From an uncultured euryarchaeote (GTDB taxonomy: Archaea; Thermoplasmatota; Poseidoniia; Poseidoniales; Poseidoniaceae), in contig CALBRH010000054.1 of the NCBI GenBank assembly GCA_937899865.1, forward strand, positions 23,603 through 87,602: a stretch of 64,000 bases of DNA, read 5' to 3'. Each line of letters opens with the position of its first letter. Positions within the stretch are counted from its first letter, which is position 1. A program made the translations under genes and the position numbers. Under the pieces are notes generated by a model. That model did not search any database. It was given only the letters and a program-made list of their open reading frames with translations, and was not told the DNA's origin. Below are positions 1-64,000 of this stretch, one piece after another.

Positions 1-430
1 CATGAACTGTCTTGGACAAAAGTGGCGGAGTTCTTTCTACAATTGGGATCCAACCTGTTTTGTCTCTAATTTCGTTTACATTAGCACCTTTACGACCTAC
101 TGCTTCACCTGGATTCTGACATTGAATAATTACTTCACTAAAACATCCATCAAAATATATTTGAGTAATCTCTGCTTCTTCAGGAATAATAGATTCAATA
201 ATTGTCTTTGCTTCCTGATCAGGTTTGATAATACTTGGGTCTGGTCTAATCTTGATTCTTCGCTTAATCTTCTTAGCAATCTTACCAACTAAGCCGTCTC
301 CACCACCAAACTCTTTTGGAACATCAGTTACAATAGCAATATCTCCTGCCTCTAAATCAACTTTATAATTGATTGACTTAGGAACTATTTTGGCAATTTC
401 ATCTTTCAATTCTTTAAATGTTAGGCGCAT
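1..430 (-). CDS. fttA: aCPSF1/FttA beta-CASP ribonuclease, N-terminal KH region (partial, runs off the left edge)
   Basis: Not in the ORF track. Manual translation from ATG at 430 (AGGTGG SD upstream) gives MRLTFKELKDEIAKIVP...KIAKKIKRRIKIRPDPS...IIPEEAEIT.IYFD...EVII....PGEAVGRKG.NVNEIRDKTGWIPIVERTPPL, typical of aCPSF1 KH domains. The psmB-aCPSF1 adjacency is conserved in archaea. Confidence 0.92.
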   Translation of the reverse strand, partial: MRLTFKELKDEIAKIVPKSINYKVDLEAGDIAIVTDVPKEFGGGDGLVGKIAKKIKRRIKIRPDPSIIKPDQEAKTIIESIIPEEAEITQIYFDGCFSEVIIQCQNPGEAVGRKGANVNEIRDKTGWIPIVERTPPLLSKTVH

Positions 431-505
431 TTTACCACCTTTAGTTTACCACAGATTCATGACAAATGTGTCTAGCACACTGCAGAAAACTGCGGGAATA
501 AAAAG

Positions 506-1135
506 TTAAGAAAGCAACTTGTTGATTTGGTCTTGAGTTTGCAATACAAAGCCGTCTTTCTTAGTAATTACTGCGAGATCCATGCCGTTGCCTGATGCAG
601 CGTCACGCTGTCCCGATGCATGGAGGGCGCGGGCTGCAAGTTTCAATGCTTCGGCTTCAGACATATCTTCCCTAAAGCCATCTTCAAGAACACCGTACAT
701 GTATGGAGAACCCGAACCTGTTGCGCAGTAAACGTCTGGAATTGAGCCACCTGCAGAGTCAATAGAGTATACATGGCCACCGTCATCATCAACTCCGACA
801 ATCAATAATTGCACCCAATGAGGTCTACCTGAAAGAATATTTGCCGTTAATGTAGCAGCTCCTTTGACAGTCATTGGTTGCTGTCGGCGTAGTTCAAACA
901 ATGCAACTTCTGCTGATAGCGTTCTAGAAAGAGATTGAGCGTGCCCAACTAAACCGGCAGTTGTTAATGCCAGTTGGTCACCAATTTGGAATAATTTTTG
1001 AACAGATTTGTTGGCAATGAAGTGGCCCATTGTCGCTCTGTGGTCTGCTCCGACAACCACTCCCCCATTGAAAGTGATACCAAGAGTACTTGTTCCTGTT
1101 TTAAGCACATTAGTGTTGTTGTCCATCATCATCAC
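506..1135 (-). CDS. psmB: Proteasome beta subunit
   Basis: Propeptide then KTGTSTLGI; DHRAT, AGLVGHAQ, ATGSGS, RDAASG motifs. Confidence 0.97.
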   Translation of the reverse strand: MMMMDNNTNVLKTGTSTLGITFNGGVVVGADHRATMGHFIANKSVQKLFQIGDQLALTTAGLVGHAQSLSRTLSAEVALFELRRQQPMTVKGAATLTANILSGRPHWVQLLIVGVDDDGGHVYSIDSAGGSIPDVYCATGSGSPYMYGVLEDGFREDMSEAEALKLAARALHASGQRDAASGNGMDLAVITKKDGFVLQTQDQINKLLS

Positions 1136-1296
1136 TTATCCCCTAAAGTCGGCACCTTTTGAACATTGGTACATAAACGCCTAGATTCCAATCTATTTGA
1201 ATATTGATACTCGCCATCAGAGATTATTTTAACAAACGCATGTTTTGGCTCAAATTAATCGTAGTATTATTGAGATAGAAGTATTTAGACTAAGAT

Positions 1297-1875
1297 ATGA
1301 AGCGAAAGAAAGACGATGATCCCCATCAGTCTTCTTTAGATTCTTTTGCCAATATAGAATTGCCAAGTATGCCTGATTTAGACAAACTTGCAAAGGCTGA
1401 TAAAATCCTCAAAGAAAATCAAACAAATGAGTCTGCAAAGCAAAATAAATCATTGAATACCTTTGACATGCCAAGTATGTCAAATACAAAAAAGAAAAAT
1501 GATGTACCTTCAAAATTGATTTTCCACAACCTAGGGAACAAATATTCCGATCCTCCGATTACTTCAGGTGATACTGGATTAGTTGTTCATCGTGCTATTT
1601 TGAATGATATTACTGGAACTTCTACTTTACTTGACTGGTCTTCAGACGGGCATGCATCTATTGTTGAAATGGGACGGTTGATAAAAAGAGATACTGAATT
1701 CAGTGCTGCTTTAGATGCTCTGCACACATTTATCGAAGGCGATTTAGGTGGCCAAATTATCCAAATAACAGACACTAGACTAATGTTACTACCTCCAGGA
1801 TGTCGTGGTCTTAAAGGAGTGGAGATGGAAGCATTTGCAGCAGGTGCTGAAGAATTAGGTCGGAGACGGTTGTAA
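1297..1875 (+). CDS. sepF: Probable divergent SepF-like protein with a long low-complexity N-terminus
   Basis: C-terminal pattern DG.ASIVEMG.L...ALDAL..FIEGDLGGQIIQI...RLMLLPPG resembles the SepF core; TAATG overlap with ZPR1, a neighbourhood known for archaeal sepF. Confidence 0.55.
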   Translation: MKRKKDDDPHQSSLDSFANIELPSMPDLDKLAKADKILKENQTNESAKQNKSLNTFDMPSMSNTKKKNDVPSKLIFHNLGNKYSDPPITSGDTGLVVHRAILNDITGTSTLLDWSSDGHASIVEMGRLIKRDTEFSAALDALHTFIEGDLGGQIIQITDTRLMLLPPGCRGLKGVEMEAFAAGAEELGRRRL

Positions 1876-2507
1876 TGCAAGAGTCGCCAGTCGACATTCC
1901 GTGTCCAATTTGCAACTTAGAAGGCAGTTTATACATGATTGCTCATGTTGATGAAATACCATATTTTGGCGAGCATACTCAAGTCACGGTAATGTGCCAT
2001 TCGTGCGGTTGGAAACAAACTGATTTCATTCCAGCAGAAGGAAAGAAAGCTGGGTGTTGGTCACTGGTTTTGAACAATGCTGAACAATTAAAATCACGAG
2101 TTGTTAGATCATCATCTTGTACAATAAGAATTTCTGAATTAGACTTACAAGTAAATCCTGGAAGCAATTCAACCGGATATGTCTCTAATATAGAGGGCGT
2201 CATAAATAGATTCTTGGAAGTAATAAATATGGTTTTGAGAGATTTACAAAATGATGTTTCATCAAAACTAATCGAAAATGAAAGTACTGAATTAGGTCAA
2301 ACAATTAAAGAAATTAATCAACTTGAAGAGATTATAGAAACATTGTCCAACATAGGGAGTGAAGAACAAGAACCATTCACACTTGAGTTATTAGATCCCC
2401 ATGGACATTCGATGATTATTGATGAGTCTGCAACAGAAAGAAGCTTGACCGATGAAGAAATTGCAACTTTGCCTACTGGCCCTGACCCTGCTGTTTTTTC
2501 TGCTTAA
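1875..2507 (+). CDS. ZPR1 zinc-finger domain protein
   Basis: CPIC...IPYFGE....MCHSCGWK; RVVRSSS.TI.I.EL; NIEGVI; L.DP.G.S. Confidence 0.93.
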   Translation: MQESPVDIPCPICNLEGSLYMIAHVDEIPYFGEHTQVTVMCHSCGWKQTDFIPAEGKKAGCWSLVLNNAEQLKSRVVRSSSCTIRISELDLQVNPGSNSTGYVSNIEGVINRFLEVINMVLRDLQNDVSSKLIENESTELGQTIKEINQLEEIIETLSNIGSEEQEPFTLELLDPHGHSMIIDESATERSLTDEEIATLPTGPDPAVFSA

Positions 2508-3893
2508 TCAGCGTGAATCTAAGGCAAGAAATTCTTCAACCAAGTGTTCGGTTTGATTGCGCAACTCTAAATGATTACTCATCCACTCTGTAGCTTTATC
2601 AATGCATAATTGTTTCATTTCACCAGCTAAAATTTTTCCGTTTCGATAATCCGAATTTATCTCTGCAAGATAATTGTCATCTTGCTCAAAAAAGTACATC
2701 ATATACTGATAAGCAACATCAATATCTGGATCGCCACCCAACCTTCGATGCTCTTCAATTGTCGATTGTCCGCCAGAATAAGCCTTCTTGATTTTCTTAG
2801 TAATTGAACCAATATCATCATCGAGGAAAATTGTTGTTTTTGGCTTGCTACTGCTCATCTTTTCCCCGGTCAAACCAACTGCAAAATGATGGTATGTTGA
2901 AGATGGCGCTAGTAGACCCATACCTCCTAGTCTCCTCTCTAATTGAAGTAATTTCATTCTGATCGCATTCATATCTTTCTTTGTGGCACTAGGGACAACT
3001 ATTGTACCTTGCTTCGGATTTGAATTGATATCTGAAAAACCAAGTTGAACTAGTTCCTCAACAATCATGCCAAAAATATTGGACACTTTGTTCTTATCTA
3101 TTCTGCCATTAGGCATCTGACCTAATAGTTCAGCGTTTTCATCCTGTACCGATAATCCAATCAAAATTCCTGGGCCATTATTGTCTTTAATATTAAACCA
3201 GTTCGACTTAGATGCAATACCCCTTGTTAGTCTTAGGTGAGGGTCTTGGTCAACACCTACTGGCACCACTATTGGTCTTAATCCACCGAATTCATCCGTC
3301 TGAGGATGTAGTATATCTCCAACTTGAACCATTGGTGCTTGGACATGAGCAAGGTTGGTATCTCCTTTGAAACCGTATATCGATTCAAACTCACTTAAAT
3401 TTGTACGTTTTCCTAACTGAAAACCAAGTCGCTGAACTTCTGAACGTGTTGATTGAAAATAGACATTTGTTAAATTAGGATCAAGTCCTAAAGCAGCATA
3501 ATTTGCTACATATTCATTGAGGGCAATTTCTCTTCCTTTGGCGAGATTTACACCACGTGTTGCTTGACTTTCTAAATCGGCAACAGCAATAGTTACATCG
3601 CCACCCAACTTTTGGAACCATTTAACTTGCTCAATAACCATTGAATGACCCAAATGCATCCTGCCACTGGGCATTAGTCCCGTTAATACTCCAAATGAGT
3701 TGCCCATTTTTTGAGCATCCAATACAAGATCTAAATCTCTATGAGCGAAAACAATCCCTCTTCTATGCAAGTGAGACGGATCTGGTAAAGTTAGATTATT
3801 CAGGTTTGAAAGGCCAAATTGTTCAATTATCCTAGAATAATCTGTTGATTGAGTACTACTCCAAGGATCGATGTTTAATTCTCCATCACCCAT
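2508..3893 (-). CDS. trpS: Tryptophanyl-tRNA synthetase (archaeal type, with internal insertion)
   Basis: TGLMPSGRMHLGH (HIGH-like), VPVGVDQDPHLRL, KMSSS. Confidence 0.96.
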   Translation of the reverse strand: MGDGELNIDPWSSTQSTDYSRIIEQFGLSNLNNLTLPDPSHLHRRGIVFAHRDLDLVLDAQKMGNSFGVLTGLMPSGRMHLGHSMVIEQVKWFQKLGGDVTIAVADLESQATRGVNLAKGREIALNEYVANYAALGLDPNLTNVYFQSTRSEVQRLGFQLGKRTNLSEFESIYGFKGDTNLAHVQAPMVQVGDILHPQTDEFGGLRPIVVPVGVDQDPHLRLTRGIASKSNWFNIKDNNGPGILIGLSVQDENAELLGQMPNGRIDKNKVSNIFGMIVEELVQLGFSDINSNPKQGTIVVPSATKKDMNAIRMKLLQLERRLGGMGLLAPSSTYHHFAVGLTGEKMSSSKPKTTIFLDDDIGSITKKIKKAYSGGQSTIEEHRRLGGDPDIDVAYQYMMYFFEQDDNYLAEINSDYRNGKILAGEMKQLCIDKATEWMSNHLELRNQTEHLVEEFLALDSR

Positions 3894-3968
3894 AGAAGTA
3901 TCCCCCTTAAATGAAACTCATTAGACTTATTTCATCAAGCCTTCGATGAATATCGAACAATAAATGCG

Positions 3969-5210
3969 TTATTCTTCAGATTCTCGATTAGCTAGAGGTC
4001 CTAATCCTTCGCGCTTCAAAACTACTAGCATAGTCAAAATTGCTGTAGCACCTACTACTATTGCCGCATAGGGCAGCCAATCCGCATCTCCATCCATAGT
4101 TCTTGGTTCAAGTAGCCAAGTAAAAACTAAATCTTCTTGTCCAACAAATCTCTTAGACCACTTGAACAAATCTGATGTTTCATGTGCAGCTATAGTTATT
4201 GCAGAAGTATGGTTATTCCAAAACTCGCTAATTCCCATGATATCATATTCATCAGATTCAATTGTGATGTTTACAGATTTACCATCTGTAATGCTAAGGT
4301 GTAAATACTGGTTGGGAAGTTTACTATATCCCTCGCGAGTATGGCGTTGCTGAGTGATATTTTCAAGTGGTTCACCGTCTGCTGAAATATTGATTATATC
4401 CGAACTACCAATATCTAACATCCATGTGATTGGTACATTCCATCTCTCTGGCAATAAGTTTGTACATTGTTCTTTAATCAATGATTCAAAATTAAGAATA
4501 TAATTTTCACCTTGGCTAATAATTGAATGATCAAACTCATAGCATTTACTCTTAGCCCAATAGGACCATGATTGACCCCATGTAGTCAACCAAGCATCTG
4601 CATCATTAGAGATATAATCTTCAATATCGGAATCATGTCTAATCGTAGCCTCATGAACCCTACCTATCCAGTAAAGATTAACCAAGCCACCCTCTTCTAC
4701 AGCCTCTTTCACATCATCTACTGAACCAATAATTTGCTCGAGACTTCCACCCCTGCGACCTAAATTATACCAATCCCAAAGATCCTCGGGGACATCTGAA
4801 CTATTATGCCAAGCAGTATAATCTAAGCCATTTAAGTCTCCATGGACAACAAATCCTTGCTTAGAAATTATTTGATGTTGAGACATTGACAAGTCATTTG
4901 GAGTGTAGGTAGAAATAGGATTTTCTCCCCAAATACTCGCTTCAGTGCGCTGTTCTATATATTGTCGGCATTCTCCGGCAACTGCGCCTGGATCGTTCTC
5001 CCAAGACAAGCCAGGGATATCATAACACCCAAATTCATCGCCATTGTTCAATCGCTCTTTGACAAGATTAGTGTTTAGCCAACCATCTTCTTCCCACTCA
5101 ACATCTGCAATGACAGCAGGAGAAAAAACCAATCCTAAAACGAGAAGAAGAACACAAAATGAATTCATTGCTCTCCTCAACTTACCACTACCCGGACATA
5201 AACTGCTCAA
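3969..5210 (-). CDS. Hypothetical secreted protein with C-terminal membrane anchor
   Basis: N-terminal hydrophobic signal, Trp/Asp-rich body, C-terminal TM helix (WLPYAAIVVGATAILTMLVVL). Confidence 0.75.
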   Translation of the reverse strand: MSSLCPGSGKLRRAMNSFCVLLLVLGLVFSPAVIADVEWEEDGWLNTNLVKERLNNGDEFGCYDIPGLSWENDPGAVAGECRQYIEQRTEASIWGENPISTYTPNDLSMSQHQIISKQGFVVHGDLNGLDYTAWHNSSDVPEDLWDWYNLGRRGGSLEQIIGSVDDVKEAVEEGGLVNLYWIGRVHEATIRHDSDIEDYISNDADAWLTTWGQSWSYWAKSKCYEFDHSIISQGENYILNFESLIKEQCTNLLPERWNVPITWMLDIGSSDIINISADGEPLENITQQRHTREGYSKLPNQYLHLSITDGKSVNITIESDEYDIMGISEFWNNHTSAITIAAHETSDLFKWSKRFVGQEDLVFTWLLEPRTMDGDADWLPYAAIVVGATAILTMLVVLKREGLGPLANRESEE

Positions 5211-5321
5211 ATAACATGTTTTTCATACTTCGTATTTGAAACAAAAAAAATCTGTCGCAAAAACTAACTTTTTTTAAAATCATCAAAGTAACTATCAAAG
5301 AGTATACCTCATGCAGAATGT

Positions 5322-6110
5322 ATGAACAAGCCACTGGCCAGTATCGAAGATGCTTGGCAGTTATTAGAAAATCATTGGAAAATTGAGCCGCATAATGGCG
5401 GCATTTCTTATACACCAGGATACTCAATAATACGGTTTATTTTCTCCCCTATAATCAGGAGTTGGGCGAGGATTAGGGCTACTGGTTCCGAAAATATACC
5501 TGGAAAGGGTGCAACTATCTTTGCTGCAAATCATCTTTCACATGTAGATCCGATTTTAGTTATCGCTTCTTCTAGAAGAAAGGTTCATTATCTAGCAAAA
5601 GATGGTCACTTTAAGAATTTCTTTTTACGACTTATCATGAATCTAACTGGTCAAATTGAAACACATCGTGAAGCTGGTGGAGAAGAAGCATTAGCTAGTG
5701 CAGCAGATGTATTAGCTGACAATTCAGCATTAGGGATTTTTCCTGAAGGAACAAGATCTAAGAAAACTGAACACCCATTTTTATTACCAGGTAAAACAGG
5801 CATTGCTAGACTTGCTGCTTCATTCCCAAATGCCATAGTAATCCCAATTGCCTTAATTGGCACTAGAGAAATGATGGCTCCACAAAAGGATAAATTGCCA
5901 AAGTTGTGGCGTCCAGTTAAGGTAAATTTTGGACAAAGAATTACTTGGTATGAATGGCTTCAGGACCCTAATGGAGGGGCAATGACTTCCGATATTTTAG
6001 AGCAAATTTCTAAGCAAGAAAAGCATGAAATAAAATCTACTATATCAAGCCTATATAGAAAATTCACTGACCAACTAATGCAGAGTATCAGTTCTTTGGG
6101 AGCACCTTAA
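5322..6110 (+). CDS. plsC: 1-acyl-sn-glycerol-3-phosphate acyltransferase (PlsC family)
   Basis: NHLSHVD (HxxxxD), FPEGTRS, GIARLA, IPIAL motifs. Confidence 0.9.
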   Translation: MNKPLASIEDAWQLLENHWKIEPHNGGISYTPGYSIIRFIFSPIIRSWARIRATGSENIPGKGATIFAANHLSHVDPILVIASSRRKVHYLAKDGHFKNFFLRLIMNLTGQIETHREAGGEEALASAADVLADNSALGIFPEGTRSKKTEHPFLLPGKTGIARLAASFPNAIVIPIALIGTREMMAPQKDKLPKLWRPVKVNFGQRITWYEWLQDPNGGAMTSDILEQISKQEKHEIKSTISSLYRKFTDQLMQSISSLGAP

Positions 6111-6167
6111 CATTCTCTTGTTCAAAATTATCAAATGCTGGCTACCATTGGTAGGTTTGGTGATGGT

Positions 6168-6962
6168 GTGGAACAATATCTAAGTCTAATTCGCAGAATC
6201 CTAAATGAGGGTGAACAGAAAGGCGATAGAACAGGCACTGGGACGCTATCAGTATTTGGACATCAAATGAGATTTGATTTATCTAAAGGATTTCCCATGG
6301 TCACTACAAAAAAATTACATTTGAAATCTATAGTTTACGAATTGCTTTGGTTCCTCAAAGGAGATACCAATGTCAAATATCTGCAAGAAAATGGTGTCAG
6401 AATATGGAACGAATGGGCTGATGAGAATGGTGACCTTGGACCAGTTTATGGTAAGCAGTGGCGTAAATGGGAAGCAAAAGATGGCCGTATTATCGACCAA
6501 GTTGAAGATGCTATTGAGATGATTAAGAAAAATCCAAACAGTCGAAGAATCATTGTCTCTGCTTGGAATGTTGGTGAATTAGATGAAATGGCACTCATGC
6601 CATGTCATGCCTTTTTCCAATTTCATGTAGCAAATGGAAAACTGAATTGCCAATTGTATCAAAGAAGTGCTGATGTATTTCTTGGAGTGCCATTTAATAT
6701 TGCATCATATGCATTGCTTACTCATATGATGGCGCAAGTTTGTAATTTACAACCGGGAGTCTTTGTTCACACAATTGGTGATGCACACCTTTACAATAAT
6801 CATTTAGATCAAGCAAAACTACAAATTACTCGAGAACCAATGGCTTTACCTAAATTGAAATTAAATCCTGAAATTACCGATATAGACAATTTTGACTTTG
6901 ATGATATAGAAGTTCTAGATTATCAACATCATCCTCATATTTCAGCACCAATTGCAGTTTGA
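6168..6962 (+). CDS. thyA: Thymidylate synthase, bacterial ThyA type (probable GTG start at 6168)
   Basis: [48 protein letters not shown]. Confidence 0.98.
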
Positions 6963-6971
6963 GTTGGTAAA

Positions 6972-7445
6972 ATGTTAACAATGATTTTTGCTTGTGATTT
7001 ACAAAATGCCATTGGTAAAGATGGTGATTTGCCTTGGCGACAATCTACAGATTTACAGCACTTCAAAAAAATCACCCTTGGAGGAACTATTGTAATGGGT
7101 AGAAAAACTTGGGAAAGTCTGCCTGGAAAATTACCTGAGCGTAGACACTTAGTGATGACTCGAGGACATCGTGATGATATAGAAACCACAACATTTGAAG
7201 AAGTGATTAAGTTGTCAATGGAGCAAAATGTATTCATTATTGGTGGTGGAGAGATATATTCTTTATTCTTACCTCATATCGAGAAAATTTATCGAACAAT
7301 AATTCATTGTAATGTCGAGCAACCAGATACATTTGCTCCAGAAATTGATGAAGATCTCTTTTCAGTTTCAGAAACAAAATTTGTCGAAAAATCTGATAAA
7401 GATCAATATGATATGACATTTGAAATATTGGTTAAAGGAAGCTGA
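6972..7445 (+). CDS. folA: Dihydrofolate reductase
   Basis: IGKDGDLPW, DLQHFKKIT, MGRKTWESLP, IIGGGEIY; directly after thyA. Confidence 0.96.
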   Translation: MLTMIFACDLQNAIGKDGDLPWRQSTDLQHFKKITLGGTIVMGRKTWESLPGKLPERRHLVMTRGHRDDIETTTFEEVIKLSMEQNVFIIGGGEIYSLFLPHIEKIYRTIIHCNVEQPDTFAPEIDEDLFSVSETKFVEKSDKDQYDMTFEILVKGS

Positions 7446-7446
7446 T

Positions 7447-7818
7447 TTAATCTTGATTTTGGTACTCAGTGACTCTTACTCCAAGCCTACCAGTTAAGGC
7501 TTTACGTTGCATTATTCGATGATACTTCTTTTCAAATGCTGCTTTCAAGTCAATTTTCATTGCTATTGAATGACCCATTAACAAAATCAATACATCAGCC
7601 ATCTCTTCAGCACACTCTTCTAACGGCTTACCCTTGGTAATTGCAGCAGATAATTCACCCAATTCTTCAACCGTCAATGCAATTCGATAGCCCATGTCAT
7701 GGCCATTTTTGCCAGCGAAATCATGCTTGTGATGGAATTCCGCGACTTTTTTCATCATTGTTTCCCATTCATTTGTTGGAGAATATTCAACCCAGTCTAC
7801 AACATCTTTACCGTCCAT
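7447..7818 (-). CDS. MazG-like nucleotide pyrophosphohydrolase
   Basis: EELGEL...EEMADV acidic EExxE/ExxD motifs. Confidence 0.82.
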   Translation of the reverse strand: MDGKDVVDWVEYSPTNEWETMMKKVAEFHHKHDFAGKNGHDMGYRIALTVEELGELSAAITKGKPLEECAEEMADVLILLMGHSIAMKIDLKAAFEKKYHRIMQRKALTGRLGVRVTEYQNQD

Positions 7819-7852
7819 GAATGAGGTATAACATGGAGCAGAATATAACTTA

Positions 7853-8653
7853 CTAATTTGCTAGGACAGAAAAAATACAATGCATAACCGGATTTAACCT
7901 ATCATTAGCTTGGGAGGAAACTGATTCATGAGATAGTTCTGCACTTGGGTCACCTGGTTCTCGACCAGCTGCCCAGTTTGAAGAAATACAGATTGCTGAA
8001 TAAGGTATTTCCATTTCATTGGCTAACTTAACTTCTCTTGGCATTGTCATACCAACCATTTCTCCTCCCAATTTTTCAATAGCATCAACTTCTGCACGGG
8101 TTTCAAAATGCGGACCTTGAGCAAGCCAATATGTGTAGTACATTTTTTCGTCATGCGTTAAATTTTGAGTTGATCTTAATACAGATTCAAGTTTTTCATT
8201 TAATTTCTTTGAGAATGGTTCAGTAACTGATGTAAATACTGCAAATGTGTCGTTAAAACTGGTTGCAATACCTGAAAAATCGATATATTGTCCTGCTAAT
8301 GCTACTTTTCCAGGTGGTAAATCTTTGGCAAGAGATCCAATTGAGCAAACAGAAATTATTACATCGCAACCGGAATTGATTAATGCGCTAATATTGGCTT
8401 TGTGATTTATCATGTGAGGAGGTTTGTTTGATTCTCCATTATTATGATGTCTTTGTAAAAATATCAACTCTTTTGGTTTGCCGCCATAGGTCATTGAAAT
8501 GCATTTTAGAGGAACTTCACCATACTTTGTCTCTACAGTTACTTCATCAGTTCTAGTAATTCCTAAATGATACTCTGATAGAGTATCTAAGTAATCACTT
8601 CCTAAATCAATAGAGATAAGTCCAGTTCCACCAATAATGCCAATGCGTTCCAT
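7853..8653 (-). CDS. MTAP/PNP-family purine nucleoside phosphorylase (probably methylthioinosine/6-oxopurine-preferring)
   Basis: IGIIGGTG, FLQRH...PPH.INHKANI.AL, GPHFETRAE, VGMT..E, SNWAAG. Confidence 0.85.
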   Translation of the reverse strand: MERIGIIGGTGLISIDLGSDYLDTLSEYHLGITRTDEVTVETKYGEVPLKCISMTYGGKPKELIFLQRHHNNGESNKPPHMINHKANISALINSGCDVIISVCSIGSLAKDLPPGKVALAGQYIDFSGIATSFNDTFAVFTSVTEPFSKKLNEKLESVLRSTQNLTHDEKMYYTYWLAQGPHFETRAEVDAIEKLGGEMVGMTMPREVKLANEMEIPYSAICISSNWAAGREPGDPSAELSHESVSSQANDRLNPVMHCIFSVLAN

Positions 8654-8680
8654 AGAGCATCACCAAATGGTGGAAGGAAA

Positions 8681-9649
8681 TTATTCCTCTAGTCGAGAAA
8701 TCAAGTCTGCTTTCTTACCGGATACTGGTTTCCCAGCAGCCTTTAGAAGTTCCTTTAACTCTGCAACAGTCATACTACTATAATCAACTGCTTCAGCCTC
8801 AGAAACCTCTTCTGCGGCTTCTGCTGCTGACTCTTCGACTGCAGGAGCATCTTCCTCAGCATCTTGCTTTTCTGATTCAGGCTCCATCGCTTCTGCTGCA
8901 TCTAGAATGGAAGGAGAATCTTCTTCGGTATCTTCTTCCATTGCTGCTTCGAGAGCTGCTGCTTTCTTTGCTTTCAATTCTGCAGCAACACGCTTTTCTT
9001 CAGCATGAATCTCATCAAGTGTTGGTCCTTTCTCAGTGACTACACCTGATTGAAGAAGTTGACTCTTTCTAATTGCGACTGACTTGATTGGATAAATTGG
9101 CTTGACTGCTTTTCTAATATCCTCTTCTAATTCGCCACCTAAAATTGACTCTTGAAGTTTAGAATAAGTGTTCTTAGCTGCATAACCAAGTAGTAATTCT
9201 CTAGTCTTTGAGCGCATTACTTGTTTTACTGATGTTTGAACTCTCTTTTGAGTGATAATTAATGGCTTTAGCCTTACAAGATATCCATCAGTAGTCACAA
9301 CATCAACAACATCATCTATCTTACCGCGGTAACGACGAATTTGTCTTCGGGTATGATCTGTTTGATGGTGGTGGCCGATGAAGGTAGTCAAAGCATCTTG
9401 CCCGACACACTCATGCACTCTAAATCTCAAAATTACATGCATCTTGGTGAAATCGCCATTGAATTCCTGCAAAGTCATTTCATAAACTCTGCCAACAATA
9501 GATTCGTCAGACTCTCCCAAAGTTTCTCCGATGTTCTTGAAGTCCCATGGATGTCGTGGCGCACGTATTGTGTACCATCGCTTCATCTTCCACTTGTCAC
9601 GCTGCTTACGTGCTAACGCACGCCCTTTTGCACTCACTTTCTTTGCCAT
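8681..9649 (-). CDS. rps3ae: 30S ribosomal protein S3Ae with acidic linker and C-terminal SAP domain
   Basis: DKWKMKRWYTIRAP, DYTRRQIRR-like HTRRQIRRY.GKIDD, IYPIK.VAIRKS; ATG at 9649. Confidence 0.95.
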   Translation of the reverse strand: MAKKVSAKGRALARKQRDKWKMKRWYTIRAPRHPWDFKNIGETLGESDESIVGRVYEMTLQEFNGDFTKMHVILRFRVHECVGQDALTTFIGHHHQTDHTRRQIRRYRGKIDDVVDVVTTDGYLVRLKPLIITQKRVQTSVKQVMRSKTRELLLGYAAKNTYSKLQESILGGELEEDIRKAVKPIYPIKSVAIRKSQLLQSGVVTEKGPTLDEIHAEEKRVAAELKAKKAAALEAAMEEDTEEDSPSILDAAEAMEPESEKQDAEEDAPAVEESAAEAAEEVSEAEAVDYSSMTVAELKELLKAAGKPVSGKKADLISRLEE

Positions 9650-9661
9650 CGATATCAACTC

Positions 9662-9707
9662 GGTTAGTCTTGCGGGGGCTACCCCACTTGCAAGTTGCCG
9701 ACTAACC
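9662..9707 (-). promoter_or_regulatory. Stem-loop in the predicted 5' leader of rps3ae
   Basis: GGTTAGTC (9662-9669) is the reverse complement of GACTAACC (9700-9707); inner TTGC/GCAA and GGGG/CCCC pairs. Confidence 0.5.
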
Positions 9708-9796
9708 TCCCCTATTTGAAAGAGACTATTGTAAACCGCAACAAATTAACTGGCATAATCAACAAACCTCATCAACAACTAATCAATCCAATAATC

Positions 9797-10213
9797 ATGG
9801 CGATACACCATATCAACTGTCGTACTGCATCTAGTGGAATCGACAATTTGGCTACAATTGTTGATGCTATGACATGGTTGTGTGGTGATGAAGAATTACT
9901 TTTAATTGATCGAACAACCTCTTTTCATGGTTCAGAAATCAATCTCATAACATCACATATTTCCAAAAATCGTGATATAAAATCATTTGTTGACAAACTT
10001 AAGCAAGCTGACTTGTTGAAGATTTCTGAAAACCTTTCAGATAGAATTGATGACAGCAATATTCTTCATTTTAGAATTTGCCTCGATTCTTTGATAAGTG
10101 GAGAAATTAGCCTCGCAGAAGCAGACAAAAAAACTGTGAAATGTTCAATTAAAATTGAAGTATATCCAGGTCAAAATGCTGTTGAAGAAATAACTAATTT
10201 TTTAGGATTGTAA
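9797..10213 (+). CDS. Archaeal RNA-binding domain protein (DUF54/UPF0201-like)
   Basis: TTSFHGSEI.LIT...LSDRIDD...LHFRI...SLISGEI.L.....VKC.IKIEVYPG pattern; ATG 9797 preferred over the 9695 start in the track. Confidence 0.65.
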   Translation: MAIHHINCRTASSGIDNLATIVDAMTWLCGDEELLLIDRTTSFHGSEINLITSHISKNRDIKSFVDKLKQADLLKISENLSDRIDDSNILHFRICLDSLISGEISLAEADKKTVKCSIKIEVYPGQNAVEEITNFLGL

Positions 10214-10296
10214 TGAAAAAATAATTACTTTGAAATTTAAGGTAAATCACAAGAGGTTAAGTATTCTAAGTGTGTCGGCTGAATGAGGAGAAAATT

Positions 10297-10572
10297 ATGC
10301 CACACGTTGTAACATCCCCATGTGTTAACCACAAGTATCAGGAATGTGTTGCAGTATGCCCTGTTGACGCATTTAGAGAAGCAGAAACATATCTAGTAAT
10401 CGACCCAGACGAATGCATAGACTGTGGCGCATGCATACCAGAGTGTCCAGTCGATGCTATCTTCGCTGATACAGATGTACCTGATGAAGAAGAAGAATGG
10501 ATCGATAGAAATGCTGACGAATCAGTTGATGCTGAAGTTGCCGAAGGCGAGTCGCCCGTTCTAGCAGACTAA
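10297..10572 (+). CDS. fdxA: Dicluster (7Fe, FdxA-like) ferredoxin
   Basis: Cx7Cx3CP and [12 protein letters not shown] motifs, acidic tail, GAGGAG SD upstream of ATG 10297. Confidence 0.9.
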
Positions 10573-10589
10573 ACTTAGGATGTTTTTCT

Positions 10590-11582
10590 ATGACCCAGTT
10601 AGATTTTAATCAATTCCGTAGCGGTAGCGAGTTACTCAAAAGAGGGCTTGCAAGAATGCAACAAGGTGGCGTCATTATGGACGTAGTTAATCCTGAGCAA
10701 GCCGCAATAGCTGAAGATGCTGGAGCAGTTGCAGTAATGGCACTTGAAAGAGTTCCTGCAGATATTCGAAAGCAAGGTGGAGTCGCAAGAATGAGCCACC
10801 CAGACATGATTCAAGGAATCCTTGATTGTACATCTATTCCAGTTATGGCTAAATCAAGAATCGGGCATGAAGGTGAATCAAGAGTGTTAGAGTCTATGGG
10901 CGTCGATATGATTGATGAATCAGAAGTACTAACTCCTGCAGACCCATTTTTCCACATTAACAAAAAAGATTTTGATATACCATTTGTATGTGGTGCAACC
11001 GAATTATCAGAAGCGGTTCGTCGAATATATGAGGGTGCAGCGATGATTAGAACAAAAGGTGAAGCAGGTACTGGTAATGTAGTTGCAGCGGTCACACATG
11101 CTAGACTAATTGACCAAGAGATCAAACAAATGCAAAATTTGGATGACGAAAAATTGTCATTAGCTGCTGATTCAATTATCTCACGTTACAGAGTCTTAGC
11201 AGACAAGTCATCGCTGCCAGGAACATATGACATGACCCCATTTGGGCCAATTGATGGTGACATGCACAACGAAATAGTAGAGATTCTATCAGAGGTTAAA
11301 GAATATCAAAGATTACCAGTAGTTACCTTTTCAGCAGGTGGCATAGCTACACCAGCAGATGCATCCTTGATGATGAGAATGGGAATGGATGGAATCTTCG
11401 TTGGTTCTGGTATTTTCAAATCTGAAGATCCTAAAACTATGGCTGATGCAATAGTTCTTGCAACACATCATTATGATGATGGCGCCAAGGTTGCTGAAGC
11501 AATGGCTATGACTGAAGGTAGCCCAATGAAAGGCGATGAATTAGAGACTCTAGAAATTCGCTTGGACCAGCGTGGTTGGTAA
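10590..11582 (+). CDS. pdxS: Pyridoxal 5'-phosphate synthase lyase subunit
   Basis: [51 protein letters not shown]. Confidence 0.97.
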
Positions 11583-11624
11583 ATTAAACAATTTGTTTAA
11601 TGACTCCAGACTTCATCAAACTAT

Positions 11625-12689
11625 TTATGATGATGAGACTTTTTGATCATTTAGTATTGTACCTTTGTCAATTGTTACATTATCACCAATTACACAATTA
11701 AACAATTCACAACTATCGCTGATAGTTACATTTTCCCCAATAATTGATTCTATAATCTTACAGTTATCACCAATTTTCGAGCCACTCATAACTAAACTGT
11801 CAACAAGATTTGACTTTTTACCAACAATAGAATCTTCACATACCACTGTGGTCAAAATAGGTGATGCTGATGTTGAGTTTCCAATTATATAGCCCAATTC
11901 TGGTGTCAACTCGCCATCGGGTAAATCAAATGGCAACATTTTGGAATTTTTGACTAGATGATTTTGAGCTTTAATCAATTCTTTTGGAGTGCCCACATCA
12001 AACCAAACCCCATTTAATTTAATACCAAATAACGGATAACCAAGTTTCAATAAATGTGGAAATAACTCTTTACTAAAGTCGTACTTGGTATCTTTAGGAA
12101 TATATTTCATTACTTCTGGTTCGATTATGTATAATCCTGCATTTATGACATTACTAAATGCTTCTTCTTGTTTTGGTTTTTCCAAAAATTTACTTATGTA
12201 ACCTTGACTTAATGAGCCATCTACTTCTCCATTCTGAGTCTTTGACAAACCAACAATACCAAACTGGGTTGGATCTTCTACCTCCCATAGTGCCATTGTA
12301 ACTTTAGCATTTGATGACTTGTGAGCATCAATTATTATTGAAAGGTCTGATGACAAAATTGCATCACCTGAAGCGACAATAAAGGTTTGAGTTAGTTTAT
12401 CCTCGAGTAATTTGACGCTACCTGCAGTACCCATTGGAGTACTTTCTTGATTTACTGAGCAAGTTGCTTGTAAATTCATATCCCAAGTATTGACAAGGTT
12501 TTGTAATCCCTGACCCTTGTACCCAGTGGTAACAATAATTTCATTGACATCGCTTTTGATTAGCGCATTTTTGACATAATCAATTACTGGCATCCCTAAT
12601 ACATTTACTAATGGTTTAGGTTTGTTTTCAGTTAGAGGATATAGCCTTGTGCCTTTTCCACCAGCCATAATTATGCCAAGCATAGGCAC
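11625..12689 (-). CDS. NDP-sugar synthase (sugar-phosphate nucleotidyltransferase with left-handed beta-helix tail)
   Basis: MAGGKGTRLYPLT..KPKPL, GTAGS, FLEKP, INAGLY, WFDVGTP, hexapeptide repeats. Confidence 0.9.
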   Translation of the reverse strand: MPMLGIIMAGGKGTRLYPLTENKPKPLVNVLGMPVIDYVKNALIKSDVNEIIVTTGYKGQGLQNLVNTWDMNLQATCSVNQESTPMGTAGSVKLLEDKLTQTFIVASGDAILSSDLSIIIDAHKSSNAKVTMALWEVEDPTQFGIVGLSKTQNGEVDGSLSQGYISKFLEKPKQEEAFSNVINAGLYIIEPEVMKYIPKDTKYDFSKELFPHLLKLGYPLFGIKLNGVWFDVGTPKELIKAQNHLVKNSKMLPFDLPDGELTPELGYIIGNSTSASPILTTVVCEDSIVGKKSNLVDSLVMSGSKIGDNCKIIESIIGENVTISDSCELFNCVIGDNVTIDKGTILNDQKVSSS

Positions 12690-12692
12690 ACC

Positions 12693-13697
12693 TTATCTTC
12701 GTCTTGTTGCGTTAATATCGATTCTTCGCATGTTCTTTTTCTTTTCAGATTTCTTTGACTTGCCTTTACTGACGAAATCTTCTCTACTTAAGCCACCAAA
12801 TGTGATGCTGCCATTAGAAAGCAATGACTGTGCTAATTCATCTGCAACCTTCTCAGACTGTGCACCTGTTTGCATTTCTTGAGCGACTGCTGCATTGTGG
12901 TCGGTCAGCCAAGACTTTCTCTCTTCCCTTACTGATTTCAATTCATCTCTGGCCTTGTTAACATCAACCATCAATTCATCTATTTTGGCATGAACTTCAT
13001 TGGCTTTTTCCTTTAGTTCAACAAATTCTATATGGAATCTGTCGCCTTCCGACTTTAGGAAATCACGATGAGCAAATGCTTCATCTACTTCTGGAGTTTT
13101 AGCGTTGAGTCGCTCAACAGCTTGTATCATCTCATTATGGGCAGCATCTGCTTCAACCTTAAGAGTCTTAATAGCTGCGTCAATATCTGACATATCAACC
13201 TCAACCATCTTGAATTTGGTTACTTCCGGTTCCAACTCTTCGATTCGCTTCGAAAATTCTTTGATTTTCTTAACCATTTCCTTTTCTTTATTTATACCAA
13301 CTGAAGTTGTCTCAAATTTCTTCTCTAGTGAATCAACTTGTTGTTTCAAGTCAGCATATTCTGCAGTTGCAGAACGCTTGTTATTGTGATCTTTTCTCTT
13401 TCCCTTAATCTGAGAAATCAAATCTCTCATTTGGCTTTGAATTGTATTACGCTTTTCCTTGAAAGATTTAATCTCGGCTCGCATTGCTCTAACTTCAGTA
13501 ACTAATAATTCGATTTTTACACGGTGCTCTTTGTATTGGCCTTGTACTGAATTTCTTTTCTCAGCAGAAACTTTTGCTTGAGCATTGAAATTGTTTCTTG
13601 TTTCACGCATCTTACGAACTTTAGTTTCCATTGCATGTAGTCTTTCACGTAAGTCTGCATCTGGCCTCTCATCGCCCTCATTCAGTCTACCGCGCAT
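12693..13697 (-). CDS. Archaeal coiled-coil protein (COG1340-like)
   Basis: Heptad-rich; RETRNNFN...EKRN and KEKEMVKKIKE motifs shared with 22390..23259. Confidence 0.75.
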   Translation of the reverse strand: MRGRLNEGDERPDADLRERLHAMETKVRKMRETRNNFNAQAKVSAEKRNSVQGQYKEHRVKIELLVTEVRAMRAEIKSFKEKRNTIQSQMRDLISQIKGKRKDHNNKRSATAEYADLKQQVDSLEKKFETTSVGINKEKEMVKKIKEFSKRIEELEPEVTKFKMVEVDMSDIDAAIKTLKVEADAAHNEMIQAVERLNAKTPEVDEAFAHRDFLKSEGDRFHIEFVELKEKANEVHAKIDELMVDVNKARDELKSVREERKSWLTDHNAAVAQEMQTGAQSEKVADELAQSLLSNGSITFGGLSREDFVSKGKSKKSEKKKNMRRIDINATRRR

Positions 13698-13748
13698 GGT
13701 TAGTGGTATAGGTTTACCATTTCAAATTATGGCTTACCATAAAAAGCA

Positions 13749-15341
13749 TCAAACTATGATATATGTCAACAATGATGAAGAAATTATTGTTCCGACAAAT
13801 CCAATCACATTGAACACTGTAGATGATGCTGACCTTATCTTTTCTTTGAAAACCGACCTTATTCTTACATTCATCTGTGAACCAGTAAGAAGTTCACCGC
13901 TTACTTCCTCAAGCCTAACACTTACTGTAGCCTCGCCGAATCTTTCTGGCAGCAATGTTTGCCAAGCGACCGTGCCGTCTCTAAGCAAAGCAGACATTAT
14001 TGCAAGAATATCTTCATTCCCCGATTGTGAAAGTGGCACACCAGTATCAGGCCAAATCTTTTCTTCTCCAGGTTCAAGCAAGTATGTCAAAGCTAAGTCA
14101 TGAGGCCTAAAATCAGGCGACTGTACTCTTAGAACAACGGTTCTTGACTCACTTGATAGGTTATGCATATAGGTGAATAAATTTGCTTTGCCATGTACTA
14201 CATTCTCCATATCTACCTCAAAAATTATGTCATCCTTAATTGATTTCCTACCCGAAGCCAAATCTTCCTCTATCCTACCAATCATACGGAAGAACGCAGG
14301 ACATCGGTCTTGTAAGTGATCAATTATGACCAACCATTCTTCAATTGTAAATACTTCATGACTTTTGACATATTCAACTCCGGCTTTGGTAAAAATTTCA
14401 CCAAATTCTGAATCGACTGATGATAAATCAAGACCTTGAGAGTGCTTGTATAGAGTCATCATCATTTTCTCTCTAGCAAATCTTGGATCAACTCCACGTT
14501 TTACATGAGACTCTAGTTCTCCGACAAAGTGTTCATACTCTGATTTCAACAATGGGTCTAACTGAGACTTAACCAAATCTGAGAATACCATGCCAAGAGT
14601 TGAAGGATGAATAGGAGAGTTATATGCATTTAACAAACCTGTCCTCTCAGCCATATTGAAAGTAGATGACCTGGTTGAAATATGCTGTCCTGTAGACAGG
14701 ATTGTCAAAGAAAATGAAAGTGCTAAGAAATTTTTACCCATATCGGTTTGAATGCCATAAAATGCGATTGCTGAAAGAGATAAAATCGATAATAATGCGC
14801 ACATTAGGGAAAAGAAATGTTTAGTAACAGACCGTTTTATTGATTCTTCTAAAGGCTCATAACCATGTAATGATTTAATCGAAAAGTGCTTCGATTGCGC
14901 TGATTTAACCTCTTTTTCAAATGTCCTAATTGTCAAATTCACCCTATGGCGATGCAAAGCTAGAGCAAGTATGTAACCAAGTAAAATTACGAAGGCAAGG
15001 GCAACTAGAATTGTTGAAAAACTCTGCCCCATAGTTGGTTCGATGAAATCTACCCACCAATTTGGCGACGAATTGGCGTAAGCCCAAGCACCGAAGAATG
15101 CTAGAATTGCAAACCCAGGCAAGAATAACAGTAATCTAATTCCAAATGAGATTAATTGCCTATCAAAAGCATACAAAAAGGATTCATTATTCCATTTTGC
15201 TATTTGCTTTAATGATTTAGAACTAATATTCTTCACGGTTTCTGAGATTGTAGATTGATCTTCACTTTCTGTCTTTTCGTTTGAAGATTCTGATGATTTA
15301 TCCTCTATTTCATCTAATTCATCAGGATTCGTATCAGTCAT
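13749..15341 (-). CDS. Hypothetical multi-pass membrane protein
   Basis: Four N-terminal hydrophobic segments, soluble domain, C-terminal TM helix. Confidence 0.75.
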   Translation of the reverse strand: MTDTNPDELDEIEDKSSESSNEKTESEDQSTISETVKNISSKSLKQIAKWNNESFLYAFDRQLISFGIRLLLFLPGFAILAFFGAWAYANSSPNWWVDFIEPTMGQSFSTILVALAFVILLGYILALALHRHRVNLTIRTFEKEVKSAQSKHFSIKSLHGYEPLEESIKRSVTKHFFSLMCALLSILSLSAIAFYGIQTDMGKNFLALSFSLTILSTGQHISTRSSTFNMAERTGLLNAYNSPIHPSTLGMVFSDLVKSQLDPLLKSEYEHFVGELESHVKRGVDPRFAREKMMMTLYKHSQGLDLSSVDSEFGEIFTKAGVEYVKSHEVFTIEEWLVIIDHLQDRCPAFFRMIGRIEEDLASGRKSIKDDIIFEVDMENVVHGKANLFTYMHNLSSESRTVVLRVQSPDFRPHDLALTYLLEPGEEKIWPDTGVPLSQSGNEDILAIMSALLRDGTVAWQTLLPERFGEATVSVRLEEVSGELLTGSQMNVRIRSVFKEKIRSASSTVFNVIGFVGTIISSSLLTYIIV

Positions 15342-15391
15342 ACTATGCCACCTTTAGTTAATTATGATTTTAATTTTAATGTTAACACTTT

Positions 15392-16045
15392 TTAGATAAT
15401 TATCCTATCAGCAATTTCTTTGCTAAGTTGGACAGTCATGTCAGCAACCTGATACGAACCCTGTTCAATTGACTTAATCTCAGCCCCTACTGCAATATTC
15501 AAATTATTCAAAAAATGTATGTCTGATTTACCTGCAACTATCATTTTGATAGTTGAAGATTCACCTTGAGAAAGTTGATTTAAATTTTTAAAATCTTGAA
15601 TTGAAGTGTTTACTCTTGATTCAATATCTTCGGACATTGAAGGTATGGGAGTTCCACTTGGATCAATTTGAGGATTATTGAAGTATATTGTAAGAGCAAC
15701 TTCTAGGTCGTCATCAATCGCATGCTCTAATCTGCAAGCCGTAGCATGTTGATTTCCATCAAATGGTAAATGCTGTAGCAGAACTTCAGCTAATCGATGG
15801 CGTCGCTTCATTTTTTTTCCATAAACCAACCCTTTGTCAGTTAACGTAGAGCCTTTGTATGGAATATATTCCAAGTAGCCCTTAGAAGCCAGTCTTTGAA
15901 CCATTTCAGTTGTTGAAGCAGGAGTCACTCTAAGCGCTTCTGCTAAATCTCCTGTCCTAACTCTAGCATCAGGGTCTTTTTCATAAAATTGATACATCAT
16001 CTCAAGATACTCATCTTCAAATTCTTGAAAATGTCCTGCTGACAT
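15392..16045 (-). CDS. DtxR/MntR-family metal-dependent repressor
   Basis: EDEYLE, wHTH TGDLAEAL.VTPASTTEM, RRHRLAE, ACRLEHAID; FeoA-like C-terminus. Confidence 0.92.
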   Translation of the reverse strand: MSAGHFQEFEDEYLEMMYQFYEKDPDARVRTGDLAEALRVTPASTTEMVQRLASKGYLEYIPYKGSTLTDKGLVYGKKMKRRHRLAEVLLQHLPFDGNQHATACRLEHAIDDDLEVALTIYFNNPQIDPSGTPIPSMSEDIESRVNTSIQDFKNLNQLSQGESSTIKMIVAGKSDIHFLNNLNIAVGAEIKSIEQGSYQVADMTVQLSKEIADRIII

Positions 16046-16076
16046 GTTATCACCCTTATATTATGCATTATTGAAG

Positions 16077-18572
16077 TTAACCATCTTTTGACTTAAAAAT
16101 CATCTTACATGAGGGGCATCTAACTGAGCCATCGTATGATTCTGGGATTCTGAGACTTTGAGAACATTCTGGGCATGAAATCTCAACCTTTCCATCATTA
16201 ATATCCTCTATTAACTCCTCTTCTTCTTGAACTTCTTCCTCATCTATATCTTCTGAACCCACTTCGAAACTATGTGAACAATCAGGACATCTCACAGAAC
16301 CTTGATAGTTTTCAGGAACTCGAAGTTGTCTGGAACAAACTGGACAACTGATTTCAATCTTAACATCGGATAATTGAACAGACTCATTTTTGCGAGTTTT
16401 AACCTCTGACTTTGGCTTCTTTGGCTGTCTATTTGAATTCTCACGAATTCGAATCATCAAAATAATTAGAGAAGATACTGCTAATCCTCCCAATATTCCT
16501 GACCAAGGAATAGTAAAACTATCAGATGATTCCTCTGTGACAATTGATGAGAGGAAGATATTATCGATTTGCAGTGTATCACCACCATAATCCCACTTAC
16601 AATTTAGTCTAACTTCATCTCCTTCTGGCCAAGCAAAACTAAAGGAAATTGTTTTAGATGACCCTGCAGCAATCGGTGTTGTGCTTGATTCTGCAAGTTT
16701 AAATCCATCTCTATCATAAAGAATAATTGTTCCACTTTCACCTGTAATAGAGCCTTGATTTTCCAACAACACTGTCACACTAGCTGTTTCACCTGCTACA
16801 GGACGGTTTGGATTCGATTGTGAATTGAAGCTGATTGTGTATTGAGGCCTATCTTGAGGTATAGATTTAGTAAATGAGGAGAATGAAGATTCTGATGTCC
16901 AATTTATCTCTTGAACTCTAATTATTACATACTCCGCATCTACAAAACCAAAATTGAATGTATCGCCTGAAGAACCTGCACTAATTGTCATGTCAACATC
17001 ATAAACAATCGTATCATCTAAGTTACTACCATATCCCAATTTCACATTTATCTCCCGATCTATACCTGATGATAGATTAACCAGCCAATTGGCTGTCACT
17101 CCATCATCAATAGTCCATGAAACATCATATAATGACAGTTCAAAACTTTGCCTTTCCGAGACAGGAAGTAATATCTCACCAGATATATCATCAGCAATTT
17201 CACCATCAGTTGAATATAGTGACCAATTAAACTGTTCCGTACCAGAAACTAATATTGGAACAGTAATCGTAACTTCACCGGCCTCATCTGGCCCTAATGA
17301 CACCATACTGCCTTGATAATTTCCTGCAGAGGATTCCATTTTTAGTGAAACATTACCTTGCTTTGTACCGGTATTTCTTACTAACAACGAGAATGTTGAT
17401 TCATCCCCTACATGCCATGGCCCATCAGTTGTTGAAGGCGTAAAACTACCCGCATACTCGAATAATGCCGATTCGACAGTAAATGTCTCCGTTGAAGTAT
17501 TAATCGATGATGGGTCAATTCTTTGACCTGACAAGTAACATACTAATTCACCAGGCTTCAAAATAATAGTAAAGTCTACATTTGTATTCGAAGATGATTG
17601 AACAATTATTGCTGAATTATAAACAATTTCTTGATCGAATAAACAGGTCTTTTCACCTGAAAAATCAACAGTACCATTATTGTAAGTTTGTACTGTAATC
17701 TCTAAATTTTCGCCAGAAACTAAATTCTGACCATCATAAACTATTGAAGTTTCTAAAATTGGTAGTGGTGGAGGATTAACACTAGCAGTGAAATTTTGAA
17801 AGTTATCTGTAATGTAATCATCTATGGTCCCATTTAGGCTTATCGATATCGAAAAGAAGCCCTCAAAAACTTGTACTGTTGAATTAAAATATACGATTTT
17901 TGTTGACATTCCATTGAGGTCAAATACCGCTGAAGATTGCTGTTCTGAGGTAATTCCGTTATCTAAAGATAAATTTACGCTTCCAGTCCAAAGATAATCT
18001 CCGCTATTGATTATGGGAATTTGAAGCTGAACAAAATCTCCATCACTTAAGGAATAATTACCAGTTAATACAGAATTAGAATCAATCGATTCTAAGATAA
18101 TTGATGATTCTGGTGCTATTGAAATATTTAGCGGATTCAATCTATGAATCGTTCTTTGAAAATTCGAAATATCGTTTTGTGATTCAATACCTACATCACC
18201 TGTCAAGCCGACTGAAATTATTGTGTAGCCATAATTCAATGATGTGAAATTATACGAAATCTCTTGTTGCACTCCCTCGACTAAATCATAAGATATGCTT
18301 GAGTTGATTAGTACGGTTCCATCTATGGCTGAGGCTTCAAAATAAACCTGCCCAACATAATTTACTCCAAGCCCTTCATCGGTTGAAGAAAGGTTAAATT
18401 CTAATTCGAAATATGATTCATCGGTAGTTTGAAAGTCAACCAGGTTAATAGATTCTGATTCAATAGTAACTCCACCTCCACTTGCAGATGCTATAGGAGC
18501 ATTAAATAGAAATAAAAAAGTCACAAAAATAGCAAAAAATGTAACATAATTCCTGTTACAATCACCCGCCAT
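16077..18572 (-). CDS. Large surface protein: Ig/CARDB-like ectodomain, one TM helix, two cytoplasmic zinc ribbons
   Basis: Signal peptide; repeated V.N.G...G motifs; TM; CPVC..CPDC and CPEC..CPSC. Confidence 0.8.
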   Translation of the reverse strand: MAGDCNRNYVTFFAIFVTFLFLFNAPIASASGGGVTIESESINLVDFQTTDESYFELEFNLSSTDEGLGVNYVGQVYFEASAIDGTVLINSSISYDLVEGVQQEISYNFTSLNYGYTIISVGLTGDVGIESQNDISNFQRTIHRLNPLNISIAPESSIILESIDSNSVLTGNYSLSDGDFVQLQIPIINSGDYLWTGSVNLSLDNGITSEQQSSAVFDLNGMSTKIVYFNSTVQVFEGFFSISISLNGTIDDYITDNFQNFTASVNPPPLPILETSIVYDGQNLVSGENLEITVQTYNNGTVDFSGEKTCLFDQEIVYNSAIIVQSSSNTNVDFTIILKPGELVCYLSGQRIDPSSINTSTETFTVESALFEYAGSFTPSTTDGPWHVGDESTFSLLVRNTGTKQGNVSLKMESSAGNYQGSMVSLGPDEAGEVTITVPILVSGTEQFNWSLYSTDGEIADDISGEILLPVSERQSFELSLYDVSWTIDDGVTANWLVNLSSGIDREINVKLGYGSNLDDTIVYDVDMTISAGSSGDTFNFGFVDAEYVIIRVQEINWTSESSFSSFTKSIPQDRPQYTISFNSQSNPNRPVAGETASVTVLLENQGSITGESGTIILYDRDGFKLAESSTTPIAAGSSKTISFSFAWPEGDEVRLNCKWDYGGDTLQIDNIFLSSIVTEESSDSFTIPWSGILGGLAVSSLIILMIRIRENSNRQPKKPKSEVKTRKNESVQLSDVKIEISCPVCSRQLRVPENYQGSVRCPDCSHSFEVGSEDIDEEEVQEEEELIEDINDGKVEISCPECSQSLRIPESYDGSVRCPSCKMIFKSKDG

Positions 18573-18661
18573 ATAACTCTCAATTCGTTATGGTTATTGA
18601 CCTTCACGCAAAACCATCCCCCTGCGCCATGTTTTTCAACATTGAATTTCACCCGCCGTAT

Positions 18662-19351
18662 ATGACACCCGAGGACTTACTACGTGTTGAGCCAGAAGTC
18701 CTTGCAAAATTAATTCTCCACAAACGAGAAAGAATTTCACAATCACTACCAAAAATCATCGAATCATTAGGGGAAGAAAAGCACACTGCGGAGAATTTAG
18801 CACGAAAATCAAGAGCTGAAAAAGAAGACTTAGAGCCGAAGGTGAGTAACCTATACTATGAGCGAGCAAAGGTTGTTGCAGAACTCAATGACAAATTTGA
18901 CACAATTAAATTTGAAAATGATGAAAAAGATAGGTTTGATGAAATTTCTGAAAAACTTAAGTCAAAACAAACGAGTGTTGAAAATTTTAATAAAATTCTT
19001 TCTGAAATCGTAGAACTTTGTTCAAAATATGGTGGAAAGATTGAGCAATTAACCTCATATAAATCTTCAATGAAGGCTAATGATGCATTATCCGAAATAA
19101 TTGATGATTTTGAAAATGCCAAAAACAGATGGAATGAAAATGAATCTAACAGACGCAGATTAGAATCAAAATTCACCAAACTATCTACGAATCTAAGAGA
19201 TTCAAGTACCTCCAAAGATTATTGGCAAGATAAGTTGAATTCAGATTTTGAAGATTTATTGATTGATGCCAAACGTGTTGCTGAAGGAGGGCTTTCTAGT
19301 AGACAGCTGTCCCGTAACAATAAAGGTAAAAATAACTCAAGGAGGCCTTAA
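18662..19351 (+). CDS. Hypothetical coiled-coil protein
   Basis: K/E-rich helical sequence with basic tail; ATG 18662 preferred over the 18590 start in the track. Confidence 0.7.
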   Translation: MTPEDLLRVEPEVLAKLILHKRERISQSLPKIIESLGEEKHTAENLARKSRAEKEDLEPKVSNLYYERAKVVAELNDKFDTIKFENDEKDRFDEISEKLKSKQTSVENFNKILSEIVELCSKYGGKIEQLTSYKSSMKANDALSEIIDDFENAKNRWNENESNRRRLESKFTKLSTNLRDSSTSKDYWQDKLNSDFEDLLIDAKRVAEGGLSSRQLSRNNKGKNNSRRP

Positions 19352-19352
19352 C

Positions 19353-21422
19353 TTGTTAGCAGATTTTGAACAATCAAATATTGATTTAAAATATCTAGTA
19401 AATTATGGATATGTGATAAAAGCAATCAAAGGTGATGAACTATTTAGCGAGACAAAAATAAGTTCTGATTACATCTCTAAACTTGAAAGCCAATTAACTC
19501 TATTTGTCGAATCACAAAAAATTACCAAACCTCTAATTCAGCGAAGAAATGGTATCATCAAACACCTAAGGAAAATTTTGACAAACAAATTCATCAATTC
19601 AAAACTATCCTCTTTTGGCTCCTTCGAGTCAGGGTTAAGCCTATCAAACGGTGATATCGATTTATGCTTAGAATTCAATGGAGAGTCCCCAAAGAAGGTT
19701 CTGAATAAAATCGCTAGAATGTTAAATCAAGATAGTATGAAAAATGTGAAATTAATCACTAATGCCAAAGTCCCAATTGTAAAATTTATTGATAGTCAAT
19801 CGATGATTCCTGTAGACATATCAGTGAATAACAATTTATCAGTTTACAATACAGAACTACTTCGAAGATATTGCGATGTCGATCCAAGGGTAAAACCATT
19901 CATTCTAGCGATCAAGTATTGGGCTAGAAACAGAGGGATATGTGAACCAACATCTGGAACATTCTCATCTTATGCATGGACACTAATCGCGATAAATGCG
20001 CTGCAAACCATGCAAGAACCAGTAATACCTAACCTATGCACTAGAGATGGAACTAATGTTGTTGAGATTGATGGTCAAAATTATGATGTCTCTATGCAAG
20101 ATGTTTCTAATTCTAAATTTATCTCGAAAAATAATGAAACTGTAGCCGAACTAATAATATCATTTTTCTCGAATTTAGCCACCAATTGGCCATGGGATGA
20201 TTTTGTTATTTCTGTTCGAGAAGGTGCACTTATTACAAGAAAGCAGAAAGGTTGGAATCATCAAAAACCCAAAATTAGCAATGCTATACAAGATAAAAAA
20301 ATAATGCGTCTTGGTAAACACTCCCTTCCTGTAGAAGACCCATTTGATGAGATTCATGACTTGAGTATTGTTTTAGATGCTGAAGGAGTGTTTGAAATTA
20401 GAGATGAAGTTTTACGTGCATATTCTTTGTTGCATGAATATAATAATTGGGAAACGATATGTGAAGTAAAATACCCTGAGTTAATTCCTGAATCACCTCA
20501 ATTAGACCTTTTTGGCGACCTAAGAAATTTGTCAGAATCTGAAATTAAGACGGATTTGGAAAACTTATATTCTCAATTGAATATAGTAGAGAAAAGTGTA
20601 TCTATTCGTGAAAGTGAGAGAAATGATGCAATAAGAATGTCAAAGGCTTTGAGAAGAAATGCTGAGTTAGCAAAAGAACAATCTGTACTATCATCTGAAT
20701 TAAGACCAAGAAGATCGCAAATCGATGAAGCTCAAAGTAAGCGAGATTCAAGTAACAATAACTACATACCCGTACATTTAATTGAGGATGAGTTACACCG
20801 AACATATCACAACTTAACTAAGCAATCTGAAACTGGTATTGAATTATCATTTGAAAAAGAGAAGGCCTTATTTTCTTGGTTTTTTGAATTACAAAGCATG
20901 CATGAACATGCTAAGATAACAAGAAAACACCATCGAGAATTTTTGCGATTGGTCAATCAACAAGAAAACGCAATTAATCATATTAAGGACATAAAGCATG
21001 AAATCATCGATGTCAAAAATTTAGGGAATTTTAGAGACTTTGATGATTTAGCAAAAAGATTGCTTATTGAATTAAATCCTTTGAAGAAAGAACGGCGAAA
21101 ACTCCGTCGTGAAGTTGGTCGATTAGAAGCATGGCTGAGAAAACAAAAACATACACCAAATAAGCAACAACATAAAAATCGAAAATCTCGAACTACGAGA
21201 AGAAAAAATGATACGAATGTTAAAGAAATCAAAAATAAAGTTATTTCTGGTGATTCCTTTTCCCTGCAAGACCTCGATTTATTACTGAAAAGTGGTGGGC
21301 TAAAATCTGTCAATAATCAATCTGATAATAATAAAAAAAGTAATAATCAAAAGACCAAGAAAAATAAACCTACTTTGCAACCACATAGAGGGAAAAGAGG
21401 CAAATCATCTAAAAATATTTGA
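19353..21422 (+). CDS. Cid1/TUT-family non-canonical poly(A)/terminal uridylyltransferase fused to a coiled-coil domain
   Basis: FGSFESG...GDIDL, AKVPIVKF, VDISVNN, NTELLRRY, IKYWARNRGI, GTFSSYAWTL, EDPFDEIH. TTG start at 19353 inferred from GGAGG at 19341-19345; the track start is 19263. Confidence 0.85.
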   Translation: MLADFEQSNIDLKYLVNYGYVIKAIKGDELFSETKISSDYISKLESQLTLFVESQKITKPLIQRRNGIIKHLRKILTNKFINSKLSSFGSFESGLSLSNGDIDLCLEFNGESPKKVLNKIARMLNQDSMKNVKLITNAKVPIVKFIDSQSMIPVDISVNNNLSVYNTELLRRYCDVDPRVKPFILAIKYWARNRGICEPTSGTFSSYAWTLIAINALQTMQEPVIPNLCTRDGTNVVEIDGQNYDVSMQDVSNSKFISKNNETVAELIISFFSNLATNWPWDDFVISVREGALITRKQKGWNHQKPKISNAIQDKKIMRLGKHSLPVEDPFDEIHDLSIVLDAEGVFEIRDEVLRAYSLLHEYNNWETICEVKYPELIPESPQLDLFGDLRNLSESEIKTDLENLYSQLNIVEKSVSIRESERNDAIRMSKALRRNAELAKEQSVLSSELRPRRSQIDEAQSKRDSSNNNYIPVHLIEDELHRTYHNLTKQSETGIELSFEKEKALFSWFFELQSMHEHAKITRKHHREFLRLVNQQENAINHIKDIKHEIIDVKNLGNFRDFDDLAKRLLIELNPLKKERRKLRREVGRLEAWLRKQKHTPNKQQHKNRKSRTTRRKNDTNVKEIKNKVISGDSFSLQDLDLLLKSGGLKSVNNQSDNNKKSNNQKTKKNKPTLQPHRGKRGKSSKNI

Positions 21423-21476
21423 AGAGGTGATTAAATTTCCAACCTCCAGTGGATTTTAGGGCCAAAGCCAGAAGAA

Positions 21477-21911
21477 ATGCCAAAAAGCTGGCAATCAAAA
21501 ATTACTGAATTATTCATATCTGAAACTGGTGAAAGTTATACAGAAAATACATTTAGAATGCTAAGTATACCCGAATGGTTTGGAAATAAAATCCTCATAG
21601 ACACTAGTCTCTATCCACTGCCAGAATCACTAATGGGAGTAATGTGGTCTAAGCCTTTATTGGAAAATCGGATTCGTATAGTAGCTTTAGTCATCGATAA
21701 AAAAGTCCAAAATAATTCTCATGGGACAATGATACTTGATGATATAATTGGACACTCAAAATCTGAAGGTAAAATAATGATTCAGTTAGAAGTTCGTAAA
21801 TCAAATATTAAGGCTCAAAAATTCTATTCTCGTCACGGCTTGAAAATAGAAAAGACACTTAAAAATTATTATTCAAACGAAGATGGATTTCTTATGGTAG
21901 GAAATCTTTGA
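21477..21911 (+). CDS. GNAT N-acetyltransferase (RimI-like)
   Basis: LEVRKSNIKAQKFYSRHGL...KNYY...EDGFLM. Confidence 0.85.
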   Translation: MPKSWQSKITELFISETGESYTENTFRMLSIPEWFGNKILIDTSLYPLPESLMGVMWSKPLLENRIRIVALVIDKKVQNNSHGTMILDDIIGHSKSEGKIMIQLEVRKSNIKAQKFYSRHGLKIEKTLKNYYSNEDGFLMVGNL

Positions 21912-21951
21912 TTGTGACTAAAAATTATACACCCAACCGATATGACAAAGC

Positions 21952-22284
21952 ATGGAAGAGTTTGTAGTCTCCGACTTAATTGATTCAAGTTACATCCTCA
22001 GTGCTGCAATACTTGATGATCAAGGATTCGTTATCTCTTCAAAGCCTAATGATAGTAAAACCAAAGAGCAACTATCGAAGTTTGCTGAAATACTCTACTC
22101 ATCTGAAGATTATGACCAGACATCAATAATTACTGAAGAACGAATTATAATTATTCACAAATTGGTAAAAGATTTCACATTAGTCGTAGGATGTGAGACA
22201 AATTCTAATTTAGGATTGTTAAGGAATGAAATTTCTAGCGCAGTATCTCGATTAAACACTTACTTCGATTCAACATCTCGTTAA
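21952..22284 (+). CDS. Roadblock/LC7-like small protein
   Basis: ILSAAILDDQGFVISS start, then beta-strand/helix pattern ending NLGLLRNEI. Confidence 0.6.
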   Translation: MEEFVVSDLIDSSYILSAAILDDQGFVISSKPNDSKTKEQLSKFAEILYSSEDYDQTSIITEERIIIIHKLVKDFTLVVGCETNSNLGLLRNEISSAVSRLNTYFDSTSR

Positions 22285-22389
22285 TCGATGGATTCATCCA
22301 AACAATTGATGATATCAAGCATTAAATGGGGGATACAGTTCGCCATAACAGTGTAAGGTGGGAATCTTGCACGCAAGGTGAGTATTGTA

Positions 22390-23259
22390 ATGAGCGAAAT
22401 TAATCAAGTTCTTGAGCAAAAAAAGAATATGGTAAATGAAAAAGCAACTAAATTCCGTGAGACACGAGACGAGTGGAACAAGAAATCCAAAACTCATTCT
22501 GCAGCAAGAAATGAATTAAATGCTGAAGTCAAAGAACTGATCGTTCAAGTTAGAGAGCAGAGAGAAATTAGAGAACAAATGAATGAAATGGTTCGTGAAA
22601 AGAAAGTTATTCGTCAAGAAGCAAATAAGAAAGTCAAAGAAATTAAATCTCGTATGGATTCATCAAGAGGCCCTGTAGAGCAAGATAATTCACGCGGTAA
22701 ACGTGGCCAGAGACCTATTACTTCTCATCAACTCAGAAAAGAACTTGAAAGATTGGAAAGAGAATTCGAACAAGGTAGACACACCGGTAAGAATGAAAAG
22801 AAAGTTATGAAAAGAATGAAGGAAATAAGTTCCAAACTAAAACAAATGACTTCTATTGATGATAGTAATGAAGACATGAAAGGTCTTCGAGAAGAATTAA
22901 AAATTGCTCTTGCAGAACAAGAGGATGCTCATGAAGAAGTACAAACTGCTGCAAATGCTGCTCAAGAAGCACATGAATTAATGCTACAGTGGAACAAAGA
23001 AGTTGACAAGCAACGAGAAAAGGCGGAATCATGCCATAGAGAGTTACGCAAATCCAAGAAAGAAGCTGACAAAGCACATCACTTGTACATTGTATCTTTA
23101 CGCTGCTTGCACTCAATACAAGACATGTCCGCTGCAATGTCTGGTAATGATGTAGAAGAAGGCGGTTCTAAGGCAAGAGTTGAGGTACAAGATTTGATGA
23201 CTAAATTGATGTCTGGAGATACTCTTTCTACTGAAGAATTGATGCAATTGCAAAAATAG
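22390..23259 (+). CDS. Archaeal coiled-coil protein (COG1340-like)
   Basis: RETRDEWN...ARNELN, EKKVMKRMKEI, terminal KL.SG..LSTEEL..LQ. Confidence 0.8.
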   Translation: MSEINQVLEQKKNMVNEKATKFRETRDEWNKKSKTHSAARNELNAEVKELIVQVREQREIREQMNEMVREKKVIRQEANKKVKEIKSRMDSSRGPVEQDNSRGKRGQRPITSHQLRKELERLEREFEQGRHTGKNEKKVMKRMKEISSKLKQMTSIDDSNEDMKGLREELKIALAEQEDAHEEVQTAANAAQEAHELMLQWNKEVDKQREKAESCHRELRKSKKEADKAHHLYIVSLRCLHSIQDMSAAMSGNDVEEGGSKARVEVQDLMTKLMSGDTLSTEELMQLQK

Positions 23260-23306
23260 AATAATGTCAAAAACAAAATACCGAGTCAACTAATCGATGA
23301 AGAGGC

Positions 23307-24470
23307 ATGACCATGATACAGAAGGACGATATTGCCCAAATCGTCGAAGAATATGACCAATTGAAATTAAGAATTGGCATGACTGCTTCGCATTCAGCAT
23401 TGGATATATGTGATGGAGCAATAGAAGAAGGATTTCCTACCGTTGCATATTGTAAGGAAGGTAGACACAAAACATACGCCAATTATTTCAAGGCACATCG
23501 TACAAATTCTGGAAGAGTTAAACGAGGCATGGTAGATAAAACAATTATTATGGAATCGTTTAATGATGTTATGAAAGAATCGATGCAAGTAGAAATGAGA
23601 AAGAGAAATGTAGTATACATACCTAATCGTTCATTTACTTCTTATTCAACAATAGATGATGTAGAAAATAATTTCCATGTTCCATTGTTTGGCTCAAGAA
23701 ATATGCTTCGTATGGAAGAGCGCACTGAGGAACAAGATTATTATTGGATTCTAGAAAAAGCAGGATTACCATTTCCTGAAGCAATACAAAATCCTGAGGA
23801 TATTGATTGTCTAGTAATCGTAAAACTGCATCATGCACAGAAAAAATTAGAACGTGGTTTCTTCACATGTGCATCTTATCAAGAATATACTGAGAAGTCT
23901 CAAGCGTTATTGAAAAACGGTGTTATTGATCAAGCATCACTAGATGGGGCAAGAATAGAAAAATACGTCATTGGACCAGTATTTAACTTAAATTTCTTTT
24001 ACAGTCCATTAGCAGAACAAGGAGAAAAATTAGAATTGCTTGGGGTCGATTGGCGATTTGAATCTTCATTAGATGGTCATGTAAGATTACCTGCTCCACA
24101 ACAAATGACTATGCCATTGCATCAGCAAATTCCTGAGATGACTGTTGTAGGCCACAATACAGCTACAATTAGAGAATCTTTGCTGGAAAAAGCATTCGAA
24201 CTAGGCGAGAAATTCATCAAGGCTAGTAAAGAGCATTACGACCCAGGTATTATCGGGCCATTCTGCTTGCAAACTTGTATTGACAAAGACATGAATTACT
24301 ACATTTATGATGTTGCACCTAGATTGGGCGGGGGCACAAATGTACATGTCAATGTTGGCCATCCTTATGGCAATGCTACTTGGAGAAAGCCTATGTCAAG
24401 TGGCAGAAGAATTGCTATGGAACTACGTATGGCAGCTGAGCAAGATAGACTTCTAGAAGTACTAACCTGA
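23307..24470 (+). CDS. purP: PurP-family formate-phosphoribosylaminoimidazolecarboxamide ligase
   Basis: ASHSALDI.DGA..EGF.T, IPNRSF, FGSRNMLR.EER, GPFCLQT, RLGGGTN. Confidence 0.9.
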   Translation: MTMIQKDDIAQIVEEYDQLKLRIGMTASHSALDICDGAIEEGFPTVAYCKEGRHKTYANYFKAHRTNSGRVKRGMVDKTIIMESFNDVMKESMQVEMRKRNVVYIPNRSFTSYSTIDDVENNFHVPLFGSRNMLRMEERTEEQDYYWILEKAGLPFPEAIQNPEDIDCLVIVKLHHAQKKLERGFFTCASYQEYTEKSQALLKNGVIDQASLDGARIEKYVIGPVFNLNFFYSPLAEQGEKLELLGVDWRFESSLDGHVRLPAPQQMTMPLHQQIPEMTVVGHNTATIRESLLEKAFELGEKFIKASKEHYDPGIIGPFCLQTCIDKDMNYYIYDVAPRLGGGTNVHVNVGHPYGNATWRKPMSSGRRIAMELRMAAEQDRLLEVLT

Positions 24471-24502
24471 TAACTTAATTGTTTGTTATCAATTCTTTTC
24501 TA

Positions 24503-27500
24503 CTAACCCATAAATCCAGGGAAATACTGCTGTGTATATGCTACAGCGTGTTCATGTGGATAGCCTTGGTTGACTAGATTTTGGTAATACTCTCTCGCTG
24601 GATCTGCTTGAGCTACTGGTTGCTGAGGATAACTTTGGTTTTGTGCAACAGCAGCATAATTATGTTGTTGTACTGGTTGTTGTTGAACCATTGGATAGTT
24701 TTGCTGACCCATTTGATTCATCTGCATTGTATTGTATTGCTTATTGGAGTTTCGACCTCGCAAGAAAAATAGAGAACCAATTATTATCAAAATTAGAACT
24801 CCGCCACCAGCAATTGCAATTGTCCCAAATGACGAACCATCTGCACTTGGAGGTGGACCCCATCTTGTTGGATCATCTGGATAACCATCTGCACCATCAG
24901 AGTAACCCCAATTATCATCTTTGTTTGAATGTCCATCACCATCACTATCATAGCAACCAAATCGGTCAACTGTTGAATTTCCAATAACACTTGAACAGGC
25001 ATCAGCACCCATCGAAATGTTCCAATTTGCGGTTGGATCAGAATATCCATCAGAATCAAAATCAGAGCATCCCAATCTATCAATTGTTGAATCACCTGCA
25101 ACATCTATACAATCATCTGATATTGGAGTTCCAGGATTATCTCCATATCCATCGCCATCGGAATCCGCCCATTGTGAAGAATCATTGGGAAATACATCTC
25201 CACCACTATATTTAGTCCAAAATTCATCAATATTTGAATAACCATCTCCATCAGAGTCAATGCAACCATTTCGATCTTGATTTGAATTACCTGCAATATT
25301 TGGACAATAATCGCCATTGAATCCGTCCAAATTATCCCCAAAACCATCGCCATCAGAATCTAACCATTGGCTAGCTTCTTGAACAAAACCATCCATATTA
25401 TCATACCAGCCATCACCATCAAAGTCTGGACAACCGTAAACACCTTGCTGATTTGATGAACCTGCTTGGAATGGACATGCATCCTGCTCATTGAGATTAA
25501 TTGACTCAACATATTCTCCTGGCCAATTTTCCGGCCTATCTAACCATGTCGAATTCCCCCAATTATCACCTAATCCATCGCCATCAAAATCTGACCACTG
25601 AAGGGGATTTTGTGGGAATGCATCAGCACCATTTCCTGAATCCCAAAAATTATCGGGATCGGAATATCCATCCTCATCATAGTCATAACATCCTTGTCTA
25701 TCAAATATCGAATCTCCTGATGTGTCAATACAATCATCTGCATTAACGCCTTCTTGATTATCACCAAAACCATCTCCATCCGAATCTAACCATTGTGATG
25801 GTTCGAAATCGAATGCGTCATCGACATTTGCCCAGCCATCACCATCATTATCTAAACATCCAATTTTCCCATTAGCAGATGAATTACCGAATTGTAAAGG
25901 GCATGTATCGGTATCATCAGACCAAGTATCTCCATCTGAATCAGCACATCCTTGTTCACCTTGAGTTGAAGTCCCGTAATAGGTTGGACAGTCATCAAAT
26001 GAATCATCAAATGCATCGCCATCATCATTCAAGTCTTCATCACTATCTCGGCAACCATCACCATCCATATCTGTAATAGAATCTGAAATCCATGTTGGTC
26101 TTGGTGGATTATAGGATGTTCTTGGACAATTGTCATTCACATCAAGGATACCATCATTATCATCATCATTATCTTCCGGATGATTATCCTTACATCCATC
26201 ATTATCCCAATCAGTTGAATTAGATGGATTATTGAAATCTCTTGTACTAGTCCATCCAGTTTGACTATTTCGAGGGCAATTGTCTGGAAAGTTGTCTGTG
26301 ATTCCATCGTTGTCATCATCAGAATCACATGCATCCCCTTCAGAATCTAAATCAGTATTCTCTTGACCAGGATTTGGAGTATTTGGACAGTTATCATCTT
26401 CATCAGCAACACCGTCACTATCAGCATCTAATACAGCAATAGTTGTTGTTAGCCAAATATAAGGTACCAAAACTGATGTGCTTTGACTTGGAGCGTTTGA
26501 ACTTCCAAAATCAATAGTGCTATTGTAATTACCTGCTACCAATAATGCCCCATTAGGCATCAATGCAATGTCAGAAAGTTGATCATTTGTTGAACTACCA
26601 GCATCAAATAATGCAACTTCATTACCATTTGAATTAAATGTTACAACTACCGAATCATTGAATCCCCGAGTAGAAAATGATTGACTACCGAATGACAGAG
26701 AGCTTTGAGATGAAAGCCCAAGTATAGTGTACCCTGTTGCTTCATCATATTGAACAGCAGAACCAGTATCATAACTTGAACCTCCTACTGATTTGGCCCA
26801 TTGCCAAGCACCATTAGAACTCATACTTGCAACAAATGCATCATCTTCTCCTGCACTATTCAATTGGGTGCCAATTGTAACACTACCCGAAAATGAACCA
26901 GACATGTACAAATTGTTTTGACTATCTACATCAATACCGGTAACCAATGAATTACCACTTCCAGATGTTGCATATGCTGATTGCCAGATGCCCGATGAAC
27001 TAATTTTGGCTAGGCCAATTGGAACTTCGTTTATCCCTGCATTAGCAGTTACACTACCAAATGTCATACTGACCTCAAAAGTAGTGGAAATCCAAACATT
27101 GTTACTATTATCTGCAACCATACTATTGACTACCTGAAAACCTTGACCTCTAGCATCATCAATCCATTCACTGAAACCTGAATTGGAATATTTGGCAACA
27201 AATATTTCTGCATCATTCAAATCTAATTGATTACCATTTATTCCATCACCACTATTACCTGCATCTGTATTGCCAAGGAAAAAGCCACCTATAGTTACTG
27301 CATTATTTGAATCTGTAGTGATTGAAGTACTTTGAATCCAATCAATAGAAGTAACTAATGTCCCATCATAATCACCATTACCCCGTAAAGCCTCAGCCCA
27401 GACCCATTGGCCATTAGATGAGAGTTTTGCTACCCATGTGTCAAAATACCCAGTAGATGTTAAGGAAATACTGCCAAATGAAATTGACTCATAGAATCTA

Positions 27501-27955
27501 CCTGTTGCAAAAATATCGCCATTAGGTGCGACTGAAATATCAGCAATATCTACCTCGGCAAAACTTGAAGTCCCGGTAACCGTAACTTTTTGTATCCATT
27601 GCCAATTTCCATTAGCATCGCCTTTTGCTATCCATGGTTCTATATTTTGACTTGAAGTAATACTCTGTGATCCCAAAGACATTGTTGTTGAACCACTCAT
27701 TATTCCAGCAACTATAACTTCATTGTTATTTGAACTTTCAACTGAGGTTAATACAACAGGGTTTGCAGCACTAACCGAAGAAGACCAATCATTGGAGTTT
27801 TTTGATACAAAATAATCGATTGATGAATTACTATCATCGAGTATTGAAGATTCTTCTAAGTCTCTATTGTCCATTACTGAGTGAAAACTCATTGTTAAAA
27901 GAGTAAAAATCGTAAGAATAATTGCCACTGAATTAATCAATTTCGTAGTACTCAT
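24503..27955 (-). CDS. Surface protein: beta-propeller-like region, thrombospondin type-3 (Ca-binding) repeats, TM helix, Gln-rich cytoplasmic tail
   Basis: Repeated ..K....G.W.WA.. blades; many D.DGDG.GD/DNCP motifs; TM; C-terminal YY..LV.QGYP.E.A. Confidence 0.85.
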   Translation of the reverse strand: MSTTKLINSVAIILTIFTLLTMSFHSVMDNRDLEESSILDDSNSSIDYFVSKNSNDWSSSVSAANPVVLTSVESSNNNEVIVAGIMSGSTTMSLGSQSITSSQNIEPWIAKGDANGNWQWIQKVTVTGTSSFAEVDIADISVAPNGDIFATGRFYESISFGSISLTSTGYFDTWVAKLSSNGQWVWAEALRGNGDYDGTLVTSIDWIQSTSITTDSNNAVTIGGFFLGNTDAGNSGDGINGNQLDLNDAEIFVAKYSNSGFSEWIDDARGQGFQVVNSMVADNSNNVWISTTFEVSMTFGSVTANAGINEVPIGLAKISSSGIWQSAYATSGSGNSLVTGIDVDSQNNLYMSGSFSGSVTIGTQLNSAGEDDAFVASMSSNGAWQWAKSVGGSSYDTGSAVQYDEATGYTILGLSSQSSLSFGSQSFSTRGFNDSVVVTFNSNGNEVALFDAGSSTNDQLSDIALMPNGALLVAGNYNSTIDFGSSNAPSQSTSVLVPYIWLTTTIAVLDADSDGVADEDDNCPNTPNPGQENTDLDSEGDACDSDDDNDGITDNFPDNCPRNSQTGWTSTRDFNNPSNSTDWDNDGCKDNHPEDNDDDNDGILDVNDNCPRTSYNPPRPTWISDSITDMDGDGCRDSDEDLNDDGDAFDDSFDDCPTYYGTSTQGEQGCADSDGDTWSDDTDTCPLQFGNSSANGKIGCLDNDGDGWANVDDAFDFEPSQWLDSDGDGFGDNQEGVNADDCIDTSGDSIFDRQGCYDYDEDGYSDPDNFWDSGNGADAFPQNPLQWSDFDGDGLGDNWGNSTWLDRPENWPGEYVESINLNEQDACPFQAGSSNQQGVYGCPDFDGDGWYDNMDGFVQEASQWLDSDGDGFGDNLDGFNGDYCPNIAGNSNQDRNGCIDSDGDGYSNIDEFWTKYSGGDVFPNDSSQWADSDGDGYGDNPGTPISDDCIDVAGDSTIDRLGCSDFDSDGYSDPTANWNISMGADACSSVIGNSTVDRFGCYDSDGDGHSNKDDNWGYSDGADGYPDDPTRWGPPPSADGSSFGTIAIAGGGVLILIIIGSLFFLRGRNSNKQYNTMQMNQMGQQNYPMVQQQPVQQHNYAAVAQNQSYPQQPVAQADPAREYYQNLVNQGYPHEHAVAYTQQYFPGFMG
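24860..26430 (-). repeat. Coding thrombospondin type-3 / DxDGDG repeat array
   Basis: Recurrent D.DGDG..D, QW.DSDGDG.GDN and D.CP motifs; boundaries approximate. Confidence 0.85.
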
Positions 27956-28018
27956 GACTCAGACCGTGTAGATGTAGTCATAGGAAGGAAATGAAACCTT
28001 CCCACGATTGATAGTTTA

Positions 28019-28318
28019 TCACTCAATGTTTGAGTCGAGTGATAAAATTTCGCTATCTCCGCCTTCTATAACGGTAATAGTTGATACTGCAAATGGCTTT
28101 CCACATGCAATACCAAGTTCACGATTGACCAATATTGCTCTGTGTTTAATTACACTAGGATGGTTTCCGTGCAAATTATCAATATATTCCTGAGGGCAAT
28201 TCGCTGCAAGGATGACTAGTTTCGCCTCCCCTGAAGCACATGCATCCAGTGCTTGTCTTTGTCCAAATAACAGTTTTCCTGTTGATATTGCTGTCTTTAA
28301 TTGTCTACTCAAATCCAT
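28019..28318 (-). CDS. rpl30e: 50S ribosomal protein L30e
   Basis: L..AI.TGKLLFG, AKLVILAANCP, ELG.ACGKPF.VS; GGAGG upstream of ATG 28318. Confidence 0.95.
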   Translation of the reverse strand: MDLSRQLKTAISTGKLLFGQRQALDACASGEAKLVILAANCPQEYIDNLHGNHPSVIKHRAILVNRELGIACGKPFAVSTITVIEGGDSEILSLDSNIE

Positions 28319-28363
28319 ATTTTTTTCCTCCATACTCCACATTGTTTCTCATGGTTGGAATAA

Positions 28364-29935
28364 TCACTCCTCTGGGATGTAGTACAATTCTACACTACCT
28401 GTTCCAAGGGAAATTGGTTGACCTACAATGATGTTTTCTGCAACACCAGTAAGTTGGTCTCTCTCACCGATAATACCTGCTTTTAGCAAGTGGTTAACTG
28501 TAACTTCGAATGCAGCTCGTGCAAGGATACTGTGCTTTGTACCTGAAACACCGTGTCGCCCTATCGCTCTTACTTCACCTTCTGAAGTCATTACATCGGC
28601 AACTAATAACAAGTGTCTAACATCGACTTCAAGTCTCGCTCCATCTAGAGTTGCTTGTAATTCGTTAATGATTGCTTGTCTAGCAGCTTCAATACCTAGA
28701 TATTCGTAAATCTCAATAATGTTGTTAGTATATGTTCTACTTCGATCAATTGTTTCAATTTCACTTACTCTAGAAAGATTTGAACCGATTGTGGATAAAT
28801 AATATTCACCAGTTTTGTCATCAAGTTGTACATTAGCTCTCTCGACATTAGGAATACCCTTTAATCTCAAATCTCTAATCTTCTCTTCAAGTTGTAAAAG
28901 CATAGTGTATGATGGCGGGTTTTCAGCAAGTTCTGCCAAATCTTCCTCTGCATGGACACCTGGAATCAAAGTTAACTTGGAAGGATTCTTTTCCTTGTCA
29001 GCCTGTACATATAATCTAGTTGCTTTTTCCAACTTGTCCTTAACTTCTGCAGGAGTCATATTTTTCTGCTTCAAATTAGTCTTGTTTAATTTTAGAACAA
29101 GTCGTCTTTGTGCAACATCGGTCTCAAGGCTAGCAATGTTTACAGTTGTAGTAACTTCGATTGCTGCAGCCAACTTTTGAGCTTCCTCTGCAGATTCTTT
29201 CTTATCCGGATGTAGTCTAATTGTCATAGTTGGAGTTTGTGGGACTTTTCTAGCGTCAACAATTTCAATAATCCTTGGTAGACCTTGTGTTACGTTAACA
29301 GTTGCAACACCCGCATAGTGGAAAGTACGCATAGTCATCTGGGTTCCTGGCTCACCAATTGATTGAGCAGTAATGATTCCTGCTGCTTCATAAGGGTCGA
29401 TACTTGCTCTCTTTAGAGCAAAAATTGCCTCTTGAACGACTTTCTTTGCTTGTGGCTTAGTTAATTTCTTTTTATCTCTTGCATGAATTGCCATTGTCAA
29501 ATCATGTAAAATACGATTAGTAAATCTCCTTGAACCTGATTCTTCAACCGCAGCAACAATACTCTTGTAAACAGGATCATTAGATAATTCATCCTCAAGT
29601 CCAGTCAATTTTGCATCTACATTGTAAACATCGATGTCTGCTGTAGTTTTTACTCTTGAGCGTGCTCTTGACTTTTTACCAGTTCTACTTAGTCTAACTG
29701 AGGTAACTGGGCCAATTGCTTCATTATTTGCGAGTTTGTTTTTCTGATTTGCTCCATCAATAATACCTTTGATTTGAGTAGCAGTCTCTGAATCGGTTTC
29801 ACAAATTTGAGCAATGTTTTCAGTAGGAAGAATCTTAACATCGTCCCACTTTCTATCATCTGCTAAGATATGAGCAAAGTTTTCTGCGATTCCTAAATCC
29901 ATTAGCTTCTTCTTAGTTGCACTCTTAACTACCAT
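28364..29935 (-). CDS. rpoA2: RNA polymerase subunit A'' (Rpo1C) with N-terminal extension
   Basis: [38 protein letters not shown]-like [18 protein letters not shown]. Confidence 0.97.
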
Positions 29936-32900
29936 CAGATTTCACCTCCTTGTTCATCAGAACCTTCAAATTCCCAGCCACCCATGTCGTCTTCACTTTC
30001 TTGTCTTTCTCGAGAATCACGTTTGACAACTGTAGCACCTTCAGTACCCAATGCTTCATCAACAATTACATCGATATTGAATGGAGATCCGTGTACACCT
30101 CTGGAAGGGTCGATTCCGTCTTCACCATAACTAAATTGAATAATTCTGTTTGCAGTGTTCCTAACTGAAAGCATTTCATCATCGTATACTTTCAAGTCAT
30201 CCATAGCGTTAATTAGTCTTCTTTGCATATAACCGGACTTAGCAGTACGAACCGCTGTATCTACCAAAGACTCTCTTCCTGAGACTGATAGCATAAAGAA
30301 CTCTGTTGGCTCAAGTCCACGCTTGAATGAGTTAGAGATGAAACCTCTATCTAGAGCGCCACGACCTCCTCGCTTGAAGTGAGCTAATACTCTATCATGG
30401 TAACCTCTTTCCAATCTCTTACCACGAACCTTTGCTTGGCCTATGGAACCAGCCATCATAGTTAGGTTATCCATCGAACCTCTAGCACCAGAAATCGCCA
30501 TGTTAACTGCTGCGTTGGTCGAACCAGACTGATTTAGTTCATCTTTAGCAATGTCACCAGCCTTTTGCTTACCTTCATCAAGCATTACCATGATGTTTTC
30601 TTCCAAAGTCTCACGTGGAGTTCTACCTGGACGGGTCTCGTATCCTTTACCATCCTTGCCAAAGGCTTCCAATTCATCCTCAACTAATTTTCTTGCATCA
30701 GCATTTGCTTTCTCAATTGCAGCTAATGATTCAGGAGATAGGTCCTCATCATCTATACCAGTGGTAAATCCTAATGCAGTACATGCTGCAATAGAGAGTT
30801 GAGTGAAATCATCAAGGAACTTAGCGCCCTTTTCAGGACCATTGGTTTGTACAATTGCGTCAAGTAACCTTCCGTCTTCAGCACCAATTGCTCTCTTGTC
30901 TAAAGTTCCATCAACACTACCGTCCTTGACAACAACATCATCATTTGATCTACTTCTAAATCGAAGATGGATATTATCTGGAATAATTAGAGAAATAATA
31001 TCTTGGCCTCTGAAACTATCTTTGCCATTCTCATCTTTGACAATCTCAGGCAATAAACCAGTCCAACCAATATTTCCAAGCATCTCAAGTCCATGTTCTA
31101 CTGAAATCAATGTTCCAGGCCTAGATAGTAGGTAAGCACCAGAAATGTGGTCATGAATACCACCAATTACCGCACCACCATATCTTGGAGTCAAAATATG
31201 TTCTTGCACTCGCATTAGAATCTTAGCTTCTGCTCTTGCTTCTTCTGACTGAATAACGTGAAGATTCATTTCATCGCCGTCAAAGTCAGCGTTATATGGA
31301 GTACATACTGCTAAATTGAATCTAAAAGTATGTCCTTGCATAACTCTTACTTCGTGAACCATCATGGACATTCTGTGTAATGATGGTTGTCTATTGAAGA
31401 TAGCAACATCACCATCAATTAAGTGCCTCTCAACTAGCATACCAGGCTTAGGATTACCATCTCGGTCGAAAGTTGACAGTCTGTCCTCAACAGAGGTTCT
31501 TTCGCCCCATTCATCAGCAGGACTGCCACAGTGAGGACAAGTAATCTCCAAATGTTCTGGAATTGGATCTGAAGTAACTTTGTCAAGTTGCTCTAACTCC
31601 CACATCCATTTGTAATGCAGAATTGCTCTTGGGTCATCCTTTTCTAATGCATTTCCATTGATATCTTCTCCTCTAAGGTTAGCAACAGTTGAAGCAACAT
31701 CAGCAACATAATTAGTTTCCTCAATACTTGGATCAGCAATAGATCTGCTAATCTCCTTTTTGATTACCAATCCGGGTAAGAAGTTTGGAGCAGGCATTAC
31801 TTTATTCAAGTCTGGTCTTAATGTGGTCTCATCTGTACATTCTGGATTATGACATCTAAAACCAGCATTGATAAATCTGCTTCTTGCATTAATTCGAACT
31901 CTTCTCTTGTCACCACGAATAATGTAGTTTACACCTGGGTGCACATCAGGACCTCTAAGAATCATCTGTCGCATTTGCTCTCGATTCCTCATAGTTACTC
32001 GGATTGGAACTGTTAGTTCTCTAGCAATCTTTTCAGGGACCCCAACTTCATTGACACCAAGATATGGGTCAGGTGAAATTACTGATCTGGCACAGAAGTT
32101 TACACGCTTTCCTGATAGATTACTTCTAAATCTTCCTTCCTTACCTTTCAATCTTTGAGTAAGTGTCTTCAAAGTTCTACCTGAACGGTGTCTTGCTGGT
32201 GGAATACCTGAAGTTTGATTATCAAAGTAAGTTGTTACGTGGTATTGTAGCAATTCCCACAAGTCTTCAACAATAAGTTGAGGTGCACCAGAATCTCTGT
32301 TTTCTCTAAGCCTTTGATTGATACGAAGGACGTCAACTAACTTGTGAGTCAAATCGTCTTCTGAGCGATCACCGCTGTCTAGGGTAATAGATGGTCTAAC
32401 AGTAATTGGTGGAACTGGTAAAACCTTCAAAACAGTCCATTCAGGTCTGTTTTGTGTATGCATACCAATAAAGATTAGATGTTCTAATGGAATACTGCTC
32501 AACCATTCTCTAACATCCCTAGGGTTAAGTTTTCTCTCCGTTTCCTTACCAGCACCTTGAGTCTCTAACTTTTCCTTGAATGTAGTTGGTTTGTCAAGTG
32601 TAATCTTACCTTGAGCCGCTCCACAGTGCATACAGACTTTTCTCTTAGCACCTGAAGTTACCTTCTCAATTTCTTTAATGATTTTTGAGAATTCTGTTGA
32701 ACCTACACCGTGTTTCAAAATAATATCACGTACTCTTGTACGATAGTAATCTTGTTCACTTAATTCAGGATTTGAAGGGTGAGTATTTTTCTCATCGTGC
32801 AACAAAATCTTGCTGCAAGAATTACAAGTTGCCTTTAGTGCGGTCTTGATAAGCCCAACAAAACCAATGTGAATTACTGGAAGTTCAAGTTGAATATGAC

Positions 32901-33135
32901 CAAAATGCCCTGGGCTTTCATCATACTTGCAATTGTCAGTAGGACAAACAAGTCCTGGCTCAATTACACCCATATGAGGGTCCATCAAACCTTGTCTATA
33001 TGCATGACCATCATCCTTGTAAGTATCAGCAGTCTTAACTTCTACAGCTGACATCTTTCTAATTTCATTAGGGTCCATAAGACCAAATCTAATACTAGCG
33101 ATTCGCTTTGGTATAAGGGTTGTAACTCTGCTCAT
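29935..33135 (-). CDS. rpoA1: RNA polymerase subunit A' (Rpo1N) with a large insertion
   Basis: Catalytic [10 protein letters not shown]; GHFGHI; RGNLSGKR-like RSNLSGKRV; [10 protein letters not shown]. Confidence 0.98.
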
Positions 33136-36100
33136 CTTCGATCCTCCAGTTCTAATCTCATGGCCACACCTAAACTCTTCATCTCATCTAACAACAACTT
33201 GAATGCATAAGATGTTTGCACCTTGTAAACTTCAGCGCCATCTCCATGAATCGGACTTACATATGTTCGACGCTTTGGATCATACCAAGCAAGATGCCCA
33301 GATTGGGCACAGACATACATGTCGATACCATCGGATTCATCCAGCAATCTGTCTTTAATGACCATTGATGCACCGTGAGCAATCAAACAGTCACGTTCCA
33401 TCTCACCAAACCTCAGTCCACCTTGTCGGGCACGACCTTCGGTTGGTTGACGTGTCAAAATTTGAACACGTCCTCTTGAACGGGCATGTATCTTTGAACT
33501 TACCAAGTGATGTAATCTTTGGTAGTAAATACATCCAATGAAAATCTCTGCTGGATATGCTTGTCCAGTTTCACCATTAATCATAGTTTCACGTCCAGAG
33601 TGAGCGAATCCATTTCGAATTAGACCATCTCTTAGACTTCCTTCCTTCTCTCCTCTAAATGCAGTACCGTCGATTCTTCTACCTTCGAGTGAACCTACTT
33701 TACCACCAATCATTTCCAAAACGTGAGCAACTGTCATTCGTGATGGAATAGCGTGTGGATTGATGATTAAATCTGGTACAACCCCTTCAGCAGTAAATGG
33801 CATATCCTCAGGGTCTACTAATCTTCCAATTACACCCTTTTGTCCGTGTCGTGAAGCAAACTTATCGCCAACTTCTGGGACCTTATGACTTCTAACCATG
33901 ACTCTAACCATGCGCCCAGAGTCTAGAGATTCAGTGACATATACATTGTCGACCCATCCTTTCTCTCCGTGTCTTACAAGCATTGAGGATTCTCTTCTTT
34001 CTTGAGCCATCAAGAACGCTCCACCAGATGATTCTTCCAAGAATCTAGGTGGACTTGTCTTACCAACTAGAACATCTCCACCTTCAAGTTCTTTCTCAGG
34101 CAGAGGTAATCCATCTGCTTCAAGATGGAGATATGACTCATCGGGCTTCAATCCCTTTACTTCTTGTAGGGAAGAACCTGGCTTCTCGATTTCTTCAACT
34201 TGACCACCTGGGAATCTTCGACGTTCTGCATTGTAAGTCCTCATGAAAGTAGAACGACCAAGTCCAAGATCTATTGAACCTCGATTCATGATTACTGCGT
34301 CTTGCATATTGTATCCATGTAGAGACATAATTGCAACTATGAAATTTTGACCTCCAGGTCTTTCATCAAAGTTTGTGGTTTCCATTGCTCTTGTACGAGT
34401 AATGGATCTTTGAGGATAGTGTAGAATATGAGCTCTTGTGTCTGGTCTTAGACGATAGTTGGATGATGGTAGACCAAGAGATTGCTTAACCATTGCAGTT
34501 CCACCAGTAACACGAGGTGTTGAGTTGTGTTCTGGGTAAGGAATTAGCGAAGCACAGACACCAAGTACTAATTGCGGATCAATTTCACAGTGAGTATGCT
34601 CTGTAGTATATTCCAAAGGTACTGAAATACTTGCAACTTCCCAATCATTGTTTGGCATTCTAATTTTAGCCTTCAGTTTAGCAGTTGTTGCGCCTGGCTC
34701 TCCCAAGTTAGTCCATTCTACACTTTCATTACTAATTGGTCTACCAGCATACTTTCCTTTAGGAATTGTAGCAGGTAAAACGAAAGGTTTTGGAGCGATG
34801 TAAAGGTCTTCTTCTTCTTCAGCATCCACCCACTCAACAATCCCTTCATTTACTAGATCCTTAAAGGTCATCTCCCCAGATGACAGTTTTTGCAAATGTT
34901 CTGATTCAAGTCTAGGTGCACCATCGTATAGAATCAATAATGGACGTAGAATTCGACCTTTATCGGTATTGATGAAAATATCACGATTTTCACTATCGTA
35001 TCGGATAGAAACTTCGGAAGGAATTGCTCCACGTCGTCGAGCAGATTTGAAGTGCCTAACTAGATTTGTTCCACGCTTATGGATACCATAAATATCACCA
35101 TTAACGTGGATTCTGTCACCATCGCTCCAATCCTCCGGCTGATATACATCTAGTTCATCTAATTGGTTTCTAACATCTTGCTCACTGATGTATTCTGAAA
35201 CATCAATCATTTGAGCAGCATTCTTTACTAGACCACAGTTTTGTCCTTCAGGTGTTTCGTTAGGGCATAGTCTCCCCCAATGAGTAGGGTGAAGGTCACG
35301 TGCCTCGAAGTGAGGTTGGCTTCTAACAAGAGGAGAAGTTACTCTTCTCATATGAGACAGCGCTGCTAAATATGTGGTTCTATCTAATAACTGGCTTACG
35401 CCAGAACGACCACCAACCCAATTTCCAGTTGCTAATGCATGCATAATCTTGGAGGTTAGAACATCAGGCCTCAGACAGGAAGTTATTCTCAACTCTCTCT
35501 TTCTATTGTGATGTCTCTCAAGTTGGTACTTTAGATCTCTAGCTAGTTGGTTTGATGAGACTCTAAACAAATCTTCAATCAAATCACCAGCAAGCCTAAC
35601 TCTCTTGTTTGCGTAGTGGTCTTTGTCATTTGGCTGCTTGGAATGCATTGCCATTTCTAGAACTTGCCTAACAATTCTACCAAGGAAAACTGCCTTCTTC
35701 TTTCGATCAGTTCCTTGATCGCCAAGGTGAGGTAATAATTCTCTGTCCAGCAATTGATCGACTCTTGCCTCACGGTAATCTTTTTGTTGACCAGCAGCAA
35801 ATTTCTTTTGCAACCATTCGTGGGCTTCAAGCATATTTTGAACTGCATATTCTTCATTGTCATTTACTTCGTTGATGTTTGCAACGATATACTTGAAAGT
35901 CTCTGTTGGACCTGCAATAGCAGTAAAGATTTCTTGGTCATTATCAATGCCAAGAGCACGCATTAGAAGAACTACTGGAATTGGAGTTGTTCCTGCAGTA
36001 CTAATCTTAACCATCAACATTCCATCTCTTCTCTTCTCAACAGTTAGAGGTTTTCTCATACCGTCTTTTTGTGAGAAAATCTTTGCAACCTCTGTTTGCT

Positions 36101-36740
36101 TTGCATATCTGTTGTTAATCTCAACAGTTACTCTGTTCGGAGCTAGATCTTCAGTTGAAATTAGTACTCTTTCTGTACCATTGATGATAAAATAGCCACC
36201 AGGGTCTAGTGGGTCCTCGCCTTTTGTCTTGAGGAGTTGTTTCCACAAATCTGAATCCTCATTGGAGGTCGTAGGATATAATTGTCTATCACCTGCTATG
36301 TGCGCAGGATGTAAGTTGCATCTCTTTGAACGTACCATAATTGGCATGCTTCCGACTTGAACTCCCTCTTCCTTTGGAGATGGTATTCCGTTTCTAACGA
36401 TTTGGAAATCAATAGTTACTGGAGACATATATGTTAATTTTCTCAATCTACATTCCATAGGTGTTGAAGGGTGCTCAGAACCATTTGCTTCTCTAATGGT
36501 TGGCTCTCCAAGTTGAATATTCTTTAGTCGAATAACAATATCTTGGTCAACAACGTCGAGTTTGATGAAACCACCTTCATCGTCCTCTACTTCTCCATCT
36601 ATTCCTACACGAATGTTACGAATTATCTTCTCCATACGAGACAACATATTGTCTCCAGCAGGTATACAGTCATCATAAGATGCAATTTGGTGATTTACTA
36701 AACTTCTTTCCTTGAAAAATGATTGAATTATTTCTTGCAT
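33132..36740 (-). CDS. rpoB: RNA polymerase subunit B (unsplit)
   Basis: GGYFIING.ER, CPNETPEG.NCGLVKN, GDKFASRHGQKG, GGLRFGEMERD. Confidence 0.98.
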   Translation of the reverse strand: MQEIIQSFFKERSLVNHQIASYDDCIPAGDNMLSRMEKIIRNIRVGIDGEVEDDEGGFIKLDVVDQDIVIRLKNIQLGEPTIREANGSEHPSTPMECRLRKLTYMSPVTIDFQIVRNGIPSPKEEGVQVGSMPIMVRSKRCNLHPAHIAGDRQLYPTTSNEDSDLWKQLLKTKGEDPLDPGGYFIINGTERVLISTEDLAPNRVTVEINNRYAKQTEVAKIFSQKDGMRKPLTVEKRRDGMLMVKISTAGTTPIPVVLLMRALGIDNDQEIFTAIAGPTETFKYIVANINEVNDNEEYAVQNMLEAHEWLQKKFAAGQQKDYREARVDQLLDRELLPHLGDQGTDRKKKAVFLGRIVRQVLEMAMHSKQPNDKDHYANKRVRLAGDLIEDLFRVSSNQLARDLKYQLERHHNRKRELRITSCLRPDVLTSKIMHALATGNWVGGRSGVSQLLDRTTYLAALSHMRRVTSPLVRSQPHFEARDLHPTHWGRLCPNETPEGQNCGLVKNAAQMIDVSEYISEQDVRNQLDELDVYQPEDWSDGDRIHVNGDIYGIHKRGTNLVRHFKSARRRGAIPSEVSIRYDSENRDIFINTDKGRILRPLLILYDGAPRLESEHLQKLSSGEMTFKDLVNEGIVEWVDAEEEEDLYIAPKPFVLPATIPKGKYAGRPISNESVEWTNLGEPGATTAKLKAKIRMPNNDWEVASISVPLEYTTEHTHCEIDPQLVLGVCASLIPYPEHNSTPRVTGGTAMVKQSLGLPSSNYRLRPDTRAHILHYPQRSITRTRAMETTNFDERPGGQNFIVAIMSLHGYNMQDAVIMNRGSIDLGLGRSTFMRTYNAERRRFPGGQVEEIEKPGSSLQEVKGLKPDESYLHLEADGLPLPEKELEGGDVLVGKTSPPRFLEESSGGAFLMAQERRESSMLVRHGEKGWVDNVYVTESLDSGRMVRVMVRSHKVPEVGDKFASRHGQKGVIGRLVDPEDMPFTAEGVVPDLIINPHAIPSRMTVAHVLEMIGGKVGSLEGRRIDGTAFRGEKEGSLRDGLIRNGFAHSGRETMINGETGQAYPAEIFIGCIYYQRLHHLVSSKIHARSRGRVQILTRQPTEGRARQGGLRFGEMERDCLIAHGASMVIKDRLLDESDGIDMYVCAQSGHLAWYDPKRRTYVSPIHGDGAEVYKVQTSYAFKLLLDEMKSLGVAMRLELEDRR

Positions 36741-36751
36741 TTTGATCCCTC

Positions 36752-37402
36752 TCAGTTACCCTCTACTATTAGCCTGTAAGCAACCGTCTTACCCGCTGAC
36801 GGTGAGCGTCTAACTACCTTGACAACCCTGTCAGCAATCCATCCTGCTGCTAGAGGTTTGTGTTCAGGATCTGCTGCCAATTTGGCGTTGTCAATTGCTT
36901 CTGCTTGTTCCTTCAATACTTGAACTACGGGGTCTGTAATCAGTATTTTAGGTAACAATTCTTTAGCAATCCTTTGTTCTCCTGTCTCTTCATCTAACTC
37001 TAGCATTTGCCAGGGTGCCAACTCGGCATTCTCGATTTCAAATTGTTCTTCTTCGCTGATATTTGCATCTCCAACCAATTCCTGATGAGGAACTAATTCA
37101 TGGTTTAATGCATTAAATCTAAGTGTGATTTCAGGTCTGTCAAAGTCATCTATTGCTCTTGACCTAATGGTAATTTTCTTGCTTTTCTTTTGAGCTCTTC
37201 TTCTCGAGCCTTGTTCGGCGATTACCGCCATAACATTAGTGAATGCTTCAGAATCCTTGGATGTACCCAAAATTGAGGCAATTTCATCATGAGATAGAGT
37301 TTTGATATCTGTCATGTTTCTGTCCGTTGCCAATTTATGAGCAAATTCTTCGGACACACCTAATTCCATTAATCGCTTTTTTGTTGCGCTTTTAACTACC
37401 AT
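36752..37402 (-). CDS. rpoH: RNA polymerase subunit H (Rpo5) with N-terminal extension and insertions
   Basis: HELVP.Q, LPKIL.TDPVV, VVRRSPSAGKTVAYRLIV. Confidence 0.92.
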   Translation of the reverse strand: MVVKSATKKRLMELGVSEEFAHKLATDRNMTDIKTLSHDEIASILGTSKDSEAFTNVMAVIAEQGSRRRAQKKSKKITIRSRAIDDFDRPEITLRFNALNHELVPHQELVGDANISEEEQFEIENAELAPWQMLELDEETGEQRIAKELLPKILITDPVVQVLKEQAEAIDNAKLAADPEHKPLAAGWIADRVVKVVRRSPSAGKTVAYRLIVEGN

Positions 37403-37414
37403 TTTAGACCCCTC

Positions 37415-37431
37415 AAAAAACCCGCAACAGG
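37415..37431 (-). terminator. Small hairpin plus U6 tract between tRNA-Lys and rpoH
   Basis: Minus strand reads CCTG-TTG-CGGG-TTTTTT directly before the GAGGGG SD of rpoH. Confidence 0.4.
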
Positions 37432-37452
37432 CTAGACCGGCAGCGAATCAGG

Positions 37453-37526
37453 CGGGCCCGACGGGGTTCGAACCCGCGACCGTCCGGTTAAAAGCCGGAT
37501 GCTCTACCTGACTGAGCTACAGGCCC
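37453..37526 (-). tRNA. tRNA-Lys (anticodon TTT), intronless, CCA not encoded
   Basis: GGGCCTG TA GCTC AGTCAGGTA GAGC A TCCGG CTTTTAA CCGGA CGGTC GCGGG TTCGAAC CCCGT CGGGCCC G folds as a full cloverleaf. Confidence 0.97.
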
Positions 37527-37565
37527 AACGTAGCAACTTGGGCTTAACAGCCGACTTGCCCTGCG

Positions 37566-37577
37566 TTCATATAATTT
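37566..37577 (-). promoter_or_regulatory. Candidate TATA box for the tRNA-Lys/rpo transcript
   Basis: AAATTATATGAA on the minus strand about 40-50 nt upstream of the tRNA 5' end. Confidence 0.45.
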
Positions 37578-37662
37578 ACGGCATGGGGAACCCAGCCTCG
37601 CAATAGCGAAGCGCTTCCAAAATCCGCCTTTTTGAGCGTCCTGAGGATATTAGCCGCTGGGC

Positions 37663-39174
37663 ATGGTAATGAATAAAGGCTTCGCATGGAACAAAACATC
37701 TGTGAGCGGGCCAATTTTTACCGATGATTCTGTTGCCCGGGAACTCGAATTGATAGATAAAGATACCAAATTTTACGAATGGAAATCTCCGACTGGAGAA
37801 CTTCTTTCAGTTGAATTACCGCACACAGTTTATCCGCCTAAAGAAGATACAACTTTTATGGCTGAAAATTTAGTAAGACTAGGACCTGGAAAAGGTCGCA
37901 AATGCCTAGAGATCGGAGTTGGCAGCGGAGTATTATCGCTACTTTGTCACCGCCAGGGATGGAAAGTTTCTGCATGTGATATCAATCCTTATTCAGTAGT
38001 TGCTGCTAAACGACTCTTTTCTCTAAATTCAGCTTCAGATATCGAAGTCAAAGAAGGCGGCCCGGGCCCGAAAGAAGATGGTGAATCAATACAATGGGCG
38101 ACGAAGAAAAATTTTGAACTAATTTTCTGGAATATGCCTTACATTACTCCAACATTAAATGATGAAAGTCATTTAGGCCCTTTGGAAGATGCTGCTTTGA
38201 TAGATACCTCAACTACCAGTTTAATTTCCATCACTCTTGCTAAAATAAAATTATCAAATCTACTTGCTAACTCTGGCATCGGTTTGTTTACTGTTGGAGA
38301 AAAGTTTACTCAAGATTATCTTGAAGACATTTGTTCAAAAAATGGATTTTCCTGTAGAATTATCAACCAGTTGCATTTTGATGATGGAGAATGTTTGAGA
38401 GTTATTGCTTTTTGGCACCCATATTCGAAAACTCCACCAATTCACAAAGAGGTAGTTGGCTCGACAAACAGTGAATTATTGACAAATGATTGGCCAGTTG
38501 GCAGTTCTTTGTCTACCGATCTTCAAACAAAAGGCCGAGGAAGATACGATAGAAAATGGATTAATTCTTCTGAATTGATGGCTTGTTCTTGGAAAATTGA
38601 AAAGCCAATTGAGATGTCTCCTGCAATATTGCAAATTATCTGCGGACACCTAGTTAAGCAATCACTTCAATCTATTGACGATTTTAGTAATGATTCACAA
38701 TTAATTCTAAAATGGCCAAACGATCTAATTATACTAAAGGGAGAAAAATTTGGCAAGGTTTCAGGAATTCTTGTAGAATCTGTATCGAAGGGCAAAATAA
38801 CACATACTGTTGTAGGGATTGGCATAAACATCTCAAACAATTCTGCCGTACAAAATGAAAATTTCCCAATAGCATATACTAATTGGTTTTCAAGTTCAGC
38901 AACTGCTGAATATTTGCAAAAACAAATCCACTGTAGGATTGCTGGTTTGTTTGAATCGGTTGAAGGAATACCTAATACTAATTTTGATTATGTAAAAAGT
39001 ATGGCACTAACAACCATAAAAGAGGGTTTCATATCTTGCAAGAGTATTTTCTATAGAAATAGTAAAGTGACTTTTGTAAATGTAAATGATGATGGAACTG
39101 TATCACTAAAGCATGAAGACGGCACTCAAATATCTTGTGATGAAGGTGAACATCTAGATTGGTTATTCCTTTGA
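37663..39174 (+). CDS. Fusion: HemK/PrmC-like methyltransferase plus biotin-protein ligase (BirA catalytic domain)
   Basis: N-half VYPPKEDT, LEIGVGSG, CDINP, FWNMPY; C-half STNS, QTKGRGR, LKWPNDL, KVSGILVE, GIGIN. Confidence 0.88.
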   Translation: MVMNKGFAWNKTSVSGPIFTDDSVARELELIDKDTKFYEWKSPTGELLSVELPHTVYPPKEDTTFMAENLVRLGPGKGRKCLEIGVGSGVLSLLCHRQGWKVSACDINPYSVVAAKRLFSLNSASDIEVKEGGPGPKEDGESIQWATKKNFELIFWNMPYITPTLNDESHLGPLEDAALIDTSTTSLISITLAKIKLSNLLANSGIGLFTVGEKFTQDYLEDICSKNGFSCRIINQLHFDDGECLRVIAFWHPYSKTPPIHKEVVGSTNSELLTNDWPVGSSLSTDLQTKGRGRYDRKWINSSELMACSWKIEKPIEMSPAILQIICGHLVKQSLQSIDDFSNDSQLILKWPNDLIILKGEKFGKVSGILVESVSKGKITHTVVGIGINISNNSAVQNENFPIAYTNWFSSSATAEYLQKQIHCRIAGLFESVEGIPNTNFDYVKSMALTTIKEGFISCKSIFYRNSKVTFVNVNDDGTVSLKHEDGTQISCDEGEHLDWLFL

Positions 39175-39750
39175 TTCTAATTCTGCATCAATTGATTCAA
39201 CATCCATTTCATTGCGACGCTTTTGGAGACCAAATAGCAGAATTGCAGCACCTATTGGATAAATTATGAAATCAAGCATCAAGGTTCTATTGATGTCAAC
39301 ATCTGCTTCAACAGAACCACTACTAATGGTAATTTCAACAGAGTACTTATCGTATTCTTTAGAAGTGAATGTCGGTGCTGAATAATCTTCACCAGAGGAT
39401 AATTGAAAATCTATTTGCTCAATTTCAACTGAGTCTTGAAAAATTACAATCTTACCTTCAGAATCTGTAATTGATTCAAGATCTATAGTTAATTTATCTC
39501 CGTTCAACAAATGTGCTGTTTTTAGATAGGTTTGATTTTCTTCATCATCTAATTCAATATTTCCAACCCATCCATGAATTATAAATCCAGCACACAAGAT
39601 ACCTATGCCTACAAGTATCAATACGTCACTGAACTTCATAGCATCAGCGGAACCGCCAGCCCCCATGTGTTGGACTCGCAGACTCCTGCAAATGAATCCT
39701 TCCTTAATCAAGATTTGAAAGTCTCTCTCTAACCAACCTAATTTTACCAC
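39163..39750 (-). CDS. Hypothetical protein with two TM helices flanking a beta-rich domain
   Basis: Hydrophobic N- and C-terminal segments; true start probably downstream of 39750. Confidence 0.65.
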   Translation of the reverse strand: MVKLGWLERDFQILIKEGFICRSLRVQHMGAGGSADAMKFSDVLILVGIGILCAGFIIHGWVGNIELDDEENQTYLKTAHLLNGDKLTIDLESITDSEGKIVIFQDSVEIEQIDFQLSSGEDYSAPTFTSKEYDKYSVEITISSGSVEADVDINRTLMLDFIIYPIGAAILLFGLQKRRNEMDVESIDAELESKE

Positions 39751-40039
39751 TAGTCGTTAAGCTTGAAAGCCCATTTTTCTCGAGTGAATCATCTGCTTCT
39801 AAAAGCTCTCTAATTACAAATGAATCTGCTAATTTAACCTGTAAAATCCCTGTTCCGCATCCATCTGTAAATTGATTTACAGAAAAATCCATGAGTTTTG
39901 GACTGCTGCTAAGTTCTAACTTTTGCGATAATTTTTCAATGCTTGAAATCATTTGACTTTTTGATTTGATTTCTGGCGAAACTAAAACACCAAGCCAACG
40001 CCTTTTTCCGCGTAATGCCTTGCTTAGACGTTTGGCCAT
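39704..40039 (-). CDS. rnp2: RNase P protein Pop5/Rpp14 family
   Basis: LRGKRRW at the N-terminus and TTSGKIRLVRERL at the C-terminus. Confidence 0.75.
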   Translation of the reverse strand: MAKRLSKALRGKRRWLGVLVSPEIKSKSQMISSIEKLSQKLELSSSPKLMDFSVNQFTDGCGTGILQVKLADSFVIRELLEADDSLEKNGLSSLTTSGKIRLVRERLSNLD

Positions 40040-40119
40040 GACACGTGTTAATGATAATTTAACTTAATTTCTTTGGATAATATCAAAACATTTTCCTTTC
40101 TCGGTCTAATTGTTGCAGT

Positions 40120-41493
40120 ATGGAAAGTGATTCTAAAACGATTTCTAATTCCAGTGAAGATATTTTGTCACAGTTTGAAGAACAAAATATTTCTATGGTA
40201 AGTTTAGTCAAAACACTTCTTTCCACTTCCACAATGCCACACATTATCTTAATCACTTTATTATCAACAATATTGTACATAGTTGCAAAAGTGGATTCTC
40301 TTACGATTTTCTCTTCAATGGTATTTGCCAGTTTGTCAGTTTCTTATTGTGTAACTGCCTTACTTTCAAAAAATCCAAAAATCAGTAGTTGGATTACTTT
40401 GCCAGATGACGAACAGAAAATTGACTCATCTAAAATGTGGAATACTCTTAGTAAATTTAGAATTTGTTTATTTCCATTGAGTGTTGCCGGACTGATATTT
40501 TTGATAATTTCATTTACCACTGGAGAAAATGGCGTAATTAGTGATGCCAATAAATCAATTCCATTGATACTCGGAATGCTATTTGTTATTTGGTCAATTG
40601 TCCAAGGCACTTCATTCTCAATGTGGGCTTCATCGACGAGTGCTAAACCATCAAGTAAATCTACAAAATCAAGTAGTATTCGATTCTCTTTGATCGTAAT
40701 ATTATCTACTATCGGTTTGGTAAGCATAATATTAGCCGCTGTATTCTATCAATTAGAAAATTTAGAAAATAAACTGGGTGATTCAATTGTTTTAGCCATT
40801 CCATTTTGTCTGCTTGCTATCGGTTTAACAATAGGAAGCATTAGTTATTCATGGAAATTCAAGAAACTAGCTTCGATGAAACCAAATTTGCAAAAATTTA
40901 GTTCTAGGTGGACCATTATTTGCCATTTATTCATCACATGGCATCTACTTACTATTTGGCGACAGAATTTCTTGACCCCTTCCAATTTACAAGTATTCTT
41001 TGAAGAAATTACATTGATGATCTTCACTGTATTCGTAGCTATTTGGTCGATGACTTCAAAGGGATATAGAAGTAAATTGAAACTAATTACTGAAGAAAAT
41101 GCCTTGACCTGGGGATTAGGTTTTGGATATGCATATGCGGGAAGTGTAGCAATGCTTACTACATTTTTCGATGATATAGTCACTGTAATGTCAATTGGAC
41201 ATGGAGTAGTTATAGTTACTGTAATTTTCATTCATCGATTAATATTAAGCAAAATTATTGGTAATGATGATTCTTCGGTGGAAGTAAAAAGAATAATGGA
41301 TAATTCCAAAAAATCTAATCATGAAGAAGAATCCAATGTAGAGGACATCTCAAATGAAATACCTAATAACAAACAAAATGATGATGTAAATGACGAGGTG
41401 TGGCAAGAGGATACTGATGTTGATTGGGATGCTGAACAAGAACAACCTCAAATTGACAATATTGAATGGGATGAAACTATTGATATAGATTAA
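40120..41493 (+). CDS. Hypothetical polytopic membrane protein with acidic tail
   Basis: About ten hydrophobic segments; acidic Trp-containing C-terminus. Confidence 0.75.
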   Translation: MESDSKTISNSSEDILSQFEEQNISMVSLVKTLLSTSTMPHIILITLLSTILYIVAKVDSLTIFSSMVFASLSVSYCVTALLSKNPKISSWITLPDDEQKIDSSKMWNTLSKFRICLFPLSVAGLIFLIISFTTGENGVISDANKSIPLILGMLFVIWSIVQGTSFSMWASSTSAKPSSKSTKSSSIRFSLIVILSTIGLVSIILAAVFYQLENLENKLGDSIVLAIPFCLLAIGLTIGSISYSWKFKKLASMKPNLQKFSSRWTIICHLFITWHLLTIWRQNFLTPSNLQVFFEEITLMIFTVFVAIWSMTSKGYRSKLKLITEENALTWGLGFGYAYAGSVAMLTTFFDDIVTVMSIGHGVVIVTVIFIHRLILSKIIGNDDSSVEVKRIMDNSKKSNHEEESNVEDISNEIPNNKQNDDVNDEVWQEDTDVDWDAEQEQPQIDNIEWDETIDID

Positions 41494-42404
41494 TCATCAG
41501 TTATTCCAGACAATAGTGTAACTACTCGCATGCTATTATGTAAGTCTTCACTTACTCTTGCTCCTAGAATGACTTGAGCATTTGAATCAAGGGCTTCTGT
41601 AAACAGTCTAGCAACCGAATCAACTTGACTCAAGGTCATACCTAAACCTCCTTCAATTTGAATCAAACATCCAGTTGCACCGCCGACATCCAATGCTGCT
41701 AATGGAGCCATCATAGCAGAGTGAAGTATTTTCTCTGGTTCATCTGGGTCACCTAAGCCTACCAATAAAGTTGACTTGCCATCCTGTTCAACAATAGCCC
41801 TCAAATCCATTAGATCAAGATTAATTAATCCCATCCTAAGCAAAGTACGTACTAAACCATCCACCAAATCCTCTACCCACTCAGCACCCATTTGCCAACT
41901 CCTACCCTTTTCTCTTGCTTGTCTAGCCAGCCTTTCAAGTGATAGATGGACTGTTACATGAGCGAATTTGTCAAGCCTTTCGAAGCCTTCTTCAGCGATT
42001 TTGAGTCTGGTAGATTGAATTTCAAAAGGCATTGCTGCGACTGCAATTACTACTGCGCCTGACAGACGAGCTTGTCTGGCAAATTCATGCGCCGCACCAG
42101 TCCCTGTACCGCCACCAAGTCCGGTTAACAAAATTACCAATTCAACCGGTTCCATCAATTTTCGAACCATCGCAGATACACTTCGCATTCTTTGTTCAGC
42201 CAAAGGCGGTAATGCTGCGCATCCCAATTTATCTACAACTGTACCCAAGCGAAGAATATGACCTCGATCTACGGATGTAAAACTTTCATCATCGGCATCA
42301 ATTAGCAAGACATCTGCTTCTGAGTCACATTTAGACCAAGCGCCTTTAGCCCACGAACAACCTAGGCCGCCAACCCCTGCGATCAGAATCTGTGATGATT
42401 CCAT
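41490..42404 (-). CDS. Divergent FtsZ/tubulin-family GTPase
   Basis: GVGGLG, GLGGGTGTGAA signature, INLDLMDL T7-like loop, VILGA. Confidence 0.85.
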   Translation of the reverse strand: MESSQILIAGVGGLGCSWAKGAWSKCDSEADVLLIDADDESFTSVDRGHILRLGTVVDKLGCAALPPLAEQRMRSVSAMVRKLMEPVELVILLTGLGGGTGTGAAHEFARQARLSGAVVIAVAAMPFEIQSTRLKIAEEGFERLDKFAHVTVHLSLERLARQAREKGRSWQMGAEWVEDLVDGLVRTLLRMGLINLDLMDLRAIVEQDGKSTLLVGLGDPDEPEKILHSAMMAPLAALDVGGATGCLIQIEGGLGMTLSQVDSVARLFTEALDSNAQVILGARVSEDLHNSMRVVTLLSGITDD

Positions 42405-42444
42405 TGTTTGCTGGTGTTATTGATGCTCAATGAACTTTCTCTAA

Positions 42445-42759
42445 TCATTCAATGTACCTTAGATACCTTCTCCTAGAATCTCTTGCCCATGCATTATCCG
42501 GTTCAATTTCCAAAACTCGATTATAATATTCAATCGCAGTTTCAAACTCTGACAAGTACCGCCCATATAGGTGGCCAAGGTTAGACAAAACAGGGATGCA
42601 GTCTTCATCATCTTCTAGCATTTTGAGTAACAATTTTTCTGCATTACCAAGGTCATTTTTCAACATCATTTCCTCGGCTTTTTCTAAATCAACAAGTTGT
42701 GATTCCGACAAATCATAAGTGTTGTCAAAAGGTGTTGGCATTGCTCTCAAATCATGCAA
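42445..42759 (-). CDS. Tetratricopeptide repeat protein
   Basis: LSNLG.LY...E.AIEYY.RVLEIEPDN..A. Confidence 0.85.
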   Translation of the reverse strand: MHDLRAMPTPFDNTYDLSESQLVDLEKAEEMMLKNDLGNAEKLLLKMLEDDEDCIPVLSNLGHLYGRYLSEFETAIEYYNRVLEIEPDNAWARDSRRRYLRYIE

Positions 42760-42914
42760 AAACTCCCCGTTATTGAACTATCCCTATAATCATGGATTTT
42801 AAGGCATATTTAGAAGTTTTTACATTCGGCCAAAAACGAGGTACTGCGAATAAATTTGACCATAGATTTTGGTAATGTTTAAAGGGTTCATGCCGGTGGG
42901 AGAAAATACTGGGT

Positions 42915-43739
42915 GTGTCAATGTTGCGCAAGCCGAACACAAAACGCCTTGCGCTAGGCACAATGTTGTTGGTTTTGTTGACACTTCCCGGTATTGCATC
43001 ATCTTATCATGGCGGCATCGGTGGAGAACAATCCAACGCTGGAGAAACCATTGATGATGTAGCTAAAGAAGGATGCCTATGCCATAATGCTGTAGCAGAT
43101 AACACAGTACAAATCATTCTAGATGATGTACCCTATGCTTGGGAATCCGGTCAAACTTACGAAATGAAGCTGCAAATTATTGGCGGCCCAGATGCTGCCA
43201 GCCCATGGACTGCAGGATTCTCAATGAGAGTTTCTGATGGCGTATTGTCTGGAGATAATTTACAAAATTGGGAAGATGACCCTACAACTCTCACTCAAAC
43301 AGAAGCTGCCGCTGGCCAAGATGATAGAATGTGGATTTTATCATGGACTGCCCCGGCTGCTGAAACTGGTGTTGTTGATTTTTGGATCACTGGCAATTCA
43401 GTTAATGGCGACCAAGGACCAGGCCCAGAAGATAAATGGAACCAACTAATCTTCGCTCTTCAAGAGGGTGATGAAAAAACTACTGCTATGGGTTCACGAA
43501 CACTTTTTGCTGGAGATGGTAATGTCAGCCCACCGGAGCCAAAAGAAACCGGTGTTGATCTAAAACACATGGGTGCTGAATTTAGAGCACACGTACTTGG
43601 TTTGTTAGGATTTGGAGCAGTTTTAGCCGTAGTCCTATTCGCTGGCTTAATGCTCAGATACAGTTTTTCATCATCATACAAAGGTAGAAGTAATCAACTG
43701 AGATTGCGTTACAAAATTAGACGAAGAGGTGACCAATAA
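42915..43739 (+). CDS. Membrane-anchored Reeler-like (choice-of-anchor V type) protein with a CxCH motif
   Basis: Signal peptide, GCLCH, P.AWESGQTY, WTAP....G.VDFWI.GN.VNGD, C-terminal TM helix. Confidence 0.7.
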   Translation: MSMLRKPNTKRLALGTMLLVLLTLPGIASSYHGGIGGEQSNAGETIDDVAKEGCLCHNAVADNTVQIILDDVPYAWESGQTYEMKLQIIGGPDAASPWTAGFSMRVSDGVLSGDNLQNWEDDPTTLTQTEAAAGQDDRMWILSWTAPAAETGVVDFWITGNSVNGDQGPGPEDKWNQLIFALQEGDEKTTAMGSRTLFAGDGNVSPPEPKETGVDLKHMGAEFRAHVLGLLGFGAVLAVVLFAGLMLRYSFSSSYKGRSNQLRLRYKIRRRGDQ

Positions 43740-44182
43740 TGGATGACACAATTACCAAACTGTTGCGTGGAGTAGCAAAAGGAGACATTAGTGTCGAAGA
43801 TGCTAGAAAGTCTCTCGAAGATGCATCACTGACTGAAGAACAGATGGACATGGCCATAGACAAAGGGGTGTTCAATAAAGCTGAATTAGGTTCAATTGTT
43901 AGTGCAAAATTAGCACCTTCTGGAGCATCTTATCTAACAATGTTCTTCTTTGTCTGGGGAATATTTTGGTCGTGTTATTGGGTTTTCTCTTTGATTTATG
44001 GCCTAGCCAATGGCTGGGACCAGAGACAACTTGCATTCCATTTGGCAATAGCAACTACGACATTGATTCTTATGGGACTTGTGTATCTTAAATTCATCCT
44101 ACCTGATACAATCATAGTTAAGCATGCAATGAACAAATATATTCCAGAACATCAAAAAGACTGGAAAGAATACAAGGTGTGA
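43739..44182 (+). CDS. Hypothetical two-TM membrane protein
   Basis: Two hydrophobic helices; start overlaps the previous stop and stop overlaps the Rieske start. Confidence 0.75.
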   Translation: MDDTITKLLRGVAKGDISVEDARKSLEDASLTEEQMDMAIDKGVFNKAELGSIVSAKLAPSGASYLTMFFFVWGIFWSCYWVFSLIYGLANGWDQRQLAFHLAIATTTLILMGLVYLKFILPDTIIVKHAMNKYIPEHQKDWKEYKV

Positions 44183-45039
44183 TTTATTTGGCTAGAGAAT
44201 ATGATTTGAAACCTGCACCTTCGCTCAATGATGCTGATTCAGCATTTGGCACTAACAAAATTATCAATCGTCGACAGTTCCTAAAGTACGGATTCAACAC
44301 TGCAACCGGTGTACTTGCCGCATCCTTAGGAGTTCTAGGATTCTCTGCAATCTTGCTGCCACCAGGTGCTGATTCAGGTGGCAGTAACAATGGAGTTATT
44401 TACTGGGCTAAAGGAAGAGAAGATGAAGCATGGTACGGTGCCAAGCATGAATTGCCAATGACTAGACAAGACTTTGTTGATGAAGCTGCAAAATCATCTA
44501 CTGGAACTGCAGGTGCTGCTGGAATTTGGAATGGTGTCCCTGTAATCGTTGTTTATGTTGACCACGAGAAAAACAAAGATACTCCTGTGACAAATGGTAA
44601 AGCAAGATTCCAAATGATGGAAGGATATGATGAAACAGGGAAACGTATTGGGCACTTTGAGGATATGTCTGACTTAGACCCTAGAATATTCCCCTCTGAC
44701 AATCTAGTAATTATCTATGGACGTTGTACCCATCTTTGCTGTATCCCGGGTTGGCAACTGGTTTCGAATTCCTTTACTGATGACTCTTGGACTCCTAACG
44801 GTACTGATGATGGAGGAACCAAATTGTTCTGTATCTGTCACTCTTCAAGATTTGATCCAACCGCTTTGGAAATGAATACAAACAGAAACCGTTCTAACGG
44901 TGCTACATTCAATTATGCTGGAATAAAGGTTGCAGGTGGCCCTGCTCCAGTAGGTTTGCCAATTATTCCAGTACAAATGAATGGCGACAACATAGAGGGA
45001 ATCACAGATTACCTCGACTGGTACACATATTGTGATTGA
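44179..45039 (+). CDS. Rieske iron-sulfur protein
   Basis: Twin-arginine NRRQFLK plus TM helix; box I CTHLCC; box II CICHSSRF. Confidence 0.93.
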   Translation: MIYLAREYDLKPAPSLNDADSAFGTNKIINRRQFLKYGFNTATGVLAASLGVLGFSAILLPPGADSGGSNNGVIYWAKGREDEAWYGAKHELPMTRQDFVDEAAKSSTGTAGAAGIWNGVPVIVVYVDHEKNKDTPVTNGKARFQMMEGYDETGKRIGHFEDMSDLDPRIFPSDNLVIIYGRCTHLCCIPGWQLVSNSFTDDSWTPNGTDDGGTKLFCICHSSRFDPTALEMNTNRNRSNGATFNYAGIKVAGGPAPVGLPIIPVQMNGDNIEGITDYLDWYTYCD

Positions 45040-45048
45040 GGTGAAAAA

Positions 45049-45915
45049 ATGACTACAATGTTCTGGATTCTTTGGTTCTTTATCGCTTTCATCATAGTCT
45101 TAGTTGCCTTTACATTGCGTAAGGAAAATGAAGAGATGCCACGTAGAGAGATTTTGCGTGCTGTTGAATCAACTGGCAAAATGGGCTTTGCAGAACGTTC
45201 ATTTTTGTGGGTGTTTTCTTGGTTGGATACTAGATTTAGAATCCAGGATTACTGGAACATGTCAAAAGGTGCATACTACAATATGCACAGGCAAATGCCA
45301 CTTACTCACGCTGAAAAATATAAACTAAGAATAATTTGGTATTGGTATCCTCTTTACTGCCTTGGTGGTATATCATTCCTATCATTCATCATCTTGGTTA
45401 TTACTGGAACCGTACTAGGAATCTATTATGTCCCAGGAGGAGAAGGTATTCCTTCGCCAGCATATTTGAGTATGCAATATATCATGACAGAATTGCCATT
45501 TGGATATATCATTAGAGCTGTTCACCATTGGGGAACTCACTTCATGGTAGCAAGTGTATTCTTACACATGTGTAGAGTTTACTTTACCGGTGCTTACAGA
45601 AACCCTAGAGAATTAAATTGGTTGATTGGAGTTGCGCTAATGGCACTTACAATTGTGTTTGGTTATTCTGGATATCTTCTACCATGGGATTCTTTGGCAT
45701 ATGGTGCTGCTGTTATTGGAATCAACCTAGCAAACTCAAGTCCATTAGTAGGTAAGCAAATTGCTACACTATTGTTTGGTGGTTCTGCTCTTACTCCACG
45801 TACAGTAACGAGAATGTATTTCATTCATGTATTCATATTGCCTGTAATTGTGACTGGTTTGATTATTGTTCATTTGTTTATTGTTTGGGTACAGGGAATT
45901 GCGGAGCCGCATTGA
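45049..45915 (+). CDS. Cytochrome b6-like subunit (short cytochrome b)
   Basis: YCLGG; helix B His pair (IRAVH...FLH); YLLPWD; helix D His pair (FIH...IVH); ends WVQGIAEPH. Confidence 0.93.
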   Translation: MTTMFWILWFFIAFIIVLVAFTLRKENEEMPRREILRAVESTGKMGFAERSFLWVFSWLDTRFRIQDYWNMSKGAYYNMHRQMPLTHAEKYKLRIIWYWYPLYCLGGISFLSFIILVITGTVLGIYYVPGGEGIPSPAYLSMQYIMTELPFGYIIRAVHHWGTHFMVASVFLHMCRVYFTGAYRNPRELNWLIGVALMALTIVFGYSGYLLPWDSLAYGAAVIGINLANSSPLVGKQIATLLFGGSALTPRTVTRMYFIHVFILPVIVTGLIIVHLFIVWVQGIAEPH

Positions 45916-45931
45916 TATTTGGGTGAATTAA

Positions 45932-48745
45932 ATGGGACTAGTAGAAAATCTTGGTAGAGTTGCTTCATCCTACATGGATGAAAAAGAAAAACTCCAAACT
46001 ACTGCTGAAAAGCGAAAGCGAACTAGAATGGGTCATGGTTTTTGGCCGCATGAGGTTCTTAGAGATGTTTTGATTTTCGCATTTATGGGTGCTGTACTGT
46101 TGTATTACGCATGGATTATTCCACCACCACTTCATGGTGCTGCTGACCCATATGCACAAGCTGGTTTCGTTTTCCCTGATTGGTATGTGTTGTTCTCATA
46201 CGGTTATCTAAGATGGGGTGAATATCTACCTCAATTTACCGTACCTACCGGATTTATTGGAGAGATTTTCGGCCAACCAGTATTCCCATGGAATGCTGCA
46301 TGGTGGGGTGCTGCTCTAACTGGAATCCCAGTAGGAATTTTGGTACTTCCTCCTTTCTTAGGCGGAAGAGAAAAGCGACCTGTTGAAGACCCATGGTTTG
46401 CCGCTGCTGGTGCAGTTTATTTGGCTCACATTTGGTTTATCTCTGTATTTTCAATCAACATTTTCTTGGAATTATATCATAAGAATAGATCCGACTATTG
46501 TAAACTAGATAGTCATGGAGACTTACTTTGTGGTGTAAGAGAACCCTGGTTAGCGGAAGCTTTCAATGCCTTACCCTGGCTAATGACGGGAGTTCTTCTA
46601 TGGATTTGTATTTACTTTGGCGCCCGGATGATTTTTACTAAAGCATGGGGTTCTGCATTCACTCCGGGTCATGCAAAGCAAATTTTAGTAGGTGCACTAA
46701 TTCTTTCCGCTGCTGCTACTGTAGCAACATGGGATGTTTATGACAAAGGATTTTGGGGGGCAAAAGGTCTTGGAACTATTTCGGATTATGGTGAGTTAGA
46801 AGAAATGAGGACTCAGCCAGTTGATGTTCATGTACATGAAACAAATGAATTCACTGACCAATTTGGTTGGTCTGATGATGGCATTGTTCCAACTTCTGCC
46901 TGGATTGATTGGGTAATTTATCAGCCAGGACATCAAGTGATTATTGATTTCGCTGATGCTAATGGCCATCAAGATCCGGCCAATGGAATTAATGCTGTTC
47001 AAGACTCTACTGTTCTAACAGATGCTGATTCTTGGTCTTCCATGGGCACTTTTACAATTACTGAAGATCCTGTTTTATTCCCCGATGGACATCACGAATC
47101 TGTTGATAAAATTGTAACTGACATAGTTTGTGAGCATCGAGCTGAAGAAAGAAAAATCAACGATGTGAAGACTGAAACAATGATTAGTAGCACAATGGTT
47201 GTTTACGATTCGAATGATAAGATTGTATCCGAGTTTACTAACTGTGCAGGAGATTCATTAGAACTATCAGTAGGTACTTACACTTATCAAATGGATGTAG
47301 CAATAACTGGTCCATTAGCACTTAATGACACAATGATGAAAGAAATAAGTCTTGAGATTAATGCCTTCCAGCCACTACTATTGTGGTCAAGTTCCGCACC
47401 TGCATCACTTGAAGGAAAGTCCGTCAATCTAAGCAATAGTGCAGAAATGGCTCTTGGAGGAACAAGTTTTGGCCAACTTGACAATCCTAGTTACCATATG
47501 AATCCTAAGAGCTTAGATGCTAAATTGATTTATGCCATGTTTATTCCTTGTCTAACCTTTGGTGCAATGGTATTCATTCTCTTAAGGTCAATGGCAAGGG
47601 GCTATGAATTTGAAATGAACAAATGTTACGGTTGTGACCTTTGTGATGATGCTTGTCCTGTTCGTCTATTCAACGGTGGAGACAAATTGAATATTATTTA
47701 CAACTCATGGAATAATGAAGATGACGGTGTTCCTATGTATTCCTGTCTAACTTGTACTGCATGTACTAATGCATGTCCACAATTAGTTGATTATGACTCA
47801 TATGTTGACATTCGAAGAGGTTTGATAGTTGGAGGGCCTCAGGCTGAAATTCCTCACACTGTACTTCAAGCAGTCCTTGCTGCAGAAGCAGAAGAAGATG
47901 CTAACAGTGATTTCATTCCTGTCGAGGATTATCCAATCGAATCTAATGTAGGATACTACCCTGGATGTGTTGACTACTTAGACCAAGAAATGGTTTTCTC
48001 TCATGTTAATGAAGGCGAGATGAACCTAGGAGATGCAACAACTTCAGCATTCACTCTCTTCGAGGCGATAGACTTAGACGTTTCTTACTTGGGAAGAGAT
48101 TTCCTAAAGTGTTGTGGCCATGACCAAAAGTGGCAAGGACTCACTGAAGTATTTGAAAAGTTGAAAGCTTACAACCAAAAGAAAATTCAGCAATCTGGAA
48201 TTGATACCTTGGTATCCTCCTGTGCAGAGTGTTTCAGAACTTTTGCTAGAGATTATGAACTCGAAGATATCAAAGTCATGCATACTACTGAATTCTTGAT
48301 CGAACAAGGATTTGATATGAATCTAAAGGCAGAGGAAGAGACTACTGTAACTTACCATGACCCTTGTAGACTAGGTAGGCAGATGGGCGTTTACGAAGAA
48401 CCACGTGAACTGATAGAATCTGTTGAAGGTGTAAGTATTGTAGAGATGGAACACAGTGGCGAAGATGCAATGTGCTGTGGAGTATCAAGTATGATGTCAT
48501 GTAATGAGAATGCAAGAGCTCTACGTGTTGCAAGGATGGAAGAAATCAAATCAACTGGCGCAGATACAATGCTAACGGCTTGCCCTAAGTGTGTTACACA
48601 CTTTGAATGTTTGAAATTTGAAGGTGATGAAAGATATGCTGACATTAAGATTCTTGATGTAGTTTCTTTCCTTGCTCAACAAATTAACGAAAAGAAGGAA
48701 AATATTGGACAAACATCTGTTCCAGTAATAGAAACTGAAGCCTGA
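45932..48745 (+). CDS. Fusion: cytochrome b subunit IV (PetD/QcrC-like), extracellular domain, and HdrD/GlpC-like 2x[4Fe-4S]+2xCCG domain
   Basis: FWPHE, PDWY; CYGCDLCDDACP, CLTCTACTNACP; YYPGC, KCCG, SSCAEC; YHDPC, MCCG, TACPKC. Confidence 0.9.
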   Translation: MGLVENLGRVASSYMDEKEKLQTTAEKRKRTRMGHGFWPHEVLRDVLIFAFMGAVLLYYAWIIPPPLHGAADPYAQAGFVFPDWYVLFSYGYLRWGEYLPQFTVPTGFIGEIFGQPVFPWNAAWWGAALTGIPVGILVLPPFLGGREKRPVEDPWFAAAGAVYLAHIWFISVFSINIFLELYHKNRSDYCKLDSHGDLLCGVREPWLAEAFNALPWLMTGVLLWICIYFGARMIFTKAWGSAFTPGHAKQILVGALILSAAATVATWDVYDKGFWGAKGLGTISDYGELEEMRTQPVDVHVHETNEFTDQFGWSDDGIVPTSAWIDWVIYQPGHQVIIDFADANGHQDPANGINAVQDSTVLTDADSWSSMGTFTITEDPVLFPDGHHESVDKIVTDIVCEHRAEERKINDVKTETMISSTMVVYDSNDKIVSEFTNCAGDSLELSVGTYTYQMDVAITGPLALNDTMMKEISLEINAFQPLLLWSSSAPASLEGKSVNLSNSAEMALGGTSFGQLDNPSYHMNPKSLDAKLIYAMFIPCLTFGAMVFILLRSMARGYEFEMNKCYGCDLCDDACPVRLFNGGDKLNIIYNSWNNEDDGVPMYSCLTCTACTNACPQLVDYDSYVDIRRGLIVGGPQAEIPHTVLQAVLAAEAEEDANSDFIPVEDYPIESNVGYYPGCVDYLDQEMVFSHVNEGEMNLGDATTSAFTLFEAIDLDVSYLGRDFLKCCGHDQKWQGLTEVFEKLKAYNQKKIQQSGIDTLVSSCAECFRTFARDYELEDIKVMHTTEFLIEQGFDMNLKAEEETTVTYHDPCRLGRQMGVYEEPRELIESVEGVSIVEMEHSGEDAMCCGVSSMMSCNENARALRVARMEEIKSTGADTMLTACPKCVTHFECLKFEGDERYADIKILDVVSFLAQQINEKKENIGQTSVPVIETEA

Positions 48746-49060
48746 TTACTTAGACTTCTTTTTTGGTTTTTTCTTTGGCTTTTCTTCGGGATTACCACTC
48801 ATACCAAGAATCTCATAGTTAGAAGGGAATAGTGCTATGATAACACCACCTAGCAATGCCATCAATCCCCAGAAAAACATCTGTCTAACAAATAGCATCT
48901 CCAAAGCTATGACACAAAGAAGCAATCCACCAATATTTGAAGTCCAAACTAATGTTTTGAATGTGGAAAGAGAAACTCCTGTTGTCCCTGGTTTTCGGTA
49001 AGGGCCAAACTCACCGCCAAAGCGTTGTGCATCGTTTTTGGCTTTGCCCTTGCTACTCAT
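48746..49060 (-). CDS. Small two-TM hypothetical protein
   Basis: Two hydrophobic helices and a Lys-rich tail; in the minus-strand operon. Confidence 0.65.
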   Translation of the reverse strand: MSSKGKAKNDAQRFGGEFGPYRKPGTTGVSLSTFKTLVWTSNIGGLLLCVIALEMLFVRQMFFWGLMALLGGVIIALFPSNYEILGMSGNPEEKPKKKPKKKSK

Positions 49061-49064
49061 TTAA

Positions 49065-49397
49065 TCACCTATCAATCATTGAAATAGCATCTGTAGGACA
49101 AGCAAGAACACATAGCCTACATCCTGTACAAGCATCTCTGATAATTTTTGCTTTACGATTAGATTCTACATTCATCAATGGACTTAGCATAGGAACCTTG
49201 TAGAGTTCAATCGCATTATCATCGCAAACAATGTCACATTGATCACAACCGATACATAATCGCTCTTGAACAAAAGCAACAGTATTCTCGCCTCCTTTCA
49301 ATGATGAATGTTGAACACTACGCTGACGATTTAACGAAGTTCTAATACGCAAGGCTTCTTTTTCCCTGCGCTTTTTCAAGTCCTCATTTGATGTCAT
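49065..49397 (-). CDS. 2x[4Fe-4S] ferredoxin-like protein
   Basis: CIGCDQCDIVC and CTGCRLCVLACP. Confidence 0.88.
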   Translation of the reverse strand: MTSNEDLKKRREKEALRIRTSLNRQRSVQHSSLKGGENTVAFVQERLCIGCDQCDIVCDDNAIELYKVPMLSPLMNVESNRKAKIIRDACTGCRLCVLACPTDAISMIDR

Positions 49398-50068
49398 TCA
49401 TACACCCCGACGGAGGCCTTCTCTTCAAACCTAACGACTGTCATATTGACTAATAAGTCACCTAAACAATAGAATGCACCAACTAATAAAGGGGGATTCC
49501 AAGCGGTCAATCCAGTCCATGGCACCTCATTTGCCCAAGTCCAATTGCCTAATTGTGTACCAACTATTTCCATAACTAATGCTGCCCAAGCCATTGAAGC
49601 ATACAAACAAGGTTGTGGGCCATATTTGGTAAATGCAAGTACCATGATTAGCAATAGTGTGGCTGAAGTATCAGTTCCATCCCATACCCCGAATGCAACC
49701 ATCGGAATGAATGGAAGCAGAATTGGCATGGCTAACTTTTGATCAAACTTACTCGCTATTATTCTGCCTAAATCGAATAGGAAATAGTGGCCTGCGGGAA
49801 CAAATAATGGCATTAATCCTCTTTGATATTCGTAAATTTTCCAAACCTCACTAAAGAATAACTCCATTGGGGTAGCAAAAGCAAGAACTGTCAACATCTC
49901 TATTCTTTCTTTACGATTGGTAGACTTGTAAATATAGCCAAATACTGACCAACACCAAATGTTCACTGGCCATTCTGCCATGTTATCAGGCATTAGTCCG
50001 CCAAATGCAGTGGCAGATACCCACAACCCTACAAGGATGGTTAGTGAGTATAACCATGCTCTGCCCAT
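49394..50068 (-). CDS. Hypothetical polytopic membrane protein
   Basis: Six to seven hydrophobic segments; 4-nt overlap with the ferredoxin gene. Confidence 0.75.
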   Translation of the reverse strand: MGRAWLYSLTILVGLWVSATAFGGLMPDNMAEWPVNIWCWSVFGYIYKSTNRKERIEMLTVLAFATPMELFFSEVWKIYEYQRGLMPLFVPAGHYFLFDLGRIIASKFDQKLAMPILLPFIPMVAFGVWDGTDTSATLLLIMVLAFTKYGPQPCLYASMAWAALVMEIVGTQLGNWTWANEVPWTGLTAWNPPLLVGAFYCLGDLLVNMTVVRFEEKASVGVYE

Positions 50069-50121
50069 ATCTCTCCGAGAACTTGTTCAGTATAATCATG
50101 TATTCTTTCTGACAATAAAAA

Positions 50122-51333
50122 TCAATCTTGGTAAGCAGAGAATTCTTTGCCCATTGCTAGCATGGAAAGTTCTGCCACTAAGGTGTGCCAACCATGAGCA
50201 TTTTCACCATACAAATTGCCAATATTTGAGTAACTTTGGAATGATGCACTTGGAGAGTTTAGATTCTCAATATCGCTTTTCTTTTCATTGATACGATAGA
50301 ACCACGAGGCTGCTTGACCATCAACCAAGTAAACTACTGGCTCTACTGGACCGCCATTTTCAGTTTCCAGCCTAGTAGGAATTCCTTCTTGAATCAGAAA
50401 GTTTTCAACTTCTACTCCACCTTTAGAATACATTAATTTCTTCATTTTCCTATTAGATAACGATAATAATTCCTCACCACTTTTTACCGACAGAATTCCT
50501 AAACCATAGGTTCCGCTATCATTCTTGATGAATACTACTGGTTCTCTGTCAATTCCCAATGAAGCGTATCTATCCCTTATCTTGTTGATAAATTCATCAA
50601 CTTCTGCAGCAAGTTCTATTCGACAAGATTCTCTGTCTAAGCACTTATCCATGGAGACGAACCAATCAGTAATTAGACTCCATGAGTCAATTCCTAACAA
50701 CTCTGCTATTTCTTCGACATATTCACTCAAAGCTTCATAATGGTGTGATTTCTTCCTTTTATGCCAACCCATAACAGGAGGGGGTGAAACTCTACCAGTC
50801 CCAAGTCCTGGTACTATTCCTTCAGTAAGGTCGTTATTTAATAAAATCAAATCAGGCCTAAATCCATCGATCACAATGCTTTCCTGGCCATCGATTTCTT
50901 GTATCTCAACTACATCAAGTTTGAGTGGCCCAGAAAGGCCATCAATCGAGCCGTGGTCACTTAATTCTGGTGAACCAACAGTACACCTAAAACCGGCTTT
51001 TTCTATCAATCTATGCAACGTTGTTAGGTTTTCCACATATGCTGCATTCCTAGTATGAGATTCAGGATATAGGTGTATCCATTGACATTTATTATCGCGA
51101 CGATTGATATGATTTTTTAGTAATGCAGCTAAATGCTCCTCATCTTCCGAGGCAACATTATTGAATCCCGCAGGAAAGTGATTGGCATCTACTACTGCAA
51201 TTTTCCATCCTGCATCTCTAACATCAACACTGCCATAAATTGGAATAGGGACTTCAGAACGTTTAGTATTCATCCAATCAGTAATTTCTTGGCGCTTAGA
51301 CTCTAACAACTGATTCAATTCATTAAGTTTCAT
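50122..51333 (-). CDS. gshA: Glutamate-cysteine ligase, GshA (ATP-grasp-like, PF08886-type)
   Basis: PIYGSVDVRDAGWKIAVVDANHFPAGFNN, PESHTRN..Y, LLNNDL, IKNDSGTYGLGI, LIQEG. Confidence 0.82.
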   Translation of the reverse strand: MKLNELNQLLESKRQEITDWMNTKRSEVPIPIYGSVDVRDAGWKIAVVDANHFPAGFNNVASEDEEHLAALLKNHINRRDNKCQWIHLYPESHTRNAAYVENLTTLHRLIEKAGFRCTVGSPELSDHGSIDGLSGPLKLDVVEIQEIDGQESIVIDGFRPDLILLNNDLTEGIVPGLGTGRVSPPPVMGWHKRKKSHHYEALSEYVEEIAELLGIDSWSLITDWFVSMDKCLDRESCRIELAAEVDEFINKIRDRYASLGIDREPVVFIKNDSGTYGLGILSVKSGEELLSLSNRKMKKLMYSKGGVEVENFLIQEGIPTRLETENGGPVEPVVYLVDGQAASWFYRINEKKSDIENLNSPSASFQSYSNIGNLYGENAHGWHTLVAELSMLAMGKEFSAYQD

Positions 51334-53099
51334 ACTAAAACCTCCTCAATTAACGACTCTATAGAAAATTTTACCCGTTTATGTGCTGGTTCAATTATGT
51401 GTAGAGCCTCGAATAATCCAAGACCTAAAGCCATATCAGGTTGATTTTTCAATACCTTGGTAAATTTGCTATACTTATTCGATAAATCTTTAGAGAAATG
51501 AGAAAATTCTGTAAGGAACGATTTCAATTGGTTAGGGGAAGTTGCAGTTCCCGCCGGCAATTTAGGTCGATCTGTGATATCTCTTGATAGTCCTGTCAAC
51601 CTTGCAGCACTACGTAATGCCGCTTTTTCCAAGCCCATATTCGGCAGACGCCATTCTGTTGGTAAACGATAAGATTGTTCACGGTGATACTTTCCAAGGA
51701 AAGGAACTCTTACTTCTAAAGAGTGAGCCATAGAATGCCGGTCTACTAATCTAAGTTGGAAATTACTTAATTGTCCATGCTCTAATTCAAAGTTTAACAT
51801 TTCATCCAAATTTTTGGTGTAATCACTAGGATGTAAACTGCTTGAATACCAACATGAATCACTGGGTAAATCTCGTTTAAGGATACTAGAAGTAACTGAA
51901 GGATCTATAGAATTTAATCTCTCAAGAACCAAGTTTTTGTGTTCTTTTAAGGACTTATATCGTGGATATCCTCCATGTATTTCGTCCGCTCCTTGACCGC
52001 ATAATCCTACTTTGACATGCTTTCTCATCTCTTGGAATAATGGTTGGAAAAATAATACTGAAACATCTAAATCTTCACCAAACCAAGATAGTTGAGGAAT
52101 ATCATTGAAAAATGAATCCTCTGTCATTATTTTTTGATGATGTATCAAATTTAGAGATGATGCGACATTCTCTGCTGCAATCCAATCTGGATTATCTTCA
52201 CTTTCTGCAACTGTCCAACATTCAGGTACTGGTTTCCCTTCACGCTCTGCAGCTTCACTAGCAACTGCTGCTACTAAAGATGAATCAAGCCCGCCAGATA
52301 AAACAATACCAACTGGAACATCAGCCATCAATCTCTCTTGAACACTTACTGTAAAAGATTCTAAAAGAGGCTTAGCACTAATATTAGGATTCCAACTCGA
52401 GGTTGGATTAAGTTTCTGGCGTTCAAAACTCGAAACTGAATATAAGAATGGTTTGAATTCATCATCTAATCTCCAAACTTCAACTGTTCCAGGTCTAACT
52501 TGGTGTACATCCTCAATTAGAGTAGAGGAATCAAGTGTATATTCCCATGACAAACGTAATGCTAAAGATAATTCATCGAGTTTGGGATTATAGGATTCGT
52601 GTGCATGAAATGCTTTCATTTCACTAGCAAAAAGAAGGCTACCACCTATATTACAACGAACTAATGGCTTTATTCCAAGTGGGTCACGAGCTAAAATCAA
52701 TTCCTTTCTATTTGCATCCCAGAGTGCGAAACTAAACATCCCGTTGAGTTTTTTAATCCATTTTGTATGCATGTCGCCACCACCATTTTTGATGAAATTA
52801 TCATGTAATGCAATGATTACCTCTGAATCTCCAGAAGTTTGCCATCGATAGTTTAGTTTGGCTCTATAATCAAGGTGGTTGTAAATTTCTCCATTAGCAA
52901 TTAATACCGTACCATTATTGCCAATTATTGGCTGACTACTACCTACAAGGTCAACAATTGACAGTCGGGTGTGGCCAAGTGCTATGTCTGAATCTTGCCA
53001 AATTCCATTTCCATCTGGACCCCTATGTGAAAGAATGCTAACCATCCTCTGTATCACAACTTCATCTGGTGATGCAAACATCCCAGATATACCGCACAT
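51330..53099 (-). CDS. asnB: Asparagine synthase (glutamine-hydrolysing) family amidotransferase
   Basis: MCGI, HRGPDG, RLSIVD, NGEIYN, LSGGLDSS, GQGADEIHGGY, SLEVRVPFL. Confidence 0.92.
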   Translation of the reverse strand: MCGISGMFASPDEVVIQRMVSILSHRGPDGNGIWQDSDIALGHTRLSIVDLVGSSQPIIGNNGTVLIANGEIYNHLDYRAKLNYRWQTSGDSEVIIALHDNFIKNGGGDMHTKWIKKLNGMFSFALWDANRKELILARDPLGIKPLVRCNIGGSLLFASEMKAFHAHESYNPKLDELSLALRLSWEYTLDSSTLIEDVHQVRPGTVEVWRLDDEFKPFLYSVSSFERQKLNPTSSWNPNISAKPLLESFTVSVQERLMADVPVGIVLSGGLDSSLVAAVASEAAEREGKPVPECWTVAESEDNPDWIAAENVASSLNLIHHQKIMTEDSFFNDIPQLSWFGEDLDVSVLFFQPLFQEMRKHVKVGLCGQGADEIHGGYPRYKSLKEHKNLVLERLNSIDPSVTSSILKRDLPSDSCWYSSSLHPSDYTKNLDEMLNFELEHGQLSNFQLRLVDRHSMAHSLEVRVPFLGKYHREQSYRLPTEWRLPNMGLEKAALRSAARLTGLSRDITDRPKLPAGTATSPNQLKSFLTEFSHFSKDLSNKYSKFTKVLKNQPDMALGLGLFEALHIIEPAHKRVKFSIESLIEEVLV

Positions 53100-53149
53100 A
53101 GACCAAGGTATGGGATTCTTTATTTGAAGAATCGCTTTCTACCTTATTA

Positions 53150-53263
53150 TTACCATAGAGGATAAGCGAACATTGCTACACCAAGTAGAATTATCGACAA
53201 AGCATATACAAAATAATACGCGCTTTGTGGCGGATCTGAGTAATTGCCATCACTTTCTTCCAT
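53150..53263 (-). CDS. Unannotated 37-aa single-pass membrane protein
   Basis: Manual translation MEESDGNYSDPPQSAVLFVYALSIILLGVAMFAYPLW*; purine-rich AGGAAGGA upstream; same strand as both neighbours. Confidence 0.55.
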   Translation of the reverse strand: MEESDGNYSDPPQSAYYFVYALSIILLGVAMFAYPLW

Positions 53264-53310
53264 GCTGCTCAATCCTTCCTATACTAAACCGCATTTTAAC
53301 ATATTGAATA

Positions 53311-53946
53311 TTACATCACATTCAGAAATGGTTCTAGAGTTACTACTGCTACCAAAGGGATTAGTAGCATAGTAGCGTTATCATCTATGTAACGTAGTCT
53401 CGGTGTTTCTGCCAATACAGCGATTGGTGCAACGATCAAGCATACTATGATTGGCGTTCCAAATGCATACCAGCAAGCCAGCCAAATACCCAATACGAAT
53501 ACGCAGGCTGCCAAAATGACAGTCTTTGAGTCCATACCTTTTCTGCGCAATTCACCCATGAAAGGGTCGCCAAATGTCAACGAGAAAATTAGAGGATAAG
53601 CATACTCTTTGGTTGGTGTTATGAGTAATACCAAACCTATAGCCAAAGCACCCCATGCAAGGGCTGACACCTGCTTTGATTCATATTCTCTTTGTCCAAA
53701 AACTGTGAAACCCAATTTCAATCTAATCCCTTCTCCAACTGCTGCAATAATTACAATACCAGCTACAACCTCATCTAAACTCATACCTACTGAATCTGCA
53801 AATGTTTCTCCGTATTCGAAATAAAGGATTGGAATAATGAACATTGCAAGGTGGAATAATCTTCTAAAAATATGGCCACTCATGCCTCCTACTGACAAAT
53901 CAACAGGATTTGTTAACTCAACTTGTTCACTCATTTTATTGCCCAC
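53311..53946 (-). CDS. Polyprenol/dolichol kinase-like (CTP-dependent) membrane protein
   Basis: RRLFH, REYE, FGDP, DDN motifs in a multi-TM protein. Confidence 0.65.
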   Translation of the reverse strand: MGNKMSEQVELTNPVDLSVGGMSGHIFRRLFHLAMFIIPILYFEYGETFADSVGMSLDEVVAGIVIIAAVGEGIRLKLGFTVFGQREYESKQVSALAWGALAIGLVLLITPTKEYAYPLIFSLTFGDPFMGELRRKGMDSKTVILAACVFVLGIWLACWYAFGTPIIVCLIVAPIAVLAETPRLRYIDDNATMLLIPLVAVVTLEPFLNVM

Positions 53947-54841
53947 CTAATATACTGATGGCTTCATCGATAGAAATTGAACCTATCGCCAATGAAGACA
54001 AAATTTTGTCCAAATCCGGAGCATCAAGTATTTTTCGTTCATAATGTGCAAGTAATCTCTCACGCCATCTCGCTCTTACGGAGCGACCTGAATCTGCCAA
54101 ATTCAACAACACGTGTGCAGCCTCTGCAATTCCTGTTTCATTTAATGCGGATGTAAGTAAAACTGGAGGAGCATCCCCTAATCCTAATTCGAATGATTCT
54201 TGCAACTCTTCTGCGTGTTTTTCTGCTCCACTTAAATCAGATTTGTTTACTATAACTGCATCTGCCAATTCAAGTAAACCGGCCTTTTCAGCTTGAACAC
54301 CATCACCACGGGCTGGTCCTTCAATCACTACAATTCGATCTGCAATTGCTGCACACCTAACTTCTGACTGTCCTGAGCCAACTGTTTCGACAATCACTCT
54401 ATCCCACTTTGCAATATGCAAGAATTCAATCATGTCAGCAACAATTAACGGAACATTGCCTGATGATTTTCTAGTCGCAATTGACCTAATGTAAATTTTA
54501 TCTTTTAGCGCTTCATCATCCACTGAAGTAATTCTCACCCTATCTCCTAACAAAGCGCCACCAGTTCTTGGTGATGAAGGGTCAATAGCAAGTAAGGCTA
54601 TTTTCAAACCAGAATTTGCCCAAATACTCAATAGTTTATCGATTAAACATGACTTTCCAACACCAGGTGCTCCTGTTATCGCAAGAGAATTCCAACTTTT
54701 CGAATCACTTGGATTTCCTTCTATATTCAAAACTTGACGTATTTGCTCAATACTAATCTCACCATTCTCAATGAGGCTCAGCGTCCTAGCAAGTGACCTG
54801 CGACTACCATCAACAGCCTCATTGATTAGGTTCAAATCCAA
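53936..54841 (-). CDS. meaB: MeaB/ArgK GTPase (methylmalonyl-CoA mutase chaperone)
   Basis: ITGAPGVGKS, AIDPSSP.TGGALLGDR.R, ETVGSGQSE, NKSD. Confidence 0.93.
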   Translation of the reverse strand: MDLNLINEAVDGSRRSLARTLSLIENGEISIEQIRQVLNIEGNPSDSKSWNSLAITGAPGVGKSCLIDKLLSIWANSGLKIALLAIDPSSPRTGGALLGDRVRITSVDDEALKDKIYIRSIATRKSSGNVPLIVADMIEFLHIAKWDRVIVETVGSGQSEVRCAAIADRIVVIEGPARGDGVQAEKAGLLELADAVIVNKSDLSGAEKHAEELQESFELGLGDAPPVLLTSALNETGIAEAAHVLLNLADSGRSVRARWRERLLAHYERKILDAPDLDKILSSLAIGSISIDEAISILGGQ

Positions 54842-54850
54842 TTGCTCACC

Positions 54851-55297
54851 TCAAGCGGTTGATTCCCACTGCCATTTATTTTCTGCACCAACTCCAACGT
54901 CAGTCATTTTAGATGCAGTATCAATAAATTCAAGAATTTCATTTGTTGGTGTACCTGGACCAAAAATTGCTCTAATTCCACTTTCATGCAAAGCAGAACG
55001 GTCATCTTCAGGAATAATTCCTCCACCAAATACAATCACATCAGTGAGTCCTTCTTCAATTAGCAATTGACAAACTCTTGGAAATAAATGATTATGTGCG
55101 CCAGATAAGGAAGAAAGTCCCAAGAATTTGGCATCTTCATCTCTTACTGTTTCAACAATTTGCATTGCTGTTCTTCTAAGGCCGGTGTAAATTACCTCAT
55201 GACCTGCGTCCCTAAGTGTGCGTGCGACAACCTTAGCACCTCGGTCATGACCATCCAAGCCCGGTTTGGCGATGACAATGCGCAAGTTTTGGCCCAT
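54851..55297 (-). CDS. Methylmalonyl-CoA mutase cobalamin-binding subunit
   Basis: [33 protein letters not shown]. Confidence 0.94.
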
Positions 55298-55442
55298 GAT
55301 TAGTCTAAGTGTTCCTTACCTATCAAGAAAACCCTTGTTTATGCATTGCCACCATAATTTTAGGCCTAATCATAGTTGTTCGGACCTCATAATCACGGTA
55401 ATCAATAAAGGCGGCCTTGAGGTACATATTGCTGGGGAAGAC

Positions 55443-56996
55443 ATGCCTACAACTGAGGAAAGACTTCGAGACCTTAGAAACCGGAAGGCGCAAAGTGAAG
55501 CTGGAGGTGGGCAAAACCGTGTTGATGCTCAGCATAACAGAGGTAAATTAACCGCAAGAGAAAGGTTAGAAATTCTCCTAGACGATGGTACTTTTCAAGA
55601 AATTGATGCGCTTGTAGAACACAGATGTAGAGATTTTGATATGGATAAGAACGTTATTCCCGGTGATGGAGTAGTGACAGGCCATGGTTGTATCAATGGT
55701 AGAGAAGTTTTTGCTTTCGCACAAGATTTCACAGTATATGGTGGCTCTTTGGGTGAAATGCATGGTTTGAAAATTTGTAAAGTTCTTGATATGGCGCTAA
55801 AAACAGGCAAACCAGTAATTGGATTGAATGATAGTGGTGGAGCACGTATTCAAGAGGGTGTAGCATCATTAGGAAGTTATGCAGAAATTTTCTTTCGAAA
55901 TGTTAGAGCATCTGGTGTTGTCCCGCAAATTTCTGTAATTATGGGTCCATGTGCTGGTGGAGCAGTTTACTCTCCAGCAATAACTGATTTTGTAATAATG
56001 GTTGATCAAACGGCTCACATGTTTATCACTGGCCCAGAGGTTATCAAAACTGTAACCAATGAAGTGGTCTCGTTTGAAGAACTTGGAGGAGCAATGACTC
56101 ATGGTAGTCGTTCTGGTGTATCGCATTTTACTGCTGAAGATGATGAATCAGCAATTCAATTAGCCAGAGATTTATGTGATATGTTGCCATCTAATAACTT
56201 GGAAAAAGCACCGACAAAGAAAACCTCTGACCCGGTAAACAGAGCGTGTGATAAACTTGACACAATAATTCCTGATGAATCAAACAAACCATACGATGTA
56301 GTCGATGTAATTTCAGAAGTTCTCGATGATAATGGATTTATGGAAGTTCAAGCGGATTGGGCACAAAATATTGTAATTGGATTTGGCCACTTAAATGGAC
56401 ACACCGTTGGAGTTGTTGCCAATCAACCTAAGATTTTAGCAGGATGTTTGGATATTGATGCTAGCGATAAAGCAGCAAGATTCGTTAGATTTTGTGACGC
56501 TTTCAACATCCCGCTAATTACTTTTGAAGATGTACCTGGATTCTTACCTGGAACTAATCAAGAGTGGGGAGGAATAATCCGACACGGTGCTAAGTTACTC
56601 TATGCTTTTGCTGAAGCAACCGTACCAAAATTGACTGTTATTTTGCGTAAAGCATACGGTGGAGCTTACGATGTAATGTCCTCAAAACATATTCGTGGAG
56701 ACTACAATGTTGCTTGGCCATCAGCTGAATTAGCTGTAATGGGTGCAGATGGGGCAGTAGAAATTATTCATCGACGAAGACTGAAAAGTGCAAGAAATCC
56801 TGAACAGGAAAGAGTTAGACTTACCGAGGATTTCAATGAAAAGTTTGCTAACCCATACAAGGCAGCCGCACTTGGCTATATTGATGATGTGATAGAACCT
56901 AGTGAAACTCGAACTAAACTTGCACGTGCGCTTGAAATGTTGATGGATAAAGAAGAATTAAGACCTGCGAGAAAGCATGGTAATATCCCATTGTGA
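55443..56996 (+). CDS. pccB: Acyl-CoA carboxyltransferase (PccB/MmdA family)
   Basis: [54 protein letters not shown]; ATG 55443 (MPTTEE) preferred over 55266. Confidence 0.93.
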
Positions 56997-57005
56997 GGAC
57001 TTGTT

Positions 57006-57194
57006 ATGACGGATGAAGCTACTTTGAGAATTGCTGCAATATGTGCTGTTTTATCCATTGTAGAGAATCAAGGTGACGACAGCTCTCAAGTTGGTAGGAA
57101 ATCTGGTCAAGCTTGGACTCAAGATCACATTAGAATGAATATGGGATTGAATACTCTAATGAATAGAAATTCAGCGAGATCCCCATGGAGGTGA
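57006..57194 (+). CDS. Small accessory subunit of the acyl-CoA carboxylase/decarboxylase (epsilon/PccX-like)
   Basis: AAI.AVL...W...R pattern; lies between the carboxyltransferase and the biotin carrier. Confidence 0.55.
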   Translation: MTDEATLRIAAICAVLSIVENQGDDSSQVGRKSGQAWTQDHIRMNMGLNTLMNRNSARSPWR

Positions 57195-57198
57195 AAAA

Positions 57199-57597
57199 AT
57201 GACCGAAATAAAAAAAGTAATCGTTAATGGTATTGAATACGAAGTTTCGGTAGATGTATCAGATGATGGCAAATGGCACGCTACCGTTGAAGATACAACT
57301 TATGAAATTGAAATTCCAGATTCTGGACCAGTGGTCAAAAAGAAGAGAACTGGTAGTGGAAAGAAAAAGAAATCTGGCACAGTATCTGCTAATATTCCAG
57401 GAAAAATTGTTACTATTGAGGTAGAAGTCGGCCAAGAAGTTTCAGAAGGTCAAGTTATCTTAATTCTTGAAGCAATGAAAATGCAGAATGAAATTCAAGC
57501 ACCAGTTTCTGGAACTGTTATTTCTGTTAATTGTGATGAAGGTCAATCCATAGAAGCAAATATTCCATTAGTAGTTATTGAACCAAATGAGGAATGA
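57199..57597 (+). CDS. Biotin carboxyl carrier protein
   Basis: EAMKM biotinylation motif; V.VNG.EYEV N-terminus. Confidence 0.93.
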   Translation: MTEIKKVIVNGIEYEVSVDVSDDGKWHATVEDTTYEIEIPDSGPVVKKKRTGSGKKKKSGTVSANIPGKIVTIEVEVGQEVSEGQVILILEAMKMQNEIQAPVSGTVISVNCDEGQSIEANIPLVVIEPNEE

Positions 57598-57631
57598 TTG
57601 TGTTTTTGACTTGTAAGATACGACCATTAAA

Positions 57632-57895
57632 GTGGAACCAGTAGTAGGGACGATTATGGCGGCGGAAACTGTATGCGATTTTCCTGGGTGCGGGAAAGTT
57701 GGAGAAATAGTTTCTCGATTGTCTCCTGAAGGATACTTGGTAGCCACTGGTAAGAAAGCATATTCATTTAGAGAAGCATACAGAAGATTTCACTACTGTC
57801 AACAATGCCATGACGAGTTGATGGGTGGAGTATGGTCAAGAGTTAGAAAACCTGATGACAAAAATGATGGACATGTCGCTCCCACAGCGATTTGA
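57632..57895 (+). CDS. Small putative zinc-binding hypothetical protein
   Basis: CDFPGC and CQQC pairs. Confidence 0.55.
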   Translation: MEPVVGTIMAAETVCDFPGCGKVGEIVSRLSPEGYLVATGKKAYSFREAYRRFHYCQQCHDELMGGVWSRVRKPDDKNDGHVAPTAI

Positions 57896-57945
57896 GTTGC
57901 TTCTATTTGGGAGAACATCTTAAACTAGTATACCTTGGAATAACC

Positions 57946-60900
57946 ATGTCCAACATGGATTGTTCAACAACAAATATCAAGTCTAGGTGCTTATTAATTT
58001 GCGGATTGATGTTATTCTCCGTATTGTCTTTATTAGCAGCACCAGTACAAGCATCTACTTCTAGTCAGAATGATTTTGGTACTTCTGGAGGAGATTTACC
58101 TAATGATTTATCAAACCCAAGTGCAATTCCCAACATCATTTTCTCGGGTCAAGTAAGTGGCAATGGACAACTTATTCCCGCTTCAGATTATGATTACTTG
58201 AAAGTAAACTTAGGCTCAAATGAAGGGCTTGCTGCCGAATTGTCTTTTGATGTAAGAGATGATTTTGATATTAGTCTCCTCGACAGCAGTGGGAATTATC
58301 TTGACACTTCGTGGCACTCAAACCCAGAATATGTTACTACCAATGGTTCAGGTTACTTTGGCACAGTTTACATCGAAATAATGTCAAACACTCACCAACC
58401 ACCAATTTATGATGAGAACTACACAATCACAATTTGGAAGTTCGCTTATCAATCTGGACAAACCCAGAATGATATCGCAACTGGAGGAGACTTACCAAAC
58501 AGCATAACAAGCTCGAATATACCTAATTTGGCTTTTTCAGGAACCACTACCGTATCAGGTCAATTGTTTCCCGGTGGTGATGATTATGATTACTTTAGTG
58601 TAACCTTGGCCGCAAATGAAGGCCTCGCTGTAGGCTTAAGTTTTGATGCGGCTGATGATTTTGATTTGGGTCTTTGGGATTCACCACAACATAATATTGT
58701 GGTAACATCTTACACTAGCAATAATCCAGAATATGTCACTACGAATGGCTCTTTTGGAACCAATGCTCAAACAGTATATATCGAAATATGTACTGCTAAT
58801 CATGGCAGTCCTGTGTATGATAACAACTACAGTGTAACTTTGTGGAAGTTTTCAGCATCAGCATCAAATCCAAGCACTCAAAATGATGTTGGTATAACAA
58901 ATTACGACCTGCCTGATTCCAATACTGCCCTACAATCGGATCCTAACTTCCCGGTACCACTCAATGGAGCAGCACCGTATTATTCAGGAGTAAATAGCGC
59001 TGAACTTGACCTAAACGGAGATGATGATGATTGGTTATCTGTGACTCTTAATGCTAATGAAGGGTTTGCCTTCCAAATTACCTATCCAACAACTTCGACT
59101 AATGGTAGTATAACATACTCCAATGATTTTGAATTATACATCTATGATTCTAATATGAATACGATTGATTCTTCAATATTGAATAATCCTGAATATGTCA
59201 CAACAAACAACTCAATGTCTGGCACTGGTCATGGAGGTACCATTTTCATCCACATTTACCGGTATGATGGCTTTGGTACTTATGACTTAGAATTCTGGAC
59301 ATGGAGTACCTCCTCAACAGGTGGCGGTGGCGGTAGCGGTATCAGCAACGGTTCTGCTGTACCTTCACCATGTACTGGCAATTCAGCAGTTCCTGATATT
59401 CTTGAGCCAAATGACGATGCAACAATCGCCACACTGGCATCAATACTACCAATTTACTGTACTGGATTGACTGCTGATATTGATTCTGCTGGTATCGAAA
59501 ATGAAGATTACTATGAAATCCAGATGATCAGCGGAGTGACCTATTACTTCAATTTGACATTCTCACATGTTAACGGAGATGTAGACGCAAGATTAGAGGA
59601 CTCATCCGGAAGCACGTTAAGTTTCAACAATTTTGCCTCTATGTCTTCCTCTACTGATAATGAGGCAGGAGAATATACCGCTACTTCGAACTTTACAGCA
59701 TACTTTGTAGTCTATCACTACTCAAGTTTTGGAGCAACTGGAGCAGTTTCTAACGTCTATGATGTTGAGATATCAACTGACAATCCTGGTGGCGGTCAGT
59801 CAATTTCAAGCATCGAAGTGACAATGAACAACTTAACCAGTTTCACTATTGAGATGAATGGTTTAGTTGTTGGAGATAATTATCAGTATGACTATTACAC
59901 CGAAGTTGATTATTTGAGTAATAGTACATCTATACCTAGCCCAGTAATGGGGCCATACAGTTTCACTGCTACCGCTACTAGTGAAGTAATCAATTTGACA
60001 TCGAGTGGTGGGGATGTTGAAGGCCTTTATTTCGCTGAAGCCAAATTATATGATGCCTCGGGTACTAAATTAGATGAAGATGGCGATGAGATATACCAGG
60101 AGGTACTTGTTACTGAAACTACATCTTCAACTACCGGCGAGATAGTTGCAACTAATTTGTCAGTAGGCACCACATACACGATAAATTGGATGGCAATAAA
60201 TTATGTAACTTTTGACAATCTAATGATAAATAATTCTATGACTATGGGTGAGGCAATAAATTCCTCAAAGATTGACGAAGGGTATGACAACTACTCCGCA
60301 ACCGCTACTTCAGAAACTTGGCAAGTCTCATGGAATAACCCTATTTCAATGGATGAGCACGCATTTGTCGCCATTATTTATGTTAAAGATGCGGTTATAG
60401 ATCGTGATTATGAGCTTGATGGGGCAATTGGCATCCATGGTACTTTATTCGTTCCTCAATTACCGTCAGCAATAATCACTAGCTATTCATTTAGTAATAC
60501 TTCTACAACTAATGATTTCTCTTCCGAAGGCTTAGATCTAGTAACTGGAGACACTTACTATCAACAATTTAGAGTTGAAGACCCAAGTGGAGCTGACATT
60601 GAATATTCTGCAATGAATACAGTAACTGCTACCGCTCAAAATATGTCATTTGGAACATTCTACTACAATACACCAACTATTTCAGGAGTATATTGTTTGT
60701 TTACTGATTTATATGATGCTAATTATGTTCAGATAGTTGGAGATTATGCATGTATACAATATATCTTCGATGATGATGGTGATGGTGTTGCAAATGAGCA
60801 AGACCTTTGCGTAAATACTCCTCAAGGTTCTATAGTAGACCTCAATGGTTGTGCAACCTCACAAAAGGACACAGATAATGATGGCTACAATGATGATGTA

Positions 60901-62970
60901 GATGATTTCCCATATGATGACACTCAATGGTTAGATAGTGATGGCGACGGTTATGGTGACAATTCAATGGGCAATTCACCAGATGCATTCCCATACGATA
61001 ATACTCAGTGGAGTGACGCTGATGGGGACGGCTATGGTGACAACATATTGGGTAATAATTCCGATGCATTCCCATTTGATCCAACCCAATGGGCTGATTC
61101 GGATGGCGATGGCTATGGTGACAATGCCAATGGTAACAATCCAGACATGTGGCCAGCAGATGGCTCACAGTGGACTGATACTGATGGTGATGGATATGGT
61201 GATAATTCAAGTGGCACTAATGGAGATGCATTCCCATTTGACAATTCTCAATGGGCAGATAATGATGGTGATGGTTATGGCGACAATGCCAATGGCAACA
61301 ATCCGGATGCTTTCCCTAATGATGGAACTCAATGGGAAGATGCTGATGGCGATGGTTACGGCGACAACATCAATGGCAACAATGCAGATAAATTCCCTCA
61401 AGATAATACTCAATGGTATGATTCAGATAACGATGGTTACGGAGATAACCAACAAGGCAACAATCCTGATGCCTTCCCATCTGATGGCACACAATGGTTA
61501 GATGTTGATGGTGATGGTTTTGGCGATAATCAAAACGGCAACAACCCAGATAAATTCCCTCAAGACAATACTCAATGGCAAGATTCAGACTTAGATGGAC
61601 TTGGCGACAATGCAAATGGCAACAATCCAGACTTGTGTCCAGGTACACCGTTTGGTGAAGTTGTAGACGCAAACGGTTGTTCAACTTCCCAAACTGATTC
61701 CGATCAAGATGGAGTCTCAGATAGCCAAGATGGGTGTCCAAATACACCTGCTGGTGAAATTGTTAACATCAATGGTTGCTCTGAAACTCAATTAGACGAT
61801 GATAATGATGGAGTCGTCAATCAATATGACCTATGTCCATCAACACCCCAAAATGCAATGGTAGATTCTACAGGCTGTGCTAATGTTCAATTAGATAGCG
61901 ATAATGATGGCATTAATGATGCTTTAGATTCATGCCCTTCAACTAATCCAAATGTACCTGTTGACGGTTTTGGTTGTGCAGCTGACCAACGTGATATTGA
62001 TGGTGATGGTGTAAACGATAACCTTGACACCTGTCCAAACACTCCTCTTTCTGAAAATGCTGCCAATAACGGTTGTTCTGAATCACAAATTGATTCAGAT
62101 TTAGATGGTGTTTTCAACAACGTCGATCAATGTCCCAATACTACACTACTAGACTTGAATGGCGATGGTGAGTTCGATATTGATTCTGTAGGTTGTTCAC
62201 CAATTCAATATGATGATGATAGTGATATGATTGACAATACCATTGACCAGTGCCCTGTTACGCCAATTGGTGAACAGGTAGATTCCGATGGCTGCTCCCA
62301 ATCACAACTAGATGAAGACAATGATGATATTTGGAACTCTGATGATTTATGTTTCGATACTTTACCCGGGCTAGCGGTTGATCAAAATGGCTGTTCAGAA
62401 TTCCAAAAAGATGACGACCAGGATGGACTTGTGAATGCTGAAGATGCATGTCCAAACACTCCTATCGGTGAAATTATTGATAACAATGGTTGTAGTTTAA
62501 CTCAACTAGATTCTGATGGTGACGGGGTAAATGATTTAGATGACGCTTTCCCTCAAGATAGAAATGAATCAGTTGATACTGATGGTGATGGAGTGCCAGA
62601 TAGATTAGATGCTTATCCACAAGATGTTACTCGTTCTGAAGCTAAAGCAGAAGAAGATGGCACTGGATTCATGTTTATTCTTATTGCAATTTTTGCTATT
62701 GGGGTAATTGGTGCTTTGTTAGTTGTTAGGAATAGGGCTCCATCGCAGAATAATTCACCATTTGCTGAAGCCACATATCAAGACACTGCTACTGAAGCAA
62801 ATATGGCAGAAATGTACGATTCTAAAGAAGTTCCAACGATTGAACAACAAGGGGTACAACAACAAAACCAAACTTGGGAAGAAAACGGAGTTCACTGGTC
62901 AATGGCACCTGATGGCACACTATCTTACTATGATGAAGCTACTCAATCTTGGTTAGTATACATAAACTGA
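57946..62970 (+). CDS. Very large surface protein: tandem PPC-like beta modules, thrombospondin type-3 repeats, TM helix, short cytoplasmic tail
   Basis: Signal peptide after ATG 57946; tandem QND...DL...NEG...NPEYVTTN modules; DGDG and D.CP arrays; TM FMFILIAIFAIGVIGALLVV. Confidence 0.88.
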   Translation: MSNMDCSTTNIKSRCLLICGLMLFSVLSLLAAPVQASTSSQNDFGTSGGDLPNDLSNPSAIPNIIFSGQVSGNGQLIPASDYDYLKVNLGSNEGLAAELSFDVRDDFDISLLDSSGNYLDTSWHSNPEYVTTNGSGYFGTVYIEIMSNTHQPPIYDENYTITIWKFAYQSGQTQNDIATGGDLPNSITSSNIPNLAFSGTTTVSGQLFPGGDDYDYFSVTLAANEGLAVGLSFDAADDFDLGLWDSPQHNIVVTSYTSNNPEYVTTNGSFGTNAQTVYIEICTANHGSPVYDNNYSVTLWKFSASASNPSTQNDVGITNYDLPDSNTALQSDPNFPVPLNGAAPYYSGVNSAELDLNGDDDDWLSVTLNANEGFAFQITYPTTSTNGSITYSNDFELYIYDSNMNTIDSSILNNPEYVTTNNSMSGTGHGGTIFIHIYRYDGFGTYDLEFWTWSTSSTGGGGGSGISNGSAVPSPCTGNSAVPDILEPNDDATIATLASILPIYCTGLTADIDSAGIENEDYYEIQMISGVTYYFNLTFSHVNGDVDARLEDSSGSTLSFNNFASMSSSTDNEAGEYTATSNFTAYFVVYHYSSFGATGAVSNVYDVEISTDNPGGGQSISSIEVTMNNLTSFTIEMNGLVVGDNYQYDYYTEVDYLSNSTSIPSPVMGPYSFTATATSEVINLTSSGGDVEGLYFAEAKLYDASGTKLDEDGDEIYQEVLVTETTSSTTGEIVATNLSVGTTYTINWMAINYVTFDNLMINNSMTMGEAINSSKIDEGYDNYSATATSETWQVSWNNPISMDEHAFVAIIYVKDAVIDRDYELDGAIGIHGTLFVPQLPSAIITSYSFSNTSTTNDFSSEGLDLVTGDTYYQQFRVEDPSGADIEYSAMNTVTATAQNMSFGTFYYNTPTISGVYCLFTDLYDANYVQIVGDYACIQYIFDDDGDGVANEQDLCVNTPQGSIVDLNGCATSQKDTDNDGYNDDVDDFPYDDTQWLDSDGDGYGDNSMGNSPDAFPYDNTQWSDADGDGYGDNILGNNSDAFPFDPTQWADSDGDGYGDNANGNNPDMWPADGSQWTDTDGDGYGDNSSGTNGDAFPFDNSQWADNDGDGYGDNANGNNPDAFPNDGTQWEDADGDGYGDNINGNNADKFPQDNTQWYDSDNDGYGDNQQGNNPDAFPSDGTQWLDVDGDGFGDNQNGNNPDKFPQDNTQWQDSDLDGLGDNANGNNPDLCPGTPFGEVVDANGCSTSQTDSDQDGVSDSQDGCPNTPAGEIVNINGCSETQLDDDNDGVVNQYDLCPSTPQNAMVDSTGCANVQLDSDNDGINDALDSCPSTNPNVPVDGFGCAADQRDIDGDGVNDNLDTCPNTPLSENAANNGCSESQIDSDLDGVFNNVDQCPNTTLLDLNGDGEFDIDSVGCSPIQYDDDSDMIDNTIDQCPVTPIGEQVDSDGCSQSQLDEDNDDIWNSDDLCFDTLPGLAVDQNGCSEFQKDDDQDGLVNAEDACPNTPIGEIIDNNGCSLTQLDSDGDGVNDLDDAFPQDRNESVDTDGDGVPDRLDAYPQDVTRSEAKAEEDGTGFMFILIAIFAIGVIGALLVVRNRAPSQNNSPFAEATYQDTATEANMAEMYDSKEVPTIEQQGVQQQNQTWEENGVHWSMAPDGTLSYYDEATQSWLVYIN
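58066..59300 (+). repeat. Three tandem ~130-aa coding modules
   Basis: Each starts QND (58066, 58465, about 58880) and contains DDFD/NDFE..L.D and NPEYVTTN. Confidence 0.8.
60770..62620 (+). repeat. Coding thrombospondin type-3 repeat array with two repeat types
   Basis: About ten 23-aa QW.D.DGDG.GDN..G.N.D.FP units flanked by D.D.DGV....D.CP.T...VD..GC units. Confidence 0.88.
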
Positions 62971-63035
62971 TTCTGTTGCAATGGTAGCAATGAAAGACAC
63001 CTATTGCAATCCCATTGACTAGATTGGGAATTTTA

Positions 63036-63371
63036 ATGGGTATGTCCAAAAACCCTTTGAATAAAGAAATTATAATTTATCCTGTGGCGACAATTAAGAC
63101 GAGCCTTGGCGAGGTTTTGAGAGTTGATTTACACGATTTAGCTCTGTGGCAGGCTAAGGATAAAATCAAAGATCAATTAAATATCGCAGCAGAAAGAGGG
63201 TTGGCAGGGTTATATTTGATTCATGGATTCAACAGTGGTGACAGAATCAAAACCTACATTAGAGGTGGTTCATTACAAAATTCATTAACAGATAGAGGGA
63301 TTAAATCAAAGATTTATCCAGTTAGAGGAAATCCTGGTACTTCAGCCATTATTTTCTTGAATGACGAATAA
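63036..63371 (+). CDS. Smr (small MutS-related) domain protein
   Basis: VDLHDL...A and LIHGFNSG..IK, ending GNPGTS. Confidence 0.75.
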   Translation: MGMSKNPLNKEIIIYPVATIKTSLGEVLRVDLHDLALWQAKDKIKDQLNIAAERGLAGLYLIHGFNSGDRIKTYIRGGSLQNSLTDRGIKSKIYPVRGNPGTSAIIFLNDE

Positions 63372-63381
63372 ATCTAGCTAT

Positions 63382-63493
63382 TGCAAAGGGGGCATTCGGA
63401 AGGGTAGCGTCTGTATCGGCCCACTGAATCCCCTTTGTATCGGAAAATAAAATGTCAAGGGGTTTCGGATAACCCCACGCGATTCATCCGAAA
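63382..63493. other. GC-rich structured intergenic element between convergent genes
   Basis: About 14-bp stem 63382-63397/63426-63439; GGGGTT/AACCCC stem 63459-63476; TTTCGGAT 63463-63470 complementary to ATCCGAAA 63486-63493. Confidence 0.5.
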
Positions 63494-63500
63494 TGATATG

Positions 63501-64000
63501 TTAATTGATACGTCCTGTTTTTTTAGCCCAACTAATTGGATTTGTTCTGAATAGTTCGGAAGAAAGGCCTTTTCGATCAGGTGCGCGGATTTCTGTAGCC
63601 AACATATTTGACTCGAATAATCGAGCATCACCTTCGGTTTCAAACGGAATTGATTCAACTAGGGTTAATTTCCAACCCGAAGAAACCGAGTATTTGGAGA
63701 AATTGCGTATGTGTTGTTTCAGTCGGTGTTCAGGAGAGTAACTTATCCCGCCCATCCAATCGACTTCTTTTCCTTTGTTATCTTCTTTAGTTCCCTTTGT
63801 ATTATCTTGGGATCTACTAAATTTTTTTGACGAGCTAGTTCCTCTTTTCTCTCAATAGCTAGTTTACAATAATAGACATTTTTAGTATCTGCTTTAAGGT
63901 CAAGCAGGGGTAGAGTGGCTAATTCATTTATTGTATCATCAAGATTACCTTTATTCTTACCAATTATTTCATCTATTTTATTATTGTATATTGTTTCTTC
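63501..64000 (-). pseudogene. GIY-YIG nuclease-domain gene split by a frameshift (partial, enters from the right edge)
   Basis: Frame open from 64000 (EETIYNNK...KNVYYCKL...KKSIGWAG*) stops at 63743; a second frame continues GISYSPEHRLKQH...FETEGDARLFE to 63501. Confidence 0.6.

Follow-up and report, generated by a model that had tools for sequence, protein, structure and literature searches.

The locus analysed here raises the question whether an archaeon can carry an active RNA uridylyltransferase of the eukaryotic kind, and how it would have come by one. RNA uridylation by the Cid1 family is regarded as a eukaryotic trait. Searches of the literature on Marine Group II found no report of such an enzyme or gene, and in a 2026 review of Cid1 archaea and prokaryotes go unmentioned (PMC13702519). 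In a stretch of 64,000 nucleotides from an uncultured member of the Poseidoniaceae (MGIIa), referred to below as the window, an initial annotation had read one open reading frame as a Cid1/TUT-family terminal nucleotidyltransferase with the histidine associated with UTP selection. On balance, we favour an active transferase of the Cid1/URT1/TUT4-7 type, its module acquired from a eukaryote and fused to a native coiled coil, with tailing that is likely by U.

The fusion gene and its catalytic module

The gene, its translation signal and its catalytic residues are located as follows.

19340..19345, + strand: Shine-Dalgarno-like AGGAGG, read from the sequence, 7 nt before the TTG start
19353..21422, + strand: the whole fusion gene (689 aa), encoding a Cid1/TUT-type catalytic module with the native coiled-coil C-domain and basic tail behind it
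19440..20480, + strand: catalytic module, approximately residues 30-376 (Pfam, PDB phmmer, Foldseek, tree)
19653..19661, + strand: catalytic D101-x-D103, Asp in 35/36 family members, the exception being an inactivated lineage
19815..19817, + strand: third catalytic Asp, D155, in VDISVNN, kept in 35/36
20337..20357, + strand: nucleotide-recognition cluster D329..D332..H335 (DxxDxxH), in EDPFDEIHD, H335 being the equivalent of Cid1 H336

The TTG at 19353 was chosen as start over an upstream TTG at 19263 because of its spacing of 7 nt from AGGAGG and because it abuts the upstream gene, 1 nt past the stop codon of the latter (19349-19351). Close relatives retain the same TTG and the same N-terminus, 'LL(A/T)xFE'. 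The frame ends at the stop codon 21420-21422 (+ strand). No NCBIfam model matched the protein, which fits its naming as 'hypothetical protein' in public records. The positions initially given for D101-I-D103, D155 and H335 (20355-20357) were exact.

Profile and structure searches, proposed in the initial annotation as a check on its family assignment, returned Cid1/TUT profiles and the URT1 and TUT7 folds as top matches. The Pfam matches were MTPAP-like_central (PF22600, 8e-30), NTP_transf_2 (5e-7) and PAP_assoc (PF03828, 1e-9, 38.9 bits with a cut-off of 22.6), placing the NTase palm at residues 44-174 and the PAP/OAS1 substrate-binding domain with PAP_assoc at residues 264-335. Against the PDB, phmmer found TUT7 (5.2e-47), URT1 (6.3e-47) and TUT4 (3.9e-45), and more weakly CutA (5.5e-39), Cid1 (1.5e-34) and GLD-2 (8e-27), the scores descending from TUT7/URT1 through Cid1, GLD-2, TUT1 and MTPAP to Trf4. 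The AlphaFold model (pLDDT 83.4) gave URT1 (7xs4; E 3.7e-21, TM by target 0.90, rmsd 2.6, 348 columns) as best Foldseek match together with the catalytic module of TUT7 (5w0o, TM 0.91). Among family members that are 29-73% identical, the FGS serine S90 is invariant and D101, D103, D155, N166 and Y207 are each present in 35 of 36, a sign of selection on the catalytic residues. All features by which the Cid1/URT1/TUT4-7 terminal nucleotidyltransferases are recognised in sequence and fold are present in the open reading frame. The family assignment is confirmed by sequence, profile and structure, at a level of similarity that chance does not come near to explaining.

The histidine noticed earlier does occupy the position of Cid1 H336: in the HMMER alignment, EDPFDEIHD of the query lies opposite EDPFETSHD of URT1, and the role of H336 in Cid1 has been described (PMC13702519, PMC5689010). 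A DxxD/ExxH cluster marks poly(U) polymerases (PMC5689010), and the D/ExxD/ExxH rule of the PUP subclass holds for D329, D332 and H335. Other residues of the recognition loop modulate nucleotide preference (PMC5689010), and the His favours UTP rather than proves a preference for it.

The same enzyme and architecture could produce tails that are not mainly U, namely poly(A), CutA-like C/U or mixed tails, which we consider unlikely. The module does score 5.5e-39 against CutA and 8e-27 against GLD-2, four of the 36 aligned family members have an Arg at the H335 position, a residue unique to CutA (PMC5689010), and the H336R change widens the substrate range of Cid1 (PMC13702519). However, His in the DxxDxxH cluster is found in the window protein and in 129 of the 133 representatives of the archaeal clusters (the others having Arg in three cases and Ile in one), the proven poly(A) polymerases of a published survey always have Asn there (PMC5689010), and the closest matches in both sequence and fold are enzymes of proven uridylyltransferase activity.

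Distribution and decay of the module

The catalytic module was found in 108 of 150 Poseidoniaceae genomes. PAP_assoc was detected in 66 of 99 genomes of this family versus none of 99 of its sister family, and in a phylum-wide survey in 42 of 57 versus none of 343 genomes of other families. Within the phylum, the module is restricted to the Poseidoniaceae (MGIIa) only. The suggestion that "these archaea" possess a tailing enzyme accordingly stands for this family, and does not extend to the order as a whole. A scan of 185,579 species genomes for close relatives gave two Poseidoniales records only, the closest named genome being 'Candidatus Poseidoniaceae archaeon ... MGIIa-L1'; it was a single-protein query, which distant prokaryotic relatives may escape. 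No relative of the transferase was found on the viral contigs of IMG/VR, leaving a viral vector unsupported.

At least three losses of the module have occurred within the family. In one genus it is catalytically dead in all seven genomes examined, the open reading frame remaining intact at 654-673 aa: DxD has become GxE, the third Asp is Arg and the His is replaced by Lys, Tyr or Phe. Since the module is lost or dead in some lineages, its function is not essential to the conserved complex.

This decay is also what would be expected if the module served the coiled-coil complex mainly by binding RNA or as a scaffold without catalysis, its activity being vestigial, as both the dead genus with its intact frame and the complete loss in other lineages allow. 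Against it, the window protein and 35 of 36 members keep all catalytic and nucleotide-contact residues despite identities as low as approximately 30%, and we consider such a role improbable.

The other RNA enzymes of the genome were surveyed. Pfam gave no match to tRNA_NucTransf2 (PF09249) in the transferase, and this domain is absent from the genome and 40 relatives; the class I CCA domain is missing throughout the order (0/41), whether or not the transferase gene is present, and the genome and the order have a class II PolyA_pol-type protein instead. Replacement of a CCA enzyme by the transferase was rejected on these grounds, and placement with archaeal CCA-adding enzymes, which the initial annotation had named as a result that would count against it, was observed with neither Pfam nor Foldseek. 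The genome retains the RNase PH subunits of the exosome. Its RNB enzyme most resembles RNase R of bacteria and was found in 50 of 59 Poseidoniaceae genomes versus two of 60 in the sister family. One genus has the RNB enzyme in 15 of 15 genomes with the module mostly absent, another has it in two of nine with the module present. The RNB enzyme shares the family-level range of the module but not its pattern within the family, and therefore lends no support to a coupling of the two; a coupled Dis3L2-like reader was rejected, and no dedicated U-tail reader was identified.

Archaeal locus, origin and the fused coiled coil

The gene has the following neighbours.

18590..19351, + strand: cc253, a 253-aa coiled-coil protein and DUF7121 paralogue, translationally coupled to the transferase gene
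21477..21911, + strand: RimI-like GNAT acetyltransferase (Acetyltransf_1, 1e-7), a conserved downstream neighbour
21952..22284, + strand: 110-aa protein with a faint Roadblock/LC7 likeness (Robl_LC7, E 0.072 only)
22378..23259, + strand: DUF7121 coiled-coil protein before purP (Pfam 9.9e-19), in all examined loci

The order IdeR, CARDB membrane protein, cc253, transferase, GNAT, DUF7121 and purP is conserved in eight genera, as vertical descent would have it; in all eight cc253 lies directly upstream, and it is present in the sister family too. The GNAT protein scores 6.8e-16 and 58.6 bits against NCBIfam rimI, below the cut-off of 86.4, and the 110-aa protein was found by tblastn in four of 14 loci. 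KaiC-like genes were also seen among the neighbours. The host is archaeal, as the initial annotation had it: rpoB/A'/A'' (28364-36740) and purP (23307) lie in the same window, the RNA polymerase operon approximately 7 kb from the transferase gene, and transferase-bearing contigs reach 1.8 Mb and include one single-contig genome. The transferase gene occurs once in the genome, whose completeness is 91% and contamination 0.18%.

A signalling or defence nucleotidyltransferase related to OAS or the CD-NTases, or an enzyme with a substrate other than RNA, is very improbable. The NTase fold is common to those families, and the GNAT and KaiC-like genes nearby could suggest a regulatory system. Yet the 30 Foldseek matches listed of the top 50 and all 43 PDB sequence matches are RNA-tailing enzymes, with the exception of TM1012, a weak match at the tail end; neither OAS nor CD-NTases such as cGAS or DncV, the CD-NTases likewise being named beforehand as a placement that would tell against the family assignment, occurred among them. 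Moreover, the gene occupies a fixed core-genome site by purP and RNA polymerase rather than a variable island, and no relatives of it were found on viral contigs. Eukaryotic contamination or an assembly chimera, which the initial annotation had also considered and to which the purely eukaryotic nearest outside relatives might point, can practically be dismissed, and the gene is confirmed as truly archaeal, given that over 100 species-level genomes have this gene at one and the same locus, on long contigs and in the single-contig genome, that it is fused in frame to an archaeal domain, and that it has a Shine-Dalgarno site and a TTG start coupled to the upstream gene.

In a phylogenetic tree, the archaeal sequences formed a monophyletic clade among eukaryotic ones (SH-aLRT 99), which joined protist and algal sequences (SH-aLRT 83; the tree was built quickly from the 86 best relatives, with no outgroup). 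Candidates for the sister group were Fabomonas, a haptophyte, a red alga and unnamed marine sequences, and the nearest relatives outside the archaeal clade are eukaryotic wherever a name exists. Because this was a quick tree without outgroup, it is chiefly the distribution that bears on the donor lineage and the direction of transfer. A single ancestor of the Poseidoniaceae would have gained the catalytic module, the most probable source being a eukaryote, and a coiled-coil protein already present across the order would have received it in frame at its N-terminus.

This second part of the protein, the C-domain, has three elements.

20481..21419, + strand: C-domain, residues 377-689 (AlphaFold models, conservation; no Pfam match)
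20505..20525, + strand: DLFGDLR (DLFxDLR), first conserved block of the native protein, with the junction just upstream
20760..20909, + strand: residues 470-519, including FSWFFELQSMH, the most conserved block and the predicted cc253 interface

The C-domain profile was found in 156 of 161 genomes of the order, in open reading frames of approximately 700 aa with the module and of 285-415 aa without it. Stand-alone homologues start with a short basic peptide followed by DLFxDLR. Where the module is absent, the C-terminal 310 aa occur as a stand-alone gene at the same locus with no space for a lost module, from which it follows that fusion added the module to a native gene. This fusion, absent from the initial annotation, is probably key to the targeting of the enzyme.

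The model of the C-domain consists of four long helices and a small helical end domain with LSLxDLDxLLxxGG, after which a Lys/Arg-rich tail finishes in HRGxRG. A Pfam scan of the C-domain gave nothing above noise, pairwise BLASTP against the neighbouring coiled coils was not significant, and VIA-align against 48,161 chains found generic coiled coils only (best Z 11.1, under the meaningful level for long helices). An Atlas search gave leads at 0.79-0.80 only, and in the literature on COG1340 and DUF7121 nothing useful was found. It resembles the DUF7121 and COG1340-like proteins in its long antiparallel helices, a C-terminal 'SGxxLSxxEL' and its presence in the same gene cluster. Unlike cc253 and the product of the open reading frame at 12693-13697, which are clear DUF7121 relatives (hhalign probability 95%), it reaches only 40% against DUF7121 (PF23435; E 2.9e-4, 156 columns).

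For the complex of the C-domain with cc253, an ipSAE of 0.66 was predicted, versus 0.00 for the best of three controls. The mark applied to ipSAE is reached by 58 of 80 solved complexes versus two of 110 mismatched pairs, counts that hold roughly here, the prediction having used its own alignments; at least 91% of the contacts agreed between runs and the partner pLDDT was at least 78. The interface comprises residues 94-143 of the C-domain (470-519 of the protein), and cc253 is the predicted binding partner of this domain.

Proposed function and known systems

In the mechanism we propose, the coiled-coil C-domain would pair with the translationally coupled upstream protein and the basic, RG-containing tail would hold RNA or an RNP. 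The catalytic module would extend the RNA 3' end by untemplated nucleotides, in all likelihood uridines, through a two-metal DxD...D site, with the His-containing loop selecting the nucleotide, and tailing may lead to decay or processing. We give about even chances to the fuller proposal that the Poseidoniaceae possess a eukaryote-derived RNA 3'-uridylation system in which a horizontally acquired TUTase module sits on a native coiled-coil RNP scaffold, formed by the C-domain and its upstream partner, that chooses the targets. The initial annotation had proposed that these archaea may have an RNA 3'-uridylation pathway that is undescribed or at least little recognised; the present data suggest rather than prove such an RNA-tailing pathway, and the restricted range, the fusion onto a native gene, the later decay and the predicted partner are new here.

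If true, this would be the first prokaryotic terminal uridylyltransferase and a clear instance of a module passing from a eukaryote to an archaeon and then undergoing domain fusion. In surface seawater, few archaea are as abundant as the Poseidoniaceae. An active enzyme would bring a new layer of RNA metabolism to an archaeal family that is abundant worldwide, provide a dated instance of gene flow from eukaryotes to archaea in plankton, and illustrate how a foreign catalytic module can be harnessed through fusion to a native scaffold. Natural controls exist in the wild in the form of the dead genus, of lineages from which the module has disappeared and of the sister family, which never carried it, and this comparative pattern (fused active, fused dead, lost, never had) makes the hypothesis directly testable.

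Among known systems, URT1 (6L3F, 6L8K, 7XS4) and TUT7/TUT4 (5W0O, 8OEF) are closest. The archaeal protein shares with them the palm inserted in the PAP/OAS1 domain, and with URT1 and TUT7 the GS, DxD and D residues, the EDPFxxxHD loop residue for residue and the fold (TM 0.90-0.91). It differs in its approximately 30% identity, in the approximately 20 inserted residues that the archaeal clade has ahead of the recognition loop, in having neither zinc knuckles, a Lin28-interacting module nor the disordered N-terminal region of URT1, and in its C-terminal coiled-coil domain of approximately 310 aa with basic tail and its archaeal host. Cid1 of S. pombe (4FH3 and others) is a minimal catalytic module, in which D101/D103/D160, N171/T172 and H336 correspond to D101/D103/D155, N166/T167 and H335 here; the match is weaker than with URT1/TUT7 (E 1.5e-34), the middle of the cluster is Asp (D332) here versus Glu in Cid1, and the C-terminal fusion is not found in Cid1. 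The C/U-adding fungal CutA (6YWN-6YWP) has the same fold (E 5.5e-39, Foldseek E 3e-20), and a minority of the archaeal family shares its Arg at the specificity position, whereas the window protein has His and DxxDxxH where CutA has Arg and ExxNxxR (PMC5689010). The archaeal exosome and the class I CCA enzyme likewise carry out template-independent 3' addition in archaea, but with unrelated or distantly related folds and mechanisms.

The transferase and its active site

The transferase gene lies on the forward strand, with its catalytic residues placed as follows.

19353-21422, + strand, transferase ORF of 689 aa with a TTG start
19653-19661, + strand, D101-I-D103, the catalytic DxD
19815-19817, + strand, D155 in VDISVNN, the third catalytic Asp
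20355-20357, + strand, H335 in EDPFDEIHD, the recognition-loop His

The automatic ORF list puts the start at a TTG at 19263, overlapping the upstream gene. TTG 19353 was preferred because 7 nt separate it from a preceding AGGAGG (19340-19345) and a single base from the TAA of the upstream gene, and because the closest relatives also start with TTG and the same 'LL(A/T)xFE' peptide. On translating this ORF, the positions of the DxD and the His in the initial annotation were found to be exact.

Pfam profiles recognized a MTPAP-like central palm domain (8e-30), PAP_assoc (1e-9, exceeding the curated cut-off) and NTP_transf_2, and NCBIfam held no model for the protein. The best sequence matches in the PDB were human TUT7 (5.2e-47), Arabidopsis URT1 (6.3e-47), TUT4, CutA (5.5e-39) and Cid1 (1.5e-34), followed at a greater distance by GLD-2, TUT1/Star-PAP, MTPAP and Trf4. 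An AlphaFold model (pLDDT 83.4, from 36 family members) was superposed by Foldseek: its catalytic half fits URT1 with a TM score of 0.90 (rmsd 2.6 Å) and the TUT7 catalytic module with 0.91. All 30 matches listed from the Foldseek top 50 are RNA-tailing enzymes of the Cid1/TUT family, and neither CCA-adding enzymes nor CD-NTases occur among the PDB-sequence or Foldseek matches listed. By every testable criterion, the transferase is a member of the Cid1/TUT family, the assignment made initially, on which Pfam, the PDB sequence search and Foldseek agree.

The active site was compared in an alignment of 36 full-length archaeal relatives, 29-73% identical to the transferase. S90 of the hG[GS] motif and D336 of the recognition loop are kept in 36/36. 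The catalytic triad D101, D103 and D155, N166 (equivalent to Cid1 N171), the base-stacking Y207, and E328 and D329 of the recognition loop are each kept in 35/36, and the sole exception at every one of these positions is one inactivated lineage.

The recognition cluster is D329..D332..H335, and the sequence alignment pairs its loop with URT1 EDPFETSHD. Kobylecki et al. identified a DxxD/ExxH cluster as the mark of poly(U) polymerases, with Asn in the last place in every proven non-canonical poly(A) polymerase and Arg in the C/U-adding CutA (PMC5689010). In Cid1, H336 hydrogen-bonds uracil O4 and H336N moves the enzyme towards ATP (2026 review, PMC13702519). Across 133 archaeal cluster representatives the position holds His in 129, Arg in three and Ile in one. 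Because of the DxxDxxH cluster, the published cluster rule and role of H336, and this prevalence of His, UTP preference is the best prediction for the transferase. The His initially associated with UTP selection is present and aligned on the URT1 loop His; the preference itself is a prediction.

Archaeal locus and distribution of the catalytic module

Two sets of archaeal genes share the window with the transferase.

23307-24470, purP
28364-36740, rpoB, rpoA' and rpoA''

Completeness of the genome is 91% and contamination 0.18%, and the transferase is present in one copy. Relatives were found on contigs of up to 1.8 Mb, and one genome with a relative is a single contig. Among named public genomes, 'Candidatus Poseidoniaceae archaeon ... 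MGIIa-L1' comes closest (92% identity). An identical gene order is present in eight genera: an IdeR-like repressor, a CARDB/zinc-ribbon membrane protein, and, divergently, the coiled-coil protein gene cc253, the transferase, GNAT, (a Roadblock-like gene), DUF7121 and purP. The transferase gene is archaeal and old, and the initial view of a non-chimeric archaeal host was borne out by the rpo genes and purP, the low contamination and the locus conserved in eight genera.

Some further features of the region were recorded. The membrane protein (16077-18572, - strand, 831 aa), divergent from the cluster, combines a CARDB domain with two zinc ribbons at its C-terminus, and all loci examined in both families have it at this same position. 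A gene for a KaiC/RecA-like ATPase (PF06745, 3e-28; L041:9618-10367, - strand, and L040:7167-7868, + strand) lies between the Roadblock-like gene and DUF7121 in the sister family (MGIIb) and in g13, an MGIIa genus; in the window it is missing from that position. A 503-aa ORF (37663-39174, + strand) apparently combines a HemK/MTQ2-like methyltransferase N-half with a biotin-protein ligase C-half (NCBIfam matches at residues 48-240 and 261-416).

When the catalytic half served as query, 108 of 150 MGIIa genomes, from 8 of 12 genera, gave matches, with identities down to 27%. The initial annotation had named distribution across Poseidoniales as a check; with the PAP_assoc profile this was positive in MGIIa (66/99) and negative in MGIIb (0/99) and the third family of the order (0/2). 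Across the phylum, the profile was found in 42/57 MGIIa genomes, 0/343 of other families and 0/14 control genomes; the genomes sampled are incomplete, and the zero counts mean 'not found in those searched'. Among the genomes searched, the module is confined to MGIIa, and the contrast is stark.

An exhaustive search of 1.84 billion representatives ranked archaeal proteins first to thirteenth (at least 227 bits). Below them, at 203 bits or less, came long TUT4/7-like and shorter URT1- or Cid1-like proteins, and all named non-archaeal matches were eukaryotic (mussel, spider TUT4, Fabomonas, Filamoeba, chytrid, Basidiobolus, Prasinoderma, haptophyte, Galdieria and fern). No relatives were found on viral contigs. 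When 86 catalytic domains were placed in a maximum-likelihood tree, the 11 archaeal rows formed one clade (SH-aLRT 99, stem 0.79). The tree is unrooted, and the clade attaches only weakly (83) among sequences of protists and algae, singling out no donor. The most economical interpretation is a single transfer from a eukaryote to the ancestor of MGIIa, based on the eukaryotic breadth of the family against one archaeal family and on the gradient of PDB scores, not on a rooted tree.

Fusion onto a native gene, and loss of catalysis

Genomes lacking the module still gave a tblastn match to the final 300 residues of the transferase at the syntenic locus. In a sister-family genome (G038), a 354-aa ORF flanked by the homologue of cc253 and by GNAT shares the motifs GLFDDL, FSFFFELQAMY, MRREVGRLDAY and LSMEDLGALL with the C-domain (residues 377-689), and abuts the cc253 homologue with no space for a lost module. 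In g13 the gene encodes 436 aa with an N-terminal KGKSQS repeat. A C-domain profile matched 156 of the 161 genomes of the order (MGIIa 77/79, third family 2/2, MGIIb 76/79), in ORFs of about 690-760 aa with the module and 285-415 aa without it; outside the order, weak relatives were found in only one other family. The C-domain and operon are order-wide and the enzyme is not. Stand-alone proteins pass from a short basic or RGG-rich peptide directly into DLFxDLR, the first conserved C-domain motif, and in fused proteins the catalytic module stops just before it. Since the stand-alone form is order-wide at the same locus and the junction falls at this point, the module must have been grafted to the N-terminus of a native gene. 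The low-complexity N-termini vary among stand-alone proteins, from a run of KGKSQS repeats (L040:8917-10227, - strand) to an RGG-rich stretch (L052, G056), and hint that the ancestral protein may have bound RNA.

In a C-domain tree rooted on the third family and MGIIb, stand-alone MGIIa forms are interspersed with fused ones. Stand-alone g13 is sister to fused g18 (support 98), a fused g22 protein is the sister of one group of stand-alone g22 forms (support 98), and a second stand-alone g22 group adjoins fused g19. The well-supported branches require at least three changes, which are losses because the module has a single origin. In genus g18 the ORF is intact (654-673 aa) and the active site is gone in 7/7 genomes examined.

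Active-site substitutions in g18
GS to GN or GI
DxD to GxE
Third Asp to Arg
N/T to K/Q
His to K, Y or F

In P0193, a separate representative, the inactivating changes are different ones. As the module was lost repeatedly and inactivated while the C-domain persists, the coiled-coil protein is the conserved core of the system, and catalysis an accessory that some lineages gave up.

In its model (pLDDT 83.6) the C-domain folds into four long helices and a small helical end domain, and its disordered Lys/Arg tail ends in HRGxRG; a structure search returned generic coiled coils only. Its complex with cc253 (18590-19351, + strand, 253 aa) was predicted using family alignments for both chains and three controls. 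The ipSAE was 0.66, against 0.00 for the best of the three controls; 58/80 solved complexes and 2/110 mismatched pairs attained that mark, calibration counts that apply only approximately here because custom alignments were used. Runs share at least 91% of contacts, with a partner pLDDT of at least 78, and in the predicted interface the most conserved C-domain block (protein residues 470-519, around FELQxMH) contacts conserved segments at both termini of cc253. The prediction supports binding of the C-domain to cc253 and fits the tight translational coupling of both genes. In loci L030-L043, the 3' ends of most cc253 homologues encode ...GEEE and the downstream frame shows ...RRM or ...GRM just before ATG, a pattern that would fit an overlap of stop and start codons and a ribosome-binding site for the downstream gene inside the cc253 homologue coding sequence.

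In profile comparisons cc253 and DUF7121 are homologous (probability 95%), an ORF at 12693-13697 is another paralogue of DUF7121 (95.5%, hhalign), and the C-domain reaches only 40% against DUF7121. This ORF (- strand) encodes a coiled-coil protein of 334 aa whose tail is basic and whose C-terminus has a similar 'GSITFGGLSREDF' motif. The related coiled-coil modules found within 11 kb number at least three and perhaps four.

Other RNA enzymes and comparison with known systems

The class I archaeal CCA-adding domain (PF09249) was not found in the window's genome or in 40 relatives from three families. The genome encodes a 449-aa class II (bacterial-type) PolyA_pol protein (G000:C63:97684-98049, L029), which would compensate for the missing class I enzyme as a bacterial-type CCA enzyme, at least in this genome. 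A role for the transferase as CCA-enzyme substitute was rejected, because the class I absence is order-wide and the class II enzyme is present.

Exosome RNase PH subunits are also encoded, as is a 785-aa RNB-domain exoribonuclease closest to bacterial RNase R (G000:C62:3424-4518; L025:1054-3408, - strand). The latter occurs in 50/59 MGIIa against 2/60 MGIIb genomes, both of these with 4% contamination, and seems to be a second RNA-decay acquisition specific to MGIIa. Among MGIIa genomes it does not co-vary with the catalytic module, which rules it out as evidence for a reader of U-tails.

No published description of an archaeal Cid1/TUT-family enzyme was found in the literature searched, which was incomplete and leaves such absence unproven. 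The initial observation of a Cid1/TUT-type transferase in an archaeon is confirmed by sequence, fold and archaeal locus, and the interpretation first given to it is supported. Its host domain, the Archaea, and its architecture are what is new in the transferase; new here are also the restriction of the module to MGIIa, its fusion onto an order-wide native gene, its repeated loss or inactivation, and the predicted partner cc253.

Follow-up and report, generated by a model that had tools for sequence, protein, structure and literature searches.

The locus raises the question of why an archaeal cytochrome bc complex should carry a heterodisulfide-reductase-like (HdrD-type) redox module on its subunit IV, and in which direction electrons would pass between the two. 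In the window, a 64,000-nucleotide stretch of a contig from a Poseidoniales (Marine Group II, MGII) archaeon, a single uninterrupted open reading frame (ORF) at positions 45932–48745 of the forward strand encodes a protein of 937 residues. The protein contains an FWPHE motif at residue 37, a PDWY motif at residue 82, two CxxCxxCxxxCP motifs at residues 565–576 (nucleotides 47624–47659) and 605–616 (nucleotides 47744–47779), and CCG motifs at residues 727 (nucleotide 48110) and 848 (nucleotide 48473), each where a preliminary description of this DNA had located it within one 937-residue ORF. That description had also read the ORF as subunit IV fused to an Fe-S/CCG module, and both parts of the reading hold: the N-terminal part belongs to the subunit IV family by profile comparison, and the C-terminal part is of the HdrD type by Pfam and structural matches. 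This archaeon has a single Rieske/cytochrome b6 complex, to which the fusion contributes subunit IV.

The first 185 residues (45932..46486, forward strand) constitute the subunit IV domain, equivalent to the C-terminal domain of cytochrome b, with helices E, F, and G and the PDWY Qo motif. A profile of 36 family members searched against the PDB aligns residues 30–185 with residues 241–379 of cytochrome b (E 8e-10) and also matches subunit IV of b6f (E 1e-7). The family profile is required for this assignment, as a single-sequence search gives a weak match to 7r0w_J (E 0.1) and Pfam applied to residues 1–280 alone gives no match even at E 10. For a shorter fusion, P0132, a precomputed PF00032 assignment exists. 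The PDWY sequence (residues 82–85) follows the first helix and is a PEWY-type Qo motif, in which Pro, Asp, and Trp are invariant and Tyr is at least 90% conserved across the family. Sequence similarity, the Qo motif, and the Rieske/cytochrome b6 gene context together place the fusion in the PF00032/subunit IV family.

Hydropathy analysis identifies six transmembrane segments, at approximately residues 45–65, 122–144, 156–180, 213–235, 250–268, and 532–553. The density of Lys and Arg is high at the N terminus (0.20) and in the F–G loop (0.27) and low in the ef loop (0.02) and the 263-residue outer domain (0.05). Helix counting and this charge bias support an N-in/C-in topology that would place the HdrD-type module in the cytoplasm, in agreement with the side of the membrane to which it had been assigned in the preliminary description. 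Residues 186–271 (46487..46744, forward strand) comprise, by hydropathy and alignment, an outer loop with conserved C190 and C200 followed by two extra transmembrane helices; this region is confined to the Poseidoniales form and is missing from the shorter fusions in the alignment. The outer domain, residues 272–529 (46745..47518, forward strand), is acidic (42 Asp and Glu versus 13 Lys and Arg) and has a β-sandwich core, as modeled by AF2 (pLDDT 89, pTM 0.83) and as found in structure searches. The structures most similar to it are sandwiches of the PPC/collagen-binding and GOLD types (Z 9.7, rmsd 2.7 Å, 93 aligned residues), and the structure searches returned generic β-sandwiches only, with no redox motif or cofactor-binding family recognized. 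A sixth transmembrane helix, residues 530–554 (47519..47593, forward strand; hydropathy and alignment), takes the chain back to the cytoplasm and corresponds in the alignment to helix four of the shorter fusions. The extra helices, extracellular domain of about 250 residues, and further transmembrane helix noted earlier thus correspond to two helices, a domain of about 260 residues, and the sixth helix.

The cytoplasmic part begins with an HdrC-like 2x[4Fe-4S] dicluster domain, residues 555–625 (47594..47806, forward strand; Pfam Fer4_8/9/10), which starts 12 residues past the membrane and has a Pfam 4Fe-4S dicluster span of 561–617. All eight of its cysteines are invariant or at least 90% conserved among 132 sequences. 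Two HdrB-like CCG domains with five cysteines each follow at residues 626–925 (47807..48706, forward strand), identified by Pfam (PF02754, two stretches, E 7e-23), conservation, and Foldseek. Their cysteines, C679/727/728/764/767 and C812/848/849/884/887, are at least 90% conserved in the same 132 sequences; all 18 cluster-ligand cysteines of the module are conserved at identities down to approximately 30%. The motif spacing, CC-X35-CxxC and C-X35-CC-X34-CxxC, corresponds to the HdrB/HdrD signature, and the succession of two CxxCxxCxxxCP motifs and two five-Cys CCG domains is that of HdrD/HdrBC. From these motifs, the module should hold two cubane [4Fe-4S] clusters at the membrane surface and then two HdrB-type non-cubane clusters. 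Foldseek matches include EtfD (9ojn, E 7e-14), LutA, and HdrB, and the closest solved structure is that of Mycobacterium smegmatis EtfD (phmmer E 1e-22). Neither an HdrE-type NarI-like partner nor an HdrA partner for the module was found in this genome, where its membrane partner is the Rieske/cytochrome b6 pair.

The gene order Rieske, cytochrome b6, fusion is observed in every lineage examined. In the window, the first operon gene (42915..43739, forward strand) encodes an exported Reeler-like/choice-of-anchor-V protein of 274 residues (NCBIfam choice_anch_V, E 5e-23), the translation of which has a signal peptide and a C-terminal transmembrane anchor. Of 80 Poseidoniales loci, 63 have this gene co-linear with the operon, and it is found upstream also in MGIII and in family f30; in the ESM Atlas, the protein matches only others of its own kind and no structure, and it is a candidate outer-side subunit. 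The second gene (43739..44182, forward strand) encodes a two-helix membrane protein of 147 residues with a weak Pfam match to DUF7318. Of 80 loci, 66 retain this gene; the context of P0130 has a DUF7318 annotation at the equivalent position, and the protein is probably an accessory subunit. The Rieske [2Fe-2S] protein (44179..45039, forward strand; 286 residues; NCBIfam Rieske_proteo, E 1.4e-11) carries CTHLCC and CICHS motifs and a Tat-like signal, indicated by a TAT hint. It is followed by a b6-type cytochrome b of 288 residues (45049..45915, forward strand; Pfam Cytochrome_B, E 2e-42; NCBIfam cytochrome b6, E 2e-59), with His at 159/160, 173, 260, and 275 and a YCLGG motif at residue 103, the Cys of which is expected to bind heme ci/cn. 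The whole genome, which is 91% complete, contains one cytochrome b (PF00033) and one subunit IV (family profile).

The junction between the two parts of the fusion is real rather than an artefact of assembly, as established by more than 100 independent full-length clusters (59–91% identity) together with open frames across the sampled Poseidoniales genomes. The fusion was found in all 94 of the other Poseidoniales genomes sampled, 57 of 57 and 37 of 37 in two families, as an open frame of approximately 930–968 residues wherever the contig is complete. Relatives occur on at least 596 species-level genome contigs; the 80 contigs that were kept are all from Poseidoniales or unresolved archaeal MAGs, except one recorded as Salinimicrobium sp. 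Shorter fusions without the outer domain are present in further families of Thermoplasmatota and in a very small separate phylum, comprising two species in the collection searched (G401, which encodes P0132), and MGIII has a split form. A word-based search with the N terminus of P0132 returned seven proteins only. There is variability in what lies downstream: an HdrA-like gene and FlpD/MvhD in f22, f24, and G401, and a (poly)ferredoxin in f30, MGIII, and MGII. The shorter fusions beside HdrA-like and MvhD genes suggest an origin as a quinone-linked Hdr-type complex; the aerobic marine lineages apparently later lost all of its HdrA-like flavoprotein except the ferredoxin domain.

The downstream ferredoxin of the window (49065..49397, reverse strand; Pfam Fer4_21, E 2e-13) is a 2x[4Fe-4S] protein of 110 residues with a conserved basic N-terminal helix. 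Of the 67 loci with enough flank, 59 have its gene no more than 1.5 kb downstream of the fusion, and in many genomes the gene directly follows the fusion; it is inverted in this lineage and runs in the direction of the fusion in many other loci. The HdrA-like flavoprotein found downstream of the shorter fusions has a homologous ferredoxin domain at its C terminus. When the HdrA-like protein of a shorter-fusion operon is searched against this genome, the 110-residue ferredoxin is the sole match, at residues 920–989 of the HdrA-like protein; no FlpD/MvhD was found in the genome. The predicted complex of the ferredoxin and the CCG module has an ipSAE of 0.80, versus 0.00 for the best control, a result obtained on alignments that we built ourselves and one that could partly mirror the memory that the model has of HdrC–HdrB-type contacts. 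Of 80 solved complexes, 58 reach the docking mark set for ipSAE, as do 2 of 110 mismatched pairs, and three runs agree in at least 83% of contacts, with a partner pLDDT of at least 77. In this prediction, the ferredoxin docks on the CCG domains via its N-terminal helix. Between the fusion and the ferredoxin gene is a gene for a 104-residue small membrane protein (48746..49060, reverse strand; synteny and translation), which is present in 73 of 80 loci, always beside the ferredoxin gene and on the same strand, and which is possibly an accessory subunit.

The preliminary description had proposed a direct link through which a cytoplasmic redox module would exchange electrons with the complex at its Qn side. 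This proposal follows from the fusion itself and is strengthened by the presence of a sole subunit IV, the conserved downstream redox genes, and the predicted docking of the ferredoxin; from these we infer electron transfer, and its inward direction from thermodynamics alone. The chain would run from a cytoplasmic N terminus through helices E–G, the two extra helices, the outer β-sandwich, and the sixth helix to the cytoplasmic HdrD-type module. The two cubanes at the membrane surface, the two non-cubane clusters, and a docked ferredoxin would form a cytoplasmic wire of up to six Fe-S clusters, and, if HdrDE and EtfD are a guide, the cubane nearest the membrane may lie beside heme bH/ci of cytochrome b6. 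Low-potential electrons of the cytoplasm would enter via the ferredoxin subunit and travel along the wire to reduce quinone at Qn, and the resulting quinol would be oxidized at Qo by the same complex. Likely sources would be ferredoxin reduced by 2-oxoacid oxidoreductases and, in anaerobic relatives, the HdrA-like flavoprotein.

On balance, with somewhat more than even confidence, we favor the reading that the fusion provides an n-side electron port into the heme bH/ci–Qn site, with quinol re-oxidized at Qo of the same complex; the donors are probably at the ferredoxin level. A POR-type 2-oxoacid:ferredoxin oxidoreductase is present in the genome. NuoF was not found in the 91%-complete genome; complex I of MGII could oxidize ferredoxin, so that a second route of ferredoxin entry is not strictly required. 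A more specific form of the port, which we hold tentatively, is a hard-wired ferredoxin:quinone reductase acting via heme ci at Qn, with the scaffold of the anaerobic relatives linking flavin-based to quinone-based bifurcation.

The alternative that survives best reverses the flow: the low-potential electron of quinol would leave Qo via bL and bH/ci, pass down the Fe-S wire, and reach CCG domains whose two non-cubane clusters reduce a cytoplasmic disulfide or other acceptor, as in HdrDE, in which the CCG clusters receive electrons from the membrane heme. The complex would then be a disulfide reductase driven by quinol and assembled on a Rieske/cytochrome b scaffold. The five cysteines are intact in both CCG motifs, as in the catalytic HdrB/HdrD disulfide reductases and unlike EtfD, so a thiol/disulfide reaction is possible, and the G401 relatives encode HdrB-, HdrC-, and HdrA-like proteins and MvhD beside the fusion. 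We nevertheless consider an electron exit unlikely. MGII archaea, aerobic heterotrophs according to the literature, have no known candidate disulfide substrate; the conserved partner is a ferredoxin, which is not reducible at the potentials of the b hemes; and transfer from the p-side to the n-side is already opposed by the membrane potential. The gshA gene that neighbors the fusion in this window lies within 4 kb in just 32 of the 56 loci with enough flank. A thiol-substrate link through gshA/asnB was considered and rejected, since the adjacency is not conserved across Poseidoniales loci and many neighborhoods have no gshA.

The similarity of the module to M. smegmatis EtfD, its closest solved structure, raises a second alternative, in which the module is a docking site for ETF that feeds β-oxidation electrons into the complex. 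EtfAB and acyl-CoA dehydrogenase are encoded in the genome, but so is a separate and much closer EtfD orthologue of 696 residues (E 2e-96 to 9ojn) with its own NarI-like membrane domain. Further, the fusion does not have the CTG/His variant of EtfD, and no etf genes are found by the operon in any lineage examined, which together make this role very improbable. It is harder still to credit that the CCG module anchors SdhAB to form a fused complex II–III, in the manner of type E SdhE or of TfrB in thiol:fumarate reductase. CCG proteins do anchor SdhAB in Sulfolobus-type enzymes, and TfrB is the best NCBIfam match (E 7e-33), but the score is 114 bits against a cut-off of 385, with the match confined to the C-terminal two thirds of the model; a multi-helix, His-rich membrane protein of 275 residues is encoded upstream in the sdhAB operon itself, and a DoxX-like protein downstream, and sdh genes are absent near the fusion in every lineage examined. 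That the module is a redox-inactive structural relic is equally hard to believe, as the 18 ligand cysteines are conserved across families and in a second phylum at 30–40% identity and redox partner genes are co-conserved.

The n-side port thus favored bears on organisms that are abundant ocean archaea and whose complex is treated in respiration models as an incomplete bc1. A built-in n-side Fe-S wire would change this picture of MGII respiration, in that the breakdown of peptides and 2-oxoacids could supply the quinone pool with electrons of ferredoxin by way of the Qn site. It would also allow the question of whether heme ci/cn can accept electrons from the n-side aqueous phase, still debated for the chloroplast b6f, to be examined in a natural system. 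The ferredoxin-to-b6f route of cyclic electron flow has long been debated, and the fusion, as a hard-wired ferredoxin:quinone reductase, would be a covalently fixed natural version of it. In the anaerobic relatives with HdrA-like and MvhD proteins, cytoplasmic flavin-based and membrane quinone-based bifurcation would then be combined in one machine.

Similar to b6f and the b6c-type complexes of Firmicutes and heliobacteria, the complex has a Rieske protein, a b6-type cytochrome b with the Cys of YCLGG, and a separate subunit IV, and the PEWY-type motif of the latter, PDWY, is the same as in Bacillus. Unlike in b6f and b6c, subunit IV is extended by three transmembrane helices, an outer β-sandwich, and a cytoplasmic four-cluster HdrD module. 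The fusion partner of subunit IV in Bacillus QcrC is a c-type cytochrome on the outer side; the archaeal fusion differs in having no CxxCH in its 937 residues, its redox module inside, and a β-sandwich as its outer domain. We know of no ferredoxin-level entry of electrons into the quinone cycle from inside the cell in the textbook bc1 and b6f complexes. The cytoplasmic HdrD-type module, with two cubane clusters and two CCG domains of full five-Cys motifs, is shared with HdrDE, DsrMK, TmcBC, and HmcEF, systems in which such a module is mounted on a b-type cytochrome of the membrane in electron exchange with a quinone or phenazine pool. The fusion is distinguished from Methanosarcina HdrDE by its partner, which is Rieske/cytochrome b6 rather than a NarI-like diheme HdrE/DsrM, by its covalent attachment, and by its aerobic, non-methanogenic host.

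Mycobacterial EtfD (9ojn) is similar in that one polypeptide, also in an aerobe, comprises transmembrane helices followed by a dicluster domain and two CCG domains. In EtfD, cubane D4 is approximately 7 Å from heme b, and electrons from a cytoplasmic donor pass first along the CCG clusters, then along the cubanes, and on to heme and quinone (PMC13083937). A NarI-like heme b domain forms part of EtfD itself, which also has a CTG in CCG1 with a linear [3Fe-4S] cluster and a His ligand to D2 (PMC13083937). The fusion instead has CCG at 727–729, Glu766 at the position of His583, and a subunit IV membrane part, which sets it apart from the EtfD family, and EtfD R306, which contacts a heme propionate, has no counterpart in its CYGCDLC motif, a difference that counts against the n-side port. 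The low TfrB score (114 versus 385 bits) and the separate sdh operon likewise set the fusion apart from TfrB and type E SdhE.

Within Thermoplasmatota, the HdrD of Methanomassiliicoccales, which has no HdrE, is proposed to work with a ferredoxin-oxidizing Fpo-like respiratory complex of the membrane (as cited in bioRxiv 10.1101/2020.03.09.984617); that system differs from the fusion in its complex I-like partner, in being unfused, and in reducing CoM-S-S-CoB. The “unusual Rieske/cytb complex” of Methanoperedens was considered as a precedent and rejected, as its arrangement differs. The preliminary description had regarded the architecture as uncharacterized, and this view stands: the fusion is not described in the literature found on MGII/Poseidoniales, HdrD, and Rieske proteins, and the MGII genome papers are silent on it. 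The sole mention found of a related arrangement is one sentence on adjacent hdrD-like and rnfB-like genes (PMC9038741), given without analysis of a subunit IV fusion, topology, distribution, or partners. In that sentence, Diamond et al. (2022) place the two genes beside complex III in Angelarchaeales and suggest an entry point for ferredoxin. The Angelarchaeales locus resembles that of the fusion in phylum (Thermoplasmatota) and in having HdrD-like and ferredoxin-like genes associated with complex III.

The ORF at 45932-48745 (+) is uninterrupted in the window translation and encodes a 937-aa protein in which all of the motifs named in the preliminary description were recovered where it had placed them: FWPHE (aa 37), PDWY (aa 82), two CxxCxxCxxxCP motifs (aa 565-576, nt 47624-47659, and aa 605-616, nt 47744-47779), and two CCG motifs (aa 727, nt 48110, and aa 848, nt 48473). 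Pfam detects two CCG domains (E 7e-23) and a dicluster domain. The N-terminal part alone has no Pfam match and, as a single sequence, weakly matches b6f subunit IV (E 0.1). When 36 family members are combined into a profile, residues 241-379 of cytochrome b, which span helices E-G and PEWY, are matched at E 8e-10 and b6f subunit IV at E 1e-7, which makes the subunit IV identity proposed initially clear at the family level; the shorter relative P0132 has a precomputed PF00032 match. Hydropathy indicates six TM segments. Lys+Arg residues are dense in the N-terminus and in the predicted inner loops but very sparse in the ef loop and the 263-aa acidic domain that separates helices 5 and 6. The N-terminus of subunit IV lies on the n side, and Fe-S clusters are assembled in the cytoplasm. 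The TM count, the Lys+Arg pattern, and the n-side start of subunit IV agree in placing the Fe-S/CCG part on the cytoplasmic side, as previously proposed.

The fusion gene is the last of a co-directional operon, in which it is preceded by genes for a Reeler-like/choice-of-anchor-V exported protein (42915-43739 (+)), a small DUF7318-like membrane protein, a Rieske protein (CTHLCC...CICHS), and a b6-type cytochrome b that carries the YCLGG Cys along with four heme His. The order Rieske, cytochrome b6, fusion is observed in all lineages examined. A whole-genome search (genome 91% complete) returns a single cytochrome b and a single subunit IV-like sequence, and the complex therefore has to use the fusion. 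In cytochrome f, heme is ligated by the amino group of Tyr1, and CxxCH is found at residues 21-25. The Reeler-like protein is reminiscent of cytochrome f in that Tyr is first after predicted signal peptide cleavage (between ASS and YHGG) and C-L-C-H follows ~24-27 residues past the predicted site, but the motif is CxCH, not CxxCH.

The C-terminal part of the fusion is, as judged from its sequence, HdrD-like. Its top NCBIfam match is TfrB, far under the TfrB cut-off, followed by LdhH, GlpC, DsrK, and GlcF. The nearest solved structure is M. smegmatis EtfD (PDB 9ojn; phmmer E 1e-22, Foldseek E 7e-14), with LutA and HdrB as the next Foldseek matches. Across an alignment of 132 sequences, with identities as low as ~30%, each of the eight cubane ligands and of the Cys in the two five-Cys CCG sets shows at least 90% conservation. 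In EtfD, Thr takes the place of a CCG cysteine and His acts as a ligand, resulting in a linear [3Fe-4S] cluster (PMC13083937). In contrast, CCG is intact in both domains of the fusion, and Glu is found where EtfD has His; because of these two features, two HdrB-type non-cubane clusters would be expected.

By source names, the fusion family occurs in Poseidoniales, in both Poseidoniaceae and Thalassarchaeaceae. Among 401 Thermoplasmatota genomes, the ~930-968-aa form is present in 57/57 and 37/37 genomes of two Poseidoniales families. In a sister family of the same class, which we take to be MGIII, the form is split (10/10), with subunit IV, a helix, and the dicluster in one gene and the CCG part in the next. 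Three other families in this sample (f22, f24, and f30) have shorter fusions of 580-790 aa, in which subunit IV leads through one helix into the same module, without the two extra helices or the outer domain. Because these regions are absent from the shorter fusions, the Poseidoniales form is a derived version carrying an insertion. P0132 comes from a genome (G401) of a phylum with only two species in the collection, and the design therefore extends beyond Thermoplasmatota. The inserted outer domain has a confident predicted fold (pLDDT 89), which resembles generic β-sandwiches only (Z 9.7, rmsd 2.7 Å, 93 aligned). In f30, the subunit IV fusion (P0130, 789 aa) has an additional N-terminal membrane extension, and a large outer domain containing Big_5 is joined to cytochrome b6 in one gene (758 aa); different lineages have therefore attached outer domains to different subunits.

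Downstream of the fusion, f22, f24, and G401 encode an HdrA-like flavoprotein and an FlpD/MvhD protein, and G401 in addition HdrC-like and HdrB-like genes and multiheme cytochromes; f30 and MGIII encode a polyferredoxin. Genes for multiheme c-type cytochromes (L012:4808-5533, 13780-14955) lie on either side of the G401 operon, and this setting, together with FlpD and the HdrC-, HdrB-, and HdrA-like genes within the operon, points to anaerobic, possibly metal- or sulfur-linked respiration. In Poseidoniales, the downstream genes encode a 110-aa 2x[4Fe-4S] ferredoxin, whose N-terminal helix is basic and conserved (49065..49397 (-) in the window), and a 104-aa membrane protein (48746..49060 (-)). 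The ferredoxin lies within 1.5 kb of the fusion in 59 of the 67 Poseidoniales loci with enough flank. The pair is co-directional and immediately follows the fusion in many Poseidoniales genomes and is inverted in the lineage of the window, where a 224-aa membrane protein accompanies it (48746-50068 (-)). A search of the window's genome (91% complete) with the 1010-aa HdrA-like protein gives one match, residues 920-989 against the 110-aa ferredoxin (44% identity). FlpD was not found in the genome. The ferredoxin can be read as the surviving C-terminal domain of an ancestral flavoprotein partner. The neighboring gshA and asnB were rejected as partners, as their adjacency is not conserved across Poseidoniales loci.

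Complex prediction for the module and the ferredoxin gives an ipSAE of 0.80 (best control, 0.00), a mark reached by 58/80 solved complexes and 2/110 mismatched pairs, counts that are only a rough calibration because custom alignments were used. At least 83% of contacts agree between runs, with partner pLDDT of at least 77. The predicted interface comprises the N-terminal helix and cluster loops of the ferredoxin and residues ~639-723 and 857-899 of the fusion, the CCG part. The model supports ferredoxin binding there and may reflect memory of HdrC-HdrB-type contacts.

In EtfD, electrons leave the CCG clusters by way of two cubanes, reach a heme b ~7 Å away on the cytoplasmic side, and continue to menaquinone (PMC13083937). 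In the fusion, the first cubane motif starts 12 residues past the last helix, and the first cubane must therefore lie at the membrane surface, where only hemes bH and ci of cytochrome b6 would be reachable. HdrDE has the same build as the EtfD wire. Given this shared layout, the cubane position, and the hemes available, the fusion would most likely function as an n-side electron port, through which low-potential electrons would enter. The main rival has the opposite direction, with low-potential Q-cycle electrons reducing a cytoplasmic disulfide, for which the completeness of both CCG motifs speaks. Electron entry is favored because the conserved partner is a ferredoxin domain or, in relatives, a bifurcating-type flavoprotein, because ferredoxin is not reducible by b hemes, and because the genome (91% complete) encodes a ferredoxin-linked 2-oxoacid oxidoreductase and NuoF (PF01512) was not found in it. 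Use of the module as an ETF docking site is unlikely, given that the genome encodes a much closer EtfD orthologue, which has a NarI-like domain of its own, and docking of SdhAB is likewise improbable, as the sdh operon encodes a separate membrane protein.

The EtfD orthologue (G000:C25:41840-43930; L009:3841-5931) is a 696-aa protein (E 2e-96 to mycobacterial EtfD) in which a NarI-like membrane domain is combined with a dicluster and a pair of CCG domains, and it suggests that MGII have an ETF:quinone route of the EtfD type. Contig C22 encodes EtfAB and an acyl-CoA dehydrogenase. The sdhAB operon is preceded by a gene for a 275-aa multi-helix, His-rich membrane protein without a Pfam match (L008:2809-3636, G000:C57) and followed by one for a DoxX-like protein, an arrangement that may represent an unusual complex II anchor. 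With NuoF not found, complex I of this 91% complete genome may be without its NADH-binding module.

Split b6-type Rieske/cytochrome b complexes are known, as are HdrD modules on membrane cytochromes (HdrDE, DsrMK, and EtfD). The preliminary description did not recognize the architecture among characterized complexes, and our literature search likewise found no paper describing a Rieske/cytochrome b6 complex combined with an HdrD module. MGII genome papers do not mention Hdr; Tully 2019 reports cytochrome b, the Rieske protein, and RnfB in MGII and nothing further on the complex. In Angelarchaeales, hdrD-like and rnfB-like genes adjoin complex III, and ferredoxin entry was suggested (Diamond 2022, PMC9038741).
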